From Verrucomicrobiota bacterium (GTDB lineage: Bacteria > Verrucomicrobiota > Lentisphaeria > JABSQK01 > JAJFLO01): 64,000 bases of DNA. Under the pieces are notes generated by a model, which saw nothing but the letters and a program-made list of their open reading frames with translations, was not told the origin of the DNA and ran no database searches. The stretch lies in assembly GCA_021772635.1 (NCBI GenBank), contig JAJFLP010000113.1, positions 813 through 64,812 on the forward strand, in the 5' to 3' direction. Positions within the stretch are counted from its first letter, which is position 1. The number at the start of each line of letters is the position of its first letter. Shown here piece after piece: positions 1 to 64,000 of this stretch. The position numbers and the translations under genes were made by a program.

Positions 1-684
1 CGTCAATACCGTCCATAACCAGTCCGCAGGACTCCGGATTATCGCGAAAGAGGATCCAGGCCGGAATAGACACACCTAAACCGACCGTTAACGCTAGAAC
101 AAGACATGCTTCACGCCAGCCATACGCGGCGTTGAGAGAATTTAGAAACTGCGGCGAAGCATTAAAACCGAAGGTCACGAAAATCGCTGAGATCCCGGTC
201 GCTAGCCCACGCCTGTGATTGAACCACTTGCCAATCGCGACTCGAGACACCATCGTTAAGCTACCTTGACCAAAGAAACGGATTAGCATAAAGCAGACGG
301 TTGTCACTGACATTATGGCAAAGAACGAACGTGACCCTGATAGCGCGATGATCCGTTCTATATTCGACAGTGAAACGAGGCTTAATCCCAGACCAGACGC
401 CGCTATGACCACCATGACTCTGACGCCTAAACTGTCAATGAGGCGACCGGCAAGTGGTAACATTAGACTGCTGCAAATTGTTCCAATCATGTAGGCCGTA
501 CTGAGCTGGACCCGGGATATGCCTAACGCTACAATCAGGTCGTCGGTAAACACACCAACACCCATCGTTTGCCCCGGAACACTGGCAACGGTCGTCACGG
601 TGGCCGCGGCCACGATAACCCAACCATAAAAAAACGGACAACGCTTTGGCGCAAAGGGGATATTTTTCCAAGATAAATTCATGC
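1..684 (-). CDS. MFS-family transporter, N-terminal part (gene continues beyond window start)
   Basis: Minus-strand frame from ATG at 682-684 translates MNLSWKNIPFAPKRCPFFYGWVIVAAATV... with serial hydrophobic helices typical of MFS/OFA transporters. ORF-track entry 435..692 is in a different, non-membrane frame and is probably spurious. Confidence 0.5.
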
Positions 685-961
685 TTTTCCATAAAGTGAT
701 TAAGCGGGTTTGCAATATGATCGCGCTACGGTCGATTTACGACGGCAGGGCGTGCTGAATATCTTCGCGTTTGCGACCAGACGTCCAGTCTTCGCTCAAG
801 AGCTACGCCGAGGCGCACGTCTGTATGACTTCCTCCGTCGCTCACGCAAGCTAAAGCGAGGCATGATGCCGGTTAAATATTGTTCGATTTCTCTTAGCCA
901 GCAAATGCGGAGAGAGCGCTGGCGGCTAAATCGCTATTAATCAAACTGAACGGTTACACGA

Positions 962-2335
962 ATGAGTACATGGCATAGATATTTTTTTATTCTAATATTC
1001 TTTAATTTTTTCCACGTCATTGCATACGGAAGAAATTCGGAATCACTAAGTTGGAGCGGGGTACTGGACTCTATCCGGGGCAATTTCTCGGATGTCCGCC
1101 ACCTGCCAATTCATGGTCTCGCTGATTGGCTGGATGATAACGAACAACGTGCCCCACTAATTTTTGATACCCGCAGCAGCCAGGAATATGCGGTCAGCCA
1201 TCTTAAGAATGCGCAGCATCTTGCGCCGGGAACCAACCTGGAAGCCTTTCTCGAAAACGTCGAAAAAGCATATCCCATCGTTGTATATTGTTCCGTCGGA
1301 TACCGGTCAGCGATTGTTGCCAGTAAACTTCAGAAAATCGGATTCTCTAGAGTTTATAATCTCGAAGGCTCGATCTTCGCTTGGGTGAACAACGGTTACC
1401 CGATAGTCAAAGGGACCAAGGCCGCGAAATACGTACACCCGTTTAACTCATACTGGGGCAGCCTATTGAGGGAAGAATTCCGGTACGTATCAAACAGTAA
1501 AAACTATGGTTGGCCGGAGATTCGAAATATTGAGAACGTAAATCATTATAAGTCTGTGACGTTCGTCGGCGGACTCATGTTTTTTCTGCTATGGGAATCA
1601 TTTTTCCCGTTCATGATTCAGTTCCGGAAGAACCTTATGGACCGCGGTCGGCATGGCGTGAGGAATCTTATAATGGGTGGTATTAATGCAGTGGCTATCG
1701 CACTACTCTTCGTACTTATTTGGATGTGGGCCGCGGAATGGGCTGACCGAAATGGCTTCGGAGTATTGAACTGGTTGTCGCTGTCTCCATGGCTTCACAC
1801 CCTCGGCGCGATCGCACTATTCGATATTTTCACATACTGGTTTCACAGACTCAGCCATAGCATACCGTTTTTCTGGCGATTTCATCGGGTCCATCACTCA
1901 GATCAAAAAATGGACGTTACCACAGCCAACCGTTTCCATATAGGAGAAATCGTTCTGTCTTCCTTACTCCGGATCCCAGCAATTTTGGTTTTCGGCGCGC
2001 ACTTATGGGAGCTCCTTTTATACGAGTTGATCATGTTTCCGATTGTTCAATTTCACCATGCCAACATTGGCCTGCCAGAACGGCTCGATAAAATATTGCG
2101 TGTATTCATCGTGACTCCGGCGATGCATAAAGTTCATCATTCCAGGATTAAGCCCGAAACTAATTCTAATTATACGTCGCTATTATCAGTATGGGATCGA
2201 GTTTTCCAGTCCTTTAATCTAAGATCTGATACTCGTGATATTAGCTTTGGGTTGGACGAATTGGACGAAACCAAACACCAAACATTAGCGGGACTACTCA
2301 AGACCCCTGTTGTCGACATCAAAGACAACAAATAA
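962..2335 (+). CDS. Rhodanese domain fused to fatty-acid hydroxylase/sterol-desaturase-family membrane domain
   Basis: N-terminal rhodanese fold with active-site loop CSVGYRS (C-X2-G-X-R). C-terminal multi-TM region with histidine boxes HRLSHS, HRVHHSD, HHANIG and HKVHHS, typical of the FA_hydroxylase family. Confidence 0.7.
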   Translation: MSTWHRYFFILIFFNFFHVIAYGRNSESLSWSGVLDSIRGNFSDVRHLPIHGLADWLDDNEQRAPLIFDTRSSQEYAVSHLKNAQHLAPGTNLEAFLENVEKAYPIVVYCSVGYRSAIVASKLQKIGFSRVYNLEGSIFAWVNNGYPIVKGTKAAKYVHPFNSYWGSLLREEFRYVSNSKNYGWPEIRNIENVNHYKSVTFVGGLMFFLLWESFFPFMIQFRKNLMDRGRHGVRNLIMGGINAVAIALLFVLIWMWAAEWADRNGFGVLNWLSLSPWLHTLGAIALFDIFTYWFHRLSHSIPFFWRFHRVHHSDQKMDVTTANRFHIGEIVLSSLLRIPAILVFGAHLWELLLYELIMFPIVQFHHANIGLPERLDKILRVFIVTPAMHKVHHSRIKPETNSNYTSLLSVWDRVFQSFNLRSDTRDISFGLDELDETKHQTLAGLLKTPVVDIKDNK

Positions 2336-2336
2336 T

Positions 2337-2432
2337 GTATACTGAGCATCTTCGAGTTTTCGAAATACCGTTCGGAATCTTATAGCTGATAAATTCAAAG
2401 TTGTTCAAAAATTCGACTGCTTGCAGTCTAGC
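2337..2432. repeat. Modular intergenic repeat (tatactgagcatcttcgagttttcg ... aaaattcgactgcttgcagtcta)
   Basis: Near-identical inverted copy at 19688-19795. Shares modules with about 25 other loci in the window. Sits between two convergent genes. Confidence 0.8.
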
Positions 2433-2467
2433 ACAGGTTCTTTGCCGAACTGGATTCTTTACAGCCA

Positions 2468-5400
2468 TTACGACAACAGATATGTCAGATCGTCGGCGCT
2501 TAGGTCCTTGATGATACTGCTGTCCTGCTCAATGATACTCGCAACGAGTTTCATTTTCTTTCGTTGCAGGTCACCAATCCGTTCCTCTACTGTTCCTTTG
2601 CTGACTAGGCGATATGCGAAAACGTTCCGTGTCTGCCCGATTCGATGTGTCCTGTCTATCGCTTGAGATTCCACGGCTGGATTCCACCATGGATCGAGGA
2701 TAAATACGTAATCAGCAGCCGTCAGGTTCAAGCCTAAGCCCCCAGCTTTCAGGCTGATAACAAATACTTTGTACTTATCGTCATTCTGAAACGCGTCTAC
2801 TTTCTCCTGCCGGTTTTTGGTTTTGCCATCAAGGTAGAGATACGGGATATCGCTGCCGTCGAGCTTTTTCCGGAAGATGCTCAAAAAACTCGTAAATTGA
2901 GAGAAGACGAGTGACTTATGCCCCTCATCGATTACTTCAGTTAATAGTGCCCAAAGACTTTCGAGTTTTGCACTCGGCTCGTTTAGGTATTCTTTGTTAA
3001 CCAGCCCGGGATGACACGCTGCCTGACGTAATCTCAGGAGCGCTTCAAGAATTTTGATTTTCGCCTTCCCTATTCCGTTGCTACGAACGTTTCCGGCAAG
3101 GTTAACCTGGTAATATTGCCTGAGTTCGTTATACATCGACTCCTGTTTCCCTTCCATTTCGCAGTACAGAACCTGTTCGGTTTTTTCGGGCAAGTCAGTT
3201 GCGACCTGGGACTTTGTCCTTCTGAGGATAAACGGGCGAATCGCTCGCTTTAGCACTGCTCGCGACTCGCCACTGCTAATCCTGTTAAAAGCTGAAACCT
3301 TCCCTAGCATTCCAGGATTAAGAAATTCGAATAACGACCAAAGTTCGCCAATGTGGTTTTCTATGGGAGTTCCACTCAAGGCTAATCGATGGTCTGCTTT
3401 TAACAGTCGCGTCGCTTTCGCGGCCTGCGATTTCGAATTTTTTATCGCTTGCGCCTCGTCGAGCACTGCATAGTCGAATTCGATGTCTGCTAATTCGAGA
3501 ATATCACGCCGTAATGTCCCGTATGTGGTAATGATCACGTCGTGTTTCACGAACTTCGAACGAAGGTTTTCCCTATCTAAACCGCGGTACATTAAAATAC
3601 TGAGTTCAGGAGTGAATTTCCTGGATTCTTCTTGCCAGTTGAATAGCAGAGATCGGGGTACGATGATGATGGAGGGTTTTCTATTATTCTCGCACCCGGT
3701 CTCATTTCTTTGAGTTTCGAGTAGTGCCAGAACCTGTACTGTTTTTCCCAGTCCCATGTCGTCAGCGAGACATCCGCCAAGCCCGAAATCACGTAAGAAG
3801 AGAAGCCAACCGAGACCATCTTTTTGATAATCTCTAAGTGTGCCATTGAATACGCCGTCGGGATCTCTTGGCTTCAGCCGATCGAATTTCACTAACTCCT
3901 CGCGAATTTTCGCGAACGCTTTATCGACATCTACCTCCGGTCGACTAATAATAAGCGCATCGAGTAGCCCGGCTTGATTTTTCTTGAAACGGATGTGTTC
4001 CGCTTTGCGCCGGCCCAGGCCAAATAAAGTAGAATATTTCTTGAGCCACTCTTCAGGAATAATACCGAACGAGCCATCTTCCAGGACAATCTGGGACTCA
4101 CCCTTTTCGACCGCGGCCAAGAGCTGTGGCACCCCCACAGTCAACGCATCGAAACGCATAGTCCCGTGTAATTCAAACCAATCGATATTCGAGCTAATTT
4201 TAATATTGAAGGCCCCCGCTTGGCGATATCGCTTTCGGTCAACCTCAATACGCCATCCGTTTTTTAAGAGATTCGGGACTGCTTTGGTGAGATTGGCAGG
4301 GGTTGTCTGTAAATAGTCTGAACGCTGCAGGTGTTGGAGATGCTGCGCGAGAGGAAGGAATCCAGCGTCCACGAGCTCCTGCAGCGCAGATTCTTCCGCA
4401 TTCAGGTCTCGATCGTATACTTTTTCTTGCTTGTAATTAATAACGGATTTCGTACGACTTAATGCTGTAATAAGAATGTCTCCATATCTGAACTTCAACT
4501 CCGCTACCAATAGCGGTTTAGCCAGAGATACGTGTTTCTTCGTTTTGACTATCAACTCTTTTCCCGGCGCTTCGTATTCTGGCGTCAACCGCACTTCTTC
4601 CGGGAGTTCTATCGGTGGAGAATTGGGCATACCGTAGATATTCTCCAGCAACTCTGGACACTCGCGTACCGGCACCGAAACGGGGCCCTCACGTCTCAAT
4701 ACTGAGATCCATCCGAATGCATTGTGATCTCTTAGCTGCGAGGCTCGATTTTCCCAGAAAATTATACCGCCGGCAACGACCAGTATCGGAGCGTCAATTT
4801 CGAGCCGTTCTTCGCCGCGCTTGAAGAAACCGGCCAACTCGTAAGCCTCATTTTTCTGCGCAATACCAAGCCTGAACTCCCATGGTTCGCCGTCGTCCCA
4901 GCTCACCGTCATAAGGCCCGCGCCCGCTTCTCGCGCCCGAATATTGACTCTCCCGGAATTGCAAAGCAACTTCAGGATCTTCTCTTGTAACCCCGTTGTC
5001 AATACAAATCCGGATGGTGACTGTTGACGCGGCCGGTACTGTCCCTGACGGCTGGCGAAATCCGTTTGAGTCCCCAGCGCCATCGCGATAGCCTCTCGAT
5101 CCGTTTCATTATTCAAACTGCTAACGAAATCACTATCAATACGCTGTTTCCGCTGCTTTCCCCAACTCCCGTCTTTCGGTCGTTCCGATACCAGGACGTT
5201 TACATAAATTCCCCCGTTCTCCAGGGATTGATCGACGTCAATAAGATATGTCAGTCGACGTTCTTTCGGTTCTACATTCAGCCCGTGATTGTTCAGGTCC
5301 TGGTTAACGCCGGCAAACACTGTTTGCCAGTTTCTTGGACGACCGACATGACCACCCTGAAGAATCTCTTCGTTCGCGCCTGTGACTTCCGGATCAGATG

Positions 5401-5848
5401 ATGAAGGACGGCGAGGAGACGCCACCGTTGTTGTCCCCGGATTAATAGCACTGAGATCAGCGTAGCCTTCGTCAAAAGAATCACCATCGCTATCGTGATG
5501 CGCGAATAGTTCATAGTCGGATTTATCGAGATAGGAAATTCGCATTTCCTGCTTGGCTCCGGATATACTCGGAGACCAATTGAGGAGCTCTGCTGCGAGG
5601 ATTGTTCCCCAGATGTGTTTACATAGTCCGCTGCCCCCTGAATAATACGGACAACTGCAGTATACGGAGAGGTGGTTGTATTCCGGGTTATTTATGAAGA
5701 CGTCGTAGGCATCTGTGCCATATGCTTTCGCATTCAAATGCGTTTTACGAACGTCTCGCAACCCGATATCACCGTTCTTGAAATAGAGGCGCCCACGGGA
5801 GCGCACACGGCTCTCAAATAAGAAGGAAACTGTCTCTGATAGATTCAT
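2468..5848 (-). CDS. SWIM zinc-finger / SNF2-family helicase (RapA/HepA-like DEAD-like helicase)
   Basis: N-terminal SWIM motif YCSCPYYSGGSGLCKHIWG. SNF2_N motifs LADDMGLGKT and DEAQAIKN. Helicase-C motifs LDPWWNPAVESQAIDRTHRIGQ. Total 1126 aa. Confidence 0.85.
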   Translation of the reverse strand: MNLSETVSFLFESRVRSRGRLYFKNGDIGLRDVRKTHLNAKAYGTDAYDVFINNPEYNHLSVYCSCPYYSGGSGLCKHIWGTILAAELLNWSPSISGAKQEMRISYLDKSDYELFAHHDSDGDSFDEGYADLSAINPGTTTVASPRRPSSSDPEVTGANEEILQGGHVGRPRNWQTVFAGVNQDLNNHGLNVEPKERRLTYLIDVDQSLENGGIYVNVLVSERPKDGSWGKQRKQRIDSDFVSSLNNETDREAIAMALGTQTDFASRQGQYRPRQQSPSGFVLTTGLQEKILKLLCNSGRVNIRAREAGAGLMTVSWDDGEPWEFRLGIAQKNEAYELAGFFKRGEERLEIDAPILVVAGGIIFWENRASQLRDHNAFGWISVLRREGPVSVPVRECPELLENIYGMPNSPPIELPEEVRLTPEYEAPGKELIVKTKKHVSLAKPLLVAELKFRYGDILITALSRTKSVINYKQEKVYDRDLNAEESALQELVDAGFLPLAQHLQHLQRSDYLQTTPANLTKAVPNLLKNGWRIEVDRKRYRQAGAFNIKISSNIDWFELHGTMRFDALTVGVPQLLAAVEKGESQIVLEDGSFGIIPEEWLKKYSTLFGLGRRKAEHIRFKKNQAGLLDALIISRPEVDVDKAFAKIREELVKFDRLKPRDPDGVFNGTLRDYQKDGLGWLLFLRDFGLGGCLADDMGLGKTVQVLALLETQRNETGCENNRKPSIIIVPRSLLFNWQEESRKFTPELSILMYRGLDRENLRSKFVKHDVIITTYGTLRRDILELADIEFDYAVLDEAQAIKNSKSQAAKATRLLKADHRLALSGTPIENHIGELWSLFEFLNPGMLGKVSAFNRISSGESRAVLKRAIRPFILRRTKSQVATDLPEKTEQVLYCEMEGKQESMYNELRQYYQVNLAGNVRSNGIGKAKIKILEALLRLRQAACHPGLVNKEYLNEPSAKLESLWALLTEVIDEGHKSLVFSQFTSFLSIFRKKLDGSDIPYLYLDGKTKNRQEKVDAFQNDDKYKVFVISLKAGGLGLNLTAADYVFILDPWWNPAVESQAIDRTHRIGQTRNVFAYRLVSKGTVEERIGDLQRKKMKLVASIIEQDSSIIKDLSADDLTYLLS

Positions 5849-6147
5849 TATCGCTTTATATACTGATCGTGTTCGAGTTTTCGGTGACTTGAAGGTGATT
5901 GTTCATCGGGTTCGGAACTTGGTTTAGGCGGTTCAAAAGGTGCTCGGGACAACCCCTAAGTTATACCACGGAATGCAATTTGACTGCACGCAGTTGAATA
6001 TTTAGTGTCTGAAGGGAAACCCTCGCGAGCCGGGTTGCCGACGCATGTTCGGGAGATTCATCCTTCACGCTGTTACGTTCATACCCAAAGGTATGGGCTA
6101 ACAGCGTGAGACAACGAGGCTTTGTTGTACTATACTGCAGGCATTAT

Positions 6148-6283
6148 ACCAACAATCACGGAGTTTTCGTCCGGATTACCGAGACTCCGCTCGTGCGGAG
6201 AGAGAAAAATCGTTTGGAGTCTCTTACGCAATCATTTTAAAGTTCTCCAAAAATTGTACCGCTTGCGGTATAATTGGTGTTCA
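6148..6283. repeat. Modular intergenic repeat ending in palindrome tgtaccgcttgcggtataatt
   Basis: Modules ggagtctcttacgcaatcatttt and ccgctcgtgcgg shared with other copies. The palindrome ends 13 nt before the ABC transporter ATG. Confidence 0.75.
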
Positions 6284-6285
6284 TT

Positions 6286-8040
6286 ATGGATAACCGCAAG
6301 AAATCTAAAGCGTCGATGGCTACGGTTAGACTCGCCTTCACTTCGATTATCTGGCCGCGGCGGAAGTTATTATTTCTCGGGCTTGTTTTGATCATCATCA
6401 ACCGCCTCGCAGGATTGGTGTTGCCGGGCGCGACTAAGTACCTGATCGATGATGTTATAATGAAGAGTGACATCGCGCTGCTGCGGCTTGTTATGTTAGC
6501 AGTGGGTTTCTCTATCTTCGTCCAGGCTTCTACGTCATTCGTCCTCACCCGGATTCTCAGCGTGGAGGCGCAACACCTGATATCGTCGTTGAGATTAAAA
6601 GTACAGAAACACATCATCGGCCTACCAATCAATTTTTTCGATAGTACGAAATCCGGCGAATTGGTGTCCAGAATCATGATTGATGTGGAAGGCGTTCGGA
6701 ACCTGGTTGGTACCGGACTTGTACAAATGGTCGGCGGCGTACTTACCGCTTTTCTGGCGTTTGTGATTCTCCTTAACATCAACGCCATACTCACATTTTA
6801 CATACTCTTACCTCTAATTGTTTTCGGAATAGTTTCGCTGAAAGCGTTTAAGTTTATCCGACCAATATTCAGAGAACGTGCCCGGATTAACGCCGATGTG
6901 ACGGGACGATTAACTGAATCGCTGGGCGGGATCCGGGTTATAAAGGGATTCAACGCGGAACAGCAGGAAGTCCGCGTCTTTGAGAAGGGAGTAGAGCGAA
7001 TTTTCGAGAACGTCAAGAAATCGCTCACTGCGACCGCCCTGGTGACAAGTATCGGGACGCTTCTAATCGGTTCAACAGGCGTTGCTATCATGTGGATTGG
7101 TGGCGGTATGATTATAGACGGAGAGATGACGATTGGTGAACTACTGGCCTTCATCTCCTTCCTCGCCTTGCTGGTGGCGCCGATATTTCAGATGGGTAAT
7201 ATCGGCAGCCAAATCACCGAGGCTTTCGCCGGGTTGGATCGCACCGAGGAGATCTTGCGTGCCACCAGAGAAGACGACGATCCTAAACGAACGATGGAGC
7301 TCGGCGAGTTTCGTGGGGATTTGTCGTTTGAGAATGTGACTTTCTCCTACGTCGAAGGCGCGCCAATCCTGAAAGACGTCTGTTTCGTCGCCCCGGCGGG
7401 GAGCCTGACCGCACTCGTCGGCAGCTCCGGTTCAGGCAAGACGACACTTGCCGGGTTAGCAGCGTCCTTTCTGAAACCCGACCAGGGAGTGGTTCGACTC
7501 GACGATATCGATCTTTCTACGGTCACCCTCGATAGTTATCGATCTCGTCTGGGCGTCGTGCTCCAGGACAATTTTCTCTACGAAGGCACAATCCGCGAGA
7601 ATATATTATTCGGCAATCCGTCCGCAACTGAAGACAAACTCCTCGAAGCTGTGGAAGCAGCTCATGTCAAGGAGTTCACTGATCGCTTTGATGCAGGACT
7701 GGATACACTTATTGGTGAACGCGGCGTAAAACTGTCGGGTGGCCAACGACAGCGTGTCGCTATCGCGCGAGCGATATTAGCCGATCCCAAAATGTTGCTT
7801 TTCGACGAAGCCACATCTAATCTTGATACGGAAAGCGAGCTTTATATCCAGAATAGCCTGGCGAAGCTCATGAAAGGGCGTACAACGATCGTCATTGCTC
7901 ACCGACTCAGTACCATTCAGAAAGCTGATCAGATTCTAGTCGTAGAGGATGGGGAAATCGTTGAACGCGGTAAACATAGCGAACTCCTTGCCGCGCAAGG
8001 GCGTTATTATAGTCTATACACCCACCAGGCAAGGATTTGA
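6286..8040 (+). CDS. ABC transporter, fused permease/ATP-binding (MsbA/lipid exporter-like)
   Basis: Six-TM N-terminal region. Walker A GSSGSGKTT, signature LSGGQRQRVAIARAIL, Walker B LLFDEATS. ATG at 6286 preferred over the TTG at 6274 used by the ORF track. Confidence 0.85.
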   Translation: MDNRKKSKASMATVRLAFTSIIWPRRKLLFLGLVLIIINRLAGLVLPGATKYLIDDVIMKSDIALLRLVMLAVGFSIFVQASTSFVLTRILSVEAQHLISSLRLKVQKHIIGLPINFFDSTKSGELVSRIMIDVEGVRNLVGTGLVQMVGGVLTAFLAFVILLNINAILTFYILLPLIVFGIVSLKAFKFIRPIFRERARINADVTGRLTESLGGIRVIKGFNAEQQEVRVFEKGVERIFENVKKSLTATALVTSIGTLLIGSTGVAIMWIGGGMIIDGEMTIGELLAFISFLALLVAPIFQMGNIGSQITEAFAGLDRTEEILRATREDDDPKRTMELGEFRGDLSFENVTFSYVEGAPILKDVCFVAPAGSLTALVGSSGSGKTTLAGLAASFLKPDQGVVRLDDIDLSTVTLDSYRSRLGVVLQDNFLYEGTIRENILFGNPSATEDKLLEAVEAAHVKEFTDRFDAGLDTLIGERGVKLSGGQRQRVAIARAILADPKMLLFDEATSNLDTESELYIQNSLAKLMKGRTTIVIAHRLSTIQKADQILVVEDGEIVERGKHSELLAAQGRYYSLYTHQARI

Positions 8041-8130
8041 GCGAAATGTCCTTGGGATCCGCAAGCAGTCCAACTTTCAGTCCGTAGACGGACTCCCGTG
8101 AAACTTGAGTAATTTGACTGAGATTTTCAC

Positions 8131-8203
8131 CATGAAGGACATGAAGAGCATGAAGTAAAGACTTTTTATATTTTCCCCTTCATGCTCTTCATGTCCTTCA
8201 TGG
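8131..8203. other. Perfect 25-bp inverted repeat (hairpin) catgaaggacatgaagagcatgaag / cttcatgctcttcatgtccttcatg
   Basis: Seen directly. 23-nt loop. Lies about 90 nt downstream of the ABC transporter stop. No strong T-tract follows. Confidence 0.6.
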
Positions 8204-8803
8204 TTGTAAAGCATTATTCGGTTGGCAGATTGCTCCGTTGAAACTAAACCGGTTTTGAGGCTGTTTATCTCGTTCGTTTTCGGCTCGATTGGGCGGCCTT
8301 TAGAGTTCAAGCTTTAGCGCTATTTGTTGATTGGCAGATGCAATCCCGCATGCGGGATTGAACTCCAAAATACCGTCGAACCCAAGTTTCCTATTATATT
8401 AACCGGGTCGGTACGGCCCGGACGGTTGCTCCCTTGAAATTTGGTCATTTTGACACACTGAAGTGTGAACTCCAACAGGTGCTACTCGCATACCAAAAGA
8501 TTAGTGTTGTTAAGGTCCCCGTTGGAGTTCACGCTTTCGCGTGTCATAACCTGAGTTTCGTTATATAATAATTCTGCTGTCCAGCAGAAGCGCGTCGGTC
8601 GACGGTCCTACGAAACTTGGCGGAAATCTTCGATATTGTGAGCCCGTTTCGTATTGTAAAATATGGGTTCAAAAGGAAACCCACTGGAGGGAATCAACCA
8701 CCCCGCCGCAAAGCAGACGGGGTATCGGCTTTGGAAATAGTTTTGGTATCGCGGTAAACTGCGGAGAATGAAACCCCACTATGTAGGTGCAAAAGGAGAG
8801 ACC

Positions 8804-9409
8804 ATGGAAACGATAGAAGCGATTCGCTCACGACGAGCAATTAAACATTTCGATGCAAACCACGAAATGACAGCTGAAGAAGCAAATGAGATACTGTCAT
8901 TAGCGGTTCTTTCACCAACGGCATTCAATATTCAAAACTGGCGTTTTCTTGTTGTAGATGATCCGGACTTGCGGAAGAAAATCAAAGAGGTAGCCTGGGG
9001 TCAATCACAAGTAACGGATACATCTCTGTTTATCATACTTTGCGCAGACCTGAAGGCATGGGAAAAGGAACCCGGGCGCTATTGGGCGAATGCACCGAAA
9101 GAAGTTCAGGAGTTCATGCTTCCGGCGATAGATGAATATTATCGTGACAAAGAGCAGGTGCAACGGGACGAAGCGATGCGCTCCTGTGGTATCGTTGCAC
9201 AAACGATAATGCTTGCTTCGAAATCGTTGGGATACGAATCTTGCCCAATGGATGGTTTCGACTTCGACAAAGTCGCGGAGTTAATTCAACTTCCTGATGA
9301 CCATGTAATCGCCATGTTCGTTGCGATTGGCAAAGGAACGAAAGAGGCATGGCCGCGACCAGGGCAGGTCAGCCTCGACGATGTTGTTGTCAAGAATAAA
9401 TTCGACTGA
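8804..9409 (+). CDS. Nitroreductase-family protein
   Basis: METIEAIRSRRAIKHFD... matches the typical nitroreductase N-terminus. Strong SD aaaggagag before the ATG at 8804. Confidence 0.75.
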   Translation: METIEAIRSRRAIKHFDANHEMTAEEANEILSLAVLSPTAFNIQNWRFLVVDDPDLRKKIKEVAWGQSQVTDTSLFIILCADLKAWEKEPGRYWANAPKEVQEFMLPAIDEYYRDKEQVQRDEAMRSCGIVAQTIMLASKSLGYESCPMDGFDFDKVAELIQLPDDHVIAMFVAIGKGTKEAWPRPGQVSLDDVVVKNKFD

Positions 9410-9535
9410 TTAACGGCGATTTCGCGACGCTAATTTGATGAGATTATACGAACTCCAGTCAGGTTTTCGACAAGTTTTCCAAAATCTTTGCGCGATCATC
9501 GAAAATTCGACTGCTTGCAGTCTAGGAACAGGGGT

Positions 9536-10408
9536 ATGGAGAATATCAGGTTAATCGTAACACACTCGGGCGGAGCGCACAAGGACGATTTTCTTGCGTG
9601 CAGCCTGTTGCTTAATTCTTGGCCGGTCACGGTGCACCGGCGAGACCCGACGGCCAAAGAGCTGGACGATCCTGCCGTGTGCGTAGTCGATATTGGTCAT
9701 CGGCACGAGCCCGAAAGAATGAACTTCGATCATCACCAGTTTTCAAATGAACACCCTCCCACTTGCGCTTTATCGTTGGCGCTCCAGCATCTGGAGCTAT
9801 ACGACGACGCGAAGTTATTCTGCGACTGGCTCGAACCCGCGGAATTTTTTGACTGCCTCGGCGGCCGGGAGACCGCGCGACGGCTTGGCGCACCGCTCGA
9901 AGTCGTGAACCAATTGGTCTCACCAATTGACATAACGCTATTGAGGGCGTTCGCGCAAAAAGAAGTACTCGAGCCATCGGATTTGATTTGGCAGCTCATG
10001 AAGATGGTCGGCGATGATCTGGTTGATTACGTGAAGTCATTGCGCACCCGCCTTAAATTTATCGAGGAGCACGCCGAATTCTGGACGGTGGCGACGGACA
10101 CCGCAGACTATAAGATTCTACATATGCCCCGCACCGACCCGCTCCCTGCCGAACCATCGACCGGGTTGGAGCGATTTATCGAATCGAAGAACGATCATGA
10201 GAACGTGGTTGGTATGATATATCCCGATCGACGAGGAAAGGGATACGGTCTCTCTCGCTACAACGACAATGCTAGACTTGATTTTACGCGACTGGAATCG
10301 TGCGAAGACGTGCATTTTACACACAAACGCGGGTTCGTGGCGAAGTCATCCGCCACAGACCCTCAGCGATTAAAGGAATTAATACAAAGCGCGTTGATAT
10401 GTTTCTGA
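9536..10408 (+). CDS. MYG1/UPF0160-family metal-dependent hydrolase
   Basis: N-terminus IVTHSGGAHKDDFLACSLLL resembles MYG1 (GTHNGTFHCDEVLAC). The ORF-track TTG extension at 9488 encodes the repeat module KFDCLQS and is discounted. Confidence 0.55.
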   Translation: MENIRLIVTHSGGAHKDDFLACSLLLNSWPVTVHRRDPTAKELDDPAVCVVDIGHRHEPERMNFDHHQFSNEHPPTCALSLALQHLELYDDAKLFCDWLEPAEFFDCLGGRETARRLGAPLEVVNQLVSPIDITLLRAFAQKEVLEPSDLIWQLMKMVGDDLVDYVKSLRTRLKFIEEHAEFWTVATDTADYKILHMPRTDPLPAEPSTGLERFIESKNDHENVVGMIYPDRRGKGYGLSRYNDNARLDFTRLESCEDVHFTHKRGFVAKSSATDPQRLKELIQSALICF

Positions 10409-10671
10409 ATGTGGAGGCGCTGTCGTCAGTGGCGATCTCTTTCTGTCGAATTTGTTCCGAAATATAGACAATCGCGGCTGGGACAGCGCCTCCCACATTC
10501 AGAAACATATCGCCTGATTGAATTCGGCAACAATCTGCATAAGTGGACTTTATTGGCAAATCAGTTCATCAAAGGACAAGCGAAATCGGTAATAATTCTC
10601 GAGAACGCCTGGTCGATGCCAAAAGCCTTTGATCATGGAATACACACATAAAACCGGAAAAATAACTGATT

Positions 10672-10866
10672 TATACCGGACGTCTTTACCCAGCAAGCGG
10701 GACGAAAAATCGTTCGGAGTCTCTTTCGCAGTCATTTAAAAGTCGTCTCTCCGTATTCTCGGAGTCCGCTCGGGCAGACCGCATAAGCGTTCCGCACAGA
10801 CGGGATCCTCGCTGATGCGGGACGAGTAATCCAGACCGAAAATTATACCGCTTGCGGTATACTAAC
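10672..10866. repeat. Modular intergenic repeat (composite; ends in tataccgcttgcggtata)
   Basis: Contains the ggagtctctt..., ccgtattctcggagtccgct... and tcctcgctgatgcgggacgag modules. The palindrome ends 7 nt before the serB ATG. Confidence 0.8.
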
Positions 10867-10869
10867 TGA

Positions 10870-12099
10870 ATGGGAATACGAATACCCATGAGAGAACCTC
10901 TTCTGATAAAAGTATCCGGGGAAGATAAGCCCGGTGTGACCACCGCTATTACGGCTATATTGGCACGATATAAAATCAATATTCTCGATATAGGCCAGTC
11001 GGTCATTCACCGGCATCTTTCACTCGGTATTCTGACCGATATGCCGCAATCTGCTGAATCTTCGCCGGTGTTGAAGGATCTTCTTTTCCAAATTCACAAA
11101 CTCAAACTTCAGGTAAGTTTTGAGCCGGTAGATGAAGATAGCTACGGACAATGGGTGGATCAACAGGGGAAAGGTCGCTATATCGTTTCGCTGCTAACCC
11201 GCAAGGTCACAGCGGATCAGCTATCCCAGGTCACGGCAGTGGCAACTAAGCATGGTCTGAATATTGACCAGATTAGCCGGTTATCGGGCCGCGTCCATTT
11301 GGACACCGTACACAATCAAGCAAAGGCGTGTGTCGAGTTCTCGGCACGCGGGAATCCGAAAGACCTGGCAGAATTGCGAAACGAATTTTTGGAGCTATCG
11401 CAATCGCTCGATATGGATATCGCATTCCAAACGGATAATATGTTCAGACGCAATCGGCGCTTGGTATGTTTCGATATGGACTCAACATTGATCGAGACAG
11501 AGGTCATCAATGAGCTCGCCAAGAGAGCCGGGGTCGGGGAACAAGTGGCGGCCGTCACTGAAGCTGCGATGGAAGGAAAGATGGATTTCGTCGAAAGCTT
11601 TAAACAGCGCGTCGCCTTATTGAAGGGGCTGGACGAGAAAGTGTTGAAGGAGGTCGCCGAGAGTCTTCCGCTGACAGAGGGTGCCGAAAACCTGGTTAGC
11701 AATTTGAAAAGAGCCGGATACAAGACGGCAATCCTATCGGGAGGATTCACCTATTTCGGAGAGTTTCTGAAGCGAAAATTAGGCATTGATTATGTATTCG
11801 CCAACGTTTTGGACATCGACAATGGCAAAGTAACCGGAAAAGTGGTTGAACCGGTAGTAGATGGCGACCGCAAAGCTGATTTGCTTCGGCTCCTGGCACA
11901 ACAGGAGAGTATTTCACTCGAACAAGTTATAGCCGTAGGCGATGGTGCGAATGATCTACCGATGCTTAGCGCTGCCGGCTTAGGCATCGCGTTTAAGGCT
12001 AAACCGCTGGTTAAAGCATCTGCTAAACAATCCATTTCAACCCTGGGCCTGGATGGAATATTATATCTCCTGGGTTTTAGAGACAGAGATATCGGCTAG
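10870..12099 (+). CDS. serB: Phosphoserine phosphatase SerB with N-terminal ACT-like regulatory domains
   Basis: HAD motifs FDMDSTL and GDGANDLPM with strong overall SerB similarity. Start could instead be the ATG at 10888. Confidence 0.85.
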   Translation: MGIRIPMREPLLIKVSGEDKPGVTTAITAILARYKINILDIGQSVIHRHLSLGILTDMPQSAESSPVLKDLLFQIHKLKLQVSFEPVDEDSYGQWVDQQGKGRYIVSLLTRKVTADQLSQVTAVATKHGLNIDQISRLSGRVHLDTVHNQAKACVEFSARGNPKDLAELRNEFLELSQSLDMDIAFQTDNMFRRNRRLVCFDMDSTLIETEVINELAKRAGVGEQVAAVTEAAMEGKMDFVESFKQRVALLKGLDEKVLKEVAESLPLTEGAENLVSNLKRAGYKTAILSGGFTYFGEFLKRKLGIDYVFANVLDIDNGKVTGKVVEPVVDGDRKADLLRLLAQQESISLEQVIAVGDGANDLPMLSAAGLGIAFKAKPLVKASAKQSISTLGLDGILYLLGFRDRDIG

Positions 12100-12544
12100 C
12101 CTGATCTAGTGAACCCCGTGTACGCACTGAACGTCAAAGTGAATCCCACGGGTTTATCCCGTGGATTGTTCAGTTACTCCTTTCTACGAAGCAGAGAGGA
12201 GCAGCAAGAAAAATATGCCTGCGACTACGACCCTTGCCTTTGCAATTTTCTGTTTCCTGGCGTAGATTAAGGCAACGTTGTTGCGGTGGCAACGAAACGT
12301 TAACTAGTCCTGTCCTGAAATAGCCGATTCGTGTTGATCGGGCGAGTCAAAAGTAGCTCGGCCCCCGCGGTCGCGGGGCCAGGCCTCGCTACGGCGCAGG
12401 CCGGCAGCTGAGTAAAAAACACCCACGCAGTCAGGAGCCGAGCCCCGCAGGCGGGGCGAGACGGGCTGTCCGCGGGACAGAATGAACGCTGTGAATGACA
12501 ATGACCGCGTTACTTTTCTATTTCAGCACAGAAACTAACCAGAC

Positions 12545-12680
12545 CCTGTTCGGAGTCTCTTACCCAATCATTTTGAAGTCGCCTACGCGTAAGCGTCCCG
12601 TACAGACGGGATCCTCGCTCATGCGGGAAGAGTCTCGGATAATCCGGATCGAAAATTATACCGCTTGCGGTATACACTAG
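12545..12680. repeat. Modular intergenic repeat (ends in tataccgcttgcggtata at 12657-12674)
   Basis: Same modules as 10672-10866. The palindrome lies 23 nt upstream of the REC gene ATG. Confidence 0.8.
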
Positions 12681-12697
12681 ACAAGGGGGCACGGACC

Positions 12698-13126
12698 ATG
12701 CGAATTCTAATTGTCGATGATGACGTCCACAATCGCAATCTCTTAGCAGCGGTGTTGAACGATTTTGGCGACTGTATGTTTGCGAGTGATGGCGCGGAGG
12801 CGATTGCTGCTTATCAGCAAGCAATTTCGGAGGGAGTTCCGTATAATCTGATTACGCTCGATATTGAAATGCCGAATATGGATGGTCACGAGGCCTTAGC
12901 CGCCATCAGAAAGCATGAAAAAGACCGGAATATTGCGAGCGAGGATGGTATTGTCGTTATAATGATTTCGGCGTGTGATGATGACGAAAATCTTGAGAAA
13001 TCTTTCAAAGAGGCATGTACGGCATATATCCTCAAGCCAGTTGACCCGGAAAGTTTGATCTCGACGATGAAAAGAATGGGAATCCTCGCCAGCGACAAGG
13101 GGCAATTCGATCCAGGATTCATATAG
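12698..13126 (+). CDS. Stand-alone response regulator receiver (CheY-like)
   Basis: MRILIVDDD...LDIEMPNMDG...YILKPVD receiver-domain motifs with no output domain. Confidence 0.8.
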   Translation: MRILIVDDDVHNRNLLAAVLNDFGDCMFASDGAEAIAAYQQAISEGVPYNLITLDIEMPNMDGHEALAAIRKHEKDRNIASEDGIVVIMISACDDDENLEKSFKEACTAYILKPVDPESLISTMKRMGILASDKGQFDPGFI

Positions 13127-13140
13127 TCTGAAAGTTTCCC

Positions 13141-13290
13141 CGCCTCCGGCGGTCCGTATGGACGGATTCTTCCGATATCAGCGTGAATCCGGTCAATACG
13201 GGACACTTACGCGGTACGCACGAGCGGACTCCGAGGATGCGGAGAGCGCCAAGGGCGACCAATTTTCGGTCCGGATTCCCGCGCAACCTT
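13141..13290. repeat. Modular repeat fragment (gtccgtatggacgg, acgagcggactccgag modules)
   Basis: Shares the modules found at 18060-18085 and 34741-34770. Confidence 0.6.
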
Positions 13291-14498
13291 CAATTCGGCG
13301 GACCTTTCGGCAGCGATACGGTAACGGTCGTCCCCTTGCCGGCTTCGCTTCGAATCGATATTTCTCCACCGACTGGTTTCAGTAATTCGCGGCATGTATA
13401 AAGTCCTAAACCGGTTCCAACGGGCTCGTCTCCGTTGTTAGCCTCGCCTCTCGCCGGTTTAGAGGTATAAAAAGGGTCGAAAATCTTCTTAATGTCGTCT
13501 GGGGGGATACCACAGCCGGTATCAGTCACTTCCATGAAGACAACGGATTCATCCTGATAGGTGCGTATTTTTAATCGCTTTTTGTAGTCGTCGACCTTCC
13601 ACATGGCATCCAGTGCATTGTTCACGAGGTTATGTAATATTTGCGATAGTATCGATGCATCCACGAGTTGGCACTCGATAGCGTCATCAAGTTCGATTTC
13701 TTTTTTAACTTTATTCTTAAAATGAGAGTCAATATTCAGTAGATCCAATTCCTTCCGTATTACGTTATTAATATTCGTGATTCGGGAAATCGGCTTTTGC
13801 CCCTCGCGATTGACTACCAGGAGATCGTCTGTTAGCTGGTTTATTCGACCAGTTACTTCGTTAATAACTTCACAGTGACCTTTAATCACATTATCGTCGT
13901 TTTCTGTAGATAGATCCAGAATCAATTTGTTGTAGCCGCTAATGATCCCAAGCGGATTTTTCAGATTATGAACAACCCCTTGTATCATTCGACCGATAAT
14001 CGCGGATTTTTCCTGCTCCACCAGTTTTTGGGATTTCTGTTCAACAAGATTTTCTAAATTTTCGTTGAGTTCGGCTAATTCGCGATTCTTTTCTTCCAGG
14101 CTCTTTGTGAGCGTGGCAATCGTCAGATGAGTTCGGATACGTGTTAAAATTTCCTCGTTCTGAAAAGGTTTCGTGACATAGTCGACAGCACCGGATTTGA
14201 GACCTTTAACAACATTTGATGTCTCGCTTAGAGCTGTCATAAAAATGATTGGAATGCTCGCCGTGCATTTGCTTTTTTTCAATAATTCGCAGGTTTCGAA
14301 CCCATTTAATCCGGGCATCATAATATCCAATAAAATCAAATCCGGATCCGTTTCCGTCGCGCGATCGATTGCTGTTTGTCCGTCGCGCGCAAATAATGTT
14401 TCAAACCCCGCTTGTTCCAGGATATCAAAAAGCACATTCAAGTTCGTCGGATTATCGTCGACGATTAGGATGGTGGAAGATAGGAGTGGTTTAACCAT
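13290..14498 (-). CDS. Hybrid response regulator-histidine kinase (REC + HisKA-like + HATPase_c)
   Basis: N-terminal REC (ILIVDDNPTNL...LLDIMMPGLNG). C-terminal kinase motifs HNLVNNALDAM and GTGLGLYTCRELL. ATG lies 2 nt after the upstream Amt-HK stop. Confidence 0.8.
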   Translation of the reverse strand: MVKPLLSSTILIVDDNPTNLNVLFDILEQAGFETLFARDGQTAIDRATETDPDLILLDIMMPGLNGFETCELLKKSKCTASIPIIFMTALSETSNVVKGLKSGAVDYVTKPFQNEEILTRIRTHLTIATLTKSLEEKNRELAELNENLENLVEQKSQKLVEQEKSAIIGRMIQGVVHNLKNPLGIISGYNKLILDLSTENDDNVIKGHCEVINEVTGRINQLTDDLLVVNREGQKPISRITNINNVIRKELDLLNIDSHFKNKVKKEIELDDAIECQLVDASILSQILHNLVNNALDAMWKVDDYKKRLKIRTYQDESVVFMEVTDTGCGIPPDDIKKIFDPFYTSKPARGEANNGDEPVGTGLGLYTCRELLKPVGGEISIRSEAGKGTTVTVSLPKGPPN

Positions 14499-17400
14499 TG
14501 TTTCGCAACTTGTTTATGATTGATAAGATCTGCGCATCGTCGAACTGCTCTGCTAATTCCCGTAACTTTATTACAAGAGCGTTATATTTGCTATCCAATC
14601 GGTCGATATCATCTAAAGTCTTCAAAAGTCCTTTGATGTCGCCCCTCTGGGAATAACGAATTATCGCATCGGTATTTTCCTGCGGTGGTAGAACCCAGGC
14701 GAACGAATCGGTTGAACCTGTCGAGTCGGAGGTCGGCGTTTCGCTAGTATTATTATCGAATATTACGTCCAAACCGAGTTCGTCACTCACGAGTTTCAGA
14801 AGTTGCCTGCGATCGACCGGATCGGACAGGAACCCCTGGCAACCCCCTTTCATCGACGTTCCTTGATATTCTTGGGCTACAGAGCCGGAAATAAGAATAA
14901 TTGGGACGCCGCTAAGAGTGGAAAATTTTCGTATTCTCTCAATATCCTGATATCCTCCGTCCGGATCCGGAGCGACAAGGTCGACAATCAGCAAATCCGG
15001 CTTGTTAGAAATCGATCCCTCAACGGCGTTGCTGTCAAGGGTGATTTCTTGAATCAAAAAACCGGATGGTTTTAGCATGTTGGTTAATAATATGCCGTTT
15101 TCTTTATTGTCAGCGGCAATCAGAATTCGGTGATTCTGACCGCAAATCTTCTTTATTTGGCGATTGTCGTTAATCTTCATGTCGCCCACGCCCGTAGCCG
15201 TTACAGCAATCATATCGATGTCGAACCAAAAGGTCGTACCCGATGGCGGTGTACTTTCTACTCTCAGATTTCCCCCCATTAATTCTACTAATTTCTTACT
15301 GATCGCCAGCCCCAGGCCTGTACCACTAATAGAATCGCGCAGATCTCCGACTCGCTGAAATTCCACAAAAATTCTTTCGAGATTGTCGGTGGCGATACCG
15401 ACGCCTGTGTCCGTGACGCTGAAGCGGAGACGGACATAATTTGATTGCCATTGATCCGAGGGTAATGAGAGGACTGTTTGCGTGTGGTCGGGAGGTATAT
15501 CTTTCAAGATTTCAACACAGAAGGTTATGCTCCCGTTATCAGTAAATTTGATCGCATTACCGATAAGATTCAGGAGAATCTGGCGCAACTTTTTCTCGTC
15601 TGCGTATAAATGCTTTGGCAACGCATCATCCGGTTGAAGGATAAAAGCGAGCCCTTTTTGTTCTGATCGAAGTTGGAACATTGCGCGAAATTCACCGAGG
15701 AACTCGGGCAGTTCGAAAACATTGAGGTCAAGATTAAATTCTCCAGCCTCAATTTTTGATAAGTCGAGGACTTCATTTATGAGATCAAGTAAGTGTCGCC
15801 CCGATGACTCGATAATCTTCGCGGCTTTCAGCTGGTCGCCAGTCAGCCTTTCGTCTGCGGTTAGAATTTGCGCATACCCCAGTATTCCATTTAGCGGCGT
15901 CCTATGTTCGTGACTCATATTTGCCAAAAATTCACTTTTCGCTAGTGACGCCGCATCTGCAGCTTTTTTGGCGTCCTTAAGCGATTCCAAATTCTGCTTG
16001 TGGTTGGTGATGTCGCGAAATGTTCCAGTATAGAATACATCATCATCGACAGTGGCTTCCGCGAATGAGGCTTCCATTGGAAATGAGCATCCATCAGCCT
16101 TCTTCCCAGCCAGTTCGCGACATAATTTCTCGGCAGCAGCGCGTTCAAGAATCGTTTTGATCTCTCCTGTCGACGCGTCGCGCGACGACTCAAAATCAAA
16201 ACATACCAGTTCGGTTATCGGTTTCCCTTTGACATCGGCGAGTTGACATCCGAATGCAGCCTCGGCGCATGGATTAAGGGTGGAAATAAGCAGATCATTT
16301 TTCGAAAACGTAACGATCCCATCCATCGCGGACTGCACGATCGCCTCTGTTTTGGCCACGGCGTGTTCCAATGCCCCCATGACCTGGTTGTATAATGATC
16401 CAATTTGACCGACCTCGGTAAATGGCTCAACCGGTACTCTTAGAGATAGATTTCCCGTTTTTTCCTGTTCCTTCATTACTGTGAACAATTCAATTAACTC
16501 CGAACGCTCACCGTGCTCCGTGATATTTAGGCCAGTTGCCTCATCTTTGAGACTGACGCGTATTGGATAAATCTTATTAAGAGTTTTCAGGAAAATGAAG
16601 GCGATGGAGAATGACCAGACGAAACAAGCGCAAATTCCTGAGATTTGCGCGATTATCTGTTCCATCTGTCCGAGTCCGGTTCCAAGCAACTTCGGATCAC
16701 CAAATAATCCGACGGCAAGTGTCCCCCAAATCCCCGCCCCGAGATGTACCGGAATCGCCGACACAGCATCGTCGATTTTGAATCGCAATAGCAGGTTATG
16801 GACCCCGTACATTACGGCTGCGCCGACGGTTCCGATAATCAGGGCTTCTACTGTACTGACAGCGTTGCATGCCGCTGTTATAGCGACGAGTCCCGCCAAC
16901 GCCCCGTTCATGATCAGGATAATATCGAAGTGTTTCTTTAAAATCAGATGGAGAATGATCGTCATCGTAAGACCTGCAGCGCCGCCGATAAGCGTATTGA
17001 ACAGGATTTTCGGGATATACTCATTTACCGTGAGCGTGCTCCCTCCCGTGAACCCGAACCAGCCGAACCACAAGAGCATAACACCGAGGACAGCGGATGG
17101 TATATTGGCAGCGGGGATCTTATTAACAGTACCGTCGCTTGAAAACCTGCCGGCACGCGGCCCGATCACAAGAAGAGCCGCGAGCCCCACCCAACCGCCG
17201 AGGCTATGAATAACGGTAGACCCGGCAAAATCTACGAACCCCCGCTCTGCCAGCCAGCCACCTAAGATTTCCCCGTCGATCCCATTCCAGACCCAATGAC
17301 CGAAAATCGGGTATATGACAACCGAAACAATTATCGTTATACCTATATAGCTCGTAAAACGGATTCGCTCAGCGACCGCGCCGGATAAAATCGTAACCGC

Positions 17401-17706
17401 CGCACCGCAGTACATGAACTGAAATAATAAAAAAGCGGAGAACCAGGAATCTCGTTCATCGACATTGGGTAGAAAATGTGTCGAACCGATCAGGCCGAAC
17501 TTTGATGCCCCGAACATGAGACCGTAGCCGATCATCCAGTAAGCGATTGCCGATATACCAAGGTCAGTGATGTTCTTGGAGGCGACGTTGATATTGTTCT
17601 TACTGCGCGTCAGTCCGGTTTCGAGACACAGAAAGCCTGCCTGCATTAGAAATACCATGCCGGAGCACGAAACTAACCATAAGATGTCAACCGACGATTT
17701 TTCCAA
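14491..17706 (-). CDS. Ammonium transporter (Amt) domain fused to PAS, histidine kinase and receiver domains
   Basis: N-terminal approx. 400 aa are Amt-like (DILWLVSCSGMVFLMQAGFLCLETG). They are followed by a HisKA H-box ANMSHEHRTPLNG, HATPase GTGLGLAISKKLVELMGG, and a REC domain HRILIAADNKENG...LLIVDLVAPDPDGG. Apparent TTG start with GGAG SD. Confidence 0.85.
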   Translation of the reverse strand: MEKSSVDILWLVSCSGMVFLMQAGFLCLETGLTRSKNNINVASKNITDLGISAIAYWMIGYGLMFGASKFGLIGSTHFLPNVDERDSWFSAFLLFQFMYCGAAVTILSGAVAERIRFTSYIGITIIVSVVIYPIFGHWVWNGIDGEILGGWLAERGFVDFAGSTVIHSLGGWVGLAALLVIGPRAGRFSSDGTVNKIPAANIPSAVLGVMLLWFGWFGFTGGSTLTVNEYIPKILFNTLIGGAAGLTMTIILHLILKKHFDIILIMNGALAGLVAITAACNAVSTVEALIIGTVGAAVMYGVHNLLLRFKIDDAVSAIPVHLGAGIWGTLAVGLFGDPKLLGTGLGQMEQIIAQISGICACFVWSFSIAFIFLKTLNKIYPIRVSLKDEATGLNITEHGERSELIELFTVMKEQEKTGNLSLRVPVEPFTEVGQIGSLYNQVMGALEHAVAKTEAIVQSAMDGIVTFSKNDLLISTLNPCAEAAFGCQLADVKGKPITELVCFDFESSRDASTGEIKTILERAAAEKLCRELAGKKADGCSFPMEASFAEATVDDDVFYTGTFRDITNHKQNLESLKDAKKAADAASLAKSEFLANMSHEHRTPLNGILGYAQILTADERLTGDQLKAAKIIESSGRHLLDLINEVLDLSKIEAGEFNLDLNVFELPEFLGEFRAMFQLRSEQKGLAFILQPDDALPKHLYADEKKLRQILLNLIGNAIKFTDNGSITFCVEILKDIPPDHTQTVLSLPSDQWQSNYVRLRFSVTDTGVGIATDNLERIFVEFQRVGDLRDSISGTGLGLAISKKLVELMGGNLRVESTPPSGTTFWFDIDMIAVTATGVGDMKINDNRQIKKICGQNHRILIAADNKENGILLTNMLKPSGFLIQEITLDSNAVEGSISNKPDLLIVDLVAPDPDGGYQDIERIRKFSTLSGVPIILISGSVAQEYQGTSMKGGCQGFLSDPVDRRQLLKLVSDELGLDVIFDNNTSETPTSDSTGSTDSFAWVLPPQENTDAIIRYSQRGDIKGLLKTLDDIDRLDSKYNALVIKLRELAEQFDDAQILSIINKLRNNG

Positions 17707-17773
17707 AACATTCTCCGATTACAGCTTTCAAGTTTATTGCTGTTAAATTAACTATACTGAAATAAGCGAACAT

Positions 17774-17893
17774 TCCGATTCGTAATCTTGCTCTTACTCT
17801 TACTCGTAATCATAATCTTTCTCGTTTTTCGAGGTGATGAAATTTGGAAAGAGATTACGATTATGATTACGAGGACGATTACGAATAAAATCC
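17774..17893. promoter_or_regulatory. Inverted array of cgtaatc heptamers (3 per arm) upstream of the Amt-kinase gene
   Basis: attcgtaatc...ctcgtaatcataatc at 17774-17813 is mirrored by gattatgattacgag...gattacgaat at 17856-17893. Located 70-190 nt upstream of the 17706 start. Confidence 0.45.
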
Positions 17894-17943
17894 AACGAAA
17901 AGTTCGTGCATATACCCATCGTCATTAGGTTTTTCAACCGTCC

Positions 17944-18115
17944 ATAGTTCCTGCTGGCCAGCAGAACGACGGCTGTTCAATATATCGTTCGGAATCCCTT
18001 AGATGATTTAGGTTAAAAGTCTTCTCTCCGTATTCTCGGAGTCCGCTTGTGCGGACCGCACGAGCGGAGTCCGTCCATACGGACCAAATATTATACTGCT
18101 TGCAGTATAGATCGA
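17944..18115. repeat. Modular intergenic repeat (ctgctggccagcag, ccgtattctcggagtccgcttgtgcggaccgcacgagcgg, tatactgcttgcagtata)
   Basis: Perfect 18-bp palindrome at 18092-18109, 23 nt upstream of the DUF899 gene ATG. Confidence 0.8.
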
Positions 18116-18132
18116 ACCAGAAGGAACGTACC

Positions 18133-18741
18133 ATGAAAAATAGCGCGATCGTTGAACTCGAACAGGAAATTCACGAAAAAATTAAGAAACTCAATGAGCT
18201 ACGCAGCGCTCATCGAGGGGAGAAGGTTCGCAACTACGAATTTACGACACTGGACGGAAGCGCAACGCTCTCGGATTTCTTTGGTGATCGGAGCAAGCTC
18301 CTGGTGATCCACAATATGGGCCAGGGTTGTCGCTACTGTACGCTATGGGCCGATGGTTTCAACGGGTTCCTCGGACATCTCGAATCCGTGCTTTCAGTTG
18401 TTCTGGTATCGAAGGATTCCCCGATAGCGCAGCGGCGATTCGCGAATTCAAGAGGCTGGAGATTCCGGCTGGCCTCTCATGAGGGCGGTGATTACATTCG
18501 CGAGCAGACAGTCGTCAGTGGTTGTGGCTGTGATAATATGCCGGGTGCTGTCGTTTATGAGCGAGATGGCGATGACATTTACCAGAAGAACACCTGCGTA
18601 TTCGGCCCGGGCGATATTTATTGTCCAATGTGGAGCTTACTGGGGCTCGCCGGCCTCGGCGAAGCCGACTGGACACCGCAATTCAACTACTGGCGTCGCC
18701 CGGAAGCACTTGACGATGGCGGAGCGAATCTGCTGGAATGA
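18133..18741 (+). CDS. DUF899 thioredoxin-like family protein
   Basis: Length and motifs (FGDRSKLLVIHNM, CRYC, WRFRLASHEGGDY) match the DUF899 architecture. SD aaggaac before the ATG at 18133. Confidence 0.65.
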   Translation: MKNSAIVELEQEIHEKIKKLNELRSAHRGEKVRNYEFTTLDGSATLSDFFGDRSKLLVIHNMGQGCRYCTLWADGFNGFLGHLESVLSVVLVSKDSPIAQRRFANSRGWRFRLASHEGGDYIREQTVVSGCGCDNMPGAVVYERDGDDIYQKNTCVFGPGDIYCPMWSLLGLAGLGEADWTPQFNYWRRPEALDDGGANLLE

Positions 18742-19297
18742 TGCTAAGGCGTGATACGTGTTTATTCATTAACTATTAACGGAGTCAACGACTTCCAGAA
18801 CAGCCAGAGGCTTAAAAGATGTGAAACGCTCGAAGCCGATCGTTTTCTGCCGCCACCAGGGCGGCTTCCGTCAATTTCGCTTTGTTCAGAAAAATTAGCG
18901 TACGACTAACTAGACCCTGTTCGAAAAGGTCTAGCGAGCCGCGTTGGGTGCGCATGAAGGACAGGTTTTGATGATTGCCGCTCACGTTAATACCTTGTAG
19001 GTATTGACTTAGCGATAATCATCAAAAGATGCCTTCATCCGCCCCAACCCTGTGGGCGCGAGTCTCTTTCGGCGAATATTGGACATCTTCAACGAAATGT
19101 CGGGAGAAAATGAGATAATTTGGCATTTTCGCAGTCGATTCGGCTAAAGCCCGACAGGCTCCTAGGCTGATAAGTAGAATTGCATTCCACGCGGCCTAAT
19201 CTATCGTAGTATAAAATCCAACAAATTTTTCGATTTTGATTTCTCTATCTGGATGTGACCTTTGAGTGCTATCAGAAAAATTAGATTCCAGCGACGA

Positions 19298-19687
19298 ATG
19301 TCTTGGCTTCTTTGCACGCTTTTCGTGTGGGCCTATGGGTTCCACGAAGCGGAGCATATCGCCGGCACCGACGCGGGACATGCAGAAGTCGCGGCGGCGC
19401 ATCTGGACGTGGCTGGGATTTCCTCAGCGTGTGGTGGTGCCTGCGATCGTTCCGATCATCATCATGATTCATCGCCCTCCGATCATGCCGACAACTGCCT
19501 CATTTGTCACGGAAGCGGGATCGCCTTTCATAAGCTTGCAGACTCCTTCGTTCTAATTGTCTCCGGCGAACACGAGATTATCGTGCCGGTCGAACACGGT
19601 CATGGCTCTGCGACCATCCTCTCCGCCGTTTCCCCACGCGGCCCTCCCGAAACCAGGTTTAACCACACTCAATCTGCTTCCTCCTGA
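19298..19687 (+). CDS. Hypothetical His/Cys-rich small protein (possible metal-binding)
   Basis: Contains HHHDSSPSDHADNCLICHGSG and EHGHGS. Overlaps alternative-frame ORFs in a GC-rich region, so the call is weak. Confidence 0.3.
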   Translation: MSWLLCTLFVWAYGFHEAEHIAGTDAGHAEVAAAHLDVAGISSACGGACDRSDHHHDSSPSDHADNCLICHGSGIAFHKLADSFVLIVSGEHEIIVPVEHGHGSATILSAVSPRGPPETRFNHTQSASS

Positions 19688-19795
19688 TTTTAGACTGTAA
19701 GCAGTCGAATTTTTGGGACGACTTTGAATTTGTCAGCTATAAGATTCCGGTATGAAATTCATCCCGTATGCGAGACAAAGGTGCTCAGTATACGG
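19688..19795. repeat. Inverted copy of repeat 2337-2432
   Basis: The reverse complement matches the tatactgagca...ccggaatcttatagctga.aaattcaaagt...caaaaattcgactgctt.cagtcta modules. Confidence 0.8.
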
Positions 19796-20081
19796 CAACT
19801 TGACGACACACAAAGTCCCCTTGGATTGCCCCGAATTCGTTTCTTCCCTCAGTCTGATCAATTAGGCGTTCTTGAACTGTTTCGAAGCAGATTTAATACA
19901 CGCGGATACCGAATCACGAGTCCGCGCAATTTCCTAATCCGAAGAACGAATTTCAAGACTCCCTAAGGTGCGACACAACGGGTCTCGCTCAGAACGGTTT
20001 CCGAAGTGTAAATTTTGATTCTTAATCACCACCTCAGATTTGTCAATTGCGTTCGACTGACTCGCCGATTCTACTCGATGT

Positions 20082-20091
20082 CCCCCCCCCC
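20082..20091. repeat. Homopolymeric C10 tract
   Basis: Ten consecutive C, about 95 nt upstream of the ATG of the secreted-protein gene at 20187. Confidence 0.9.
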
Positions 20092-20186
20092 GGACGCCGA
20101 GCCCTTCTCGCATTGTTCAGCTGGAATAATGAATTTTTGCGCTGGCATTTTAGCCGGCGGACCAAATCACAAGGATACCCACCACC

Positions 20187-21596
20187 ATGAAACAATCATT
20201 AAATTGGATGCCCATCTGTCTTCTTTTTATTACCGTAACTCTCTCATCAATTGCACAGAATAGTCATTCCCAGGAGGGGTTTCCTCAGGAAATTCACGAT
20301 CTCAAAATACTCATTCATGACCTGAAATCTCAGCACACGAAGGAAACCAACGCGCTTCGCGAAGAGATTCAATCGCTGCGAAGGGCGTATGACCGGGGCA
20401 TCAACGAATTGGCTAAGAAAGTTACAAGATTGGAAGCCACAGATCAGTCGCGTGCCAGTGTGTCAGAATCGCATGCCTACACAGATCACAATGACAGCTC
20501 AGAACCTACAATTGAAGTCATTCTGAATGGGAAGTTTTCCGACTTCTCAGAAAGAGATTCTGAATTACCAGGATTCGGTATTGGCGAGGAAGGTAAACGC
20601 GGTCGGGAGAGCCTCGCGATCGATGAATCGGAACTGATCTTCTCAACGAATATCGATGATTTTTTCTACGGAGGCGTAACTGTCGCCGTCGCCCGCGAAG
20701 ACGGCGAGGACATTATCGAACTTGAAGAAGCCTATATTCAAACTCTCCCGGGATTTGGGTTGCCAGCTGGCATGACTCTGAAAGCCGGGCGGGCGCTGTG
20801 GAAGTTGGGCTACCTGAACGAGCACCACACTCATGAGGATGCGTTCGCAGACCGTCCCCTGCCATATCGTGCCTACCTGAATAAATCGTTCAACGACGAT
20901 GGCATTGAGGCCAGTTACCTGTTGTCCACAGACTTTTACGCCGAAATTGGCGGCGGCGCATTCCGTGGCGAAGAATTTCCCGGAGGAAGTCCAACAGGGT
21001 CGTCGCCCCAGAGCTATTCGGCATTCGTTCGAGTCGGCAGTGGTATCGGGGACAATCAGTCGTGGCAAATCGGCGGACATTGGCTAGGTTCAGAATCGGG
21101 AGAACGCCTAACAAACGAAGATATGGTTTCGTTCATTGGTGACAGTGATCTCGCCTCCGCAAACCTTAGCTATGCCTGGATTCCAACCGGAAACAGTAAT
21201 GAACGCGAAGTAACCCTCCGCGGCGAGATCTTCTGGCGAGGCGAAGACGGAAGTTACCAGGACCTCAGCCTGCCAACTGCAGTGGTCCCCTTTGATGGCG
21301 ATTCCAGCGGCTGGTATATGCAGGGTGTGTACAAGTTCCGTCCTAAATGGCGCATCGGCGCTCGATACAGCGAGTTACAATCATCGAATACGCCGAACGG
21401 GCTTGTCGGTAGTGCGCTTGACGCTCGCGGTCATAATCCAGAAAGTCTCTCAATCATGATCGATTGGACGAATAGCGAATTCAGTCGACTCCGGCTCCAA
21501 TACAACCACGAAGAACTGCGTCACGGTGCTGAAGACAACCAGCTTATTCTTCAATACATAGTCAATCTCGGCACAAAAGAAACCCATGAGCATTAA
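20187..21596 (+). CDS. Secreted protein with N-terminal signal peptide and coiled-coil, C-terminal porin-like beta-rich region
   Basis: Signal peptide MKQSLNWMPICLLFITVTLSSIAQ. SD aaggata. C-terminal aromatic-rich alternating pattern. Function unknown. Confidence 0.55.
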   Translation: MKQSLNWMPICLLFITVTLSSIAQNSHSQEGFPQEIHDLKILIHDLKSQHTKETNALREEIQSLRRAYDRGINELAKKVTRLEATDQSRASVSESHAYTDHNDSSEPTIEVILNGKFSDFSERDSELPGFGIGEEGKRGRESLAIDESELIFSTNIDDFFYGGVTVAVAREDGEDIIELEEAYIQTLPGFGLPAGMTLKAGRALWKLGYLNEHHTHEDAFADRPLPYRAYLNKSFNDDGIEASYLLSTDFYAEIGGGAFRGEEFPGGSPTGSSPQSYSAFVRVGSGIGDNQSWQIGGHWLGSESGERLTNEDMVSFIGDSDLASANLSYAWIPTGNSNEREVTLRGEIFWRGEDGSYQDLSLPTAVVPFDGDSSGWYMQGVYKFRPKWRIGARYSELQSSNTPNGLVGSALDARGHNPESLSIMIDWTNSEFSRLRLQYNHEELRHGAEDNQLILQYIVNLGTKETHEH

Positions 21597-21664
21597 ACCG
21601 ACCAATGGGTACTATCTCTGCCCATACCGCTACAGTTATATTGGAGAGTCGGAATCTACCGTAA

Positions 21665-21770
21665 TTATACTGAGCATCTTCGAGTTTTCGACCCGGCGTT
21701 CGGAGTCTCTTACGCAATCATTTTGAAGTCGGCCGAAAATTCTACTGCCTGGAGTATACCATTGGCGGCA
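21665..21770. repeat. Modular intergenic repeat
   Basis: ttatactgagcatcttcgagttttcgacccggcgttcggagtctcttacgcaatcattttgaagtc ... tactgcctggagtatacc. Confidence 0.8.
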
Positions 21771-21827
21771 ACCGCAAATGCGACATAGGTCAAGAACGCC
21801 GCGTTAAGCGCTCTGCCAGCATGAATG

Positions 21828-22754
21828 TTATTTCATGACCTTGTCGGAAAAGTCGGAAACCGCTTTCTTTAGATCATCAAAAATTCCGCCACTGGTTTCA
21901 TCGTTGAGCACCCGTTTTTCAGTTTTATCGATTAATCGATGTAGCACTTCATAGTCTTCTTCGATTTCACCGTACCCCAAAGCCTCGGCCATTTTCAGCT
22001 GATACCGAGCGTTCTCGATTAATTCCAAAATCTCTTGCCGGTTTTCTGTTCCTGCCTCACGACTGCGCTTTTGTGCTTGTCGCAGGAGGTGTTTTGCGTT
22101 GAGTGGCGGCAATGGTATGATATTTGTCTCTACTACCAACGTAGAAAGCGCCTGACTAAGTCCGTCTCTAGCGCTCTTGATTTCACCGCCATCTACCAAC
22201 GGCACAACACGCTTAATTGCTTGCGGATAACTCGCCATAGGGATATAAGTCATCGTAATTTTCATTTCGCTGACCAGGGGTTGCAGTAACCGCCGGGCTT
22301 TTTGCACATCCCCTTCCTTGAGTAATCTGATCGCCTCCCTCTTGGCGATTTCAATAGATTCAAGGTCAGTAAATATGTTGGATACCGAAACTTTGCTATT
22401 GATCGGTATCAAGTCCAATTCCGGATTCTTTGCCAGTAAGATCTCCAGCTTACCCACGATCTTCTCCAGCATTTTCATAGATTCCGCAGCATTGTTGTCA
22501 TCGAGGAGTTTCAAGGCTTTTCGCGTTTCTGAGATTGCCTCGATCGCTTCTTGAGAGATGCCCCCACGCTTGCCGTCAATGACAGCCCGATGCTCAGCAT
22601 CGACAGTACCGGAAATTGAATCTAGAGATCTCTGCTCTGATTCAGGCTTTACCATTATTGCCTCATCGTTTGTCTCTACTGTTTCAGCGTTGTTCATGAC
22701 CGCTGAGATAAAGAATAAGGATAGAGCCACCAAAAATAATCTTGATTCTTTCAT
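21828..22754 (-). CDS. YfdX-family periplasmic protein (putative)
   Basis: Signal peptide MKESRLFLVALSLFFISAV. Two-repeat architecture with alanine-rich helices resembling YfdX. AGGAGG SD before the ATG at 22754. The upstream ORF-track extension is discounted. Confidence 0.55.
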   Translation of the reverse strand: MKESRLFLVALSLFFISAVMNNAETVETNDEAIMVKPESEQRSLDSISGTVDAEHRAVIDGKRGGISQEAIEAISETRKALKLLDDNNAAESMKMLEKIVGKLEILLAKNPELDLIPINSKVSVSNIFTDLESIEIAKREAIRLLKEGDVQKARRLLQPLVSEMKITMTYIPMASYPQAIKRVVPLVDGGEIKSARDGLSQALSTLVVETNIIPLPPLNAKHLLRQAQKRSREAGTENRQEILELIENARYQLKMAEALGYGEIEEDYEVLHRLIDKTEKRVLNDETSGGIFDDLKKAVSDFSDKVMK

Positions 22755-22794
22755 GATGAGTACCTCCTTATAGTTTGCTATTTGATAGATTCGT

Positions 22795-22927
22795 TTATAC
22801 CGAACGCCTTCGAGTTTTCGACCCGGCGTTCTGCTGGCCAGCAGAATACCGGTTAAAAAAATCGTTCGATATCTCTTACGTACTTGGTTTGAAGTCATCC
22901 GAAAATTGAACTGCTTGCAGTATAATC
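22795..22927. repeat. Modular intergenic repeat (MITE end tataccgaacgccttcgagttttcga + ctgctggccagcag + ctgcttgcagtata)
   Basis: Same TIR sequence as the canonical copy at 46696-46954. Confidence 0.8.
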
Positions 22928-22947
22928 ATCCCGCCAGCCTGTGTTGA

Positions 22948-23439
22948 TCACGCCACGGAAACCGGGATACGCTTTCCTGTTTCTTTTTGTTTTGTTTTCG
23001 GTACTGACAACGTCAATACACCTTTCTTGTACTTCGCTTTGGCTTTGTCAGCCTGTGCATAATCCGGGAGCGGCAACGTCCGCTCAAAAAAACCGTAGGA
23101 ACATTCCACGCAGTGCGCCTTCTCGTCCTTCGTCTCGTGCGTCTTCTCGCCGCGTATTTTTAGATATCCATTCTCTATAGTTACATCGATATCTTTTTCA
23201 TTCATACCGGGGAGTTCCGCTTCGATCCTTATTTCTTTCCTTGTTTCGCTGACGTTTACTTTCGGGCTCAGCGAGCGAGACAAGTTCGACCGCATAAGGC
23301 CAAACTCTACGAAAGGATTCTCGAAGAATCGATCAAAATCTGAGGAAGCGTTTTCACGCGGACGTTGCGGTAAATGTGTTTCTTTTTCGTCAGCCCTTTC
23401 TTTTTTCCAATTAAAGGGCAAAAGATCACGGATCTTCAT
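22948..23439 (-). CDS. Hsp20/alpha-crystallin small heat-shock protein
   Basis: Alpha-crystallin domain (VNVSETRKEIRIEAELPGMNEKDIDVTIENGYLKIRGEK...GVLTLSVPK). AGGAGG SD before the ATG at 23439. Confidence 0.85.
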   Translation of the reverse strand: MKIRDLLPFNWKKERADEKETHLPQRPRENASSDFDRFFENPFVEFGLMRSNLSRSLSPKVNVSETRKEIRIEAELPGMNEKDIDVTIENGYLKIRGEKTHETKDEKAHCVECSYGFFERTLPLPDYAQADKAKAKYKKGVLTLSVPKTKQKETGKRIPVSVA

Positions 23440-23527
23440 GATAAATCCTCCTTTCACTAATTAAACATTTGGGGTTGAGATTTGTGAAACGGCGGCGGCA
23501 ACCTGTGTTGCCGCCGTCGTTTCGGTT

Positions 23528-23923
23528 TTATCCTACCTTCACCTCAATTCTTTTCGGCTTCGCAGACTCGCGTTTTGGTAATTCCAAGTTCAGAACACCA
23601 TTTTTTATCGACGCTTGAATTTTCTCTTCGTCAATGACTTCGGAAATATGAAACTGACGTTCATAATTTCCTGTCTCATATTCCGAATGTACCTTTTCGC
23701 AGGCTACGGTGTTGTCAGGAGCTACCCTTCCAAGAATACTGAGAACGCCGTCCTCCAATTTCACGTCTAACCCGTTTTTATCGACTCCAGGCATTTCGAC
23801 ATCAAGGTTGTAACTATCTTGAGTTTCCCAAATGTCGACTTTCGGCGTGAACGTATGTTGATTGACCGCTTGTGTTTGCTCTGAAAGTTGAGATTCTGAT
23901 TTTTGCATTGCTGTACCACTCAT
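23528..23923 (-). CDS. Hsp20/alpha-crystallin small heat-shock protein
   Basis: VDIWETQDSYNLDVEMPGVDKNGLDVKLEDGVLSILG...GVLNLELPK. AGGAGG SD before the ATG at 23923. Confidence 0.85.
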   Translation of the reverse strand: MSGTAMQKSESQLSEQTQAVNQHTFTPKVDIWETQDSYNLDVEMPGVDKNGLDVKLEDGVLSILGRVAPDNTVACEKVHSEYETGNYERQFHISEVIDEEKIQASIKNGVLNLELPKRESAKPKRIEVKVG

Positions 23924-23940
23924 TGTATTTCCTCCTTTCT

Positions 23941-24384
23941 TTAGTCGTTTCGTACTGTTACAGATATTCTTTTGGGCTTTTCCTCTGCCGCCAGCGCAAG
24001 CGAAATACTTAGTATCCCATTCTTGCATGATGCCGAAACCTTGTCGGAATCGACCCGGAATGGCAATGTCAGTTCTCGACGAAATTTCCCAGTTGAACGT
24101 TCACTGCGCTGATATGAATCTCCCTCCACCTTGGCTCGCCCGTGGCGTTCGCCAGAGATGGTAAGCTTATCCGGTTGCACTTCCAGCTCAATATCCTGCG
24201 GATCGACTCCCGGAACTTCAGCCGTGAGAAGGATCGAATTATCATTCTTCCATGCATTCAACTTTGGAAATGCCGCCGTGCTCGATCGCTCCCGGGGAGC
24301 CGACCCGAAAGAGCGGTCTAGCTCACCGAACAGCTGATTCAAGCCCGACAATTGATTGATTAAGCGTTTGTCTAACCAGTACAT
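23941..24384 (-). CDS. Hsp20/alpha-crystallin small heat-shock protein
   Basis: LTAEVPGVDPQDIELEVQPDKLTISGER...GILSISLA. AGGAGG SD before the ATG at 24384. Confidence 0.85.
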   Translation of the reverse strand: MYWLDKRLINQLSGLNQLFGELDRSFGSAPRERSSTAAFPKLNAWKNDNSILLTAEVPGVDPQDIELEVQPDKLTISGERHGRAKVEGDSYQRSERSTGKFRRELTLPFRVDSDKVSASCKNGILSISLALAAEEKPKRISVTVRND

Positions 24385-24690
24385 TGTTCTTGCCTCCTTT
24401 CGTTTGAGTTGAATTATGATTAACAAATTACGTCCACCGTGTTCGATTGCCGACATAGCCATATTGATGCCAATGATTGAATTTCTATTTATAACCAATT
24501 GCAAAAAATATATTTGCGGAATATGAAAAAGACGTTAGCGGTATTGAGTGCGTCTAAATGACACACTTGTCAGTGAGGCGGACTTCCTCCTGCTGTCACA
24601 GAGTCAGGGGACAAGAATCTTTCTCAAGAAACTCGGAAATCGGATGCCATAGATCCAGGTCTCTTCAAAAAGGTTAAATTAAGGAGAAGG

Positions 24691-24862
24691 CTAGCCTGAT
24701 TATTTCATGCGATTCGTCGCGAGAGTACTTAACTCGCTCATAATAGATCGATTAGAGAAAACTTGACGGCGAAAGTGAATATACATTTGCTGAGATGTAA
24801 AGTTGAGCTAATCGGCTTATTCGGGCAGAGATTAGGGCTTGTAGCAGAATACTGATGAATTA
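24691..24862. repeat. Copy 1 of an approx. 175-nt paralogous noncoding element (begins ctagcctga)
   Basis: Roughly 80% identical to 24986-25157. Lies in the 740-bp divergent intergenic region between the Hsp20 operon and the HMA gene. No conserved ORF. Confidence 0.7.
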
Positions 24863-24985
24863 TTCTGGTTAGCAGAACCGGGAAAATATAAAGGGTACCC
24901 CTTCAATCATACGGGCTTATTCTTGATGGCAGACGATATCGATGATATAATTGGAAATGCGAGTGAATCAGCTAAGAACAGTTCA

Positions 24986-25157
24986 CTAGCCTGAATAATT
25001 CACGCGATTCGTCGCGAGAGAACTTAACTCGTTCATAATAAAACGATTGGAGAAGGCGCCACGGTGAAAGTGTATTTTCATTCACTTAGATGTGAAGTCA
25101 AGCCAATCGGTTTATTTGAGCAGAGATTAGGGCTCGTAGCAGAATACTGGTGAATTA
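24986..25157. repeat. Copy 2 of the approx. 175-nt paralogous noncoding element
   Basis: See copy 1. Conserved segments are tcgtcgcgagag.acttaactcg.tcataat, agcagagattagggct.gtagcagaatactg.tgaatta. Confidence 0.7.
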
Positions 25158-25246
25158 ATCAGACAAGAAAGATAAAGCGTGTCATATCTTGAATTTAACA
25201 TATTGGCCGGAACAATCGCCAATTCAAAACGTCTTGGTTTAACATT

Positions 25247-25666
25247 ATGATTAGTAGAAATTATATTGTGCTTTTATCACTTCTGACAATTGTCCCGTTA
25301 ATCTCGGCTGGACCTTTCGAGAAACATCCTGAGGCCGCGGAGGACATTCGTGCGGTTACTGCGAAAGAACGGTTGACGTCTGAACCCGATGCTGTCGCGA
25401 TTTATGCAAAAGGAATGTGCTGTCCTTCGTGTGCTATCGGTGTACGAAAAAAGATTGTAAAACTCGAATTCGTTGACAGCAGCCGGTTTGTAAGTGGCGT
25501 GGAGCTGGACCCGAAGACGCAATTGGCAATGGTTGCGCTCAAGGCGGGACAAGCTCCCGACTCCGAAGCGCTTGCCCAGGCGATCGTCGATGCGGGTTAC
25601 GATCCGGTTCTTTTGTATATCCTTCGTGACGGGCAACTTCAGACGACTCCTCTCAATTCCCGTTAA
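25247..25666 (+). CDS. Secreted heavy-metal-associated (HMA) domain protein
   Basis: Signal peptide. GMCCPSCAIG metal-binding loop in a ferredoxin-like HMA context. Confidence 0.6.
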   Translation: MISRNYIVLLSLLTIVPLISAGPFEKHPEAAEDIRAVTAKERLTSEPDAVAIYAKGMCCPSCAIGVRKKIVKLEFVDSSRFVSGVELDPKTQLAMVALKAGQAPDSEALAQAIVDAGYDPVLLYILRDGQLQTTPLNSR

Positions 25667-25672
25667 TCCACA

Positions 25673-26497
25673 GTGACTTCAATTATCAGAGCACGGATCG
25701 GGATTGCCATTCTTCTTGTGGTCGTTAGTGCGGAAGCACGATGTGACCAGCCAATCTTCAATGAAATGCCGCGCTGGGATAACGGTTGGGGCTTTCAGAT
25801 TGTCCGCGAACTCCGAACCGAAAGAGATCTTCTCGACGGTGAAACAGTTGTTGGACGTGGATTCTCTGAAGACGTCGAAATTCTTCATCTGGAGGGGGTA
25901 TATACCTGGGATAAGTCCGTCCGGATGACCGTGAAAATTCCCTACGTCGTCGAAGCTAGGCGCGAACAGCTGGACTCCGGGATCAAGAGAGTTCAGCATG
26001 ATAATGGCATCGGCGACCTGACTTTAGCGATCCCGCTAAAACGATACATCAATGCTGACCAACGCAGTACTTCCTGGACTTTTGCTCCGCAATTCCGCAT
26101 CCCCCTAGCCGGAAACGACGAGTACGAGGTATACGACAACGAATGGGGTACCGGCGTATCCTTCGGCTACGAGACGGAAACGTATCGTTATGTAGCCGCT
26201 GTAGGCGTGACGGCATGGTCCTTCTTTGGTAATGAACCCTTCGAAGCCTCTGCAAGCATTAACCTCGGATTCAATATTCATCATGCGAGGTCATCCGGGC
26301 ACCTACTTTGGGAAAGCGACGTGCATTTCGAAGACGACGGATCCTTGACCATCGCCATCGGTCCGGCCTTCTACTGGCGTATGACGGATACTGTTCACAT
26401 CCGAGTTTCGTGGAAAGACGATGTCTCCGATCGCCAGGGTACCGTCGATCACGGAAACGGGGACGCGTTGACGGTAGGAATCGGTTTCGTATTCTGA
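25673..26497 (+). CDS. Putative outer-membrane beta-barrel protein
   Basis: Signal peptide MTSIIRARIGIAILLVVVSA. Alternating amphipathic strands. C-terminal ...GIGFVF with terminal Phe. Confidence 0.5.
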   Translation: MTSIIRARIGIAILLVVVSAEARCDQPIFNEMPRWDNGWGFQIVRELRTERDLLDGETVVGRGFSEDVEILHLEGVYTWDKSVRMTVKIPYVVEARREQLDSGIKRVQHDNGIGDLTLAIPLKRYINADQRSTSWTFAPQFRIPLAGNDEYEVYDNEWGTGVSFGYETETYRYVAAVGVTAWSFFGNEPFEASASINLGFNIHHARSSGHLLWESDVHFEDDGSLTIAIGPAFYWRMTDTVHIRVSWKDDVSDRQGTVDHGNGDALTVGIGFVF

Positions 26498-26629
26498 TGA
26501 TGACATCCCGGAGAAACCCAATGCCATTCAACCGAACGAGACTGCAAGCAGTCAATACTGATCGGTTTCGCCCGTTTCCAACGGGCGGCCCCTTCCTACA
26601 TCTTCAACTAAAAAATACGGAGTTTAACA

Positions 26630-27739
26630 GTGCCATTCGAAAAAGGGTCGATTTCATTCACCATCTGTACGATGCAACAAAAATTACCGGAGGACGCTAT
26701 TGGACGTTTCGAAGAGAAAAAGGGGTACTCTCTCGACACGGTTCTTGACGAACCACAAATTGGGTGGGTAAGTGGTCGCCATCTCCTGGACACTCAAATC
26801 GACGAACTCACAGCCTACGTCGCCGGCTATCTCAAAATGACCTTGCGTAGTGCTGTCAGAAAGATTCCGCCGTCATTTTTTAAGGCAGAATACCAGCAGG
26901 AGGAATTGGCTGAGATGCAGGCGACGAATTCGTTTTTTCTGTCGAGAAAGCAAGTAAAAGAGATCAAGGAATCGATAAAAGAAAGACTGTTAAAAGAGAT
27001 GCCTCCGGCTTTAAGCGGTACTACTTTCGTCGTTGACTCGAATTCCGACATCATGTATTTGGGCGCCGGTTCCTGCACAGAGATCGATAAATTTCTAAGT
27101 GTATTTCACGAGACTATCGGCTTCGAACCGATTCCTCTCACAGCGGAGACTTCAGCCGAATTTCTTTTTCGGATCGACCCGGATACCCTGCCACGCCTTG
27201 ACTTTACTGAAAGTTCCTCGAAAACACATGATGTTGATACATCATTTGGCCGGGACTTTTTGACTTGGATCTGGTTTTTCCAGGAAGTCCGGGGCGGTAC
27301 GTTCGATGTGAGTAACATCGGAGAATTCGGCCTTTCAGTTCAAGGCCCCCTCACCTTTTCTGAGGAAGGCGTTGGCGCACAAGAGACGGTCGTCCGACGA
27401 GGGCTACCTACATTAAGCGGGGAAGCTAGGCTCGCCTTGCTCAGTGGTAAAAAGCTGACGCGGGCGAGAATTCTATTGGTTAAAGACGATGAAACGTGGG
27501 AATTCACCCTCGATGCCGACAATTTTATATTTAAAAGTGTAAAGCTCCCGCAGATTGAACCTCTTGACCCGATAAGCCACTTCCAGGAACGTATCAAATA
27601 TCTAGGACTCTTTAGACAGGCATTCCTCAGCCTATTCCGAGATTACTTGGCGTTAGTCCAGGATAAAGGTCGATTCGAAGAGCTGTCTCAGGATGTCATT
27701 CGTTGGGCGAAAGAGGAAGCAAGTAAAGATGGCAGTTAA
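26630..27739 (+). CDS. rdgC: RdgC-like recombination-associated protein
   Basis: Collinear similarity to RdgC (MPFEK.. vs MLWFKN.., GWV, IMYLGAGS vs IMVDCAS, C-terminal region), 369 aa. Confidence 0.55.
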   Translation: MPFEKGSISFTICTMQQKLPEDAIGRFEEKKGYSLDTVLDEPQIGWVSGRHLLDTQIDELTAYVAGYLKMTLRSAVRKIPPSFFKAEYQQEELAEMQATNSFFLSRKQVKEIKESIKERLLKEMPPALSGTTFVVDSNSDIMYLGAGSCTEIDKFLSVFHETIGFEPIPLTAETSAEFLFRIDPDTLPRLDFTESSSKTHDVDTSFGRDFLTWIWFFQEVRGGTFDVSNIGEFGLSVQGPLTFSEEGVGAQETVVRRGLPTLSGEARLALLSGKKLTRARILLVKDDETWEFTLDADNFIFKSVKLPQIEPLDPISHFQERIKYLGLFRQAFLSLFRDYLALVQDKGRFEELSQDVIRWAKEEASKDGS

Positions 27740-27892
27740 GCTGGACCTATACTGCAAGCAGTAGAACTTTGCTCCGGACTGCACGAGGTCAGGAAGTTCT
27801 GTGTGGATACTGGGGATTTGCGTTCGTAGATTCTGTATACCGAAAATTATGGAATTTTCGACCAAGCGTCGGCTAAGGCGGGACATGATGCC

Positions 27893-27990
27893 GGGTAAAA
27901 ATATACCGTTCGGAAATTCTTGGCTGATAAATTCGAAGCTATCCAAAAATTGTACTGTATGCAGTATATTTCCTGACGCCAGTAATTCAA
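27893..27990. repeat. Modular repeat fragment (ataccgttcgg...ataaattcgaagc...aaaaattgtactgtatgcagtata)
   Basis: Matches modules of the 2337-2432 copy. A short palindrome copy also occurs at 27751-27768. Confidence 0.7.
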
Positions 27991-28156
27991 CGTCCCCAGC
28001 CCGGGTCGCCTTACAGAAAACCGCCGTCACGAACCTGACGCGCACACGAACCGCAGAAGTGGATGTAACGCATTCCTCGAAACCCTTCGATTGCGAAATA
28101 GAGGACGCCGCTTTAATCTTAATACTCTCTCAAATCACGTCGAAATCTAAGTTTTT

Positions 28157-30244
28157 CTATAACGCGGATGCGGCTGTCGCAACCTCCTCTGCTGTGGCCT
28201 TGAAGATAAAATCAATCGTCCATTCCATTTTATTTTTGTCTCCAATCATGTCAGTCTCGCTTCGCAAGTCGCCGTGAGCACCTGGCGGAATCCACCACGG
28301 CACCCAGTTTTGTTTTCCGTCGTAAACGTCAGTGGCGTCAACCGAGTAAAAAGCGTCCTCCCCTAAAGTTTTCCGTTCGCGCCGAGTTTTATAAAATTCA
28401 TTGAAGAATTGATCACTCGGGTCATAGGTCTCCGGGTCTGAGGTGGCGACTGGAACTCTCACAAGGTTTTCCCAAAGATAATCTTCCGTCTCTTTGTTAT
28501 ACCAGAAAGCTGAATCAAATGCTGATACCCGAAGCGTGTTCTGAGTCAACCCCTCGTTTCCGATAGCCCGCATGAAATATGCGGGGAAAAATACCGTCCT
28601 CCTTACGGTCGGGAATAGTTCCGGGTTTGACTCTTTCTTGAGTCGTCGATAGGTTTGGCGAAAGTCTAAGTAGGAAAGATTCGTAAGGGCCGTGTCAACT
28701 ATCGTGTTGCAAAAATCTACTGAAGAAAACAATACTCCAGGAAACCAATCCGCGTATACAGTTCTGCACCAGTAACGTGGCACCTGCGCGAACCATTGGC
28801 CGATTCCACTTGGATCAGGTTTCTCCAGTTGCGGATCAAAGTATCGATTATTATTGGCGGCCGCTTGATTGTTAATGAGGATCTGGCTCAGGGAGAATAA
28901 AATACCGTTCGCACTATCATGCCTGCTTGAAACAAACATTTTCGTCCCTATTTTCGCTGCTGTTTCAGCAAATAAATTCCCCTTCCTTCTTGATTCAAAT
29001 ACCACGTCTTTTGTCGTTTGTATTGATTTGCTTAATCCCTGTTTGACGGGACCAGCCAGAGATTGCACTCTTTGCACTAATCCGCGTTGTACCGGTTCAT
29101 TTGCGTTTGCGTCTGTATTCGCGTTTTCGATTTTGGTTTCGTTTGTGCTTGCGCTCAGAGATACAGGAACATAATCGTTGTTTGGATAAAGTTCGGTCGC
29201 GCGCATTGCCGCATTGAATAGAATCATAGAGTCGATATAAGGATGATTGGTGGCCCGGCCTTCCAGGTGACACTCGCGATGCTCCTCGGACTCGACAACG
29301 CCGTTAGAAAGATCGCAACCTTTGCAAATACTCGGCTCTAGAGTAGTGCCGCTTGGTGCCGAACACTCCTTAGTTGTTATACCCTTAACGGCGATTCCAT
29401 ATTCTTGAGCCTTGACCAAACGTTCGCATGCGTCGAAAGACGCTAGAGAAATCAACTTCGCACCGTAGCTATGGCCGACCGTGTGTAACTTATAACTTTC
29501 ATGAAATCGGCGGCGAATTAAATAATCCAAGATTGCGGACAAGCTAATTCGCGGACCATGCATCCCTGGCTCGTCGATACCAAAAGCTTCGCTGTATGAG
29601 TTAAAGATCCCGTCCTGCACCTGCTCTCTAGTCGTAAGTAAAGATAAGTATTTTGAACGCTCACCTTGCAAGCCGAAATAGTCCTGAAGATCCACTGATT
29701 TCGCACTGGCTCGCAATTTTCTTTCTTCTGTGATAAGTCTTCCTATCGCGATCTCAGATGCATTTTGGGTTTCTCCCCAACCGGTCGCGACCTGAAAAAG
29801 TGTATCCCCGACAGCGGCAGGCAGTTCAACGACACCGGGAAGATCGAACGGGTACATTGAGTTCAGCCAGTTCGTTAGGGGTCGGGATGCGGAATCCCAT
29901 ACAACAAAAATTACATAAGGATTAAAGGCGCGATCCACTGACTGAATCTGTTGAAAACGTCGAGTTATAGTCTCCAGGTACGCTTGCCACAGAGTGAACG
30001 ACTCTGCATGGGTAAAGTTCCATCCGTGGCTTATCACATAGATGTCCGATATCGGTTTTCCGGTTTTCTTCGCAAAACTTAATCCGAGCTCAAGCCGGGG
30101 TATTGGTGAATAGATCAGGTCATTAGCCTTATTATAAATGGCGTACGAATGCTTTAATCCCGCATCGCTTTGATGGGGATTGATGGTCATGGATTGGCAC
30201 CCGGTGAACAGGATTGTGAGCAAACAGAAGATCGTATAGCGCAT
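28157..30244 (-). CDS. Large lipoprotein with alpha/beta-hydrolase (GHSYG lipase/esterase) motif
   Basis: Lipobox LFTGC. Nucleophile-elbow motif GHSYG. 695 aa, otherwise unassigned. Confidence 0.55.
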   Translation of the reverse strand: MRYTIFCLLTILFTGCQSMTINPHQSDAGLKHSYAIYNKANDLIYSPIPRLELGLSFAKKTGKPISDIYVISHGWNFTHAESFTLWQAYLETITRRFQQIQSVDRAFNPYVIFVVWDSASRPLTNWLNSMYPFDLPGVVELPAAVGDTLFQVATGWGETQNASEIAIGRLITEERKLRASAKSVDLQDYFGLQGERSKYLSLLTTREQVQDGIFNSYSEAFGIDEPGMHGPRISLSAILDYLIRRRFHESYKLHTVGHSYGAKLISLASFDACERLVKAQEYGIAVKGITTKECSAPSGTTLEPSICKGCDLSNGVVESEEHRECHLEGRATNHPYIDSMILFNAAMRATELYPNNDYVPVSLSASTNETKIENANTDANANEPVQRGLVQRVQSLAGPVKQGLSKSIQTTKDVVFESRRKGNLFAETAAKIGTKMFVSSRHDSANGILFSLSQILINNQAAANNNRYFDPQLEKPDPSGIGQWFAQVPRYWCRTVYADWFPGVLFSSVDFCNTIVDTALTNLSYLDFRQTYRRLKKESNPELFPTVRRTVFFPAYFMRAIGNEGLTQNTLRVSAFDSAFWYNKETEDYLWENLVRVPVATSDPETYDPSDQFFNEFYKTRRERKTLGEDAFYSVDATDVYDGKQNWVPWWIPPGAHGDLRSETDMIGDKNKMEWTIDFIFKATAEEVATAASAL

Positions 30245-30339
30245 ATTCTAGACTCCTATGTCGATGGACAATTGATAAACGCCACGCCTTGATTGTGCTG
30301 CTCTCACAAATAATTTGTCCTGGCTTTTGGGGCGTGAGT

Positions 30340-30610
30340 TTTGTCTATTTTCAGTCCAGGCTCAATGTCATTCAGTTAAGGAATCATATTATTCGGGACC
30401 GTTGGTCCGGATGGCCGAGACTCTTCCCGCATGAGCGAGGATCCCCTCTGTGCGGGACGCTTGTGCGGAGAGGTCACGCTTCAGCGTGGTATTTCTTTAC
30501 CAGGAACTTAAGAACCACGCCCCGCGACTGCGTGGGCGCAAACTCCAACATGCGCCTTGAACGTGTCCCGTTTCCTTAACTTAATGACATTGAGTCCAGG
30601 CTGACACTGT
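30340..30610. mobile_element. MITE-like element with approx. 26-bp terminal inverted repeats (tccaggctcaatgtcattcagttaag / cttaacttaatgacattgagtccaggct)
   Basis: TIRs at 30353-30378 and 30574-30602 flank an approx. 200-bp GC-rich hairpin-rich core. A partial TIR-like match lies at 31133-31150. Confidence 0.6.
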
Positions 30611-30639
30611 ATAAGGAGAAGTCTTTTAACTAACCACGC

Positions 30640-30680
30640 AAGAGATATCGAACGATATTTCGAAAACTCGAACGCGTTCG
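30640..30680. repeat. Solo MITE end / hairpin (cgaacgatatttcgaaaactcgaacgcgttcggtata)
   Basis: Reverse complement matches the TIR tataccgaacgc.ttcgagttttcgaaa. Confidence 0.7.
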
Positions 30681-30699
30681 GTATAGATGCAGCCGATAC

Positions 30700-31104
30700 T
30701 CATCTGCCGCGTGACTGCCCGCCTTTGCGGCCGCCGCCGTATCCGCCGCCACCACCGCGACCTCCATGACCGCCGCCAAATCCACCGCGTCCGCCCGCGT
30801 GGCCACCACTACGTCCACCGCCGAATCCACCACCACCGAATCCGCCGCCACCGCGGTTGTCGGGACGAGAACGGGCCTCATTCACAGTAAGTTCCCGTCC
30901 TTTCAGTTCCTTACCATTTAGCGTATCAATCGCTGCCTGCGCCTCCGTTTTTGAGGGCATCTCTACGAATCCGAATCCTTTTGATTGACCAGTGTGCTTA
31001 TCTGCTATAATCGTGATGGAATCGATCTTGCCAAAATCTTCCAGTGCCAATCGTAAATCGTCTTCTGTAACCTCGTATGACAAATTTCCTACATAGAGCT
31101 TCAT
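30700..31104 (-). CDS. Glycine-rich RNA-binding protein (RRM domain)
   Basis: RNP-2 LYVGNL and RNP-1 KGFGFVEM, with a C-terminal GGGFGGG repeat tail. Confidence 0.85.
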   Translation of the reverse strand: MKLYVGNLSYEVTEDDLRLALEDFGKIDSITIIADKHTGQSKGFGFVEMPSKTEAQAAIDTLNGKELKGRELTVNEARSRPDNRGGGGFGGGGFGGGRSGGHAGGRGGFGGGHGGRGGGGGYGGGRKGGQSRGR

Positions 31105-31191
31105 TCTAGTTCCCCTTTTTAGTCCAATTTATTGATTTTCGAGAATAAGTGACATTGAGCTCACACCAGTCTAGCTGAAGTCAAAAAACTG

Positions 31192-31899
31192 CTAAGTTGC
31201 GGACATCGGGTTCTTGCGCCTGATATTCTTGAGATCAGCGACGTAGAGCCAATAGCTGGCACGTTTTGACTTCTCGTGTACTTTCGCTGGAACCGTGTTA
31301 ACCTTGAAACCTTCTTTCCGCAACCGAGCCTCAAAATTCTCGTCCTGCGTTGCAGACCAAAACACAGCGCGACCACGTGTTTTCAGGGCCGATTGAATGG
31401 AGCGAATTCCCGAAGTCGAATATAAGGCAGAATTTTTTCGGGCCACCATCGCGATAGGACCGTTGTCGATGTCCAATAATATAGCGTCGTACGTTTTCGG
31501 TTCAGCGTTCTGGATTACCCGCGCCACGTCTGCCGTTCGGATCTCTACCCGTTGATCTTCAAGCAAAGCGCCGTTTAACTGCTTCAAATATTCTCGATTC
31601 CATTTTATCACGTCCGGTATCAGCTCGACCACTTCTACTATCGCTTCACAATCGACCGACTCCAATACGCTTCGAAGTGTAAACCCAAGTCCGAGCCCTC
31701 CGATCAGGACGCGAGCAGCCACCCCTTGTTCCAGTTGATCAACACCAAGTTTTCCGAGCTGTTTCTCCGAGGCACTCGCCTTTGAACGCATCAACCCCTG
31801 ACCGTTAAGGGTTATCAAAAACTCCCCATCATGTTCGTAGAGAGCAAGAGTCCCGCCACCCCGTGTTTTCGTCTCCGCTAGCTTGATTTGTGGTTTCAT
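31192..31899 (-). CDS. Spermidine-synthase-family (polyamine aminopropyltransferase-like) methyltransferase-fold protein
   Basis: VLIGGLGLGFTLRSVL and ILLDIDNGP motifs. Start chosen at MKPQ with a GAGGGGG SD. The ORF track extends to 31953. Confidence 0.55.
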   Translation of the reverse strand: MKPQIKLAETKTRGGGTLALYEHDGEFLITLNGQGLMRSKASASEKQLGKLGVDQLEQGVAARVLIGGLGLGFTLRSVLESVDCEAIVEVVELIPDVIKWNREYLKQLNGALLEDQRVEIRTADVARVIQNAEPKTYDAILLDIDNGPIAMVARKNSALYSTSGIRSIQSALKTRGRAVFWSATQDENFEARLRKEGFKVNTVPAKVHEKSKRASYWLYVADLKNIRRKNPMSAT

Positions 31900-31999
31900 T
31901 TCAGCCCCCTCGGGCACATTTCCCTTTATAAAATCAGATTCACACTTCTGCACCCAAAATAGGCGGACATTCTGTATTCGTGTTATTCTCTAAAAACAC

Positions 32000-32989
32000 T
32001 TAACCGAGTTCAGCAAGTTCTGAGTTGACCCTCGAAATCTGAGTTCGCACGTCCTGTATTTCCTGACGCCAGTAATTTAGCGTGCCCCATTCCGGATTCG
32101 CGTGCAAAAAACCGCCATCACCGATTTGACGCGCGCACCATGCGCAAAAATGAATATAACGCATTCCGCGAAGGACCTCGATCAACTTCAGCTGGGAATC
32201 CGGAAACTCGAGGAACGTCTCGTAGCCTTCCGCGAAAAGATTAATCTCCCTGCGCACTTCGCTACTGCTTCCCGGAAGCAACATCCAAAGATCCTGAATC
32301 GCCGGGCCCATCGCCATATCATCGAAGTCAATCATAAAGAAAAACTCCCCTGGCCGGTAAATTAGATTTGCCAAATGAAAGTCGCCGTGAATACGCTGAA
32401 GCGGGACCTCTTCGAACAGTGGTTTCGCCAGTTCAATAAATTGCCGCGCGACCTCCTGGTACTCCTCGTCCAATGAATCCGTAAGGAAATTCCCTTCGAG
32501 AATATAATTGACATGTTCTTCGGTCACGATACCTGGACTCCAGGTAACCCGGGAAATAGCCGCCCGCGTCGCGCCGATTTGATGAACGCGCCCAACCATC
32601 CTCCCGACCTCAATCCAATCGTCGTCGAGTATCTCGTCGCAAGTCCGGCCGCCCTTTTTGGGAAAAAGGGCAAAATGCATCTTCTCCTCAAGACCGAGTG
32701 TGGAGCCGTCGCGCAGGACTCGTGGTGCGATGATCGGAATTTCGGCTTCCGAAAGTTCACGCAAAAAGTCATGTTCTTCCTGTAATGCCTCTCGCGTCCA
32801 TCGCCCTGGTCGGTAGAACTTGGCAACAATGCTCTCTCCGGCGGCCGTTTGTAATTCGTAAACCCGGTTAATGTAACTTGTGTACGGACGGCAGACGGCA
32901 CTCATGCGCTGACCGCTCGCGTCCTCTGCGACGCGGAGGATTGTCGCGGGATCCAGCGAATAAAAGTCAGAATCTTCTTTTTCAAAGTC
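32000..32989 (-). CDS. srkA: Stress-response Ser/Thr kinase SrkA (YihE/RdoA family)
   Basis: NRVYELQ, VAKFYRPGRWT, IHGDFHLANLI and GPAIQDLWMLL match SrkA signature regions. Confidence 0.75.
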   Translation of the reverse strand, partial: DFEKEDSDFYSLDPATILRVAEDASGQRMSAVCRPYTSYINRVYELQTAAGESIVAKFYRPGRWTREALQEEHDFLRELSEAEIPIIAPRVLRDGSTLGLEEKMHFALFPKKGGRTCDEILDDDWIEVGRMVGRVHQIGATRAAISRVTWSPGIVTEEHVNYILEGNFLTDSLDEEYQEVARQFIELAKPLFEEVPLQRIHGDFHLANLIYRPGEFFFMIDFDDMAMGPAIQDLWMLLPGSSSEVRREINLFAEGYETFLEFPDSQLKLIEVLRGMRYIHFCAWCARQIGDGGFLHANPEWGTLNYWRQEIQDVRTQISRVNSELAELG

Positions 32990-33014
32990 CATAAATATTG
33001 TGGTATCCTTCTTA

Positions 33015-33190
33015 TATACTGCAAGCAGTACAATTTTTCGACGACTCAATCGTGGTAGCGTATGGGATTCCGAGCAATATTTCTCTCCGTATTCTCGGAG
33101 ACCGCTCGTGCGGACCGCATAAGCGAGGGTCTCGGGTAATCCGGACGAAAACTCGCTGACGAATTATGATACCGACAGCGAAGGAACTAT
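33015..33190. repeat. Modular intergenic repeat beginning with palindrome tatactgcaagcagtaca
   Basis: The palindrome at 33015-33032 lies 25 nt upstream of the srkA start on the minus strand. Followed by the ccgtattctcggagaccgctcgtgcggaccgcataagcg and gggtaatccggacgaaaac modules. Confidence 0.8.
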
Positions 33191-33315
33191 TGACGTCAGA
33201 GATAGTTCCAGTAGATTCGTGACTGAGGGAAGGACTGCAAGCAGTCCATTTTTCAGAAAACGCACTTGAACATGATCGGTAAAAATTATACACAAGGAAT
33301 CATAATTTTCGTCTT

Positions 33316-34044
33316 ATGCCATATTCACAACTAAATTTAAAAGAAGCGGCTGCCTATCTTCATCTGAGTACTGATCAAATGGAGAAACTGGCGCGTGACG
33401 AGAATTTATCGGATAAATTCGTTAAAGATCAGCCGGTGTTTTCAAGGCGGGTCCTCCATGATTGGTTAAGCCAGAAATTGGTTGGCAGTAAAGCCGAGTC
33501 AATCGATCGCTTCGATAGCGCGGTAATCAACCTCGAAGAAATGTCGATCGAACGGGAAATATTGTTTCTCAGCCAATTCCTGACTCCATTCACCATCAAT
33601 CCAATGCTTGAAGCGAAAACGAAAAGCAGCGTTCTCCGGGAGCTGGTTAAACTCGCTGCGAAAAGTGAGTTACTAACCGATGAAGCCGAGTTGCTGCAGC
33701 TGGTCGGCGAACGCGAGGCCCTATGCTCGACGGGTCTCGGTCGCGGCGTCGCGATGCCACACAGTCGAAATCACTCGGATTACTTGATCCTCGACTCGTT
33801 TCTCGTTATCGCACGGATACCCGGAGGAATCCCATTCGGATCACCGGACGGAGAGCTGGTCGATTTATTTCTTATGCCGTGCGCGAATAATGACCGTCTC
33901 CACCTGCATATGATCGCGCGCATCGCGCTTCTCCTGCATAAAACTGACCTGGCGAATGAGTTACGCGACTGCGCGACTGCTGAAGAAATGGCGGACACTG
34001 TCGAAGATATCGAAAGGGTCTTTACGGAAGACAACGAAAAATAG
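33316..34044 (+). CDS. HTH DNA-binding domain fused to PTS EIIA (EIIA-Ntr/fructose-type) domain
   Basis: N-terminal excisionase-type HTH (LNLKEAAAYLHLSTDQMEKLARDENL). C-terminal EIIA_2 domain with the phosphorylatable His context GRGVAMPHSRN. Confidence 0.7.
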   Translation: MPYSQLNLKEAAAYLHLSTDQMEKLARDENLSDKFVKDQPVFSRRVLHDWLSQKLVGSKAESIDRFDSAVINLEEMSIEREILFLSQFLTPFTINPMLEAKTKSSVLRELVKLAAKSELLTDEAELLQLVGEREALCSTGLGRGVAMPHSRNHSDYLILDSFLVIARIPGGIPFGSPDGELVDLFLMPCANNDRLHLHMIARIALLLHKTDLANELRDCATAEEMADTVEDIERVFTEDNEK

Positions 34045-34125
34045 GGTGCCTGCAGCCGGATTTTCGAATCGCGCAGAATTGACCGCGTAAAATCTTCGAG
34101 AACTCGTTAGATATGACCTGCGAAC

Positions 34126-34710
34126 ATGGAAAGATCAGCTAAGAAAAGAAAGCGTAGACCTAATACTTCCGACGCGCGATTACTGTTTGTATCGATTATT
34201 GGACTCGCTTTACTATTCGTTTTTTTGATTAATTTGCCGATAGCGCAAAACCTGCTCCTGGCAGTTGATAAATTTACGGCATTCACATTTTCTACATTGA
34301 CTAACGCTTTCGGTTACGAGTCCCAATTGAGTGACATATTGGTGCGAATCCAGGCTGACAATACGACAAGGTCCGTGGTCATTGGTTACGGTTGTGACGG
34401 AGTGCTGGCTTATCTGATTTTGCTTAGCGCAATCTTGCCTTTTCCTTGCCGAAAGTGGTATAAGGTCATCGGCGCACTCGTAGGCATGGTATTTGTTTTC
34501 ATCATAAACCAAATTCGTTTGGCCGGGCTTACGGTCGTTCTGTTCAAATTGAAGGACTTGTCAGATTTTGAGTTGTACCACGTTGGGTACGGGCAGGTAT
34601 ATGCGATTGTAATGGTCTTCCTGTTTTGGTCTCTATGGGCATCTCAAGTCGTAAAACGAGGGCGACGCTCAGGAGATAAAATGCCGCGCGCGGCAGCCGC
34701 CGGCGAATAA
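34126..34710 (+). CDS. Small polytopic membrane protein, exosortase/archaeosortase-like core (tentative)
   Basis: Five predicted TM helices. Cys in GYGCDG and an NQIR motif resemble the exosortase Cys/Arg signature, though at 194 aa it is much shorter than canonical exosortases. Confidence 0.35.
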   Translation: MERSAKKRKRRPNTSDARLLFVSIIGLALLFVFLINLPIAQNLLLAVDKFTAFTFSTLTNAFGYESQLSDILVRIQADNTTRSVVIGYGCDGVLAYLILLSAILPFPCRKWYKVIGALVGMVFVFIINQIRLAGLTVVLFKLKDLSDFELYHVGYGQVYAIVMVFLFWSLWASQVVKRGRRSGDKMPRAAAAGE

Positions 34711-34711
34711 A

Positions 34712-34985
34712 TCTATACCGCAAACGGTATAATTTTTGGTCCGTATGGACGGACTCCGCTCGTGTGGAGAAGACTTTTAACCTGTCACCTAAGGGATTCC
34801 GAACGATATAGACTGCAAGCAGTCGAATTTTCGATCCCGCATGCGGAATCACGGTAGGCAAATATTTTAGAAAACTTGTCGGCGTGTGTCGCGTTGCGAC
34901 GACGTCGCTCACGCGAAAACCTGACTGGAGTTGGTATATTTTTATCCGGTATTCTGCTGGACAGCAGAACGGGGAATTAAACCCA
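34712..34985. repeat. Modular intergenic repeat (composite, approx. 270 bp)
   Basis: tataccgcaaacggtataattt, gtccgtatggacggactccgctcgtgtggag, agactgcaagcagtcgaattttcgatcccgcatgcggaatc and ttctgctggacagcagaac. Confidence 0.8.
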
Positions 34986-35020
34986 CTGGTGGGATTAACC
35001 CACTGCTCAACCGAGCACGC

Positions 35021-35665
35021 ATGACCAAATCGACCGATATGACCTATGACGTCGATAGCATCCTGTCGTCAAACTTTCCTTCTCGACGGCAGTTCTTAAT
35101 CGGGTTGTTCAAAGTACTTGCAGGGGTCGTGTCGCTACTCCTGGTGTGGACACAGACACCGATCGGAGACGCTGTTGTCGGATGTTTCAAGTCGACGAGC
35201 CGCGCCACGACCCGATTATTGGAGGAAGAAAAATCGACCGTTAAGGCATCCAATGTACGCAATGAGTTCGGTGTGTTGGTTGAGCGGAGGGAAGTACATG
35301 TTGTGCGGGACAATATTGAAGCGGAATTGAACCCCTGTTACTACTTGACAGTTTTTATCCCCGCGGTAATCGCTTTACTATTCCCCACGATATCACTAAC
35401 GATAACTGCGATTCGAGTAGGGCTGGGAACGGTCTTTATGGCCCTCTACCTTTACGGTGCGACGGTAATTTTTTCGTACCTGCAGTTTCACCGCCTGTTG
35501 CCGGAGTCATTCATGGCGGGCGTTCTCTTATCGCTTTCCTTCATCGTCATGCCAATAGCAAGCCTTGGCGGGGCTGTAATGTCCTACGGCTACTGGTGTC
35601 GACGCCGCGATAGGATTTCTGAGCCCTTCAGCAGCAAGAAAAAATCCGCGAGAACTAAACGGTAG
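35021..35665 (+). CDS. Hypothetical polytopic membrane protein
   Basis: Four or five TM helices. Start set at the ATG at 35021 because the upstream part of the ORF-track frame is repeat sequence. Confidence 0.45.
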   Translation: MTKSTDMTYDVDSILSSNFPSRRQFLIGLFKVLAGVVSLLLVWTQTPIGDAVVGCFKSTSRATTRLLEEEKSTVKASNVRNEFGVLVERREVHVVRDNIEAELNPCYYLTVFIPAVIALLFPTISLTITAIRVGLGTVFMALYLYGATVIFSYLQFHRLLPESFMAGVLLSLSFIVMPIASLGGAVMSYGYWCRRRDRISEPFSSKKKSARTKR

Positions 35666-35679
35666 CTTCGGTCCAGCGG

Positions 35680-36723
35680 TTAAGAGATCTGCTTCTCTTG
35701 CGCGGATTTACGCGTTTGTTCCGTTACCAATTGCTGCAAATGCTCGAATGACTTAAGGTTTGATGAGCCTTCAATGGCCTTTACGGCGATATCCTGAACC
35801 TGACTCGATGCTTTGTCCGCCTGTTCAGAAAGTATGGATAGACGTTTGTTTTGCTCGGAAATCGCTTGTTCCAGGGATTCAATTCGTGCCTTGAATACAT
35901 TGCGCTCACCCTCGAATTCCTTGGTCGACAAGTCTTCCCGATTTTTTGTTTCCTGTTTGATTCTCTCTGTTACTTCCTTGACGGCTTTGGTTACTTCTGT
36001 TTCAAGCGCCTTCGGAAATGTCTCGGCCTTCGCTCGCAGTTCTTCCAGTTCGCTTTCCCGATCGTTTAGGGTCTTTTCGCGCTCGGCAAACTCGACTTCT
36101 AATTGGTTTCGTTTCTCTTCGATTTCTCTTTCCAGCTTTGCTTTCTCGTCGTCAAACTTGTCTTTTGCAAGCTGACGTTCCCGATTATACGTATACTCGT
36201 ATTCTTCTTTTTCCTTTTTCCAATTCTCTCGAGTTGTTTCTATCTGTCGCCCCAGCTCTTCTGTACGCGAATTTAATTCCTGTTCCAGCGCGTCTTTTCT
36301 GGAAACCATTTCCGTTTCGAATTCGGCACACTTCTGATTCTGTGCTTCGAGCAGAGCGGCCAGACTTTGAGCGGACTTCTGAATCTCATATATCTCGTGA
36401 AGCTCATCCTCTTTTTCCTGAATCGCCCTTTTTATTTGAACATACTTGTTGATCTCCTGCTCCATTCGGTCTGACAATTCGCTCAGTAATCTGGCCGCTT
36501 CACCCTTTATTGAAGTCGCATTTTTCATGATGCTGTCCATGGAAAGCGAGTCCGCAATATTAACCGCTTGGAGGGCCTCTTTTTCCCTGACTTTCTCTTC
36601 AGGGCGCAATTCGGATTCCCGCTGTGCTTCGATCTGCTTTACTAAATCGCCGTAAGCGTCCAGAAGTTGTTGTTTAGTGTTCGAACTTGACACCTTTTTT
36701 GGTTGAACTTTTTTTTCAGCCAT
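35680..36723 (-). CDS. E/K-rich coiled-coil protein, function unknown
   Basis: Long heptad-like charged sequence. Start MAEKK at 36723. Confidence 0.5.
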   Translation of the reverse strand: MAEKKVQPKKVSSSNTKQQLLDAYGDLVKQIEAQRESELRPEEKVREKEALQAVNIADSLSMDSIMKNATSIKGEAARLLSELSDRMEQEINKYVQIKRAIQEKEDELHEIYEIQKSAQSLAALLEAQNQKCAEFETEMVSRKDALEQELNSRTEELGRQIETTRENWKKEKEEYEYTYNRERQLAKDKFDDEKAKLEREIEEKRNQLEVEFAEREKTLNDRESELEELRAKAETFPKALETEVTKAVKEVTERIKQETKNREDLSTKEFEGERNVFKARIESLEQAISEQNKRLSILSEQADKASSQVQDIAVKAIEGSSNLKSFEHLQQLVTEQTRKSAQEKQIS

Positions 36724-36740
36724 GGTACATATCCCTTTTA

Positions 36741-36947
36741 TATACCGAACGTCTTCATCCCGCATGCAGGATGAAAAATCGTTCGGAGTCTCTTACACAA
36801 TCATTTTGAAGTCGTCTCTCCGCATTCTCGGAGTCCGCTTATGCCGCCGGCACAAGCGGACTCCGAGAATGCGGAGAGAAATATCGTTCGAAATCTTATT
36901 CGCGGTGAGATTCAGGTCGTTCAAAACCTCAACTGCTTGCAGTTTAT
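36741..36947. repeat. Modular intergenic repeat with a long internal palindrome (ctccgcattctcggagtccgcttatgccgccggcacaagcggactccgagaatgcggagag)
   Basis: MITE end tataccgaacgtcttc. Roughly 60-bp near-perfect palindrome at 36826-36888. Confidence 0.8.
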
Positions 36948-37094
36948 TTCGTGTTCGATCAACAAAAACCTCTAACGCGGATTCATTAATAAGAAATTAG
37001 TGCTCTACCTTCCTTATTTAAACCCAGAAATAGCGAATCTTGAAAGCTGAGCAAGTCCCTGTTTATTCTCGCATGAGTCATAACAGATATTATA

Positions 37095-37586
37095 TTGCCG
37101 AATGATTCATTTTTCAGGAAATACCGTCACCGTCGATTACCCAAGATCAATTTCCATTTTCATGAACTCACGGTCGACAATAAGGCCGTTGTCCTTTTGG
37201 AAATTGGGGCTGCTTTTCGGCATCCGGTGCAGTTCAAGAATACAGAGTACATCCGTATCGGTTCGTATAAGAAGAAACTCAAAGATTTCCCCGAGAATGA
37301 GCGCGAACTATGGCGTGTATTCGATAAAACGCCATTCGAACAGGAGATTGCCGCAGAAAACGTGAGCTCCGATGAGTTCCTCCGCCTATTGGACTATCCC
37401 AGCTTTTTCGATCTTCTACAATTACCATTACCGGAATCGCGAGAAGGCATTTTGGGCGGATTGGAGGCAGAGGAAATGATCGGGCAAAGTCAAAGCGGCA
37501 ATTGGAATATTACGAATCTTGGAGCCGTATTGTTCGCAAAGAAACTAGCTGACTTTCGTACATTAAACGCAAAGCAGTCCGTGTAA
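37095..37586 (+). pseudogene. Fragment of an AlbA_2/Schlafen-like domain regulator, truncated at both ends
   Basis: YIRIGSYKKKL... segment resembles the distal AlbA_2 domain. The ORF stops abruptly where the rpsO 3' duplicate begins. Confidence 0.3.
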
Positions 37587-37587
37587 T

Positions 37588-37696
37588 TTAAGCCGCTTTA
37601 TGATGTCCAGATACCGCGTGTGCGCAGTGCGATTGAGGTACTTAGGCAATTTCCTTCGACGATTCACCACAGCAATAAGCCCACTTCTTGAATGGG
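37588..37696 (-). pseudogene. Duplicated fragment of the rpsO 3' end (approx. 109 bp, about 90% identity to 40232-40340)
   Basis: Direct alignment of ...gccgctttatgatgtccagataccgcgtgtgcgcagtgcgat.gaggtactta.gcaatttcc... Encodes an S15 C-terminal peptide, ...[24 protein letters not shown]. Confidence 0.8.
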
Positions 37697-37882
37697 AGGT
37701 ACAATAATCGGCCGAGCAACAGAAATTTAATGATGCAGGACAATGCGAGCTGCGCGTCGCACGGGTACTGACCGTCGGGCGATTGGACGACGATGTCGCG
37801 GCACCCGCAACTCTATCGTCGCAACAACAACGGCTGGACCAGTTGGAGCAGTTGCGACGCACCACAACCGAAGGACTGGGAT

Positions 37883-38010
37883 ATGATTATCCAGAACGAC
37901 TTTCGCGAGTTCTTGAAATTGCTGAAGGACGATGACGTCGAATTCGTGATTCTTGGCGGGTACGCGCGCCGGGACAACGATTCACCGAGCCCCTATCGCA
38001 AGAGCCAAAT
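37883..38010 (+). pseudogene. N-terminal fragment of a nucleotidyltransferase-fold protein (tentative)
   Basis: MIIQNDFREFLKLLKDDDVEFVILGGYA is a typical NTase-family N-terminus. The frame then runs into a repeat element and terminates. Confidence 0.3.
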
Positions 38011-38120
38011 AGATAGACTGCAAGCTGTCGAATTTTCGATCCCGCATGCGGGATCACAGTAGGCAAAGATTTTATGAAACTTGTCGACAGCCTGACTGGA
38101 AGTTAGGATAGTAGCGACGG
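38010..38120. repeat. Modular repeat (agactgcaagctgtcgaattttcgatcccgcatgcgggatc...ggcaaagattttatgaaacttgtcgacagcctgactggaagttagg)
   Basis: Near-identical to 34812-34935 and 51177-51268. Confidence 0.8.
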
Positions 38121-38143
38121 GTAACGACGGAGCACCGACTTGA

Positions 38144-38737
38144 ATGCATCCTCGCGTAAACGAATTACATAATATCATGCCGATTGATAACATTCCTTCG
38201 GTATTACGATATGGAATATTGTCAAACAATCGAGCCTCGAAGTTACACCACCAGTCCATTGCAATGGATGAAATTCAAGACCGCCGGGATAAGATCAGAA
38301 TACCGGGCGGATCAAAATTGCATCACTACGCAAACTTATATTTCGACGCGCGCAATCCGATGATGTATAAACGGAAAGAAAACGCGAGTGATCTGTGTAT
38401 ATTGAGAGTATCAGCGGACGTGCTTAAAATTGACGGAACAGTGATTGCGGACAGGAATGCGTCCAGTGACTATGTCCGGTTCCTGTCGCCGGATGCGTTA
38501 GAGCAACTGGACTTTGACATGATTTTTGCCGCCGACTGGAGACACTCAGACGAGATTGCATATTATAAACACCGATCAATCAAATGTGCGGAGGTCCTGA
38601 TACCGGACTATATAGATGTTCATTATATAGTCGGTGCCTTTGCGGTAAACGACAAAATCGCGAGTACGTTGAGGAAGGCGGGGTTCATGTTACAAATTGA
38701 CGTAAATCCATATCTTTTTTCAGTGAGTGACGGATGA
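38144..38737 (+). CDS. darT: DarT ssDNA ADP-ribosyltransferase toxin (DUF4433)
   Basis: Collinear similarity to characterised DarT (IMPIDNIPSVLRYGIL, IAMDEIQDRR, HHYANLYFDARNPMMY, catalytic-Glu context KCAEVLIP). Its stop overlaps the darG start. Confidence 0.75.
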   Translation: MHPRVNELHNIMPIDNIPSVLRYGILSNNRASKLHHQSIAMDEIQDRRDKIRIPGGSKLHHYANLYFDARNPMMYKRKENASDLCILRVSADVLKIDGTVIADRNASSDYVRFLSPDALEQLDFDMIFAADWRHSDEIAYYKHRSIKCAEVLIPDYIDVHYIVGAFAVNDKIASTLRKAGFMLQIDVNPYLFSVSDG

Positions 38738-39846
38738 TTAAAGTTAAAATAGGCGATTTATTCGAAAGTCAGGCAACGACGCTTGTTAATACGGTGAACT
38801 GCGTCGGAGTGATGGGGAAAGGAATTGCCCAGGAATTCAAAAAACGATTCCCGGAAATGTTTAGTGATTACGCGCAACGATGCAATCTAAACCGTGTTGT
38901 TCCTGGTGTTCCCTATTTATACACAGACCTTCTTGGAACATCAATTATAAATTTTCCAACCAAGAAACATTGGCGATCACCGTCACGCATCAGCGACATA
39001 ATTCATGGGCTTGATGTTTTTCTGAATGAATATGAAAAATGGAATATCGACTCGGTCGCATTCCCACCACTGGGTTGTGGAAATGGCGGACTTGAGTGGA
39101 GCTTGGTAGGTCCAATTATATACCAAAAATTGTCCGCTGAGAATATCTCTGTTGATTTATTCGCCCCGTATGGAACCCCTAAAAAACAACTCTCAATTGA
39201 TTTTCTTGAACAACCGGTGGATCGAGACGATTCAGTTAAGGGGCATACTCAACGGAAATTCAATGTCGCATGGGTCGCCTTACTAAACGTCATAGATGAA
39301 CTCCAGAAGCAACCCTATGCCAATCCAGTAGGACGAACGATTTTTCAAAAAATCTGCTATGTAATGACTGAATTGGGGCTGGAAACCGGATTCGAATTTA
39401 GGCAAGGAAGCTATGGACCTTTTTCGCCAGAGGTTCAGGATACATTGAGTGTCTTTGCCAATATGAATCTCGTACAGGAACAACAGTTGGGACGAATGAC
39501 CGCACTTAAAATCGGACCCGAATACAAGACTATATTAACTCAATATGCTAATCAGCTATCCCAATATAATGACAAAGTAAGGAAGACCGTGGATTTATTC
39601 AGTCGCGTAAAAAGTACAAAGCAGGCGGAAGAGGTAACGACGGTTCTTTATGCTGCACGCACGTTAAAAACTGAAGAAAACAAAAATTCCGTTACTGAGC
39701 AGGATATTTTCGATTTTATTATCGACTGGAAGAAAACATGGACAGGTCAGGAGAAGCGAAACTCTATCGTAAAAGCGATTCGTAATCTTGAAGTGCTTGG
39801 ATGGTTACGACTGAAGTACAGCGAATCTCTACCACAGCCTGAATGA
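38734..39846 (+). CDS. darG: DarG antitoxin (N-terminal macrodomain + C-terminal DarT-binding region)
   Basis: Macrodomain motifs LVNTVNCVGVMGKGIAQEF and PPLGCGNGGL. Total 370 aa. Confidence 0.75.
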   Translation: MIKVKIGDLFESQATTLVNTVNCVGVMGKGIAQEFKKRFPEMFSDYAQRCNLNRVVPGVPYLYTDLLGTSIINFPTKKHWRSPSRISDIIHGLDVFLNEYEKWNIDSVAFPPLGCGNGGLEWSLVGPIIYQKLSAENISVDLFAPYGTPKKQLSIDFLEQPVDRDDSVKGHTQRKFNVAWVALLNVIDELQKQPYANPVGRTIFQKICYVMTELGLETGFEFRQGSYGPFSPEVQDTLSVFANMNLVQEQQLGRMTALKIGPEYKTILTQYANQLSQYNDKVRKTVDLFSRVKSTKQAEEVTTVLYAARTLKTEENKNSVTEQDIFDFIIDWKKTWTGQEKRNSIVKAIRNLEVLGWLRLKYSESLPQPE

Positions 39847-39973
39847 CTTCATCCATACTCCATTGTCTGCGAACGTCAATGCGCCCAAGGATAAACTTTT
39901 TTTTCGGTGGAACTGGGTTGTGGATTTAGACAGACGATCGAAGTCAGATCAGTTCGGGAAGGATAAGGAAGAG

Positions 39974-40050
39974 TGGTAGCGGGTCAGGGATTCGAACCCC
40001 GGACACGTGGATTATGATTCCACTGCTCTAACCAACTGAGCTAACCCGCC
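39974..40050 (-). tRNA. tRNA-Met (anticodon CAT; elongator-type or tRNA-Ile2)
   Basis: Hand-folded cloverleaf: acceptor GGCGGGT/ACCCGCT with G1-U72, D-arm GCTC/GAGC, anticodon stem GTGGA/TCCAC with loop ATCATAA, T-arm CGGGG TTCGAAT CCCTG, encoded 3' CCA. Confidence 0.8.
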
Positions 40051-40217
40051 GAACACGTGTAACGTGGCGTGTATTGCGTGGTGCGTTTGACGATCACGGA
40101 TAAGCGTTGCGATATAAATAACAAGAATTCGCCTGAACGATACGCGAGGGGATAATCCAAGTGTCGGCTGAAATATCATCGGGAAAGTTATATCCGCAAG
40201 TAAGCGCGGTCGTCCCG

Positions 40218-40481
40218 TTAACGTCTTAACTTTAGCCGCTTTATGATGTCCAGATACCGCGTGTGCGCAGTGCGATCGAGGTACTTAAGCAATTTCCGTC
40301 GGCGATTCACTAACGCTATAAGCCCACGTCTTGAGTGGTGATCTTTCGGATGCTCCTTAAGATGTTCCGTAAGTTCCTTGATCCTCGCAGTAAGTACCGC
40401 GATTTGGACATCCGAAGATCCGGTATCCTTATCATTGACACCGTGCTTCTTGATAATCTTCGTTTTTGCTGACTTCTCCAT
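40218..40481 (-). CDS. rpsO: 30S ribosomal protein S15
   Basis: ...[46 protein letters not shown]... Confidence 0.9.
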
Positions 40482-40631
40482 ATAACTCTTCTCAGGGGTT
40501 CTCTTTGACTTCTCTTATAGATTAAAATAGGAAACTTTCGAATATAAGTACAACGGCCCAGTTGTCAATAGCTTGCCGAAGAGAAAAGTCGCAGGCGATC
40601 CGTATCCGGACGTATTATCCGTAAGGACGCG

Positions 40632-41642
40632 CTATTCATTGCTGAATTCTATCAGCGCTTCGAGTTTACGCATGGCGTTTCCGGAAGCGATTGACTCGCG
40701 GGCTGCTTCGACGGCCTGCGAAAAGTCCGTGTCGGCACCGGCAATATATATCGCGGCGGCACCGTTGAGTACCGCGATCTCTTGTCTGGCGCCGCCCCGA
40801 TTCTTAAGTATCTCGCGCAGTAAATGCGCGTTTTCCCGGGCATCGCCGCCTTTGATCACCTCGGGTGATTGGTAGCTTCCTATGTACGGTAGCGGGTCGA
40901 ATTCATATGTTTCAACTTCTCCGTTGCGCAACTCGGAGATCTGGGTTTTGTCAGTCACTGTAATTTCGTCTAAATGATCAAGACCGTGAACAATCAAGGC
41001 GCGTTCACACCCCAGTTTATTTAGGACTTCAGCGAATCGCGACGTCAGATTTTGATCGAACACACCCAGGACATGGCGCTTCGCACCAGCCGGGTTAGTT
41101 AGCGGTCCGAGCATATTGAACATCGTTCGAATCCCCAATTCCCGTCGCGGCCCGACCGCAAATTTCATGGCGGGATGTAAAGACGGTGCGAATAAGAATC
41201 CAATACCGATTGCCCGAATGGATTCACTTACTTTCGCAGGGTCGATATTAATGTTTACGCCAAGTTCGGCTAATACATCCGCGCTTCCACATTTACTGGA
41301 AACCGATCGATTCCCGTGTTTCGCTATCGGGACTCCCGCGCCAGCTGCTATAAACGCAGCCACAGTTGAGATATTAAATGTATTCGCACCGTCACCGCCG
41401 GTGCCGCAGGTGTCGACGATCGGTATAGCACCCGCGTCAATTGACGTTGCGTGCTTCCGCATGATCCGTGCTGCCGCTGTTATTTCATCCGTACTTTCTC
41501 CCTTCATTCGAAGCGCGACCAATAATGCACCGACCTGTGCCTGCGTGAGTTCACCCGTCATCAGCTGATTCATGATCGATTCCATCTCAGCTTGATCTAG
41601 ATCATTGCGCTTGGTTAACTTTTCGAGAATTTCTGAGAACAT
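40632..41642 (-). CDS. trpD: Anthranilate phosphoribosyltransferase
   Basis: VDTCGTGGDGANTFNIST and KHGNRSVSSKCGSADVLE motifs. Confidence 0.9.
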   Translation of the reverse strand: MFSEILEKLTKRNDLDQAEMESIMNQLMTGELTQAQVGALLVALRMKGESTDEITAAARIMRKHATSIDAGAIPIVDTCGTGGDGANTFNISTVAAFIAAGAGVPIAKHGNRSVSSKCGSADVLAELGVNINIDPAKVSESIRAIGIGFLFAPSLHPAMKFAVGPRRELGIRTMFNMLGPLTNPAGAKRHVLGVFDQNLTSRFAEVLNKLGCERALIVHGLDHLDEITVTDKTQISELRNGEVETYEFDPLPYIGSYQSPEVIKGGDARENAHLLREILKNRGGARQEIAVLNGAAAIYIAGADTDFSQAVEAARESIASGNAMRKLEALIEFSNE

Positions 41643-41721
41643 GGGAATGGATTTTCGATTGACGATTTTCGATTGACGATTGAGGCTGCAAGAATTTTAG
41701 AAATCGCAATGTCGTTCTGTG

Positions 41722-42345
41722 TCAGTTGGCCGGTACTGCCGCACCGCGGGCTGAGGCGATAAAATTCTTAACTTTCGTATGGTTCTTGATCCCTTTACTT
41801 TCTTCAACGCCTGATGATACATCGACTCCATACGGTTTTACGGTTCGAATGACGTCGGCAACGTTACCAGAATTCAAACCACCTGCTAGAAACACCGGTC
41901 TCACCTCGGCTGCTTGCCGAGCTAAATCCAGATCCCCAAGCTTTCCAGTTCCACCGTAGGTGTCGCCGGGTGTGTCAATCATCATAGTGCAACCGGGGAA
42001 TTGACTAAGTTTTTCCAAGTCCACGGTCGTTTCAAGTGAAACGGCCTTTATCACGTTGTCGAACCTTAAGTCGGCGACCTGGTCAGGGGATTCAGCGCCG
42101 TGCAGCTGCAATACATGTAGCCGACAGAAGAGAGCGATCTCGAGCATATCCTCATTTGGTTCATTGACGAATACCCCGACATTCTTCGCCTCCGATGGCA
42201 ACTTCATAATGATTTCACGAACTTTCGCCGGCGTAACGTACCGCGGCGACCCGATATGGAATATATACCCCAATAAATCGGCCCCGTTCTCAACCGCGAA
42301 CACTGCATCACTTAAATTGGTAATACCGCAGATCTTTACTTTCAT
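41722..42345 (-). CDS. trpF: Phosphoribosylanthranilate isomerase
   Basis: MKVKICGIT... TIM-barrel PRAI signature. Confidence 0.8.
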   Translation of the reverse strand: MKVKICGITNLSDAVFAVENGADLLGYIFHIGSPRYVTPAKVREIIMKLPSEAKNVGVFVNEPNEDMLEIALFCRLHVLQLHGAESPDQVADLRFDNVIKAVSLETTVDLEKLSQFPGCTMMIDTPGDTYGGTGKLGDLDLARQAAEVRPVFLAGGLNSGNVADVIRTVKPYGVDVSSGVEESKGIKNHTKVKNFIASARGAAVPAN

Positions 42346-42358
42346 GGCGACAGTGATA

Positions 42359-42400
42359 GTTGCTGAGTTGCTGGGTTGCTGGGTTGCTGGGTTGCTGAAT
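42359..42400. repeat. Tandem 9-mer repeat (gttgctggg x4, first unit gttgctgag)
   Basis: Seen directly in the trpG-trpF spacer. A separate 2x14-nt tandem (attttcgattgacg) lies at 41652-41680 in the trpF-trpD spacer. Confidence 0.8.
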
Positions 42401-42619
42401 AATAATCTACTTTACGTTTATCTAATCCGAGCCTGATCTATGCATCAATTTCGTTACGAGAGCTTTTAGCTGGCCTGAGATCCGTGAGTTACGAAGGTTG
42501 TACGGCTGAAGAAATATTGAAATATTTTAAGGTCGTACGTTCTTTGTAACTCATTTATATTAGGCCTGATACATGCTCGCAGTAGAAACTTTATGCATAG
42601 ATGAGGCTAGCCTGAAAAA

Positions 42620-43186
42620 TCAGATCATTTCGATAAAATTCTCCATAATTTTCCCGCCGTCCGGGGTCAATACCGATTCCGGGTGGAACTGTACGCCAAC
42701 TGTCGGGTGATCTACATGCCGAACCCCCATGATCTCTCCGTCATCGGCGTGGGCGATCACTTTCAGACATTCGGGAAATCGATCGCGATCCCCGACTAAC
42801 GAATGGTAGCGACCCGCTTCGAACGGGTTCGAGATGTTCTTGAATATCGGATCTCCATCATGTGTAATCTGCGATGTCTTACCATGCATGATTCGCTTCG
42901 CGTGGATAATAAAGCCTCCGAACACCTGGATAATAGACTGATGCCCGAGACACACGCCGAGTACGGGGATTTTACCGGAGAAGGCTCGAATCGTGTCGAT
43001 GCTTATACCGGCTTGATCAGGGGTACAAGGTCCGGGCGAAATAATCAACGCGGACGGCTTTTTATTCTCGATTTCGTCCACGGTTATCGTATCATTTCTG
43101 AACACATCGATTTCAACGCCCAACTTACCCATCTCTTGAACGAGATTGTAGGTAAACGAATCGTAATTGTCTATCATTATTATCAT
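42620..43186 (-). CDS. trpG: Anthranilate synthase component II (glutamine amidotransferase)
   Basis: GATase-1 motifs PVLGVCLGHQ and HPES. Confidence 0.85.
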   Translation of the reverse strand: MIIMIDNYDSFTYNLVQEMGKLGVEIDVFRNDTITVDEIENKKPSALIISPGPCTPDQAGISIDTIRAFSGKIPVLGVCLGHQSIIQVFGGFIIHAKRIMHGKTSQITHDGDPIFKNISNPFEAGRYHSLVGDRDRFPECLKVIAHADDGEIMGVRHVDHPTVGVQFHPESVLTPDGGKIMENFIEMI

Positions 43187-43320
43187 GTTGCTGTCGTCTC
43201 TTTCGATATAAACGCTGAGTCTCGCGGCTCCGTTCGAATTTCCGGATAAAACAAGGGGTACAACGATAACTTTTCGCGTGACGATATTTTGATAACACCA
43301 GTGCGATCAGCGTAAGGGCG

Positions 43321-44826
43321 TCAGCGGAGTTTTGACTCGTTCTCCGCGAGTTCAAGCGCGCGCCGCATACCGTTACTTTTGTGTATCGTCTCCTGATACT
43401 CGTTTTCAGGCTGGCTATCATAAACGATTCCGGCACCCGCTGTCACTGTTGCCTTATTTCCGTTTAAGATAACTGTTCTGATCGTTATCGCCATATCCAT
43501 GACCTCTCCGCCATAGGCGATGTACCCGAGAGCCCCGCCGTAGGGCCCGCGCGGAATCGGTTCAAGCTCGTTGATAATCTCCATCGCCCTGACTTTGGGC
43601 GCACCCGACAGAGTCCCTGCCGGGAATGACGCTTTAAGTACGTCAATTGCGTCTAACCCTGAATTTATCCGACCTTCAACTTGCGATACCAAATGCATGA
43701 CGTGCGAATATTTCTCGACAGTCATATATTCGACCACATCCACAGAGCCGATCTCCGCAACCCGACCGAGATCGTTTCTCGCCAAGTCAACGAGCATCAC
43801 ATGTTCCGCCCTCTCCTTGGCGTCGGCGAGAAGGTCGGCGGCGAGCTCTCGGTCTTGTTGCGCGTCAATGCCGCGTGGTCGGGTGCCGGCAATCGGCCGG
43901 ATTTCAGCACGATCGTGTGTCACCCGCACCATTACCTCGGGCGATGAACCCGCGATTGCGCGAGTAGAGTCCAGTTTTAGAAAGTACAAATACGGTGACG
44001 GATTAACATACCGCAGAGCACGGTAAACGTCGAAAGCGGCGGCGCTAATCTTCGCAGTAAAATGCTGCGCGAGAACTACTTGAATTATATCTCCATCACA
44101 AATATAGCGTTTCGCCTTGCGGACCATCTCTCGATATTCTGCAGGTGTCATATTGGAAGACAAGTCCACGCGGCTTTCGCCATCCGGTTCAGCGAATGAT
44201 TCTTGCGTTCGATCGACGTCACCTGTCTCACTCCCGGTGGTTACGAGTCTCTCCAATTCTTCGAGTGATGATTTCCCATTTCGGTAAGCATCTGCTGGGC
44301 TCGGATAGTCGCCGATATGTGAACAGTAGATTAGCTTCACGGTTTTCTTTAAGTTATCGAACACCGCGAGTTGATCGGCAACCATAAAATGGGCATCCGG
44401 GAAAACGCCATCTCCGGGCATCACCTCACCGCACCGCTCGAAAAAGCGGACGGCCTCGAACGAGAGATAGCCAACCAGCCCACCGTAAAATCGCGGTAAC
44501 CCCGGGACTGATGCGACTTTTGAACTGCGCAGATATTGTTGTAACACGTCGATCGGGTTGCCGCTTAGTTCCTGACGTTCCTGGTTCGCGACGAGGTAAG
44601 CCTTCCCGCCTTCGATTATGAACTCCTTCGCGATATTCAGTCCAAGAATCGAAAATCTTCCCCAGCTCTCACCGCCTTCGACGCTTTCTAACAGAAAAAA
44701 TCGTTCTTGCTCGCTGAATCTCGCCGCGAGGGAGATCGAAGTTTCACGGTCTGCGGGAATCTCTTTCGTTAACGGGATTACATTGCAATCCGTCGCTAAT
44801 TCGGTGAATTGTTGTAGGGAAATCAT
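43321..44826 (-). CDS. trpE: Anthranilate synthase component I
   Basis: Chorismate-binding enzyme motifs across 501 aa. Confidence 0.9.
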   Translation of the reverse strand: MISLQQFTELATDCNVIPLTKEIPADRETSISLAARFSEQERFFLLESVEGGESWGRFSILGLNIAKEFIIEGGKAYLVANQERQELSGNPIDVLQQYLRSSKVASVPGLPRFYGGLVGYLSFEAVRFFERCGEVMPGDGVFPDAHFMVADQLAVFDNLKKTVKLIYCSHIGDYPSPADAYRNGKSSLEELERLVTTGSETGDVDRTQESFAEPDGESRVDLSSNMTPAEYREMVRKAKRYICDGDIIQVVLAQHFTAKISAAAFDVYRALRYVNPSPYLYFLKLDSTRAIAGSSPEVMVRVTHDRAEIRPIAGTRPRGIDAQQDRELAADLLADAKERAEHVMLVDLARNDLGRVAEIGSVDVVEYMTVEKYSHVMHLVSQVEGRINSGLDAIDVLKASFPAGTLSGAPKVRAMEIINELEPIPRGPYGGALGYIAYGGEVMDMAITIRTVILNGNKATVTAGAGIVYDSQPENEYQETIHKSNGMRRALELAENESKLR

Positions 44827-44865
44827 AGTTGGTTCGATTTAGTAAGTTGGGCGACTGACAGGTTA

Positions 44866-46578
44866 TCAGCGGGGCAATTCGATTTTGAATTCAGTCGCCA
44901 AAGATCTCATTTTCTTCCGGAGCTCCGGTCTTCGGTGCTCAATAATTTGTCCCATTAAATGATATACTTTCTGCGATGCCCAGCGATGCGCCAATTCCGG
45001 TCCGCCAGCCGCGGCAGATTCTAGGTCAAGCCGTGTTATTAACTCCTCGGTTTTATGCTTTTTGCTTCGGCCGACCACACGCAGAGCTATCTCGCGGGTT
45101 CCCGCATTGGCTTTCCCATACACGTATAAAGGGCGGTTTCTAAAGAGATGCGGCAGGTTCTTGGGAAATATTTCCGGGGCACCAGTACCGCTGATATTGC
45201 ACGATAAGTCCACTACGAGAACCTCGCGTAACCCCTGTATCAATTGTAACAGTTCCTGATGTGACTTCTCAATTTTCTTCGCGTGAACGCTAAATCCGCG
45301 ATTCGTGTAAGATAGAAAATCCATTAGAAACCTATTCGATTCTTCCCCGGCGCTAAATCCGAATATCGAGCCGTTCGATAGATTGTCTTTCATCACCTTG
45401 CGTATGAGTTCGTTGTCCTCGAGCTTAACACCTGTAGTGGTATTTCCATCACTTATGAGAAAGATCAAATATGGCCGTAAGCGGTTCTTTCTAGTGGCTT
45501 TAACGAATGGCGCCAAGCTTGAATACAAATCCGTTTTTCCTGAAGACTTGAGATCGTTTACGAATTCGTCGGCCAACTGCAAATTGAATTCTGATCGCGG
45601 AGTCAAACTCGGAAATAAAGGGCTGGCGCGATCTCGAAAAGCAACGACATTGTAGTTGTCACCGGCGGCTAAATATTTCATTGCCAGTCTCAGGCCCTTC
45701 CGAAATTCGCGTAGCTTCTCGAAGGCTATACTATTGGATGAATCGACAAGAAACAATACGTCCTTCGGAATCGGCTCGATCGACGCGGCAGATTCGTTCG
45801 GCAATATCTCTACTTGAAAATATATCGTCCCGCGATCTTCATCGCGATAGACACGGATTGAGGTATCCAAGGCAGAATCCAACGACTTGATTTTTCGTGG
45901 CACCTCCGCGGTTTTGACAACCTCCGGGGAGACTTCAGGAAAAGTCGGAAGCCTGTTTTCAAACGCTGGAGACGCGCCGCTGGGTTTGGGTAATATATCG
46001 CGTTGGCTTCTGCGCCGAGGCGCAGTGTTTGTCTTCGAATCGATTCGTCGGTATGCTCCTGTCACATCCCCATTGATAATCGACGTCGGTGGCAATTCTG
46101 TTCTCCCAGGAATACGTTTTATCTTCGGAATCCTTCGCCGTTGGGCTTCGAGGCGTTCTTTCGATAAAGTATCTCCGTCTATTTTCAGGATGTCGGCGGG
46201 GTGCGATGACGGACGTTGCAGCGGTACGGTGTCACGCGAAAGCTGTTCAGCCGTTTTCCGAGTCAGCTTTGCGGAACCAGGATCAAACATTGGAGCGGGA
46301 GTCCGGGATACTGATTCTCTCGTTAGAAAACGGTCGAGGATCTCCTCGGTCTCCACCATGATCTCTCGGTTTAACTGCCGCGAATTATCGGCGTTTTCGT
46401 GTGTTAAATCAGCAAGGTCGATTGACTTAACCTGAATATTCCGCTGATCAGCCGCGGGGCTTCCGTAAAACGATCTAAATCTAATCCGCGCGGCTGCCTG
46501 CCACAGGAGCATATGAATCATAATAGTGATGAGTAGCGATGCCCCAACGTAAACCCATTTTCGATCGCGATCATTCAT
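44866..46578 (-). CDS. Membrane-anchored von Willebrand factor A (VWA) domain protein
   Basis: N-terminal TM helix. VWA region VLFLVDSSNSIAFEKLREF...LIFLISDGNTT with MIDAS-like DxSxS. Confidence 0.65.
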   Translation of the reverse strand: MNDRDRKWVYVGASLLITIMIHMLLWQAAARIRFRSFYGSPAADQRNIQVKSIDLADLTHENADNSRQLNREIMVETEEILDRFLTRESVSRTPAPMFDPGSAKLTRKTAEQLSRDTVPLQRPSSHPADILKIDGDTLSKERLEAQRRRIPKIKRIPGRTELPPTSIINGDVTGAYRRIDSKTNTAPRRRSQRDILPKPSGASPAFENRLPTFPEVSPEVVKTAEVPRKIKSLDSALDTSIRVYRDEDRGTIYFQVEILPNESAASIEPIPKDVLFLVDSSNSIAFEKLREFRKGLRLAMKYLAAGDNYNVVAFRDRASPLFPSLTPRSEFNLQLADEFVNDLKSSGKTDLYSSLAPFVKATRKNRLRPYLIFLISDGNTTTGVKLEDNELIRKVMKDNLSNGSIFGFSAGEESNRFLMDFLSYTNRGFSVHAKKIEKSHQELLQLIQGLREVLVVDLSCNISGTGAPEIFPKNLPHLFRNRPLYVYGKANAGTREIALRVVGRSKKHKTEELITRLDLESAAAGGPELAHRWASQKVYHLMGQIIEHRRPELRKKMRSLATEFKIELPR

Positions 46579-46695
46579 TCTAATACCTTCTTACTCAAGT
46601 GACACGGTTTGCAGTAGTCTCGGGCGGGCACGCAGACAGTGTCGTTTTTGGCCGACTTAGCAGTATTTTTAGTCGCGCACGAGAATCCAAAACAA

Positions 46696-46954
46696 TATAT
46701 ACCGAACGCCTTGGAGTTTTCGAAATTCCAAACTTCAAGCGGTATGGTAATTGTACACGCTCGAACCTTTCGCGGGCGAGCTGGAGCAGATACAGTACGT
46801 AACACAAAACCCGCAAGCCTGACAAGTATACAACAAGCAGTACAATTTTCGGTCCGGATTAACCGAGACTCTCGCTTATACGGAGATGACTTCAAACCAA
46901 GTACGCAAGAAATATCGAACGATTTTTCGAAAACTCTAAGGCGTTCGGTATACC
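46696..46954. mobile_element. Canonical MITE-like element with 28-bp terminal inverted repeats (tataccgaacgccttggagttttcgaaa ... tttcgaaaactctaaggcgttcggtata)
   Basis: TIRs match at 27 of 28 positions. The approx. 200-bp internal region contains the palindrome module tatacaacaagcagtacaatttt. No coding capacity. Confidence 0.7.
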
Positions 46955-46961
46955 ATACAAC

Positions 46962-48314
46962 ATGATCAACAGAATTGATAAGAACCTAGACCCGGTCACC
47001 GCAGAAGAAAAGGCGGCCCACAAAATCGTGAAGATTTTGAAGGATCGCGAATTCGACGCATATATTGTCGGGGGCGCGGTGCGCGATCGGCTACTTGATC
47101 TCGACCCAAAGGAAGTCGATGTGACTACAAATGCGACTCCGGAGAGTGTTCAGGAAGTCTTTCCGCGGACATACGCTGTCGGGGCTAAATTCGGGGTTAT
47201 TGTCGTCCTCATTGACGAGGTGCAAATAGAAGTAGCGACATTTAGAGAGGATCGCGACTACACTGACGGGCGACATCCTGATACGGTGGTTTTCTCCGAT
47301 GCTGAGCATGACGCGAACCGGCGTGACCTGACGATTAACGCGCTATTATATGATCCGATCGAACGTGTGATAATCGATTATGTAGAGGGACTTCGGGATC
47401 TGGATCACGGTTGTATACGCGCGATTGGCGACCCCGATGTCCGTTTTAGAGAAGACTATTTACGCACGCTCCGAGCAATTCGGTTCGCGGCAAGATTCGG
47501 TTTCACACTCGATAATTCGACTCGTCTGGCAATTGAGCGGAATGCTCCTGAAGTCAACAAAGTAAGTGCGGAAAGAATATTCGAGGAATTGACGAAGATC
47601 CTCACGGGTCCCGCACCGGATATCGCGTTTCGCTTGCTGGATACGTGCGGACTGCTGAGGGAGGTCCTCCCGGAAATACAGCGAATGAAAGGTGTTCAGC
47701 AGCCCGCAGAATTTCATCCGGAAGGCGACGTCTGGGAGCACACGCTGCTTGTTCTCAAGACAATGGATCACCCGAATCCGAAACTTGCATGGAGCGCGTT
47801 GCTGCATGATGTGGGGAAACCACCGACATTCTGTATAAACGACCGGGGCCGGGAATCGTTTCCACTACATGCAAAGATCGGTGCCGAGCTGAGTGTAGAG
47901 ATTCTAAGAAGATTCAAATGCTCTCGGGAGCATATCGAAGCTGTTCGTGACGCTGTTTATTACCACATGTCTTTCGCGGAAGTTAAGAAAATGCGGCGAT
48001 CGACGTTACGGCGGCTTCTAGCCCGGGAAACATTTGAAATGGAACTGGAGTTACATCGTATCGACTGTTTATCCTGTCACGAAAAACTCGGAAACTATGA
48101 TTTCCTGATTAAAACGCGGGAAGAATTCGATAACGAGCCTCCGATCCCTGCACCTCTTTTGACTGGCCGCGATCTTCTGGAACGGGGAATCCCCGAAGGT
48201 CGCCGGATCGGGCTGGTATTAAAGGACGCCCTCGAACTACAACTTAACGATGATCTCACGTCGCGCGATGCTGCGCTAAGGTGGCTCGACGATCAGTTAG
48301 CGAAGGAAGAGTAA
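46962..48314 (+). CDS. cca: CCA-adding tRNA nucleotidyltransferase with HD domain
   Basis: N-terminal polymerase-beta head (IVGGAVRDRLLDLDPKEVDVTTNATPE). HD motif region HDVGK. Confidence 0.8.
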   Translation: MINRIDKNLDPVTAEEKAAHKIVKILKDREFDAYIVGGAVRDRLLDLDPKEVDVTTNATPESVQEVFPRTYAVGAKFGVIVVLIDEVQIEVATFREDRDYTDGRHPDTVVFSDAEHDANRRDLTINALLYDPIERVIIDYVEGLRDLDHGCIRAIGDPDVRFREDYLRTLRAIRFAARFGFTLDNSTRLAIERNAPEVNKVSAERIFEELTKILTGPAPDIAFRLLDTCGLLREVLPEIQRMKGVQQPAEFHPEGDVWEHTLLVLKTMDHPNPKLAWSALLHDVGKPPTFCINDRGRESFPLHAKIGAELSVEILRRFKCSREHIEAVRDAVYYHMSFAEVKKMRRSTLRRLLARETFEMELELHRIDCLSCHEKLGNYDFLIKTREEFDNEPPIPAPLLTGRDLLERGIPEGRRIGLVLKDALELQLNDDLTSRDAALRWLDDQLAKEE

Positions 48315-48348
48315 CCGAGAAGAGTCGCTCGCGCTTGGTATTTGTCCT

Positions 48349-49923
48349 ATGCACAAAGTAAAAACGTTTGTTAATATTTCGTCTGCTATGTCTGTTAACA
48401 GCATCGCGATATTTGCCAGCCGGCTGAGCGGGCTTTTGAGGGACGTATTGTTCGCCATGTATTGGGGAACCGGCAACGCGCTTGGTGCTTTTTTCTTCGC
48501 ATTCACTATCCCGAACCTGTTCCGGCGAATCCTGGGTGAAGGCGCTTTGTCGGAAGCATTCATTCCGGTCTTTACGGAGAAATTGACGAAAGGCAGTCGA
48601 AAAGATGCGTTCCGGCTAGCGAGTACGGTGCTCTCACTGGCGGTAGCTGCGTTAACTGTACTTGTCGCGTTTGGGGTGGGGTTTTGCCTCTGGTTACAGC
48701 CGCTGATGACGAGCGAATTCGCACAGTTGGTCCTGAAGGTGCTTCCGATTTTACTCCCATATACTATTTTCATCTGCGTCGTCGGATTATTCAGCGGAAT
48801 CCTGAACAGCCTTAACCACTTTTCTATACCCGCCTTAACCCCGATAATTCTCAATCTAGTGCTAATAGCGACAGTCGTTTGGGTTTGTCCCCGGCTTGGG
48901 CCTGACGATACACGAAGATTGCTCGGTCTGGCCATCGCTGTCCTCTTCGCTGGGGTCCTGCAGTTGATTGCGCTCCTTCCATCTCTCGCCAATTTTGAAT
49001 TTCAATTCCGATTCAATCTGAATTGGCGATCGGCAGAGATTAAGGAGGTATTTCGGTTACTAATTCCAGGGGTCTTCGGTGCTTCTATAGGCCAGATAAA
49101 CGTCCTATGCGACCGGTTATTCGCGGGATTCCTCGGAGGTTACGCCGTAACGTCATTGTATTACAGTGAAAGAATAATATACCTCCCTATCGGAGTATTC
49201 GGCGTCGCACTCGCGACGGCGTGTTTGCCGGAGCTATCGCGGGCTCACGCGACTGATCGGACGGAGGAGATGATTGAGTCGTTGTTCTTCGCTCTGCGCC
49301 AAATTATTTATCTGACTATACCCTGTGCCGTGTTCATAATCCTGCTGGCGCCGACGATTGTTGACTTGCTTTACCGCCGCGGGAGTTTCGACGATGCAAG
49401 CGCTGCGTATACGATCGCGGCAATATTGTTCTACGCCCCCGGGATACCTGCTTTTGCTGCGGTAAAGATAATAAGGACCGGTTTTTATAGCAGAAAAAAC
49501 ACAAAAACGCCTGTTCAGGTAGGATGCCTTTGCCTGATAATAAATGTCGTACTTAATGCAGTGTTAATCGGACCGCTACAACACCGGGGGCTGGCGCTCG
49601 CAACAACGATCAGTTCGTATGTGAATTTAATAGCTTTAACTGTCATCTTTGCGCAAAGCCTAAAACCCTTCCGTCTTCCGATACGAGAATTTTGTCTGTC
49701 AATATTGCGAATTCTAACAGCGATCTCAGGATCGGGATTTATAATATGGATTCTCGATAAACACGTTATATATTGTAGCGGTTACGGCATTGTCGATAAG
49801 CTTCTCGCGTTCTTCGTCCCGTGCTCCGCCGGGTTGTTAGCCTACATCGTGTTTACGCTTTCGATCGGATCGCCGGAACCCAGGGAATTCGCCGCGAGTT
49901 TAAGGAAGAAGTTCGATCGTTGA
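48349..49923 (+). CDS. murJ: Lipid II flippase MurJ/MviN
   Basis: RDVLFAMYWGTGNALGAFFFAFTIPNLFRRILGEGALSEAFIPVF is a characteristic MurJ N-terminus, followed by a 12-14 TM topology. Confidence 0.85.
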   Translation: MHKVKTFVNISSAMSVNSIAIFASRLSGLLRDVLFAMYWGTGNALGAFFFAFTIPNLFRRILGEGALSEAFIPVFTEKLTKGSRKDAFRLASTVLSLAVAALTVLVAFGVGFCLWLQPLMTSEFAQLVLKVLPILLPYTIFICVVGLFSGILNSLNHFSIPALTPIILNLVLIATVVWVCPRLGPDDTRRLLGLAIAVLFAGVLQLIALLPSLANFEFQFRFNLNWRSAEIKEVFRLLIPGVFGASIGQINVLCDRLFAGFLGGYAVTSLYYSERIIYLPIGVFGVALATACLPELSRAHATDRTEEMIESLFFALRQIIYLTIPCAVFIILLAPTIVDLLYRRGSFDDASAAYTIAAILFYAPGIPAFAAVKIIRTGFYSRKNTKTPVQVGCLCLIINVVLNAVLIGPLQHRGLALATTISSYVNLIALTVIFAQSLKPFRLPIREFCLSILRILTAISGSGFIIWILDKHVIYCSGYGIVDKLLAFFVPCSAGLLAYIVFTLSIGSPEPREFAASLRKKFDR

Positions 49924-50059
49924 TAGACCGTGGTATTTCTTCGTTTTGAAGTAAGTGTCTTTTTTAGACCGCACGCACTCGAATTTTTGACCAATAACAG
50001 GTATTATTACGCATGGGATTCGTAACGGGATTTGGTTCCGCATGCGGGACCGCGGTCAT

Positions 50060-50150
50060 GAGTATACTGCAGGCAGTACAATTATTGAAAGCCTTCAAAC
50101 TTTCCACCTAAGGGATTCCGAGCGATATTTCAAGAACTCAATGGCGCTGG
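50060..50150. repeat. Modular repeat (atactgcaggcagtacaattattgaaagcc...aagggattccgagcgatatttcaagaactc)
   Basis: Shares modules with 34780-34810. Confidence 0.7.
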
Positions 50151-51169
50151 GTATACAACCCGCTACATTTTCCGATTTCTACTTACTTGAGACTATGGGA
50201 CTATTCACAAAAGACATTCACCCTTTGGAAGCGTACGTTCAAGGCGGGTTTCTTTGCTCGAAATGCAAAAAATTCATTGAGCTCGAAGGTTTACATCCGC
50301 TTGAAATGGGCCGCTGTCCGTATTGCGATACGCCGAACTTCATACCACAACGTATAAGCCAGTTTTGGTTATTTTACCCGCTTGGCGGCGGTGGTATGGG
50401 TGCGGTTTACAAGGCATATCATGAGGACGTCCGTGACGAGTTCTTCGCCGTAAAAGTACTCCCTCGGGAAAAAAAGACAGACCCGGAACTAATAGAGAAT
50501 CTTCAGTTGGAAGCTACCACGGTCACAGCGCTTGGATCACATCCGTGCATAATTGGCGGCATTGAGACGGGTTTCGAGGATGGCGAACACTATCTCGCGA
50601 CACAGTTCATTTCCGGCGAACGCCTGGACAAAAGAATCGATCGCCTCGGGAAACTGCCGGAGTTTGAAGTGGTCTCTATCGCCCTTCGCCTATTATCCGC
50701 GGAAGCGCATATTTACAACCAGGGTTTTCTCTTCCGCGATATGAAACCTGAGAACGTCATGATCACAGAGAAAAATGGTGCGTATCTTTATGACTACGGG
50801 ATTTGCCTCGACGTTGAAGAGGCGCAGAATCAGGCGGGGGATTATGTTGAGGGATCGCCGTTTTACATGCCGCCTGAACGCTTGTCCGGCGGCACCGAAG
50901 GAGCATATAGCGAAATCTACAGCCTCGGGATGGTACTTTATAATACCCTCGCGGGGAAAACATACTTCTCTGCAAAAGAGTTGAAGGAATTGGCCCGCAA
51001 GTTGGTGCAATCGGTGCGGTTGTCGAATATGGACAGCAAAATGAAAGCGATCACTCCGGAGCTCGCCATGATTATTGATAAAATGATTAAACGTGATCCA
51101 GAGAAGCGGTACCAGAATTTTGCGGACGTGGAAAAGGACTTCATTATATTTTTAAATGGGCAATTTTAA
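50142..51169 (+). CDS. Ser/Thr protein kinase with N-terminal zinc ribbon
   Basis: Zinc ribbon CSKC...CPYC. Kinase motifs GGGGMGAVYKA, AVKVL, FRDMKPENVMI. Start placed after the repeat element, at 50142. Confidence 0.7.
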
Positions 51170-51172
51170 ATA

Positions 51173-51268
51173 ACTAGACTGCAAGCAGTCGAATTTTCGA
51201 CGATCTCTTGCCATGGTAGGCAAAGATTTTAGAGAACTTGTCGAAAACTTGACTGGAGTTAGTATATC
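51173..51268. repeat. Modular repeat (agactgcaagcagtcgaattttcgacg...ggcaaagattttagagaacttgtcgaaaacttgactggagttagtat)
   Basis: Near-identical to 38010-38120 and 34812-34935. Sits immediately after the kinase stop, so it may act as a terminator. Confidence 0.8.
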
Positions 51269-52135
51269 ATGGCTGATACCTACGAATTTTCCTGCCCAAA
51301 CTGTTCCCAGGCACTGGAGGGGACCTACGATCATATTGGGTTAGAAACAGAATGTCCGGGATGCGGAAAGGCTTTTGTGATCCCTAACTTTCTCAATACC
51401 TCAATAATCGGTATGGAAGCAATTAAGGAGCTTCAAAACGAAGCATCCGATGAAGAGCTCGCGGAAGCCAAGAGGTCGAATACGTTCGTTTTCGAAACTT
51501 TCAGCGACACACAACTAGGCGACCTGGAACAGCTTGAGGGCAAGTTTCTTGACAAGGCGCGTAAGCTAAAGTGTAGAAACCGCTGGGAATACGCAATTGT
51601 CGCGGCGCTTTTAGACCATCGAATGGGGGATTTTCGTCAGGCCGTTAATACCGAATACGAGCAGGAACACCAAGGTAGCTGGCACCTGGGTCACGGTAAA
51701 TATGATACGTTTCTGAAAAAACACTGTCACGAATACTTCGATATAATCGCCGGCCTCGCGGGTATTCTCGGAGAAAGCCTGGATGCTGCGTTAAACAGTG
51801 GGGATCTCTCCGTGATCTTCCGGTTGGCGGATGAATTCCAAGTTCTCGTCGGACGTTTAACTGAATTTCATCAGGCGAATTTCAGCGAACGAGTGCCGCA
51901 CAACGTGGCGTATATACAGGTAAATGAAGCCATGATTGGTTGGGCACCGGAGATATGCGGGAGTCTGGATAAAGTTATTGTTAATTTGATGAAAAATTGT
52001 TCAAAAATGCGCGACTCATGGACTGTCACCCCTCAGATTTCTTTTGTCGGGACGTCATTACCAATACTGTTTAATGCTTCCGGGACGCTGAAGATCGGTT
52101 TCACGAAACCGCAAACCGTCCAAGCCAGTATATAG
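51269..52135 (+). CDS. Hypothetical protein with N-terminal zinc ribbon paralogous to that of the adjacent kinase
   Basis: FSCPNCSQALEGTYDHIGLETECPGCGKAFVIPNF aligns with the kinase segment CSKCKKFIELEGLHPLEMGRCPYCDTPNFIP. The remaining 240 aa are unassigned. Confidence 0.5.
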   Translation: MADTYEFSCPNCSQALEGTYDHIGLETECPGCGKAFVIPNFLNTSIIGMEAIKELQNEASDEELAEAKRSNTFVFETFSDTQLGDLEQLEGKFLDKARKLKCRNRWEYAIVAALLDHRMGDFRQAVNTEYEQEHQGSWHLGHGKYDTFLKKHCHEYFDIIAGLAGILGESLDAALNSGDLSVIFRLADEFQVLVGRLTEFHQANFSERVPHNVAYIQVNEAMIGWAPEICGSLDKVIVNLMKNCSKMRDSWTVTPQISFVGTSLPILFNASGTLKIGFTKPQTVQASI

Positions 52136-52215
52136 AAATATTCTTGTTATACTGCCCGCGATCTCTCTGCATAAGCCAGAGTCCAGGACATTCTGAATCG
52201 GGATTTAACAACAGT

Positions 52216-54186
52216 CTACTTCTTTAAATCCGCGATGATACGAGTCCCTTCTGAAACGATCAAATCGCTGATCAACCGATTCAACCGCGAAGTGTCGTTA
52301 ACCGGGGTACCTTCTGCCAGCAACGCCTGATCGTAAATCAGCGCCGCGTAATCCTGTAGTTTCTTATCGTCTTTGTTGTTTTTGTACAAACGAAGGATAA
52401 TACCCATTATCGGATGCTTGGGATTTAATTCAAGGATTCTCGTCGTTTTCGGCGCATCTTGGTTCATTGCGGCGAACATTCGCTCCATGTGCGGACTCAT
52501 TCCGAATTCGTCAGCAACCAGACAACTAATACTATCGGTAAGGCGTGTTGATATTCTTACATCCTTTACCTGGTCGTTCAGATTTTCTTTGAGAAATTCG
52601 ATAAGCTTACCAAATTTCTTTTCGTCTTTTGTTTTTCCCTTTTCATCCTTCTTCTTTTCGTCTGCATTATCGCCCGCGAAGTCCAAGTCCATATCTCCCC
52701 GGTCGATTGCTTTTAGCGGTTTTCCGTCATACTCACTCAAGCTCTGAACGGCCCATTCATCGACAGGATCCGTCATATACAGGACCTCGACGTCCTTCGA
52801 TTTAAATATTTCCAGGTGCGGCGAGCTCGTGACTGCGTCCCGACTGTCTCCCGCGAGATAATAAATTTCCTTTTGCCCGTCTTTCTGACGCGATACGTAG
52901 TCTCGAAGCGAAGTAAATTCGCCGGGTTCAGTTTTCGAGCTTTCGAACATGATCAAATCCTGCAATTTTTCTTTGTTCGCGAAATCAAAGTGTACCCCTT
53001 CCTTGAGAACTCGGCCGAATTCCCGATAGAATTTTAGATATTCATCAGGTTTCTTGGTCTTCAGCTCCTTGAGAGTTTTTAGAATCTTCCCGACAAGACT
53101 CTTTTGAATCTTATTAATTACCGCATTCTCCTGTAGGATTTCGCGCGAAATATTGAGCGATAAGTCGTTAGATTCGACGACACCTTTAACGAATCTTAGA
53201 TATTCCGGTAACAGATCCTTGCAATCGTCCATTATGAAGACGCGTTTGACGTATAGTTGAATCCCCTTGCGATCATCGCGCGTGTGGAAAAGGTCGAACG
53301 GTGCCTTACCGGGAATGTAAACGAGCGCCTTGAACTCCAGCGCGCCTTCGGCAGAAAAATGAATGACTTTGAACGGATCTGTATAATCGTGTGAAATATG
53401 TTTATAGAACTCGTTGTATTCGTCTTTTTTAATTTCATTTTTCGGGCGCATCCAGATCGCCTTCATCGAGTTCAAAACCTGTTCTTCGATAACGGTTACT
53501 TTTTCCGCATCTTCCTGTGGATTCCCGTCTTTATCTTTCGGTGTCTCTTCCCTGGAGACATCCATTGCAACGGGGTATTCGACAAAGTCGGAGAATTGTT
53601 TTACGATTTTACGGATCTTCCATTCTTCCAGGTAGTCTTTCTTCTCCTCCTGCAAGTGCAAGCTTATCTCAGTCCCGCGTGAGTCCTTCTCACAGTCTTC
53701 AATCGTATAGCTCCCGTTACCTTGCGAAATCCAGCGTGTCGCGCCCGCTTCCCCCGCTCTTCGAGTCACCAAAGTGACTTCATCCGCGACCATGAACGAC
53801 GAATAGAACCCGACCCCGAATTGGCCGATTAACTCGAGACTATCTTTCGACTCTCCCTTTTTTAACTCTTCGAGGAACGCCCGGGTCCCAGACCGTGCGA
53901 TAGTACCAATATTCTTCTCGACCTCATCGCGAGTCATTCCGATTCCGTTGTCGCTGATAGTCAAAACCCCGGCATCGGGATCAAGCGTCAGTTTTATTTT
54001 CCAATCCGGATTCTCTTCGATAAGATCTTTATTTGTCAGCGCCTCGAACCGCAATCGATCAGTGGCATCGGATGCGTTGGAGATAAGTTCGCGTAAGAAG
54101 ATATCGTGATTTGAATACAGGGAATGAATCACCATATCCAGCAATTCTTTGACTTCTGATTTAAACTTCTTTTTGCTCTTCGACAT
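52216..54186 (-). CDS. htpG: Hsp90 chaperone HtpG
   Basis: [12 protein letters not shown]-lid motif and overall Hsp90 architecture. Confidence 0.9.
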
Positions 54187-54414
54187 TATTACAGGTCCTT
54201 AATTTTATTCGGATCATCTTCTAGATCTCGATCGGTATTTCGAAAATCCGGTCTACAGTTCCTTCGCCGATATTCGAAAACTCGATTGCTTAAAGTCTAC
54301 TATTGCATTTCTTTTCGATAGTCCATACATGTATAATTTTTCCCGCGACAGTCAAATCTGATCCTAAAGATTTTCTCCGTCAACAACCAACCGTCCTGGT
54401 ACGGCCTTAGCATA

Positions 54415-55311
54415 ATGACAAAAGAACAATATTTGGATCCATCGATCCTGTCTAAAACCGACAACTACTTTCTCCTTGCCCGGACTATAGTGGAAGGGTT
54501 TATCACAGGTATGCACCGGAGTTTGTATCACGGATTCGGAAGTGAATTTGTTCATTACCGCAATTATACAGCGGGTGACGATTTAAAATATGTTGATTGG
54601 AAGGTGTATGCCCGGCTCGGCAAGCTTCAGGTCAAAGTCTTCCAGGAAGAGACCAATACGAATTGTTACATAGTGCTCGACACGAGTAAATCTATGGATT
54701 ATTCGGGCAGCGGCGAACGTGTCAGTAAATTGGAATACGGTAAGATTTTGGCTGCTTGTATTGCGTATATGGTCAGCCGCCAGGGGGATAACGTCGGATT
54801 CTATGCGTATGATAGTCAGTTGCGATCCTGTATTAAACCGGGACATCGAACCGGACAGGTCCAAAATATTTGCGGCGAACTGACTCGACTGCAAGCTCAT
54901 GGATCATGCGCTCATGATAAAATACTCGGTCAACTTGCTGAATTATTCCGGCGTCGCGGCCTGATTATTCTCATCACGGACTTTATGGAGACCGGTGACG
55001 GGTTTCGTAAGGCGATTCGGTATTTCCGAGTCTCTCACCATGACTGCATAGTTTTTAATATCCTGGACGACGATGAACTGAGCTTCCCGTTCGGTGATAC
55101 CGTGCGGTTTACAGACAGCGAGACGGGAAATGAGATCACGACGGCCCCTGAACTCGTTCGAGAACGGTATCTTAAAGCAGTTAACGCCTATTTTCAGGAG
55201 GTTAAGGACTTCTGCCGGGAGGATAATGTCGATTATAACCGCATTATGACATCGGCGCCGCTTGCGAAAGCGCTCTCCAGTTACCTTCATCGAAGGGAAA
55301 TGTTCAAGTAA
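54415..55311 (+). CDS. DUF58 (MoxR-associated VWA-like) protein
   Basis: YRNYTAGDDLKYVDWKVYARLGKLQVKVF and IVLDTSKSM are characteristic of DUF58. Confidence 0.75.
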   Translation: MTKEQYLDPSILSKTDNYFLLARTIVEGFITGMHRSLYHGFGSEFVHYRNYTAGDDLKYVDWKVYARLGKLQVKVFQEETNTNCYIVLDTSKSMDYSGSGERVSKLEYGKILAACIAYMVSRQGDNVGFYAYDSQLRSCIKPGHRTGQVQNICGELTRLQAHGSCAHDKILGQLAELFRRRGLIILITDFMETGDGFRKAIRYFRVSHHDCIVFNILDDDELSFPFGDTVRFTDSETGNEITTAPELVRERYLKAVNAYFQEVKDFCREDNVDYNRIMTSAPLAKALSSYLHRREMFK

Positions 55312-57284
55312 TGACATCATTCATGTTCCAGAATTCCGGGTTTCTTTTCGCGCTAGCCGCATTGGCTATACCAGTGGCCCTGCATTTGATTGACCGGCGC
55401 ATGTCGAAGCGAATTGTCTTCCCGTCAATCCGCTTTATACATAAAGCGCAGAAACTCCATTCGGGAAAGAGGCAAATACGCGACTGGTTGGTGCTTCTCA
55501 TTCGCCTCGGTATTTTAGGTTTGATCGTGATATTATTCGCTTCACCGATTCTAGGTCTAAAGTCGTTGTTCTCCGATACTCCAGCCGAAGAAGTCGTCCT
55601 GTTCTATGATCTTTCTGTAAGCATGGACAGAGAGAATTTTGAATCATTTATACGCACTGAAAGCGCGAAAGTCATTGAGGCGCATCCGCGGGCGCGGTTC
55701 GGATTCATCGGGTCGTCTGACAGAGTAATAAAACAGCTGGCCTTAACGGACGCTCGGCAACAGATTCATGATCAGATCAAGTCTCTGAGCCCCACCTTAG
55801 CGGCCGGAGATCACTTCGACGCGTTATTGTCGCTCGAAAACCTATTCACGCCGGGCGAAACAACGAAAAAATTTGTCTATATATTCTCTGATACGCAAGC
55901 CTACGACTGGAGCGCCTCGCGATTACCAGCTCTAAATATTGATGCGGAGTTCTTAATCGTGCGCCCCGGCGATAGTCGGTCGAATATGGCCATAATGAAG
56001 GTAATCCCGGAAATATTCGTAAAGGACGATACCCGTCGGTTGCGTGCAACGATTCAGGTTCACAATTTTTCGCTTAGTTCCAACAGCGCAAGGCTCAGAC
56101 TAACGGCTGGAAAAGACTCCGCTACGCGAGATATCAAACTACGCAGTGACCATAGCGAGAAGTTCGTGATAGATATCGATAATCTTACGTCTGACATCGT
56201 GGTTGCTGAAATAGAGGCGCCGGGAGACTATGTGCGCGACAATCGTTACTTTTTTTGGACAGGCCGGCGCGCCCCTATAAGAGTAGCGATCATCGCCGAC
56301 ACTGGATCTGATCCAGGAAAATCCGTGGAGGCTTTTTTTCTTAAGAACGCATTGTCGGTGTCCACGCCTGGAGAAATCGGATATGATGTTCACGTGGTTC
56401 CACCCGAGTTCATGTGGGATAATTCCTTAACGAGTTTTCATTGCATCTTCGATCTCGACACGGCGCACGCGTATACGGATATTGAGTTGGAGATCATAAA
56501 TGACTATCTCGAGAACGGAGGGACCATGGTACACTTTGCAGGGAGGAAGACCGCGGACGGGATCCTAAGACTGAATCAGGCGGATATTATTTCGTCACGC
56601 TTTTCCGGGTTTACGGGAGAGGTTAATCGCTTTCATTCATACACAATCAGCAGTATTGCCGAGAATTCCGCTATACTTTCTGCATTCAGGGAGGAAAAAA
56701 GCGATCTATTTCAGTTCCCCGTTTACAAATTCGCAAAACTTGAGCCTTCGAAGGGCGCCGTAGTATTACTTCGAATTCACGATGGAGATCCATTCCTGAT
56801 CCACGAGAAACGTTTGTCCGGCAGCGTGTTTATTCTCGCGACAAGCCTGGCGTCGGACTGGAGCGAATTTCCGACCTCGCTATCGTTCGTACCATTGGTT
56901 CGCCAAATCGTGGCATACGCACATTCCGGAGTGCGGCCGGGAATAATCGAATTGGCTGCAGGCGAAAATTCCAAGGAGAAATGGACTGCGGCCGGCCTTT
57001 CCGAGAATGCCGAGGTTCCGACCCAGCCAGGGGTCTACCTAATCGAGAATATACCGGTCGAACTCAACACGACCCGCGTCGAATCCGACCTGCGACCACT
57101 AAATGAGTACGAAGTTACCAACCGCTTGTCGGGAACCGGAAGTGCGGACAGGGGCACGACAACTTCGGGAATCGCGCCGCAACAGAACCGGTCGCTTCAG
57201 AAGCCGATCGCTTGGGCATTGCTTATTTTCTTCGTTTCAGAACTACTGATATCTAACCGGACGAGACAGGGAAAAATCGTCTAG
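55311..57284 (+). CDS. BatA-like aerotolerance-family protein (N-terminal double-TM domain)
   Basis: N-terminus MTSFMFQNSGFLFALAALAIPVALHLI matches the N-terminal double-TM domain. Overlaps the DUF58 stop by 1 nt. Confidence 0.6.
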   Translation: MTSFMFQNSGFLFALAALAIPVALHLIDRRMSKRIVFPSIRFIHKAQKLHSGKRQIRDWLVLLIRLGILGLIVILFASPILGLKSLFSDTPAEEVVLFYDLSVSMDRENFESFIRTESAKVIEAHPRARFGFIGSSDRVIKQLALTDARQQIHDQIKSLSPTLAAGDHFDALLSLENLFTPGETTKKFVYIFSDTQAYDWSASRLPALNIDAEFLIVRPGDSRSNMAIMKVIPEIFVKDDTRRLRATIQVHNFSLSSNSARLRLTAGKDSATRDIKLRSDHSEKFVIDIDNLTSDIVVAEIEAPGDYVRDNRYFFWTGRRAPIRVAIIADTGSDPGKSVEAFFLKNALSVSTPGEIGYDVHVVPPEFMWDNSLTSFHCIFDLDTAHAYTDIELEIINDYLENGGTMVHFAGRKTADGILRLNQADIISSRFSGFTGEVNRFHSYTISSIAENSAILSAFREEKSDLFQFPVYKFAKLEPSKGAVVLLRIHDGDPFLIHEKRLSGSVFILATSLASDWSEFPTSLSFVPLVRQIVAYAHSGVRPGIIELAAGENSKEKWTAAGLSENAEVPTQPGVYLIENIPVELNTTRVESDLRPLNEYEVTNRLSGTGSADRGTTTSGIAPQQNRSLQKPIAWALLIFFVSELLISNRTRQGKIV

Positions 57285-57318
57285 CCGCACGGATTAGCCG
57301 TAGGGGAACGTGTTGATC

Positions 57319-58356
57319 ATGACCTCGCAACAGCAAAAAAAAATCGTCGTTAATTTCGCGGAAAGCCTTGGCTTCGATATCGTTAGAGTTGCCTGTCCGA
57401 ACTTACCACAACAGCACGAAGCGACATTCGCACGCTGGATTGAGGAGGGGCAGCATGGGGATATGGATTATCTTGCAAGACGACTTAGAGAGGACAGAAC
57501 CATCGAAGATATCTTGCCCGGCGTGAAAAGCGTTATCTCGTTAGGCGTAAATTATTTCAGACCCGAAGAACGGTCGCGAAAAAACAGTGAAGGCTGGGTG
57601 AGCCGATACGCGACGACGCGTGATTATCATAAGGTTATTAAGAAAAAATTGATCGATTTAAGCCGGTTTATATCCGCCGAGTTTAGTGCTAACTCTAAGC
57701 CCTACGTTGATACCGGCCCGATTTTAGAACGTGCATATGCAGACTCCAGCGGTATCGGTTACATCGGGAAAAACACCTGTGTCATAACGGAAGACTTCGG
57801 TTCCTGGGTGTTTCTCGCTGAGGTATTAACGACATTGGATCTGCCGCATGACAAAATTGATACGAAAATTAACTGCGGCACATGCAGGCGCTGTATCGAC
57901 AAATGCCCGACCAACGCAATCAACGAAGATAGAACGATCGATGCGCGAAAGTGTATTTCATACCTAACCATAGAAAACAAAGGCGCGATTCCGATTGAAT
58001 TGAGGGATCTGGTCGGCGGGTGGTTGTTTGGATGCGATATTTGCCAGGAAGTATGCCCCCACAATATCCGGGCGGTACCTGCGAAGTTAGTTGACTTTAA
58101 TAAGATACGAATCAAGGATCGGCTCATTCCGCTGGCTGAGATATTAGGATTAAAGACAGACGCCGACTTCCTTCAGAAATTCGCGGGAACTCCCATCATG
58201 CGCGCAAAACGACGGGGACTGATAAGAAATGCGTGTGTCGTCGCCGGAAATTCCGGGCAGAAAGCGCTTATCCCAGCTCTCGAAACAGTCGCTTGTGAAG
58301 CCGACGAAATGCTCAAAGAACACGCGAACTGGGCGATCGAAAAACTTTCGAATTAA
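57319..58356 (+). CDS. queG: Epoxyqueuosine reductase
   Basis: 4Fe-4S clusters CGTCRRCIDKCP and CDICQEVCP. QueG-like N-terminus and HEAT-like C-terminus. Contains an A9 run at 57335-57343. Confidence 0.8.
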   Translation: MTSQQQKKIVVNFAESLGFDIVRVACPNLPQQHEATFARWIEEGQHGDMDYLARRLREDRTIEDILPGVKSVISLGVNYFRPEERSRKNSEGWVSRYATTRDYHKVIKKKLIDLSRFISAEFSANSKPYVDTGPILERAYADSSGIGYIGKNTCVITEDFGSWVFLAEVLTTLDLPHDKIDTKINCGTCRRCIDKCPTNAINEDRTIDARKCISYLTIENKGAIPIELRDLVGGWLFGCDICQEVCPHNIRAVPAKLVDFNKIRIKDRLIPLAEILGLKTDADFLQKFAGTPIMRAKRRGLIRNACVVAGNSGQKALIPALETVACEADEMLKEHANWAIEKLSN

Positions 58357-58564
58357 GGGGTGCTTACAAGGGGTAAAATTTGTTTAATAAAAAAATTGTA
58401 TTTAATAGAGGTGATTGTACTATTAGTGAATTCTCGGCACCGGCTGTTTTGTTCTCTTGAACATACGCCAAAGTTCCGGTGGCAGAGAGGGTCTGATTAT
58501 GTTCCAAAATCGGGATCATTATTGACATAAAAAGATTAAAAATATTTGTAATAAGGAGTTTCGT

Positions 58565-59980
58565 ATGACGCCCCAAGAAGTAATTAAGTTGATGGAAGAA
58601 CAGTCCATAAAGTTTGTCGATTTCAAGTTTCAAGATTTCCCGGGAACATGGCAGCATTTCTCCGTCCCGGCACACACCTTCGATGAGGACACCTTTGAAG
58701 ACGGTCTTGGGTTCGACGGATCCAGCATTCGAGGCTGGAAAGCAATCAACGAGAGTGACATGCTGGTGATGCCTGATCCGGAAACCGCTTTCGTCGATCC
58801 GTTTCTTAGCAGCCCGACACTGTCGCTTACCTGTTCAATCGTCGATCCGATTACGAAACAGCCATATACAAGGGATCCACGGAACGTTGCGCGAAAATGC
58901 GCGGAGTACGTCAAGTCAACCGGGATAGCCGACGCGGTCTTCTTCGGCCCGGAAGCCGAGTTCTTCGTTTTCGACAACGTGAGGTACGCACAGGAGGCGC
59001 ACTATGCGCTTTACGAAGTGGATTCCGCAGAAGGGATTTGGAATTCTGATGCAAACGGAGGAGAACCGAACCTGGGCCATCGTCCAAGACATAAAGAGGG
59101 CTACTTCCCGGTGCCACCAGTTGATTCGCTTCAGGATCTACGCTCGGAAATGGTAACAACGCTGCTTGAAGTTGGCGTCGACATTGAGGCACATCATCAC
59201 GAGGTAGCAACAGCAGGCCAATGTGAGATCGATATGCGATTTGAAGAACTTTTACGCATGGCGGATCAGTTGATGATATATAAATACATCGTTAAAAACG
59301 TCGCGAAAAAGTTCGGTAAGACGGCAACGTTCATGCCGAAACCTGTCTACGGAGATAACGGTTCCGGAATGCATGTACACTCCAGTTTGTGGAAAGACGG
59401 CGCGCCGTTGTTTGCAGGAGACGGATATGCCGGTCTCTCGGAAACAGGGTTACACTACATAGGCGGAATACTAAAGCACGCCCCTGCCTTGATCGCTTTC
59501 TGTGCGCCGACAACGAATTCCTACAAACGACTCGTACCCGGATTCGAAGCACCTGTAAACCTGGCTTACTCGCAAAGAAATCGTAGTGCAGCGGTTCGCA
59601 TACCGATGTATTCGCCGAATCCCAAGTCAAAGCGAGTCGAGTTCCGGTGTCCGGATGCTTCTTGCAACCCCTACTACGCGTTTTCTGCAATCGCGATGGC
59701 CGGGATGGATGGTATTCTTAATAAAATCGATCCAGGCGCGCCAATGGACAAGGATCTCTACGATCTTGCTCCGGAGGAACTCGAAAATATTCCACAAGTT
59801 CCCGGTTCCCTGGAAGGCGCGATCGCCGCGTTGGAAAATGACCATGAGTTCCTTCTTAAGGGGGACGTATTTACTGAAGACGTCATTGAGACGTGGATAA
59901 GCTATAAGACTGAAACCGAAATAGAACCGTTGCGTCTGCGCCCGCACCCGTACGAATTCTACCTTTACTACGACTGCTAG
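58565..59980 (+). CDS. glnA: Glutamine synthetase type I
   Basis: GS beta-grasp and catalytic motifs, with a typical N-terminus. Confidence 0.9.
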
Positions 59981-59998
59981 ACTGCACGACAGTCTAAT
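59972..59998 (+). terminator. Hairpin tagactgcacgacagtcta directly after the glnA stop
   Basis: 7-bp stem tagactg/cagtcta with a 5-nt loop, followed by atttag. Member of the agactgc..gcagtct module family. Confidence 0.4.
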
Positions 59999-60023
59999 TT
60001 AGACAAACCTGTGAGCACTGGTA

Positions 60024-62336
60024 TTAATGTGGTTCTTGCAGGTACGACGCGGTTGATTCGGTTTTAGGCGGTGGACGAATTCCGAGACAGGACGCTGTTC
60101 CGGCAATGGTATCTTCGCGTAATGCTGACGTTGCAATCTCTTCCGCCTTCTTAATATCCAGCTTGGATATGTGAGCTTGGACCCGTGAGAGGTACCGTGG
60201 GTCAACGCTCAAAGTTCGTACGCCGATACCCAGGAAGAATGGCACGTAAATTTCTTCGTGCGCCATTTCACCGCAGATCGAAACTCCCTTCCCATGATCT
60301 AATGCGGCTCTAACGATAGTATTCAAAGAGCGTAGAATCGACGGATGATGGGGAATGTAATAGGACGATACCGTGGCATTGGCACGGTCGACGGCTAACA
60401 TGAACTGGATGAAGTCGTTGGTTCCGATACAGAAAAAATCTGCAGCCGCTGCAAGTCCATCGATGATGTCCACGACCGATGGTGTTTCGACCATGACTCC
60501 GACTTTCGGATTTTTGTGGTGCGGTTTTTTCTCAGCCTTCAGCGAGTCAATACACTTCGACACATCTTCACGCGCTTCTAGAAACTCGTCGAGTGATGAA
60601 ATCATCGGAAAAGTAATCTGCAAGTCGCGCAGGTTCGCGCCGGCCCGAAGGATCGCCCGGAGTTGCTGGTGAAAAATCTCTTTGTGGCTAAGTGAAAAGC
60701 GTATGGACCGCATCCCTAAAGCAGGGTTGCTTTCCTGCGCATTATGGTAGTACGCGAGTACTTTCTCGCCGCCGATATCCAGCGTTCTGAAGTTTATCGG
60801 GCGATTCTCCATCTGCTCCGCAATAGTCGAATAGACAATGAGCTGCTCTTCTTCCGTCGGAAAATTTCGCTTCAGCAAGAACGGAAACTCAGTACGATAC
60901 AGGCCGACCCCTTCCGATTTCAGGTCATTTGCCAATTTTAAGTCCACCATCAAATTTATGTTTGAGAGTAAATGTACTTGTGTTCCATCGCGACTATTCG
61001 TCTGTTTCTTTACCTTTATTTTCAGGCTTCTATTACTTACTCGCGTTTTCTGGCGCTCTTCAAAACGGGAAATGACCTCCTTCGATGGATCTATGTAGAT
61101 GATGCCGACCTCAGCGTCGAGAAGGAAAACGGTGTTCTCCGAAACGTTCAGGAGTTCGTCGTTATTTACGATTACCAGCGGGATTTGGAGGGACCGGGCG
61201 AGAATAGACAGATGTGACGTCACGCCGCCGCTAACTAGAATGATTCCGCATACTTCTTCAGACGACAATTTTAAGATGTCGGAAGGGTACAATTCCCCAG
61301 CGATAATTATTCGATTTTTCCAGCCCGTAACAATGCTCGTATCTTTAGCCAGTACATTGCCAAATAGTCGTCTCGCCAGATCCTCGACATCATTCGCTTT
61401 TTCGCGTATATAGGAATTCGTGCTTTGTGAGAATTTTTGAATGTACTCGTCGGCAACGAACAAGATCGCATCGAGGGGATTTTCACCGCGGGCTATCCTC
61501 TTCGCCATTGCACCGGTAAATGCAGTATCCTTCAACATTAGAATATGGGCCTCGAATATTAGAGAAGCTACGCCCGTGAGTTTTTCCTCGACATGCTTTT
61601 GAAGCTCGTCTAATTGTTTTTCTGTTTTCTCTACTGCCCGCGAGAAATCTTTGGAGGTATACTTTTTCTTGCACTCAAATTCGTTCAATAATCGGTAAGG
61701 GCGACTTTTATCGATCACAACGGCCGTCGCTAAAGCGACCCCTTCAGACGCGACCTGTGCTTTAATAAATTTAAAACTCGGAGAATTATCAACGCTGGCA
61801 GTGTCGCCGCGTTTGTCCTTGGAGTGAACGTTAATGAGAATTCGCGTGTTCTCTATCACGCCTGCCAGTTGCGACGTGATCGCTTTCAACGCCATGATAT
61901 CGAAGTTGTTAAACGCGTTGTTTTTCTCGCGCTGTACCACAAGGGCGCCGATATACTCAATTCCGCGTAAGATCGGAACGACCAGGAACGACTCATACGC
62001 CTCCTCGTTCATTCCAGGTATGACTTTGAAATTTGGGTTTTTGCTGGCGGACGTTTCGCAAATCGGACGCATTTCTTTGACCGCTACTCCGACGAGCCCT
62101 TCGCCAAGTTTCAATTTCGTCTTGTTAACCGATTTCGGATTTAATCCTCGATTCGCCTTTAGCACCAGTTCTTTATTTTTTTCATCGTATATATAGATCG
62201 AACAGACGTCCGCCTGTATATGTTTGGCGACCAAATCCACGATTTGCTGCAGAAATGTATCGATGTTGTCACTTCCGGCGAATAACGCGTTCAATTCGCC
62301 GATGTCACATAATAGACCTAGATGATTCTTTACCAT
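60024..62336 (-). CDS. ptsP: Phosphoenolpyruvate-protein phosphotransferase with N-terminal GAF domain (PtsP / EI-Ntr-like)
   Basis: C-terminal PEP-utilizer and EI motifs GGVTSHLSILARSLQIPLV and GTNDFIQ. N-terminal GAF. Start tentatively at the ATG at 62336. Confidence 0.7.
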   Translation of the reverse strand: MVKNHLGLLCDIGELNALFAGSDNIDTFLQQIVDLVAKHIQADVCSIYIYDEKNKELVLKANRGLNPKSVNKTKLKLGEGLVGVAVKEMRPICETSASKNPNFKVIPGMNEEAYESFLVVPILRGIEYIGALVVQREKNNAFNNFDIMALKAITSQLAGVIENTRILINVHSKDKRGDTASVDNSPSFKFIKAQVASEGVALATAVVIDKSRPYRLLNEFECKKKYTSKDFSRAVEKTEKQLDELQKHVEEKLTGVASLIFEAHILMLKDTAFTGAMAKRIARGENPLDAILFVADEYIQKFSQSTNSYIREKANDVEDLARRLFGNVLAKDTSIVTGWKNRIIIAGELYPSDILKLSSEEVCGIILVSGGVTSHLSILARSLQIPLVIVNNDELLNVSENTVFLLDAEVGIIYIDPSKEVISRFEERQKTRVSNRSLKIKVKKQTNSRDGTQVHLLSNINLMVDLKLANDLKSEGVGLYRTEFPFLLKRNFPTEEEQLIVYSTIAEQMENRPINFRTLDIGGEKVLAYYHNAQESNPALGMRSIRFSLSHKEIFHQQLRAILRAGANLRDLQITFPMISSLDEFLEAREDVSKCIDSLKAEKKPHHKNPKVGVMVETPSVVDIIDGLAAAADFFCIGTNDFIQFMLAVDRANATVSSYYIPHHPSILRSLNTIVRAALDHGKGVSICGEMAHEEIYVPFFLGIGVRTLSVDPRYLSRVQAHISKLDIKKAEEIATSALREDTIAGTASCLGIRPPPKTESTASYLQEPH

Positions 62337-62689
62337 TTCCGAATTTCTAACATGAATATAAGGTTGAAGTAAGGTTCCCGTTACTGAATAACATCTGTTT
62401 ACACTCCAATCGGAACGATGAAAATTCGTGATTCGCTGAAGACAAGATAGAACGATCTGCGCTGCATATCGGAGAGAACCAACAAGTAAGACATCTGAAC
62501 AAAATTTCAGGTGTACTATACGGTAAGAGTCGGAAATTGTCCAACGACCGTTGCTACGCGGCAACGCCTGTGTCAGTAATCGGGACAAAATCAAGACTCG
62601 GACCCGCTTGGAGGAATGTTAACCGGCCCGGGGTGCCGCCGCAGGGTTTTGGCCCGATACGACTAAGAAATACCGAACATTTCCCGTCA

Positions 62690-62815
62690 TTAGCAGCGAT
62701 CGAGACTATACTGCCCGCGATCTCTCCGCATAAGCGTCCCGTATCGACGGGATCCACACTCATGCGGGAAGAGTCTCGGGTAATCCGGACGAAAACCTGA
62801 AGACGTTCGGTATAA
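62690..62815. repeat. Modular intergenic repeat (tatactgcccgcgatctctccgcataagcg, tcccgtatcgacgggatc, gggtaatccggacgaaaac, gacgttcggtata)
   Basis: Shares modules with 52140-52200, 12590-12650 and 33120-33140. Confidence 0.8.
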
Positions 62816-62926
62816 ATTGCGGTTCGGTTGCATTTGTCGCAATATGCGCTAGGCTACCTTTTTAAGGTGATATCCCAGAGTAAATCATCAACACGAATTT
62901 AAAGGCCAGCCCTAAGTTACCAATAT

Positions 62927-63586
62927 ATGAGAGAGCCGAATCCCCAACTCGAATATTTGACTACTGCTCAGGTAGCTAAAATTTGTGGCGTTAATCGTGC
63001 CACCGTGGTACGATGGATTCAGAATGGGAATCTAATCGCAGAACGAACGATCGGCGGGAGATATAGAATTCAGACGGCCGGCTTGCTCGCACAAGCCGAT
63101 GAAAAAGGAATATTCATCGCTACGGAGCAGCGTAAACAACTTGAAAAGGCTCTGGTGAAAACTGGAAAATCAGCGAGTGAGAATAGCGAAACCATCGATC
63201 AGAAAAGTTCAACGATACCGCTGATTCTTGTAATAGATGATGATCTGTACGTACGCAAGCTATTGGAAGAATTTCTGACCGTTATGGGATACAATGTATT
63301 GGTTGCTGACAACGGTTTTAAGGGTTTAGATATCATCCTAAAGAATTATACGGTGAAACTCGTTATTTTGGACTTATTGATGCCTGGAATCGATGGCACT
63401 GAGACGTTACGCAGAATCAGGGATATGAGAAGCGACGTCCCTGTTATCGTTACAAGTGGTTACGTGGAACATTATTTCCCGGGAGGCGTTGACACGATCG
63501 GCAGTAAAGTCGAGAAGGTATTGAATAAGCCATTTGACCTGGATGAGCTGGCGGCAGTATGTAAGGAGTTACTCGAAGCTTCGTAG
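62927..63586 (+). CDS. Response regulator with N-terminal excisionase-type HTH and C-terminal receiver domain
   Basis: HTH LTTAQVAKICGVNRATVVRWIQNGNL. REC LVIDDDLYVRK...LDLLMPGIDG...VIVTSGY. Confidence 0.75.
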   Translation: MREPNPQLEYLTTAQVAKICGVNRATVVRWIQNGNLIAERTIGGRYRIQTAGLLAQADEKGIFIATEQRKQLEKALVKTGKSASENSETIDQKSSTIPLILVIDDDLYVRKLLEEFLTVMGYNVLVADNGFKGLDIILKNYTVKLVILDLLMPGIDGTETLRRIRDMRSDVPVIVTSGYVEHYFPGGVDTIGSKVEKVLNKPFDLDELAAVCKELLEAS

Positions 63587-63685
63587 ATTCCGGGCAGAGA
63601 GATCGGCAGGGTCAGGATAGATATTAGACGGTTGGGCAGCTGATCCGGCGTTACTTGAAAGCCTTCACTGGCATATGGGTTGGGA

Positions 63686-64000
63686 TCATATTTTCAACCT
63701 CCCGCGAATACGCTGAATCGTTTTTCGGTCAATCTTGCTCGCAATTGCTGTTCGAGAAACATTCCACTTATTCCTCACCAAAGCGTTTTTGAGATAGATA
63801 ACCTCAAAAACATCAGCGAATTTTCGTTTTGCTTCCTTAAACGGAAGCTCCGCAATCCACTCTTGAAGATTGCTTTCCTCGAATATAGTCGCTAGAAGGT
63901 CGTTGCTTTCGACTCTAACGCGGCGTTCGAGTCGAAGCTTCTCGCTCTCTACTAAAACGGCTTCCATTGTCTGATCAGTCCAAGGTTTTTCTACAACCCT
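63686..64000 (-). CDS. C-terminal fragment of a regulator with Fis-type HTH (gene continues past window end)
   Basis: NKWNVSRTAIASKIDRKTIQRI HTH_8 motif. The frame stays open to the window edge. Confidence 0.4.
   Translation of the reverse strand, partial: RVVEKPWTDQTMEAVLVESEKLRLERRVRVESNDLLATIFEESNLQEWIAELPFKEAKRKFADVFEVIYLKNALVRNKWNVSRTAIASKIDRKTIQRIRGRLKI

Follow-up and report, generated by a model that had tools for sequence, protein, structure and literature searches.

The results of our analysis indicated that the 18-nt palindrome scattered through the 64-kb stretch of DNA examined here (the window) is likely to be part of the terminal inverted repeats (TIRs) of a family of MITE-like, TA-targeting, non-autonomous elements. 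The initial annotation of this DNA had raised the idea that a mobile element might be distributing the palindrome to unrelated genes. This idea was borne out, since the palindrome was embedded in a larger repeat and relatives were found that lacked the element.

Three exact matches to the palindrome TATACYGCWWGCRGTATA were identified in the 64-kb window, at positions 10844-10861, 12657-12674, and 18092-18109. When up to 3 mismatches were allowed, we found 18 matches, compared to 0.10 expected from dinucleotide-preserving shuffles, which confirmed that the palindrome is a real repeat. All 18 matches were intergenic and none fell in long ORFs, in a window that was about 80% coding and about 20% non-coding. 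The coordinates originally given for the three exact copies were correct, and those of three other copies were shifted (34700 to 34714, 46838 to 46827, and 50065 to 50063). The original distances to start codons held for the copies at 6255 (14 nt), 9507 (12 nt), 12657 (23 nt), 18092 (23 nt), and 33015 (24 nt, minus strand). In the case of serB, the short distance that had been reported applied to the first ATG, which was 8 nt from the palindrome, and not to the second ATG, which was 26 nt away and was the start in all homologues and in the NCBI product (403 amino acids).

The inner flank of all 18 matches was CGAAAAT or a close variant, and conservation continued for about 40 nt beyond it. We think it probable that the palindrome is not a free-standing site but the outer, hairpin-forming part of one TIR, here called the P end, of the MITE-like elements. 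A repeat finder (families D1 to D20) and 17 copies aligned with MAFFT revealed a modular layout, in which a Q or S end came first and was followed, in some copies after a GC-rich hairpin cassette, by a core, optional hairpin cassettes, and the P end. Read inward, the P end was TA(T/G)ACYGCAAGCRGT(A/C)TA-ATTTTCG; in the orientation of the element layout, it was TCGAAAAT-T(A/C/G)(T/G)ACYGCTTGCRGT(A/C)TA. The opposite end was of the Q type (TATACCGAACGCCTTCGAGTTTTCGA) or the S type (TATACGAACTCCAGTCAGGTTTTCGACAAG). The core was about 40 nt long (CGTTCGGAGTCTCTTACGCAATCATTTTGAAGTC or a subfamily variant); the repeat finder and the alignment gave it as AAATATCGTTCGGAGTCTCTTACGCAATCATTTTGAAGTC or the core of a second subfamily. 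Further optional hairpin cassettes were CTCTCCGTATTCTCGGAG, GTCCGCTCGTGCGGAC, CCCGCATGCGGG, and TCTCGGATAATCCGGA.

In the inward direction, TATAC-N14-TTTTCGA was common to all three types of end (P, Q, and S), which thus formed imperfect TIRs. The S and P ends matched at 16 of 26 positions in inverted orientation, so the two ends of an element were only about 60% identical, and only one of them was a true palindrome. With the ends set in register, TA was present at the outer start of nearly all 45 ends. Whole elements were predicted to fold by end-to-end pairing into a long stem-loop, as a transcript or as a single strand; for example, the 92-nt element at 51175-51266 had a predicted folding energy of -32.7 kcal/mol (z = -4.9). 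The elements were 77 to 190 nt in size and non-coding, with no Pfam-bearing ORF, and the ORFs that overlapped them were artefacts, caused by starts that had been extended upstream. About 25 copies, whole or fragmentary, were counted in the 64 kb, and they summed to 2.8 kb, or 4.4% of the window, as shown in Table 1. The only match to Rfam 15 at the gathering score was a tRNA-Met, and permissive scans of two element-rich stretches yielded nothing relevant. Searches of the literature for the element sequence returned unrelated primer matches only.

Table 1. Elements and element fragments identified in the 64-kb window
Position	Strand	Feature	Context and details
2338..2430	+	Complete 93-nt Q-core-P element	Between convergent genes; palindrome 2413-2430; 2 nt to left stop, 37 nt to right stop
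5859..5945	+	Q-end fragment	Upstream of SNF2 helicase gene (minus strand), 10 nt from its start
6131..6272	+	Element with inserted GC hairpin and core	P end 6255-6272, 14 nt before ABC transporter ATG; degenerate extra palindrome 6131-6148; S/Q-type end at 6145
9445..9524	+	80-nt S-P subfamily element	P end 9507-9524, 12 nt before MYG1 ATG
10672..10861	+	190-nt element with GC-rich hairpin modules	P end 10844-10861, upstream of serB
12548..12674	+	Element without recognizable Q end	P end 12657-12674, 23 nt before response-regulator ATG
17976..18109	+	Core, GC hairpin modules, P end	P end 18092-18109, with DUF899 ATG 23 nt downstream; Q end not clear
19691..19793	-	Complete Q-P element	P end 19691-19708, 3 nt past a stop codon
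21666..21758	+	Complete 93-nt Q-P element	Between convergent genes
22796..22924	+	Q-P element	P end 23 nt after hsp20 stop; Q end about 41 nt upstream of likely YfdX start
27748..27968	mixed	Two elements, tail to tail	P ends outermost
27748-27835	-	Degenerate element of the tail-to-tail pair	P end 8 nt after a stop
27836-27968	+	Q-P element, partner in the tail-to-tail pair	
30610..30685	-	Core and Q end, P end missing	Q end 14 nt past stop of RRM-protein gene
33015..33172	-	Element with degenerate Q end	P end 33015-33032, 24 nt upstream of APH/srkA-like start (minus strand)
34714..34939	-	Two abutting elements, 34714-34808 and 34809-34939	34714-34808, P end 3 nt after a stop; 34809-34939, S-P subfamily
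36776..36946	+	Composite of core, hairpin, second core, and P end	P end 36929-36946; hairpin about 70 nt, GC, near-perfect
38014..38110	-	S-P subfamily element	Upstream of darT; 92% identical to 34808-34881
46698..46952		Q-end fragment 46698-46750 and complete element 46827-46952 (minus)	Q end of 46827-46952 is 9 nt before start of poly(A) polymerase-family (CCA-adding-type) gene
49965..50155	-	Two elements	Between murJ and Ser/Thr kinase gene; P ends 49965 and 50063
51175..51266	-	92-nt S-P element	5 nt from kinase stop, 2 nt from next ATG
54206..54300	+	Degenerate Q-P element	Divergent htpG/DUF58 intergenic region
59978..59996		Solo P-like hairpin TAGACTGCACGACAGTCTA	Opens with the 3-nt stop codon of glnA
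62707..62814	-	Element with truncated P end, GC hairpin modules, and Q end	

A perfect 8+2+8 dyad had been described as the conserved form of the palindrome, and this form proved to be rare. Among 33 aligned P ends (from the window and from the sequences L094, L092, L006, and L007, which are introduced below), positions 2 and 17 were unpaired in 20 copies, and the stem that was kept consisted of 6 bp (positions 3 to 8 with 11 to 16) and a closing T-A pair; 87% of the cells in this alignment were paired. We observed paired changes at position 3/16 (UA 17, GC 13, and AU 1) and at position 6/13 (UA 21 and CG 9), and these counts mirrored a small number of subfamilies and should not be taken for numerous independent changes. 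Because complementarity was kept in each subfamily, the pattern pointed to a constraint on the hairpin and not to one protein that reads one half-site. The palindrome by itself folded weakly, at about -7 kcal/mol.

The elements pressed against gene boundaries by either end, at starts and stops alike. Placement of the palindrome upstream of start codons had been stressed in the initial annotation, and six P ends (6272, 9524, 10861, 12674, 18109, and 33015) were indeed located 12 to 26 nt upstream of starts in gene orientation. However, as many P ends (19691, 22924, 27748, 34714, 51175, and 59978) were located 0 to 23 nt after stops, and a seventh (2430) was 37 nt from a stop. Since 10 of the 21 P ends faced starts and 11 faced stops, and since Q/S ends also hugged gene boundaries, placement upstream of starts was only half of the picture. 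The Q/S ends in question were found past stops at 2338 (2 nt) and 30685 (14 nt), and 2 to 19 nt before starts at 5859, 46952, 51266, and 54206. In total, 16 of 20 element blocks came within 26 nt of a CDS boundary by at least one end, compared to 9.5 expected under random placement of each block in the intergenic region that contains it. The P value for this bias was ~4e-4 (0.017 by Fisher combination), a statistic that was inflated because some CDS starts had been chosen with the element positions known.

The proteins encoded in the window, which traced to a 147-kb NCBI contig and to Logan run SRR15505516, were singletons at 90% identity, and the nearest named hits of SerB and of HtpG belonged to different phyla; close relatives were reached via SerB homologues, and syntenic relatives were reached via HtpG homologues. 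The sequence L091 came from a true relative, with a SerB that was 89% identical and a DUF899 protein that was 82% identical, and it contained no element in 21 kb; the regions upstream of its serB and DUF899 genes were plain. Similar results were observed with L090 and L097, which belong to one 8.78-Mb genome and contained no element in 43 kb (L097 is syntenic with the window at 52-60 kb), and with L096 (NCBI GCA_021772615.1), which is syntenic with the window at 41.7-54.2 kb and contained no element in 12 kb. Taken together, these four sequences were free of elements over 76 kb, syntenic sites included. The serB orthologues in L090, L091, and L092 and the DUF899 orthologue in L091 had no upstream palindrome, and the palindrome was absent from 80 metagenome serB loci (1.1 Mb; at most 70% identity).

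Filled and empty sites could be compared at two loci. In L096, an ATGA overlap joins the kinase gene to the gene that follows it, whereas in the window these genes are separated by a 99-nt gap, 92 nt of which is the element at 51175-51266. At the second locus, glnA ends in YYDC-TAA in L097, whereas it ends in YYDC-TAG in the window, where the TAG opens the solo hairpin listed in Table 1. Deletion of GACTGCACGACAGTCTA (the solo hairpin and one TA) from the window sequence restored the TAA of glnA, although this was a single case that could be due to chance. Apart from glnA, the relatives were too diverged for empty sites to be recognized at the nucleotide level, and no target duplication was visible beyond the terminal TA.

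Elements were present in other sequences. L094, which shares the MYG1-serB synteny, contained about 9 elements in 19 kb, and these had the same S and P ends and different cores. One of the L094 P ends was located 40 nt upstream of MYG1, and MYG1 in the window likewise has an upstream P end. In the MYG1-serB spacer, the L094 element was oriented opposite to that of the window, and element orientations in L094 were mixed over short distances. The T-run was longer in the L094 copies (5 to 7 T). A single S-P element was found in L092. A scan of GTDB genomes with the P end yielded at least 7 matches; among the 5 that were inspected, 3 were chance matches in coding DNA and two looked genuine. The latter two (L006 and L007) were in MAGs labelled Lentisphaerales and Victivallaceae, and their P-end copies were identical over 24 to 26 nt. 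The context of the copy differed in L007, and the L006 copy overlapped a stop between convergent genes. We found no genes common to the window and L006 or L007. The one match in viral contigs was a chance match in a coding tandem repeat. The patchy presence of the elements, their conserved ends and divergent interiors, the filled versus empty sites, and the glnA case argued for a mobile element that inserts at TA, and the same four features were a poor fit to a conserved regulatory site.

Bacterial MITEs have been described as non-coding elements of less than 200 bp that have TIRs and 5'-TA-3' termini and produce long stem-loop transcripts (PMC2229807). The window elements were small and non-coding, had TIRs, and were present as many dispersed copies that differed in presence and absence between relatives. 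As for a target site duplication, TA started nearly all of the ends, and one reconstruction, at glnA, supported a TA duplication. The elements would multiply by transposition in trans through a mobilizing enzyme, and the target is probably the TA dinucleotide, which would be duplicated upon insertion. TA sites are expected to be common in stop codons, start-proximal spacers, and -10-like sequences, and insertion at TA would thus account for the tight fit of the elements against the edges of genes. When read inward, the short hairpin and the ATTTTCG that follows it may form a weak terminator-like signal or a 3' stabilizer; when read outward, TCGAAA-16 nt-TATAnn may form a candidate -35/-10-like arrangement that is completed by flanking bases. 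Any effect of this kind on neighboring genes would be a by-product of insertion and would not point to a regulon.

No transposase gene was found in the window. A search of the window and of about 190 kb from related loci revealed no cognate autonomous insertion sequence (IS) with the same TIRs, and because this search space was small, the absence counts for little. The IS630-type element located beside serB in L090 had a TIR (TAGTWCTTCGCAAATGAATTGATAC) that was unrelated to the element ends. Similarly, the Y1_Tnp gene in L091 was flanked by GC hairpins that were unrelated to the element ends, and its locus contained no elements.

The asymmetry of the ends and the presence of a single true palindrome are unusual for a DDE-type MITE and fit HUH systems as well. 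One alternative, which we consider unlikely, is that the P-end hairpin is recognized as single-stranded DNA by an HUH enzyme (Y1, RAYT- or IS200/IS605-type) and that the elements are hairpin doublets that owe their spread to this enzyme and not to a DDE transposase working on TIRs. This REP/REPIN-like reading was retained because true hairpin character is confined to one of the two asymmetric ends, glnA has a solo hairpin inserted at its stop, and the Lentisphaerales- and Victivallaceae-labelled MAGs contain the hairpin module in other settings, and because of a switch in element orientation, from 10 plus and 2 minus before 28 kb to 3 plus and 11 minus after this point, that would fit strand-specific single-strand insertion. 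Moreover, hairpin character is all that the P end strictly keeps: two positions show paired changes and one mismatch is conserved, which is also seen in REP/IS200-type hairpins. However, the orientation change was not accompanied by a GC-skew switch or a dif-like site, neither of which was found near 28-30 kb, and orientations were mixed over short distances in L094. In addition, there was no GTAG-type tetranucleotide beside the hairpin, the conserved flanks being an outer TA and an inner ATTTTCG; the window contained no Y1 gene; and the Y1_Tnp gene of L091 was in the element-free locus noted above. The Q and S ends also shared the TATAC and TTTTCGA blocks in inverted order, which is TIR-like.

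The P-end copies in L006 and L007 could mean that the hairpin module exists independently of the elements. In an extended form of the HUH alternative, which we also regard as improbable, the 18-nt hairpin and its A/T-run would be an autonomous module that is read as a DNA hairpin by an uncharacterized HUH/RAYT-like or other enzyme and is shared across distant genomes. Insertion would show a strand bias and would take place at the TA of stops and of spacers near starts, and the module would have been co-opted as a gene-boundary signal, namely a terminator inward and a promoter or 5' hairpin outward. If this were true, we would be dealing not with a plain MITE but with a REP/RAYT-like system that follows new sequence rules.

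We give little credence to a second alternative, in which the elements are cassettes selected by the host and their ends are kept as inward terminators and as outward promoters or 5' stabilizing hairpins. A consensus scan called P ends terminator-like at 2428, 6270, 10861, 12674, 19693, 33232, and 34714, and two ends (9445 and 21666) gave outward matches to TCGAAA-16-TATAAT. The P ends located just past stops (six within 23 nt and seven within 37 nt), the L006 copy that overlaps a stop, the longer T-runs in L094, and the P end found upstream of MYG1 in both the window and L094 were consistent with this idea as well. On the other hand, the stem is weak and the T-run in the window is only 4 nt long, and the overall counts of promoter-like and terminator-like signals were not clearly above those in shuffles. 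The element at 51175-51266 also splits genes that overlap in L096 and leaves only 2 nt before the ATG, so transcription seems to need read-through, and the same genes run without an element in relatives.

Some of these individual signals had been proposed in the initial annotation and fared differently. The sequence ggtataat, which had been taken for a -10-like hexamer, was mostly the junction between the inner palindrome and ATTTTCG and pointed into the element; outward TATAAT sequences formed with flanking bases were found only at 6255 and 22907. A terminator after stop codons is plausible, and it would be a weak one, with a 6- to 7-bp stem and only four T nucleotides; the P ends passed a loose consensus scan for Rho-independent terminators. 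A 5'-UTR hairpin before the Shine-Dalgarno (SD) sequence is possible for six genes, and the P-end hairpin did not sequester the SD in the predicted fold. It is also possible, judging from the sequence, that the elements have weak terminator or promoter side effects on their neighbors.

It is very improbable that the palindrome is the operator of a dimeric transcription factor, as had been proposed, or a common 5'-UTR riboregulator, and that it defines a regulon. Although the palindrome has dyad symmetry and six copies are located upstream of starts in gene orientation, it was always within the larger repeat and never alone in an operator-like manner, and half of the copies were after stops or between convergent genes. 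The genes downstream of P ends were functionally unrelated (ABC transporter, MYG1, SerB, REC, DUF899, and APH), and the orthologues in relatives, including those of serB and DUF899, had no upstream site. Furthermore, the half-sites co-varied (TATAC versus TCGAC; C-G versus T-A), which fits a structural constraint better than the specificity of a single protein, and there was no match in Rfam to support a riboregulator. Three other candidates were rejected: a sigma-54 promoter in CTGCTTGCA, in which the GG/GC spacing was a misfit by eye; a sigma-70 promoter inside the P end, since a strict scan called only two Q/S ends, AT from the flanks was needed, and totals were near those in shuffles; and integron attC/Xer sites, since, by inspection, there were no GTTRRRY/RYYYAAC boxes and no dif-like arm, and the genes were housekeeping genes on both strands.

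The MITE-like family favored here involves no new regulatory principle; the elements would be ordinary selfish DNA that may also affect neighboring genes. Their presence has consequences for how this DNA is read. ORFs and starts were over-extended into the repeats, as in the ORFs called at 6274, 9488, 12665, and 18049 and in the N-termini of the YfdX protein and the kinase, and at least one stop codon (that of glnA) was supplied by an element. In addition, a small mobile repeat of this type can wedge between tightly packed or overlapping genes and thereby alter operon structure in one lineage only.

The elements can be compared to several known systems. Like a Rho-independent terminator, an element read from outside has a hairpin followed by a T-run; unlike such a terminator, it has a short AT-flanked stem (about -7 kcal/mol) and only four T nucleotides, the signal is within a repeat, and at least one copy is between same-strand genes that overlap in L096. 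The elements resemble REP/BIME/REPIN sequences in that they have a short imperfect palindrome with paired changes, are extragenic and often located after stops or between convergent genes, form inverted doublets that fold into long hairpins, and have a mosaic modular build. They differ from REP/REPIN sequences in that no GTAG-type tetranucleotide is present, no RAYT gene was seen in the window, and the partner end is a half-palindromic TIR and not a second copy of the palindrome; the terminal TA is also a better fit to cut-and-paste MITEs. RUP of Streptococcus pneumoniae and other IS630-linked MITEs are small, have TIRs and TA termini, are spread through intergenic regions, and have an inferred TA target (PMC2229807). 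The window elements are similar in size, TIRs, TA termini, and intergenic spread, and the glnA reconstruction supports a TA target here. In contrast to the TIRs of RUP, which match those of IS630-Spn1, the TIRs of the window elements have no matching IS, and the IS630-type TIRs in L090 are unrelated to them.

In both function and architecture, the closest analogue appears to be the Correia/NEMIS element (CREE/NEMIS) of Neisseria. CREE/NEMIS are non-coding elements of about 100 to 155 bp with TIRs of about 24 to 26 bp that start with TA, they have length variants that are due to an internal insert, and they sit beside genes and are co-transcribed with them as long stem-loops (PMC2229807). CREE can also give rise to promoters at one end or at both (PMC2229807; PMC2649163). 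The window elements share with CREE/NEMIS the TA-starting TIRs, the length variants, the gene-proximal position, and the non-coding nature. We know of no sequence similarity between the window elements and the Correia TIR. The window elements also differ from CREE in that one end is an 18-nt palindrome, the two ends are more asymmetric, the host belongs to a different, uncultured lineage, and no IHF site was identified in them. Promoter, RNase III, and IHF functions have been demonstrated for CREE, whereas for the window elements such functions would be putative. Should the ends of the window elements work as terminators or promoters, they would make this family a Correia-like case in an uncultured lineage.

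The orientation of the palindrome-family elements changed along the window. When each element was read from its Q end to its hairpin-forming P end, 10 elements were on the plus strand and 2 on the minus strand up to 28 kb, and beyond that point 3 were on the plus strand and 11 on the minus strand. The change occurred at about 28-30 kb (Fisher exact test, roughly 0.002 by hand estimate), and neither a GC-skew switch nor a dif-like site accompanied it in the window. This pattern could be due to chance or to a replication-strand effect.

Short tandem repeats, namely GGTTGCT heptamers and a GATTTTCGATTGAC doublet, were located in the trp-operon spacers at 42366-42395 and 41652-41680. Because the counterpart spacers in the syntenic relative L096 were only 5 nt or overlapping, the operon spacers of the window are generally expanded.

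GC-rich hairpin cassettes (CTCTCCGTATTCTCGGAG, GTCCGCTCGTGCGGAC, CCCGTACAGACGGG, CCCGCATGCGGG, and TCTCGGATAATCCGGA) were found both within palindrome-family elements and on their own, and may be small palindromic insertions that belong to a second, nested family. A separate repeat consisted of a short hairpin plus GAACTCCAAC or its inverse, GTTGGAGTTC, and formed an inverted pair in places; it was also present in L096, a GC-rich relative without the palindrome family.

Two long inverted repeats were unrelated to the palindrome family. The one at 10409-10500 (TGTGGAGGCGCTGTC...GACAGCGCCTCCCACA) was directly 3' of the MYG1 stop codon, and its comparison with Rfam yielded nothing but weak sub-threshold noise; the other was at 8131-8215 (CATGAAGGACATGAAGAGCATGAAG...CTTCATGCTCTTCATGTCCTTCATG). 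Two 175-nt direct repeats (24691-24865 and 24986-25160; 83% identical, 295 nt apart) were located in the 742-nt intergenic region 5' of the gene at 25247. In L094, a relative carrying the palindrome family, a unit of roughly 100 nt (…AACGCGATCAATCATCGCT…CTCGTAGTAAGGCACGATTGGTGCCG…) occurred in about 5 tandem copies at 3560-4090, within an 833-nt intergenic region.

Positions of dispersed repeats and selected genes
Feature	Sequence	Position	Remark
GC-rich hairpin cassettes	window	10750-10835, 12583-12648, 13127-13289, 30380-30470, 36817-36880, 62724-62789	those at 36817-36880 form an almost perfect hairpin, about 70 nt long
Hairpin plus GAACTCCAAC or GTTGGAGTTC	window	8361, 8468, 8522, 30541	
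Hairpin plus GAACTCCAAC or GTTGGAGTTC	L096	12107, 12186	
Hairpin plus GAACTCCAAC or GTTGGAGTTC	L092 (relative with palindrome family)	3156	
Lone receiver	window	12698-13126	near fusion gene and hybrid kinase
Hybrid kinase	window	13290-14498	adjoins fusion gene
darT	window	38144-38737	between 112-nt repeat copies
Macro-domain gene	window	38734-39846	between 112-nt repeat copies
tRNA-Met	window	39974-40050	between 112-nt repeat copies
rpsO (S15)	window	40218-40481	minus strand

Among the signaling genes, one on the minus strand (14491-17706) encoded a 1071-aa protein in which an ammonium transporter is fused to PAS, HisKA/HATPase, and receiver domains.

A 112-nt direct repeat (37584-37695 and 40227-40338; 89% identical) was a duplication of the rpsO 3' end, and its two copies flanked darT, the macro-domain gene, and tRNA-Met. 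With this att-like duplication, the 37.6-40.2 kb region resembles an integrated DarTG toxin-antitoxin island.

Follow-up and report, generated by a model that had tools for sequence, protein, structure and literature searches.

We identified a genuine, intact DarT-DarG gene pair, predicted from its sequence to be an active toxin-antitoxin module of the DarTG2 class, at positions 38144-39846 of a 64-kb stretch of DNA from an uncultured Lentisphaerota lineage (64,000 nucleotides, hereafter the window). The cassette is probably cargo of a tRNA-Met-adjacent hot spot that follows trpEGFD-rpsO-tRNA-Met, and the piece of rpsO that lies on its other side would be a remnant of rearrangement.

The toxin gene darT (38144-38737, plus strand) encodes a 197-aa protein, a predicted DNA ADP-ribosyltransferase of the DarT2 type. 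The initial annotation had read it as an intact darT of the DUF4433 family, in agreement with the profile searches: the product matches Pfam DarT (PF14487) with an E-value of 4e-38 and 131.6 bits (cut-off 22.5) and the PADLOC DarT model with 3.8e-38. The best NCBIfam match is toxin_DarT with 114 bits, under the strict equivalog cut-off of 150. The protein was aligned to the crystallised DarTs PDB 7OMU and 7OMV and checked for the catalytic Glu and other catalytic residues, whose roles have been described (PMC9967889). R48, Y66, M73 and E150 are present, equivalent to R51, Y71, M78 and E160 in Thermus numbering. R48, Y66 and M73 are invariant in an alignment of the two crystallised DarTs and three close homologues, and E150 lies within a KCAEVL motif that is common to these homologues and aligns to the E-to-A site of 7OMU. 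The positions of Thermus H13 and H119 are occupied by Asn, as in the closest homologues and in the Thermosipho enzyme (7OMU).

The antitoxin gene darG (38734-39846, plus strand) encodes a 370-aa predicted macrodomain ADP-ribosylglycohydrolase with a C-terminal domain. That this gene is intact, as first proposed, is supported by matches to Pfam Macro (1e-16), to the PADLOC DarG model (4.6e-93, residues 1-353 of 370) and to NCBIfam antitoxin_DarG (283 bits over residues 2-352, exceeding the cut-off of 250); coverage by the PADLOC and NCBIfam models runs past the macrodomain into the C-terminal domain, as in a two-domain DarG. In the alignment with PDB 5M31 and 5M3I, with K80 of Taq DarG as the reference catalytic lysine, the FPTKKHW motif with the catalytic Lys is kept (within NFPTKKHWR), and so is the GNGGL loop. 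DarG has more than 6600 homologues, the closest being 69% identical. The two genes are co-oriented, darT first, and share the 4-nt ATGA start/stop overlap (38734-38737) already pointed out in the initial annotation. The same gene order is found in the closest homologues (L095, L096, and L097), which lie in unrelated contexts, one of them inside a type I restriction-modification operon. The G+C content of the cassette is 41-44%, compared with 48-53% for the trp/rpsO flank.

A macrodomain antitoxin is the defining mark of the thymidine-modifying DarTG2 class, whereas the DarTG1 class combines DarT1 with a NADAR antitoxin and modifies guanosine (PMC11543638). The toxin described here belongs to the same Pfam family as that of DarTG1, but its partner is a macrodomain DarG and not a NADAR/YbiA-like protein; a DarTG1 assignment was therefore ruled out, and the module is predicted to be of the DarTG2 class. 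Judging from the family, DarT would attach ADP-ribose from NAD+ to thymidine bases of single-stranded DNA and stall replication. The DarG macrodomain, with the catalytic Lys of FPTKKHW, would remove the modification, and the C-terminal domain would also neutralise DarT. When the supply or activity of DarG fails, for example during phage infection, DarT would be expected to modify DNA and block replication of both phage and host.

The conserved flank lies to the right of the cassette. The resident rpsO gene (40218-40481, minus strand, 87 codons) is intact and matches Pfam Ribosomal_S15 over its full length (1.2e-33); its product, ribosomal protein S15, ends in the normal LRR, as do the closest homologues listed, and a promoter-like site is found upstream at 40568-40541. 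The window was also searched for pnp, the usual partner of rpsO, which it lacks. Upstream of rpsO is trpD (40632-41642, minus strand), part of the conserved block VWA-trpE-trpG-trpF-trpD-rpsO. On the other side of rpsO, conservation ends with a tRNA-Met(CAT) gene (39974-40050, minus strand), and the variable region follows; ARAGORN and Rfam (tRNA, RF00005, 65 bits) confirm this gene, which had been reported to lie between the repeats described below. The succession rpsO then tRNA-Met(CAT) occurs in 6/7 related loci (L087, L089, L090, L091, L092, and L094), with S15 proteins 67-77% identical to that of the window. Upstream trpD is common to five of these six, and the order of the VWA-trpEGFD block is conserved in four (L087, L089, L090, and L091). 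The window tRNA is 97.6-98.6% identical to the tRNA after rpsO in L087 and L089. Since the same rpsO-tRNA-Met pair is present in six related loci, the tRNA gene is ancestral and not cargo. Each of L087, L089, L090, L091, and L094 was searched with its own rpsO to ∼8-10 kb beyond the gene and no duplication of rpsO was detected (L092 ends ∼0.7 kb past the tRNA). The relatives thus have the same gene order without the duplication, a result that the initial annotation had itself named as speaking for ancestral context and against insertion at this junction. As to closer relatives, an exact-protein look-up of the window S15 gave no match, and for DarG and TrpD the only exact matches were to short Logan contigs of run SRR15505516. 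A scan of GTDB species with TrpD found none closer than 56% identity, and rpsO was next to trpD in 0/80 loci.

Beyond the tRNA the related loci diverge. Nucleotide similarity of the window to L087 and L089 stops no more than 5 nt from the 3′ end of the tRNA, and gene content past the tRNA is different in every one of the five relatives with sequence beyond it, with integrase, HicB, ParB, and MazE-PIN genes; ParDE, a DDE transposase (IS) gene, and SEFIR/TIR; or AlbA_2 and a large helicase. Two relatives carry integrase sequences directly after the tRNA: a DUF6538 ORF with a 485-aa Phage_integrase ORF in L087, and a DUF6538 fragment (integrase N-terminus) in L091. The end of similarity at the tRNA, together with these integrase genes, suggests that mobile DNA in this clade enters after the tRNA and not at rpsO. 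L090 and L091, identical in S15, differ at the site by an inversion around the DDE transposase gene and in gene content. None of the six related loci has darTG at this position, which is rich in toxin-antitoxin and defence genes there, so the proposal of a plausible acquired defence islet is reasonable. The window ORFs scanned from ∼20 to 46.6 kb (within about 10 kb of the segment) contain no integrase domain, and tblastn of the L087 integrase catalytic ORF and the L091 DUF6538 ORF against the window gave nothing significant; no significant match to the relatives' AlbA_2 proteins was found in the same way. The tRNA-Met 3′ end was also considered as an alternative att site and rejected, as the 64-kb window has no second copy of its 3′ 25-mer (up to 3 mismatches) and blastn-short of the tRNA 3′ end against the window and L087 gave nothing above chance.

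To the left of the cassette, an internal fragment of an AlbA_2 (Schlafen-like) gene is found at 37095-37586 (plus strand), matching Pfam SLFN_AlbA_2 (PF04326, 2e-5) at profile positions 67-117 only. Residues 15-160 of the fragment align to residues ∼95-240 of ∼485-aa homologues; because this internal part alone aligns, the gene must have been cut at both ends. Its 3′ cut falls within 3 codons of the left repeat edge, and its stop TAA (37584-37586) consists of the first three bases of the repeat. The truncation at the left boundary in the initial annotation is thus confirmed, and a 5′ cut is added to it. Beside this 5′ cut lies a cluster (36741-36947) of a second interspersed repeat family; related sequences occur at more than 10 places in the window. 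Between the left repeat and darT, 37696-38006 is a filler of ∼54% G+C with a short ORF start (37883 onward). An NTase-like gene fragment proposed here (∼37883-37970) had no match in Pfam or NCBIfam and nothing significant by tblastn against plasmids, and was dropped. The MITE copy in the segment is real: a MITE/REP-like interspersed repeat with the palindrome GATCCCGCATGCGGGATC occupies 38007-38110, just upstream of darT, and its family recurs in the window at 5 or more further places (34808-34881, 92% identical; 51168-51266; 9445-9524; 2405-2430; and 19691-19713). No copy was found in the six related loci and the element was called genome-specific; its presence inside the segment argues for long residence. 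Elsewhere in the window, a 695-aa ORF at 28157-30244 belongs to no Pfam family.

The cassette and the tRNA gene lie between two direct repeats derived from rpsO, as the initial annotation had noticed. Each copy is 112 nt long and corresponds to codons 49-85 on the minus strand, at 37584-37695 (left) and 40227-40338 (right, within the resident gene), 4-5 nt to the left of the coordinates first given. The copies are 2643 nt apart and identical at 100/112 nt, including a 43-nt perfect run. There is no third copy in the 64-kb window, and tblastn of S15 matches these two places alone. The left copy is displaced and, having neither the first 48 codons nor the final two with the stop, non-functional, also as first described; the ORF that contains it still matches Pfam S15 with 4.5e-8. 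It carries three substitutions (R52S, L57V, and L65P) that are absent from all 120 S15 homologues compared, and it has in common with the resident gene a lineage-specific S15 motif of 10 residues. From the missing end, the unique substitutions and the shared lineage-specific residues we concluded that the left piece is an old, decayed pseudogene scrap, to judge by its sequence, and no proof of a new integration site.

The differences between the two copies were examined for traces of their history. The 12 nt differences fall in 7 synonymous vs 4 non-synonymous codons (Fisher P = 0.013), an excess compatible with a foreign functional rpsO and with slow decay alike. The 43-nt perfect run in an otherwise 89% identical repeat is above chance (P about 0.025) and is the trace expected from a crossover within the repeat, which lends duplicative integration at rpsO some probability. 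Resting on 12 differences, both statistics are suggestive, the sample being too small to separate foreign origin from local decay.

According to the initial annotation, an element with an attP mimicking the rpsO 3′ end and carrying tRNA-Met and darTG integrated site-specifically into rpsO, whereby the gene was restored, the native 3′ end was moved to the left and the integrase was later lost. Repeats of 112 nt derived from the target do bracket the cassette exactly, an observation that was counted against our preferred explanation; the perfect core between diverged arms, the lower G+C content of the cassette and the cut of the AlbA_2 gene at the repeat edge also fit such an event. The comparison with relatives points the other way: with rpsO-tRNA-Met ancestral in six related loci and the duplication present in 0/5 searched, the model requires that the element brought along a tRNA-Met with its spacer and that the native copy of the tRNA was deleted afterwards. 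Moreover, a simple att duplication would keep the native stop and the DNA after it, both of which are missing from the displaced copy; this copy abuts the interior of AlbA_2, and the residues it shares with the resident rpsO are lineage-specific, not those of a broadly conserved attP. A lost integrase has left no remnant in the ORFs scanned or by tblastn with the relatives' integrases, a degenerate core pattern found no other carrier in the JGI metagenome and IMG/VR collections, and the papers searched contained no relevant account of rpsO serving as an integration site. We therefore consider it unlikely that an element integrated site-specifically at the rpsO 3′ end with tRNA-Met as part of the insert. 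A duplicative (Campbell-type) insertion followed by deletion is possible and needs extra steps. Far less likely still is that the rpsO 3′ end is the attachment site of an undescribed small element, integrase-less or mobilised in trans, that carries its own tRNA-Met and DarTG and restores rpsO on entry; if it were, loss of the segment through recombination between the repeats would be lethal because of the essential tRNA and the toxin-antitoxin module combined.

The same repeat could have arisen with no site-specific recombinase, either by exchange through shared rpsO with a close relative's rpsO-tRNA-Met and island or by local duplication of the rpsO 3′ part, with later deletions. The lineage-specific motif in the left copy is what this would leave, the synonymous excess fits divergence between functional genes, the perfect run fits a homologous crossover or gene conversion, and the differences between L090 and L091 despite identical S15 show rapid turnover at the site. 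On the other hand, we found no donor sequence and no further tRNA-Met, whole or partial, at least one additional deletion has to be assumed to account for both cuts, and 12 differences are too few to separate this history statistically from the other models. We consider it conceivable but rather improbable.

The contig comes from a metagenome assembly, and a second species with the same gene block is present in run SRR15505516; with short repeats at 38007-38110 and in the repeat core, a chimeric join between related species might have produced the left piece of rpsO or linked it falsely to darTG. Several observations make such an artefact scarcely credible. Mismatches unique to the left copy flank the core on either side, and both ends of this copy are truncated, a combination that a single switch in the core cannot give; an arm swap would break the rpsO-tRNA-Met arrangement conserved in relatives; and the rpsO of the co-occurring species is just ∼69% identical at the DNA level. 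In addition, Logan contigs of the same run span 38028-40021, and they end at 40247, 30 nt inside the identical core of 43 nt. This is the break expected of a k=31 graph if the repeat is real, and it provides independent support for the repeat.

The explanation we favour, that the cassette is cargo of the hot spot, accommodates these results as follows. The cassette would have arrived by horizontal transfer into the site downstream of tRNA-Met, which in two relatives is occupied by tyrosine-integrase islands; its vehicle would since have been lost, and deletions and small repeat elements native to the genome would have reshaped the area. As for the rpsO fragment, which lies 2.3 kb farther along, its source may be the rpsO of this lineage or of a very close relative. 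A duplicative insertion or the co-transfer of flanking DNA may have left it there, with a later deletion that truncated AlbA_2 as well; it is probably not the footprint of an rpsO-specific integrase. We infer the entry route from relatives with 67-77% S15 identity because no integrase, tRNA-derived att repeat or empty-site genome was found for this lineage.

The module adds one more DarTG2 cassette, from the poorly sampled phylum Lentisphaerota, and the comparison records, downstream of trpEGFD-rpsO, a hot spot next to tRNA-Met where toxin-antitoxin and defence genes gather in related genomes. These data may be of use for annotation and for surveys of defence-island hot spots. They raise no new question about DarTG or the mechanisms of integration; what the rpsO pseudogene fragment offers is a minor curiosity of hot-spot remodelling.

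Integrative elements that target and restore the 3′ ends of protein-coding genes are known for some ribosomal-protein genes in Firmicutes. As in those elements, a repeat of the 3′ part of a ribosomal-protein gene here brackets foreign genes and the gene stays intact; unlike them, the repeat falls two codons short of the stop, both ends of the displaced copy are truncated, the bracketed segment includes an ancestral tRNA, and neither a recombinase nor a second example was found. The resemblance to tRNA-gene-associated islands with tyrosine integrases extends to the start of the variable region at the tRNA 3′ end, to content that varies among relatives, to toxin-antitoxin and defence cargo, and to the integrase gene or remnant right after the same tRNA in two relatives. 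The window differs from such islands in having no integrase and no tRNA 3′ repeat, its sole flanking repeat coming from the upstream protein-coding rpsO. In comparison with the characterised DarTG2 toxin-antitoxin and antiphage systems of Thermus, M. tuberculosis, and EPEC (PDB 7OMV, 7OMU, 5M31, and 5M3I), the present DarT is just 33-34% identical to the crystallised DarTs, falls under the NCBIfam DarT equivalog cut-off and comes from an uncultured Lentisphaerota lineage. The Asn residues in place of H13 and H119 distinguish it from Thermus DarT and are a trait that its subfamily shares with the Thermosipho fusion protein. In common with DarTG2 systems, the two genes overlap with darT before darG, the toxin has the DarT family fold signature and the catalytic R, Y, M, and E residues, the two-domain DarG has a macrodomain with the catalytic Lys and matches DarG models at full length, and the pair sits in a defence-type neighbourhood.

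The toxin-antitoxin module proposed in the initial annotation was borne out by the ORF list and the sequence: darT (38144-38737, 197 aa) and darG (38734-39846, 370 aa) are both intact, co-oriented on the plus strand and share an ATGA overlap. In the profile searches suggested there, the first protein was recognized as DarT by Pfam (PF14487, E 4e-38, 131.6 bits) and PADLOC models; its best NCBIfam match was also DarT at 114 bits, which is under the strict cut-off of 150. The second protein matched Pfam Macro, was spanned over residues 1-353 by the PADLOC DarG model (E 4.6e-93) and passed the NCBIfam DarG equivalog (283 bits vs. a cut-off of 250). Two crystal structures, that of Thermus DarT (PDB 7OMV) and that of a Thermosipho DarT-DarG fusion (7OMU), served as references for a DarT alignment, with the roles of residues taken from a review (PMC9967889). 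The residues predicted to drive catalysis are present: R48 (Thermus R51), Y66 (Y71), M73 (M78) and E150 (E160, motif KCAEVL), the last being the catalytic Glu that the initial annotation had singled out. Asn is found at the positions of Thermus H13 and H119; since His is likewise missing there from 7OMU and from the three closest homologues, this is a subfamily trait rather than decay. In the alignment DarG retains the FPTKKHW lysine (K80 of Taq DarG) and the GNGGL loop.

The cassette is bracketed by a 112-nt direct repeat (37584-37695 and 40227-40338; 100/112 bases identical). The rpsO repeats reported earlier are therefore real, with coordinates that had been off by 4-5 nt. The right copy corresponds to codons 49-85 of an intact rpsO (40218-40481, minus strand, 87 codons, full-length S15 match), and the left copy is indeed non-functional, since codons 1-48 are missing, as are the final two and the stop codon. 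No further rpsO-derived duplicate was found anywhere in the 64-kb window. The bounded segment also holds the expected tRNA-Met(CAT) (39974-40050, minus strand). The two copies differ at 11 codons, 7 synonymously and 4 non-synonymously (pN/pS ~0.2; Fisher P = 0.013). Three of the four amino-acid changes of the left copy (R52S, L57V, and L65P) are seen in none of 120 S15 homologues, which hardly vary at two of the three sites; this points to relaxed constraint on the left copy. Both copies contain a 10-residue S15 motif present in none of the closest homologues listed; the source of the left fragment was therefore this lineage itself or one very closely related to it. Every difference lies outside a 43-nt perfect run, somewhat more than expected by chance (P about 0.025); such a run would be compatible with gene conversion or a crossover.

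The window belongs to a 147-kb NCBI metagenome contig whose genome also turned up in Logan run SRR15505516. Its S15 and TrpD homologues point to Lentisphaerota (Lentisphaeria/Victivallales), and we compared the contigs of seven S15 relatives (67-77% identity). In six of them (loci L087, L089, L090, L091, L092, and L094) tRNA-Met(CAT) lies directly 3' of rpsO, and the block VWA-trpE-trpG-trpF-trpD-rpsO-tRNA-Met is entire in four of the six (L087, L089, L090, and L091). For the two loci compared with the window copy, L087 and L089, tRNA identity is 97.6-98.6% and nucleotide similarity ends no more than 5 nt from the tRNA 3' end. Beyond tRNA-Met no two genomes have the same content: L087 carries a DUF6538 integrase N-terminus, an antisense 23S_rRNA_IVP gene, a 485-aa Phage_integrase ORF, HicB, ParB, MazE-PIN and then PKS; L089 carries HATPase_c_4, an AlbA_2 protein and a 1736-aa helicase; L090 carries a DDE transposase (IS) gene, ParDE and a SEFIR/TIR protein; and L091 carries a DUF6538 fragment, ParDE and a DDE transposase (IS) gene. 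With each relative's own rpsO as the query, a second rpsO piece was found in none of five (L087, L089, L090, L091, and L094) within about 8-10 kb past the gene, and darTG does not occupy the post-tRNA position in any relative.

In L087 (10648-12950) the antisense 23S_rRNA_IVP gene, encoding a four-helix bundle, parts the short DUF6538 ORF from the Phage_integrase ORF; these two are the halves of a split integrase or else independent genes. L090 (10800-15600) and L091 (10900-15600) have identical S15 and trp flanks about 97% identical, and diverge past tRNA-Met: a 2.1-kb stretch with the DDE transposase gene has opposite orientations in the two, and the SEFIR/TIR-domain gene that L090 has beside ParDE is missing from the corresponding place in L091. 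In the window, the minus strand at 40632-44826 has the order trpE, trpG, trpF (PRAI), trpD, then rpsO, common to the Lentisphaerota relatives, whereas distant genomes have trpF downstream of trpD; trpC was not found between trpD and trpF. An inverted repeat of 75 nt, with 71% complementarity and a 29-nt loop, lies in the trpF/trpG gap (42430-42608); it may represent a further repeat element inserted into the trp operon. The usual partner of rpsO is pnp, which is absent from the window; rpsO-pnp is present in the more distant relative L093. An ORF of the size expected for pnp (695 aa, 28157-30244, minus strand) matched no Pfam family at all.

On this comparative evidence the rpsO-tRNA-Met pair is ancestral, and the variable, defence-rich region, where integrase-bearing islands sit in this clade, starts after tRNA-Met. 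We concluded that darTG was acquired, because it is missing there in all relatives and its G+C is below that of the flank. A simple assembly chimera is unlikely: the left fragment is cut at both ends, the arms have unique differences, the assembled order agrees with the conserved synteny of the relatives, and independent Logan contigs (run SRR15505516) break where a true repeat predicts. The interpretation first given is partly supported: the acquired DarTG defence islet stands, but the route proposed for it, site-specific integration at the rpsO 3' end with tRNA-Met as cargo, is not supported. The bracketing repeats and the perfect 43-nt core speak for such an integration, but it requires an element with its own copy of the ancestral tRNA, a later deletion that took out the native tRNA copy and truncated the AlbA_2 gene, and disappearance of the integrase. 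The 64-kb window yielded no repeat of the tRNA 3' end, nor any integrase remnant by tblastn with the L087 integrase catalytic ORF and the L091 DUF6538 ORF, and a parallel is absent from the relatives and from the JGI metagenome and IMG/VR collections scanned; we consider this route rather improbable. Exchange by homologous recombination, with no site-specific enzyme involved, is about as likely. Because integration into rpsO needs these three extra things without parallel, we prefer to view darTG as cargo of the tRNA-Met-adjacent hot spot and the rpsO fragment as old debris. That fragment could be what remained when recombination, either duplicative or carrying flanking DNA along, was followed by a deletion.

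To the left of the cassette, an AlbA_2 ORF (37095-37586) has homologues of roughly 485 aa, and its residues 15-160 align to positions of about 95-240 in these. By this homology it is an internal fragment rather than a gene truncated at one boundary only; on the 3' side the cut falls on the edge of the left repeat, as first noted. The stretch 37696-38006 has no recognisable family, and an NTase-like fragment proposed there found no support in Pfam, NCBIfam or tblastn against plasmids. The MITE copy was confirmed as a 104-nt interspersed element (38007-38110) with several copies in the window, and a second repeat family is clustered at 36741-36947. The AlbA_2 fragment, the unassignable stretch and two repeat families make 36.7-38.1 kb a debris patch, composed of gene remnants and host repeats, beside an intact cassette. 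At least three families of short interspersed intergenic repeats, partly palindromic and MITE/REP-like, occur across the window (2362-2430, 6204-6272, 9445-9524, 10672-10861, 12548-12674, 13218-13246, 17981-18112, 21697-21731, 33014-33125, 34711-34946, 50089-50128, and 51168-51266, besides the two in the patch); one family carries GATCCCGCATGCGGGATC. They are lineage-specific, since six related genomes, with about 117 kb covered in all, yielded no copy. Between the patch and an exosortase-like ORF (34126-34710) are genes for a 361-aa Glu/Lys-rich, coiled-coil-like protein (35680-36765, minus strand) and a 244-aa predicted membrane protein (34931-35665, plus strand), neither of which matched a Pfam, NCBIfam or PADLOC family.

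More than 6600 DarG homologues were found at E <= 1e-30 in several phyla (top identity 69%), and the closest darT-darG pairs keep the gene order in unrelated neighbourhoods. One pair (L097, 1393-12990; 64% identity) lies within a type I restriction-modification locus, flanked by hsdM/hsdS on one side and a 1069-aa hsdR-like gene on the other. Four IMG/VR viral contigs of 82-170 kb (L083, 7675-8181; L084-L086, 10001-10483) encode homologues of the DarG macrodomain part only (41% identity over residues 1-146 or 1-164). Perhaps these are orphan antitoxins that phages carry to counter DarT, as reported for other phages (PMC13309987, PMC11825919). By analogy with the family, DarT would transfer ADP-ribose from NAD+ onto thymidine N3 in ssDNA and block replication, the DarG macrodomain would hydrolyse the adduct, and the second DarG domain would also neutralise DarT; a disturbed balance, e.g., upon phage infection, may lead to DNA modification and halt phage and host replication. 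The window module is an ordinary, mobile DarTG2 cassette, a class defined by a macrodomain antitoxin and targeting thymidine in ssDNA; its macrodomain antitoxin differs from that of the NADAR-type DarTG1 class, in which guanosine is modified (PMC11543638).

Follow-up and report, generated by a model that had tools for sequence, protein, structure and literature searches.

Genomic setting and abundance of the repeats

The 64-kb window, by which we mean the whole stretch of DNA analysed, is a segment of a bacterial chromosome with a GC content of 48%, and it carries housekeeping genes including the trp operon, glnA, htpG, murJ and the genes for the CCA-adding enzyme and PTS enzyme I. The nearest other relatives of the CCA-adding enzyme are 58–61% identical to it, and the named ones belong to Lentisphaeria. 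Five syntenic loci of relatives (L006/L007, L008, L009 and L010), amounting to 92 kb at 58–61% protein identity, were compared with the window. No transposase, integrase or Y1/RAYT domain was found among the ~55 ORFs of the window, and the search for a cognate transposase proposed in a previous sequence-only reading of this DNA therefore came back negative there. An autonomous copy was likewise not found anywhere in the DNA covered, and no transposase was seen in loci L003–L010.

The gaps between the genes contain a family of short repeats that totals 3,352 bp, corresponding to 5.2% of the window and to 31% of its 10.8 kb of non-coding DNA based on the curated gene list. Family sequence is present in 26 of the 40 gaps of at least 40 nt. 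The sequence-only reading had described these repeats as filling most intergenic regions, which is correct for the number of gaps occupied and too generous for the share of non-coding bases. Self-blastn of the window recovered 27 repeat-bearing segments (3.2 kb in total), all 20 loci listed in that reading carry family sequence, and its figure of about one locus per 2.5 kb was reproduced. Such a local density, with 5% of the DNA and one third of its non-coding part, is high for a bacterium. A repeat finder reported 42 direct and 91 inverted families in the window, chaining the listed loci together; in one of these families the internal sequence is 83% similar over 118 nt.

The family bases lie wholly outside genes, occur in both orientations and show no bias between 5′ and 3′ gene ends. 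The lack of orientation bias relative to genes would fit a selfish insertion filtered by tolerance alone. A suggested coincidence of the repeats with truncated genes was not borne out. The sole clear gene fragment found, the 3′ part of rpsO at 37584–37695, is a 112-bp duplication bracketing the DarT/DarG-tRNA island.

Termini, base unit and modules

The feature common to the family is a terminus with a fixed length of 25 nt and the skeleton TAKAC-N12-RNTTTTYG. There are 31 exact copies of this skeleton in the window and five more with one mismatch; a slightly looser regular expression gives 38 matches, where 3.1 are expected and no shuffle has more than 9. The terminus is bipartite, having an outer TA+KAC block and an inner RNTTTTYG block on the two sides of a variable 12-bp centre that comes in three flavours. 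The A flavour reads TATACCGAACGCCTTCGAGTTTTCG and the C flavour TATACGAACTCCAGTCAGGTTTTCG, and neither the A nor the C ends are palindromes. The third flavour, B, is palindromic. The B end reads TA[T/G]ACTGCAAGCAGT[A/C]NAATTTTYG, the hairpin being its first 18 nt.

Seventeen complete elements of 80–206 bp, with no conserved ORF, were recognized along with about 15 partial copies. An A or C end is paired with a B end in all 17 of them, which makes the element polar. Both ends, when read inward, give the TAKAC-N12-RNTTTTYG skeleton, with A and B ends identical at only ~15 of the 25 positions. An identity of 27/28 between two ends is seen only in the atypical A–A pair 46698/46952, which the sequence-only reading had taken for the two ends of a complete element at 46696–46954. 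The 28-nt inverted repeats it described do exist (46698–46725 and 46925–46952, with one mismatch), and what they enclose is not a canonical unit: 46827–46952 is a normal 126-bp B–A unit, and at 46698 there is an extra inverted solo A end (46698–46726, plus strand), the left arm of the described repeat, with 100 nt of unrelated sequence between the two. The 28-bp terminal inverted repeat (TIR) also had to be abandoned as the definition of the family, since the 28-mer is found within three mismatches at four sites only and the ends are heterotypic.

Based on a MAFFT alignment, the E-type base unit is 93 bp long (25 + 43 + 25) and consists of an A end, a 43-nt core and a B end, as in E1, E2 and E11. 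Hairpin modules are optional and are added at either of two fixed junctions, each immediately internal to a terminus. The four F-type copies have a C end, 30–80 nt and a B end, and they form the most homogeneous group, with a mean identity of 87% compared to 67% for the E copies. No identical copies were found. It is noted that the copies are old and heterogeneous, with no sign of current activity.

The interior of the elements is a mosaic of about eight recurring motifs in variable order, each module being present in 4–8 copies and adjoining either terminus. Four copies of the module TTCTGCTGGCCAGCAGAA, eight copies of the module TCCCGCATGCGGGA and four copies of the core CGTTCGGAGTCTCTTACGCAATCATTTTGAAGTC (at up to three mismatches) are found in the window, with ~0 expected for each, in agreement with the recurrence of internal modules pointed out earlier. 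The TCCGGATTACCGAGACTC module, followed by further hairpins, adjoins the TTTTCG of the A end in E5, E13 and E14 and that of the B end in E6, E10 and E15, and direct reading of the sequences places it in the inward orientation in every case. Its presence on both A and B ends in the same inward orientation suggests that the ends are equivalent and formerly had longer subterminal repeats. A comparison of E3 and E10 is also informative: their 93-nt backbones are 94% identical, yet their hairpin modules differ and stand at opposite junctions, so that modules are gained and lost faster than the backbone diverges.

Distribution of individual copies

The complete 93-bp base elements are E1 (2338–2430, plus strand; nhmmer E=6e-23), which has convergent genes on either side and its A and B ends at 2338–2362 and 2406–2430, E2 (21666–21758, plus; E=1e-23) and E11 (50063–50155, minus; E=5e-22). 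Longer copies differ from them by their modules. E5 (6145–6272, plus), a complete 128-bp element, has the TCCGGATTACCGAGACTC hairpin module beside its A end, and E4 (27836–27968, plus) is a complete element of 133 bp. E3 (22796–22924, plus; 129 bp) has a 36-nt hairpin after its A end. E10 (46827–46952, minus; nhmmer E=2e-20), the regular 126-bp unit mentioned above, has its B end at 46827–46851 and its A end at 46928–46952, which leaves 9 nt to the ATG of the gene for the CCA-adding enzyme. The 190-bp E6 (10672–10861, plus) is built from a modified A end, the core, three hairpin modules and a B end located 8 nt before the ATG at 10870. E8 (17911–18109, plus; 199 bp) contains the TCCTGCTGGCCAGCAGAA hairpin and other modules, and E7 (36741–36946, plus; 206 bp) has two cores on either side of a perfect palindrome of 32+32 nt. 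E13 (33015–33171, minus; 157 bp) has its B end 22 nt from the ATG of a minus-strand gene and a degenerate A end with a 1-nt indel, and E14 (62707–62814, minus; 108 bp) has an A end (62790–62814), modules and a B-like end without the T run.

Three of the F-type elements stand alone. F1 (9445–9524, plus; E=3e-22) is a complete C–B element of 80 bp. The recurring peptide KFDCLQS, rightly recognized in the sequence-only reading as repeat-encoded, is the translation of this B-type end in a spurious N-terminal extension of the ORF 9488–10408, for which the real start is the ATG at 9536. F3 (38014–38110, minus; 97 bp, E=5e-29) has the TCCCGCATGCGGGA hairpin, and F2 (51175–51266, minus; 92 bp) lies between the genes for a Ser/Thr kinase and a zinc-ribbon protein, 2 nt before an ATG. 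The fourth, F4 (34809–34938, minus; 130 bp, E=1e-28), is nested in E12, with the left part of this host element (34714–34808, minus) containing the B end, modules and core up to the break, and the right part (34939–34972, minus) continuing through the TTCTGCTGGACAGCAGAA hairpin, with the A end missing.

Incomplete and degenerate copies make up the rest. E15 (12547–12674, plus) has a core, modules and a B end without an A end, and E9 (30610–30685, minus) has an A end (30661–30685) and core without a B end. In E17 (19691–19792, minus) a B end placed straight after a stop codon is followed by the core and a degenerate A end. E18 (54206–54299, plus; E=1e-15) is a degenerate element of 94 bp, and another degenerate element at 5859–6004 (plus), 10 nt from the ATG of a minus-strand SNF2 gene, has an A end at 5859–5883, a core-like stretch and a B-like hairpin at 5980–6004. 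Isolated blocks of hairpin modules were detected by the repeat search and self-blastn at 13153–13246 (minus), where internal modules have no termini, and at 30402–30478 (minus). Solo ends or their remnants include a B-type end 9 nt 3′ of a stop codon (27748–27772, plus), a B-like hairpin with GGACTGCAAGCAGTCC and a T run (33231–33255, plus), a degenerate B-like end overlapping the stop codon of 33316–34044 (34042–34066, plus), a degenerate B end with the TTCCGCATGCGGGA hairpin downstream of murJ (49965–50049, plus), and a B-like hairpin remnant 20 nt 3′ of a stop codon (8061–8080, plus) that shares its gap with solo modules at 8344–8357 and 8572–8589. A solo GACTGCAAGCAGTC hairpin is found at 26540–26553 (plus). 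The fragment TATACTGCCCGCGATCTCTCTGCATAAGC at 52147–52180 (plus), found by direct reading, is common to 62707–62740, and a weak degenerate remnant of the family lies at 750–912 (plus; nhmmer E=0.04).

Evidence for movement of whole elements

F4 is a nested insertion in E12, for which the paralogues provide the empty site. When F4 (34809–34938) is deleted from E12, the alignment scores rise from 30 to 44–46 against E3, from 51 to 60–61 against E8 and from 18 to 23–26 against E4, and colinearity is restored, with E12 aligning across the junction into the TTCTGCTGGNCAGCAGAA hairpin with all three paralogues. All 130 bp of F4 went in, both ends included, and the borders are exactly TA...TA. Excision of either 128 nt or 130 nt at this site gives a junction with precedent among the paralogues.

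A second empty site exists at the level of genes. F2 accounts for 92 of the 99 nt between the Ser/Thr kinase and zinc-ribbon genes, which overlap by 4 nt in L006 and by 1 nt in L009. The zinc-ribbon ATG downstream of F2 was confirmed by alignment, and the C-terminus of the kinase in the window is 3–4 residues shorter than those of the relatives. F2 splits two genes that in both of these relatives overlap.

The borders are consistent, with TA at the start and end of all 17 complete elements. A target duplication longer than TA was considered and rejected, as the complete copies have no longer flanking direct repeat; any target-site duplication of the kind that the sequence-only reading proposed to look for would be TA at most, and a TA belonging to the element itself would look the same. 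With the E and F models, nhmmer returns at least 30 matches in the window and no significant match in the relatives' 92 kb, where the skeleton regular expression gives no match in L006–L009 and one chance-like match in L010. The orthologous gaps in four relatives are without the motifs. The comparison shows the abundance of the family to be lineage-specific.

Occurrence outside the window

Full elements of 86–93 nt with an identical B end are found in a Lentisphaerales MAG (L003, L005) whose CCA-adding enzyme is 58% identical, indicating that the family is not private to the source genome. L005 has a 93-bp unit, and the B end of L003 includes the TAG stop codon. A Victivallaceae MAG contains the TATACCGCAAGCGGTATA variant. 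A scan of GTDB genomes with the B-end pattern gave at least five loci. Among the matches listed, those in Mannheimia and Chromatiales are probably due to chance, with ~2 chance matches estimated in 596 Gb. JGI metagenome contigs and IMG/VR yielded no exact matches, and blastn detected no similarity in plasmids or phages. A literature search found no published description of small repeat families in Lentisphaerae.

Structure of the B end and possible effects on neighbouring genes

The B hairpin shows covariation at two pairs of positions. Positions 3 and 16 (alignment columns 5–18) are T:A in 11 copies and G:C in 8, and positions 6 and 13 (alignment columns 8–15) are T:A in 15 copies and C:G in 4. 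In the hairpin, 82.5% of cells are paired compared to 72.5% in shuffles, with none of the 500 shuffles as high and slid controls at 16–47%. These compensatory changes give modest support to selection on the B palindrome, which may act as a hairpin, at either the DNA or the RNA level, or as a binding site with dyad symmetry; the events are few and possibly inherited within subfamilies. No element had a match in Rfam at either gathering or permissive thresholds. For the 43-nt core, RNAalifold predicted no pairs over 16 copies, and the idea of a conserved RNA fold was therefore rejected. RNA folds of whole elements have z values of −1 to −2 for the E copies and are strong only for F2 (−5.3) and F3 (−3.4).

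The B ends were flagged as resembling terminators. In about 12 cases a B end follows a stop codon by 2–20 nt and is correctly oriented, and about nine face gene starts, in the wrong orientation for termination. A dedicated terminator role was rejected on the basis of this division between 3′ and 5′ gene ends. The numbers of terminator- and promoter-like features are not clearly above those of shuffles (31 vs 22.8±5.3, 24 vs 21.8±5.7, 28 vs 23.8±5.6 and 34 vs 23.3±4.9). In the outward direction the termini read TCGAAA-16-TATAnn, and two of them score 10/12 against the sigma-70 consensus; TCGAAA-16-TATAAT is matched at 9470–9443 and 21691–21664. Several termini are located 7–10 nt before confirmed ATGs (10870, 46962 and 5848), and in one case there is a GGAG 10 nt upstream of the ATG. 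The outward motifs are suggestive of promoter donation by the termini, as has been proposed for Correia elements. The spacer of TTGAAC-9-TATAAT, within the B hairpin, is too short for a classical sigma-70 promoter, and this possibility was rejected.

Alternative explanations for the family

REP/BIME-type elements would have as their unit a short palindrome, here the B hairpin TAKACYGCAAGCRGTMTA and other small hairpins, which a REP-associated tyrosine transposase (RAYT) spreads, singly or as doublets in inverted orientation (REPINs), via single-stranded DNA, with mosaics arising by local accretion. We regard this origin as rather unlikely. It would account for the 18-nt B palindrome with its compensatory changes, for the solo B hairpins and modules at 27748, 33231, 26540, 8344 and 8572, for the BIME-like variable order of about eight motifs, and for the absence of both a target duplication beyond TA and a DDE transposase in the window. 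Of the ends, B qualifies as an imperfect palindrome of the 20–40 nt expected for a REP, and A and C, which are not palindromes, do not. Nor does this origin account for unlike ends in 17/17 complete units, a REPIN being made of two copies of one and the same REP. The heads of the window family are TATAC/TAGAC (GTATA/GTCTA on the other strand), not the GTAG or CGTC by which the REP family is defined (PMC3733652). Furthermore, it was a whole two-ended element of 130 bp with exact TA...TA borders that went into E12, and the Y1/RAYT domain is absent from the window ORFs. Even so, the sequence-only reading drew too sharp a line in treating REP/BIME purely as a refuting alternative, as the mosaic hairpin modules do give the family a BIME/NIME-like side. 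If, instead, one larger transposon of the foldback type, whose terminal repeats were long and held many hairpins, left the elements behind as decayed deletion derivatives, any spread would now be by recombination and duplication only and not by transposition of the small units. The TCCGGATTACCGAGACTC module on the TTTTCG of A or B ends, always inward, is the expected look of such a long terminal repeat; E2 resembles what a deletion between direct repeats of CGTTC would make of E3, and the copies have diverged. Against these points, a long parent copy is absent from the 64 kb, the 93-bp base unit recurs at its exact length in E1, E2 and E11 as well as in L005 of another MAG, and F4 inserted as a small unit. 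We find such a foldback origin quite improbable. It should be mentioned that it overlaps with the MITE reading, MITEs being deletion derivatives, and that the one difference is whether the small units are still mobile.

The termini could also be punctuation of the host, i.e. terminators and outward promoters that selection or gene conversion keeps alike and that are passed on in place without being mobile, which would explain the ~12 terminator-like B ends correctly oriented 2–20 nt after stop codons, the stop TAG belonging to the B end in L003, and the two outward TCGAAA-16-TATAAT sites; ends 7–10 nt before the ATGs at 10870, 46962 and 5848 would put the transcription start on the start codon. 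However, ~9 B ends point at gene starts, where they are useless for termination, the terminator- and promoter-like counts do not clearly exceed the shuffles, and the motifs are absent from the orthologous gaps of four relatives. Convergent function does not explain similarity over at least 100 nt of internal sequence (83%/118 nt), and both the nested F4 and the split kinase/zinc-ribbon pair contradict inheritance in place. Host punctuation is accordingly very improbable. A more speculative proposal, which we consider decidedly unlikely, starts from a polar two-ended unit whose B end would have to form a terminal hairpin. The unit might be moved by a single-strand (HUH/Y1-like) or undescribed mechanism without the GTAG/CGTC of known REP systems, and ends located 2–10 nt from start codons might be routine donors of −10-like TATA boxes, giving leaderless transcripts, and of ribosome-binding sites for a sizeable share of genes. 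A resemblance of the termini to Tn3-family or integron attC sites was also weighed and dropped, since neither the orientation nor the gene context fits.

Proposed origin as non-autonomous transposable elements

We propose that the family probably consists of non-autonomous MITEs that expanded in this uncultured Lentisphaeria lineage. The MITE-like dispersed mobile family put forward in the sequence-only reading is retained in this proposal through its discrete units, inverted termini, nested copy, split gene pair, lineage-specific expansion and TA borders, without the 28-bp TIR model. A transposase encoded elsewhere would bind the inner block of the terminus and cut at the outer block. The whole unit would have moved into intergenic sites containing TA and left a TA at each end, presumably by duplication of the target dinucleotide, as for Correia and IS630/Tc1-mariner elements. 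Length variants could result from gain or loss of hairpin modules beside either terminus or from recombination between copies. Effects on neighbouring genes, including those of ends with a hairpin plus T run after stop codons, of the outward TCGAAA-16-TATAnn ends and of the one GGAG before an ATG, would be by-products rather than the reason for the existence of the elements.

Several points stand against the MITE reading. The two ends match on the skeleton alone (~15/25), which is poor for classical TIRs. The covarying palindromic B end and the solo modules (8344, 8572 and 26540) are typical of REP/BIME. The age and divergence of the copies, with no sign of current activity, and the lack of exact matches in JGI metagenomes and IMG/VR also count against it, as does the nested site, where loss of 128 nt or of 130 nt would suit the paralogues alike. 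There is no transposase among the ~55 ORFs of the window, the portion of the genome examined being only these 64 kb.

The family is useful for annotation and for enzyme hunting, and holds no conceptual surprise. Annotation is affected because gene callers extend ORFs through the termini, as in the KFDCLQS case, and the assembly of MAGs is affected by the many repeats of 25–200 bp. Expression may be affected by elements that lie 2–25 nt from start or stop codons and that in one case split a formerly overlapping gene pair. The 25-bp bipartite terminus is a precise search key for the responsible enzyme, which is not known for Correia elements either.

Comparison with known repeat systems

The window family shares with REP/BIME and REPIN-RAYT systems the short extragenic palindromes, the mosaic arrays in alternating orientation, the intergenic location that is often after stop codons, and the absence of a long target duplication. 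It differs in having no GTAG/CGTC head, in that only the B end, of the three types, is a palindrome, and in that its units are bounded by unlike ends and insert whole; no RAYT is present in the window.

Neisserial intergenic mosaic elements (NIMEs) and the BOX elements of pneumococcus have conserved boundary repeats around internal units that vary in number and kind, the NIME boundaries (dRS3) being recombinase targets and BOX having the order A-B(n)-C. The modular make-up of the window family is similar to theirs. The sequences differ, and neither a dRS3-type boundary nor the A-B(n)-C order is seen in the window.

Bacterial MITEs typically have TA termini. In the IS630 family, two HTH motifs of the transposase footprint a 24-bp TIR and insertion occurs at TA (PMC2170065). 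The elements described here resemble IS630/Tc1-mariner elements such as ISY100 in having TA at both borders and nothing longer, and their 25-bp terminus is comparable to the 24-bp two-HTH footprint, with which an outer cleavage block and an inner binding block would fit (PMC2170065). They differ in that an IS630-type gene was not found in the window.

The closest analogue is the Correia/NEMIS family of Neisseria. Correia termini are ~24–26 bp long and begin with TATA-. Correia elements have a 24-bp TIR and size classes of 107 and 155 bp that differ by an internal block, and their cognate transposase is not known (PMC2229807). The window family is like them in its small size (~100–155 bp in Correia elements), in size classes set by an internal block, in the TA at both ends and in having no transposase found for it, as well as in the intergenic location often abutting start or stop codons, the outward promoter-like ends and the hairpin-forming transcripts (PMC2229807). 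Correia elements are present in hundreds of copies and make up a few percent of the genome (PMC2229807). In the 64 kb examined the window family is locally denser, at 5.2% of the DNA and 31% of the non-coding part, and its host is a PVC-group bacterium. There is no sequence similarity between the two. The ends of the window family are heterotypic, A or C with B, with a common skeleton of just 13 positions; its B end is itself a covarying palindrome, and many more module combinations occur. Our best reading is that these repeats are MITEs of the Correia/NEMIS kind with a mosaicism reminiscent of BIMEs, a previously undescribed family of a familiar kind of system.

A palindrome possibly related to the main repeat family

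The motif TAGACCCNGTTCGAAAAG, a portion of a palindrome placed after stop codons, is common to the window (18911-18928) and a relative, where it occurs in the syntenic loci L006 (15156 and 17305) and L007 (7835 and 9984). Its TAGAC head and its TTCGAAAA block are both found in the main MITE-like intergenic family, of which the motif may therefore be either a distant cousin or the ancestral form.

Duplication at the rpsO locus

Two 112-bp direct repeats of the 3' part of rpsO, 89% identical, lie at 37584-37695 and 40227-40338. The intact S15 gene is found at 40218-40481 on the minus strand, while a C-terminal S15 fragment lies inside the ORF at 37563-37865. The segment bracketed by the two repeat copies (38144-40050) holds DarT (38144-38737), a DarG-like gene with a macro domain (38734-39846) and tRNA-Met (39974-40050). 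The whole has the look of a small toxin-antitoxin or defence island that has integrated here, the duplication being of att type. In the relative's locus L006, an integrase gene is located close to the corresponding tRNA-rpsO junction.

Other repeats, hairpins and terminators

The 742-bp gap upstream of a tandem array of three HSP20 genes on the minus strand (22948-24504) contains two 175-bp repeats at 24691-24865 and 24986-25160, 83% identical and 295 bp apart; these may be duplicated heat-shock regulatory regions. Between two of the HSP20 genes, at 23485-23524, there is a strong canonical terminator with an 18-bp GC-rich stem and a T run, in contrast to the weak hairpins formed by the palindromic B ends of the main family. 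Ordinary intrinsic terminators are thus shown to be in use in this organism as well. The trp operon, otherwise free of the main family, has a short tandem repeat, GTTGCTGG(G), in about five copies (42346-42400) immediately upstream of trpF (41722-42345, minus strand). The minus-strand gene for an AmtB-histidine kinase-receiver fusion (14491-17706) has a 44-nt inverted repeat of short TTACGA/TCGTAA-like units (17785-17891) on its upstream side. At 8124-8210, CATGAAG-type heptamers make up a near-perfect hairpin of 87 nt. Its sub-threshold Rfam match to mir-4782, at 43.9 bits where the gathering score is 100, is spurious.

A second repeat family

A second family consists of an inverted pair of hairpins, each GTTGGAGTT followed by CACRC-loop-GYGTG, with about 45 nt between them. 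One member of the pair is on the minus strand at 8454-8476 and the other on the plus strand at 8521-8543; hairpins of similar type are seen at 30473-30490 and 6085-6125. The doublet is kept in L006 (about 5250-5345), from a relative of only 61% protein identity. Its arrangement is REPIN-like.
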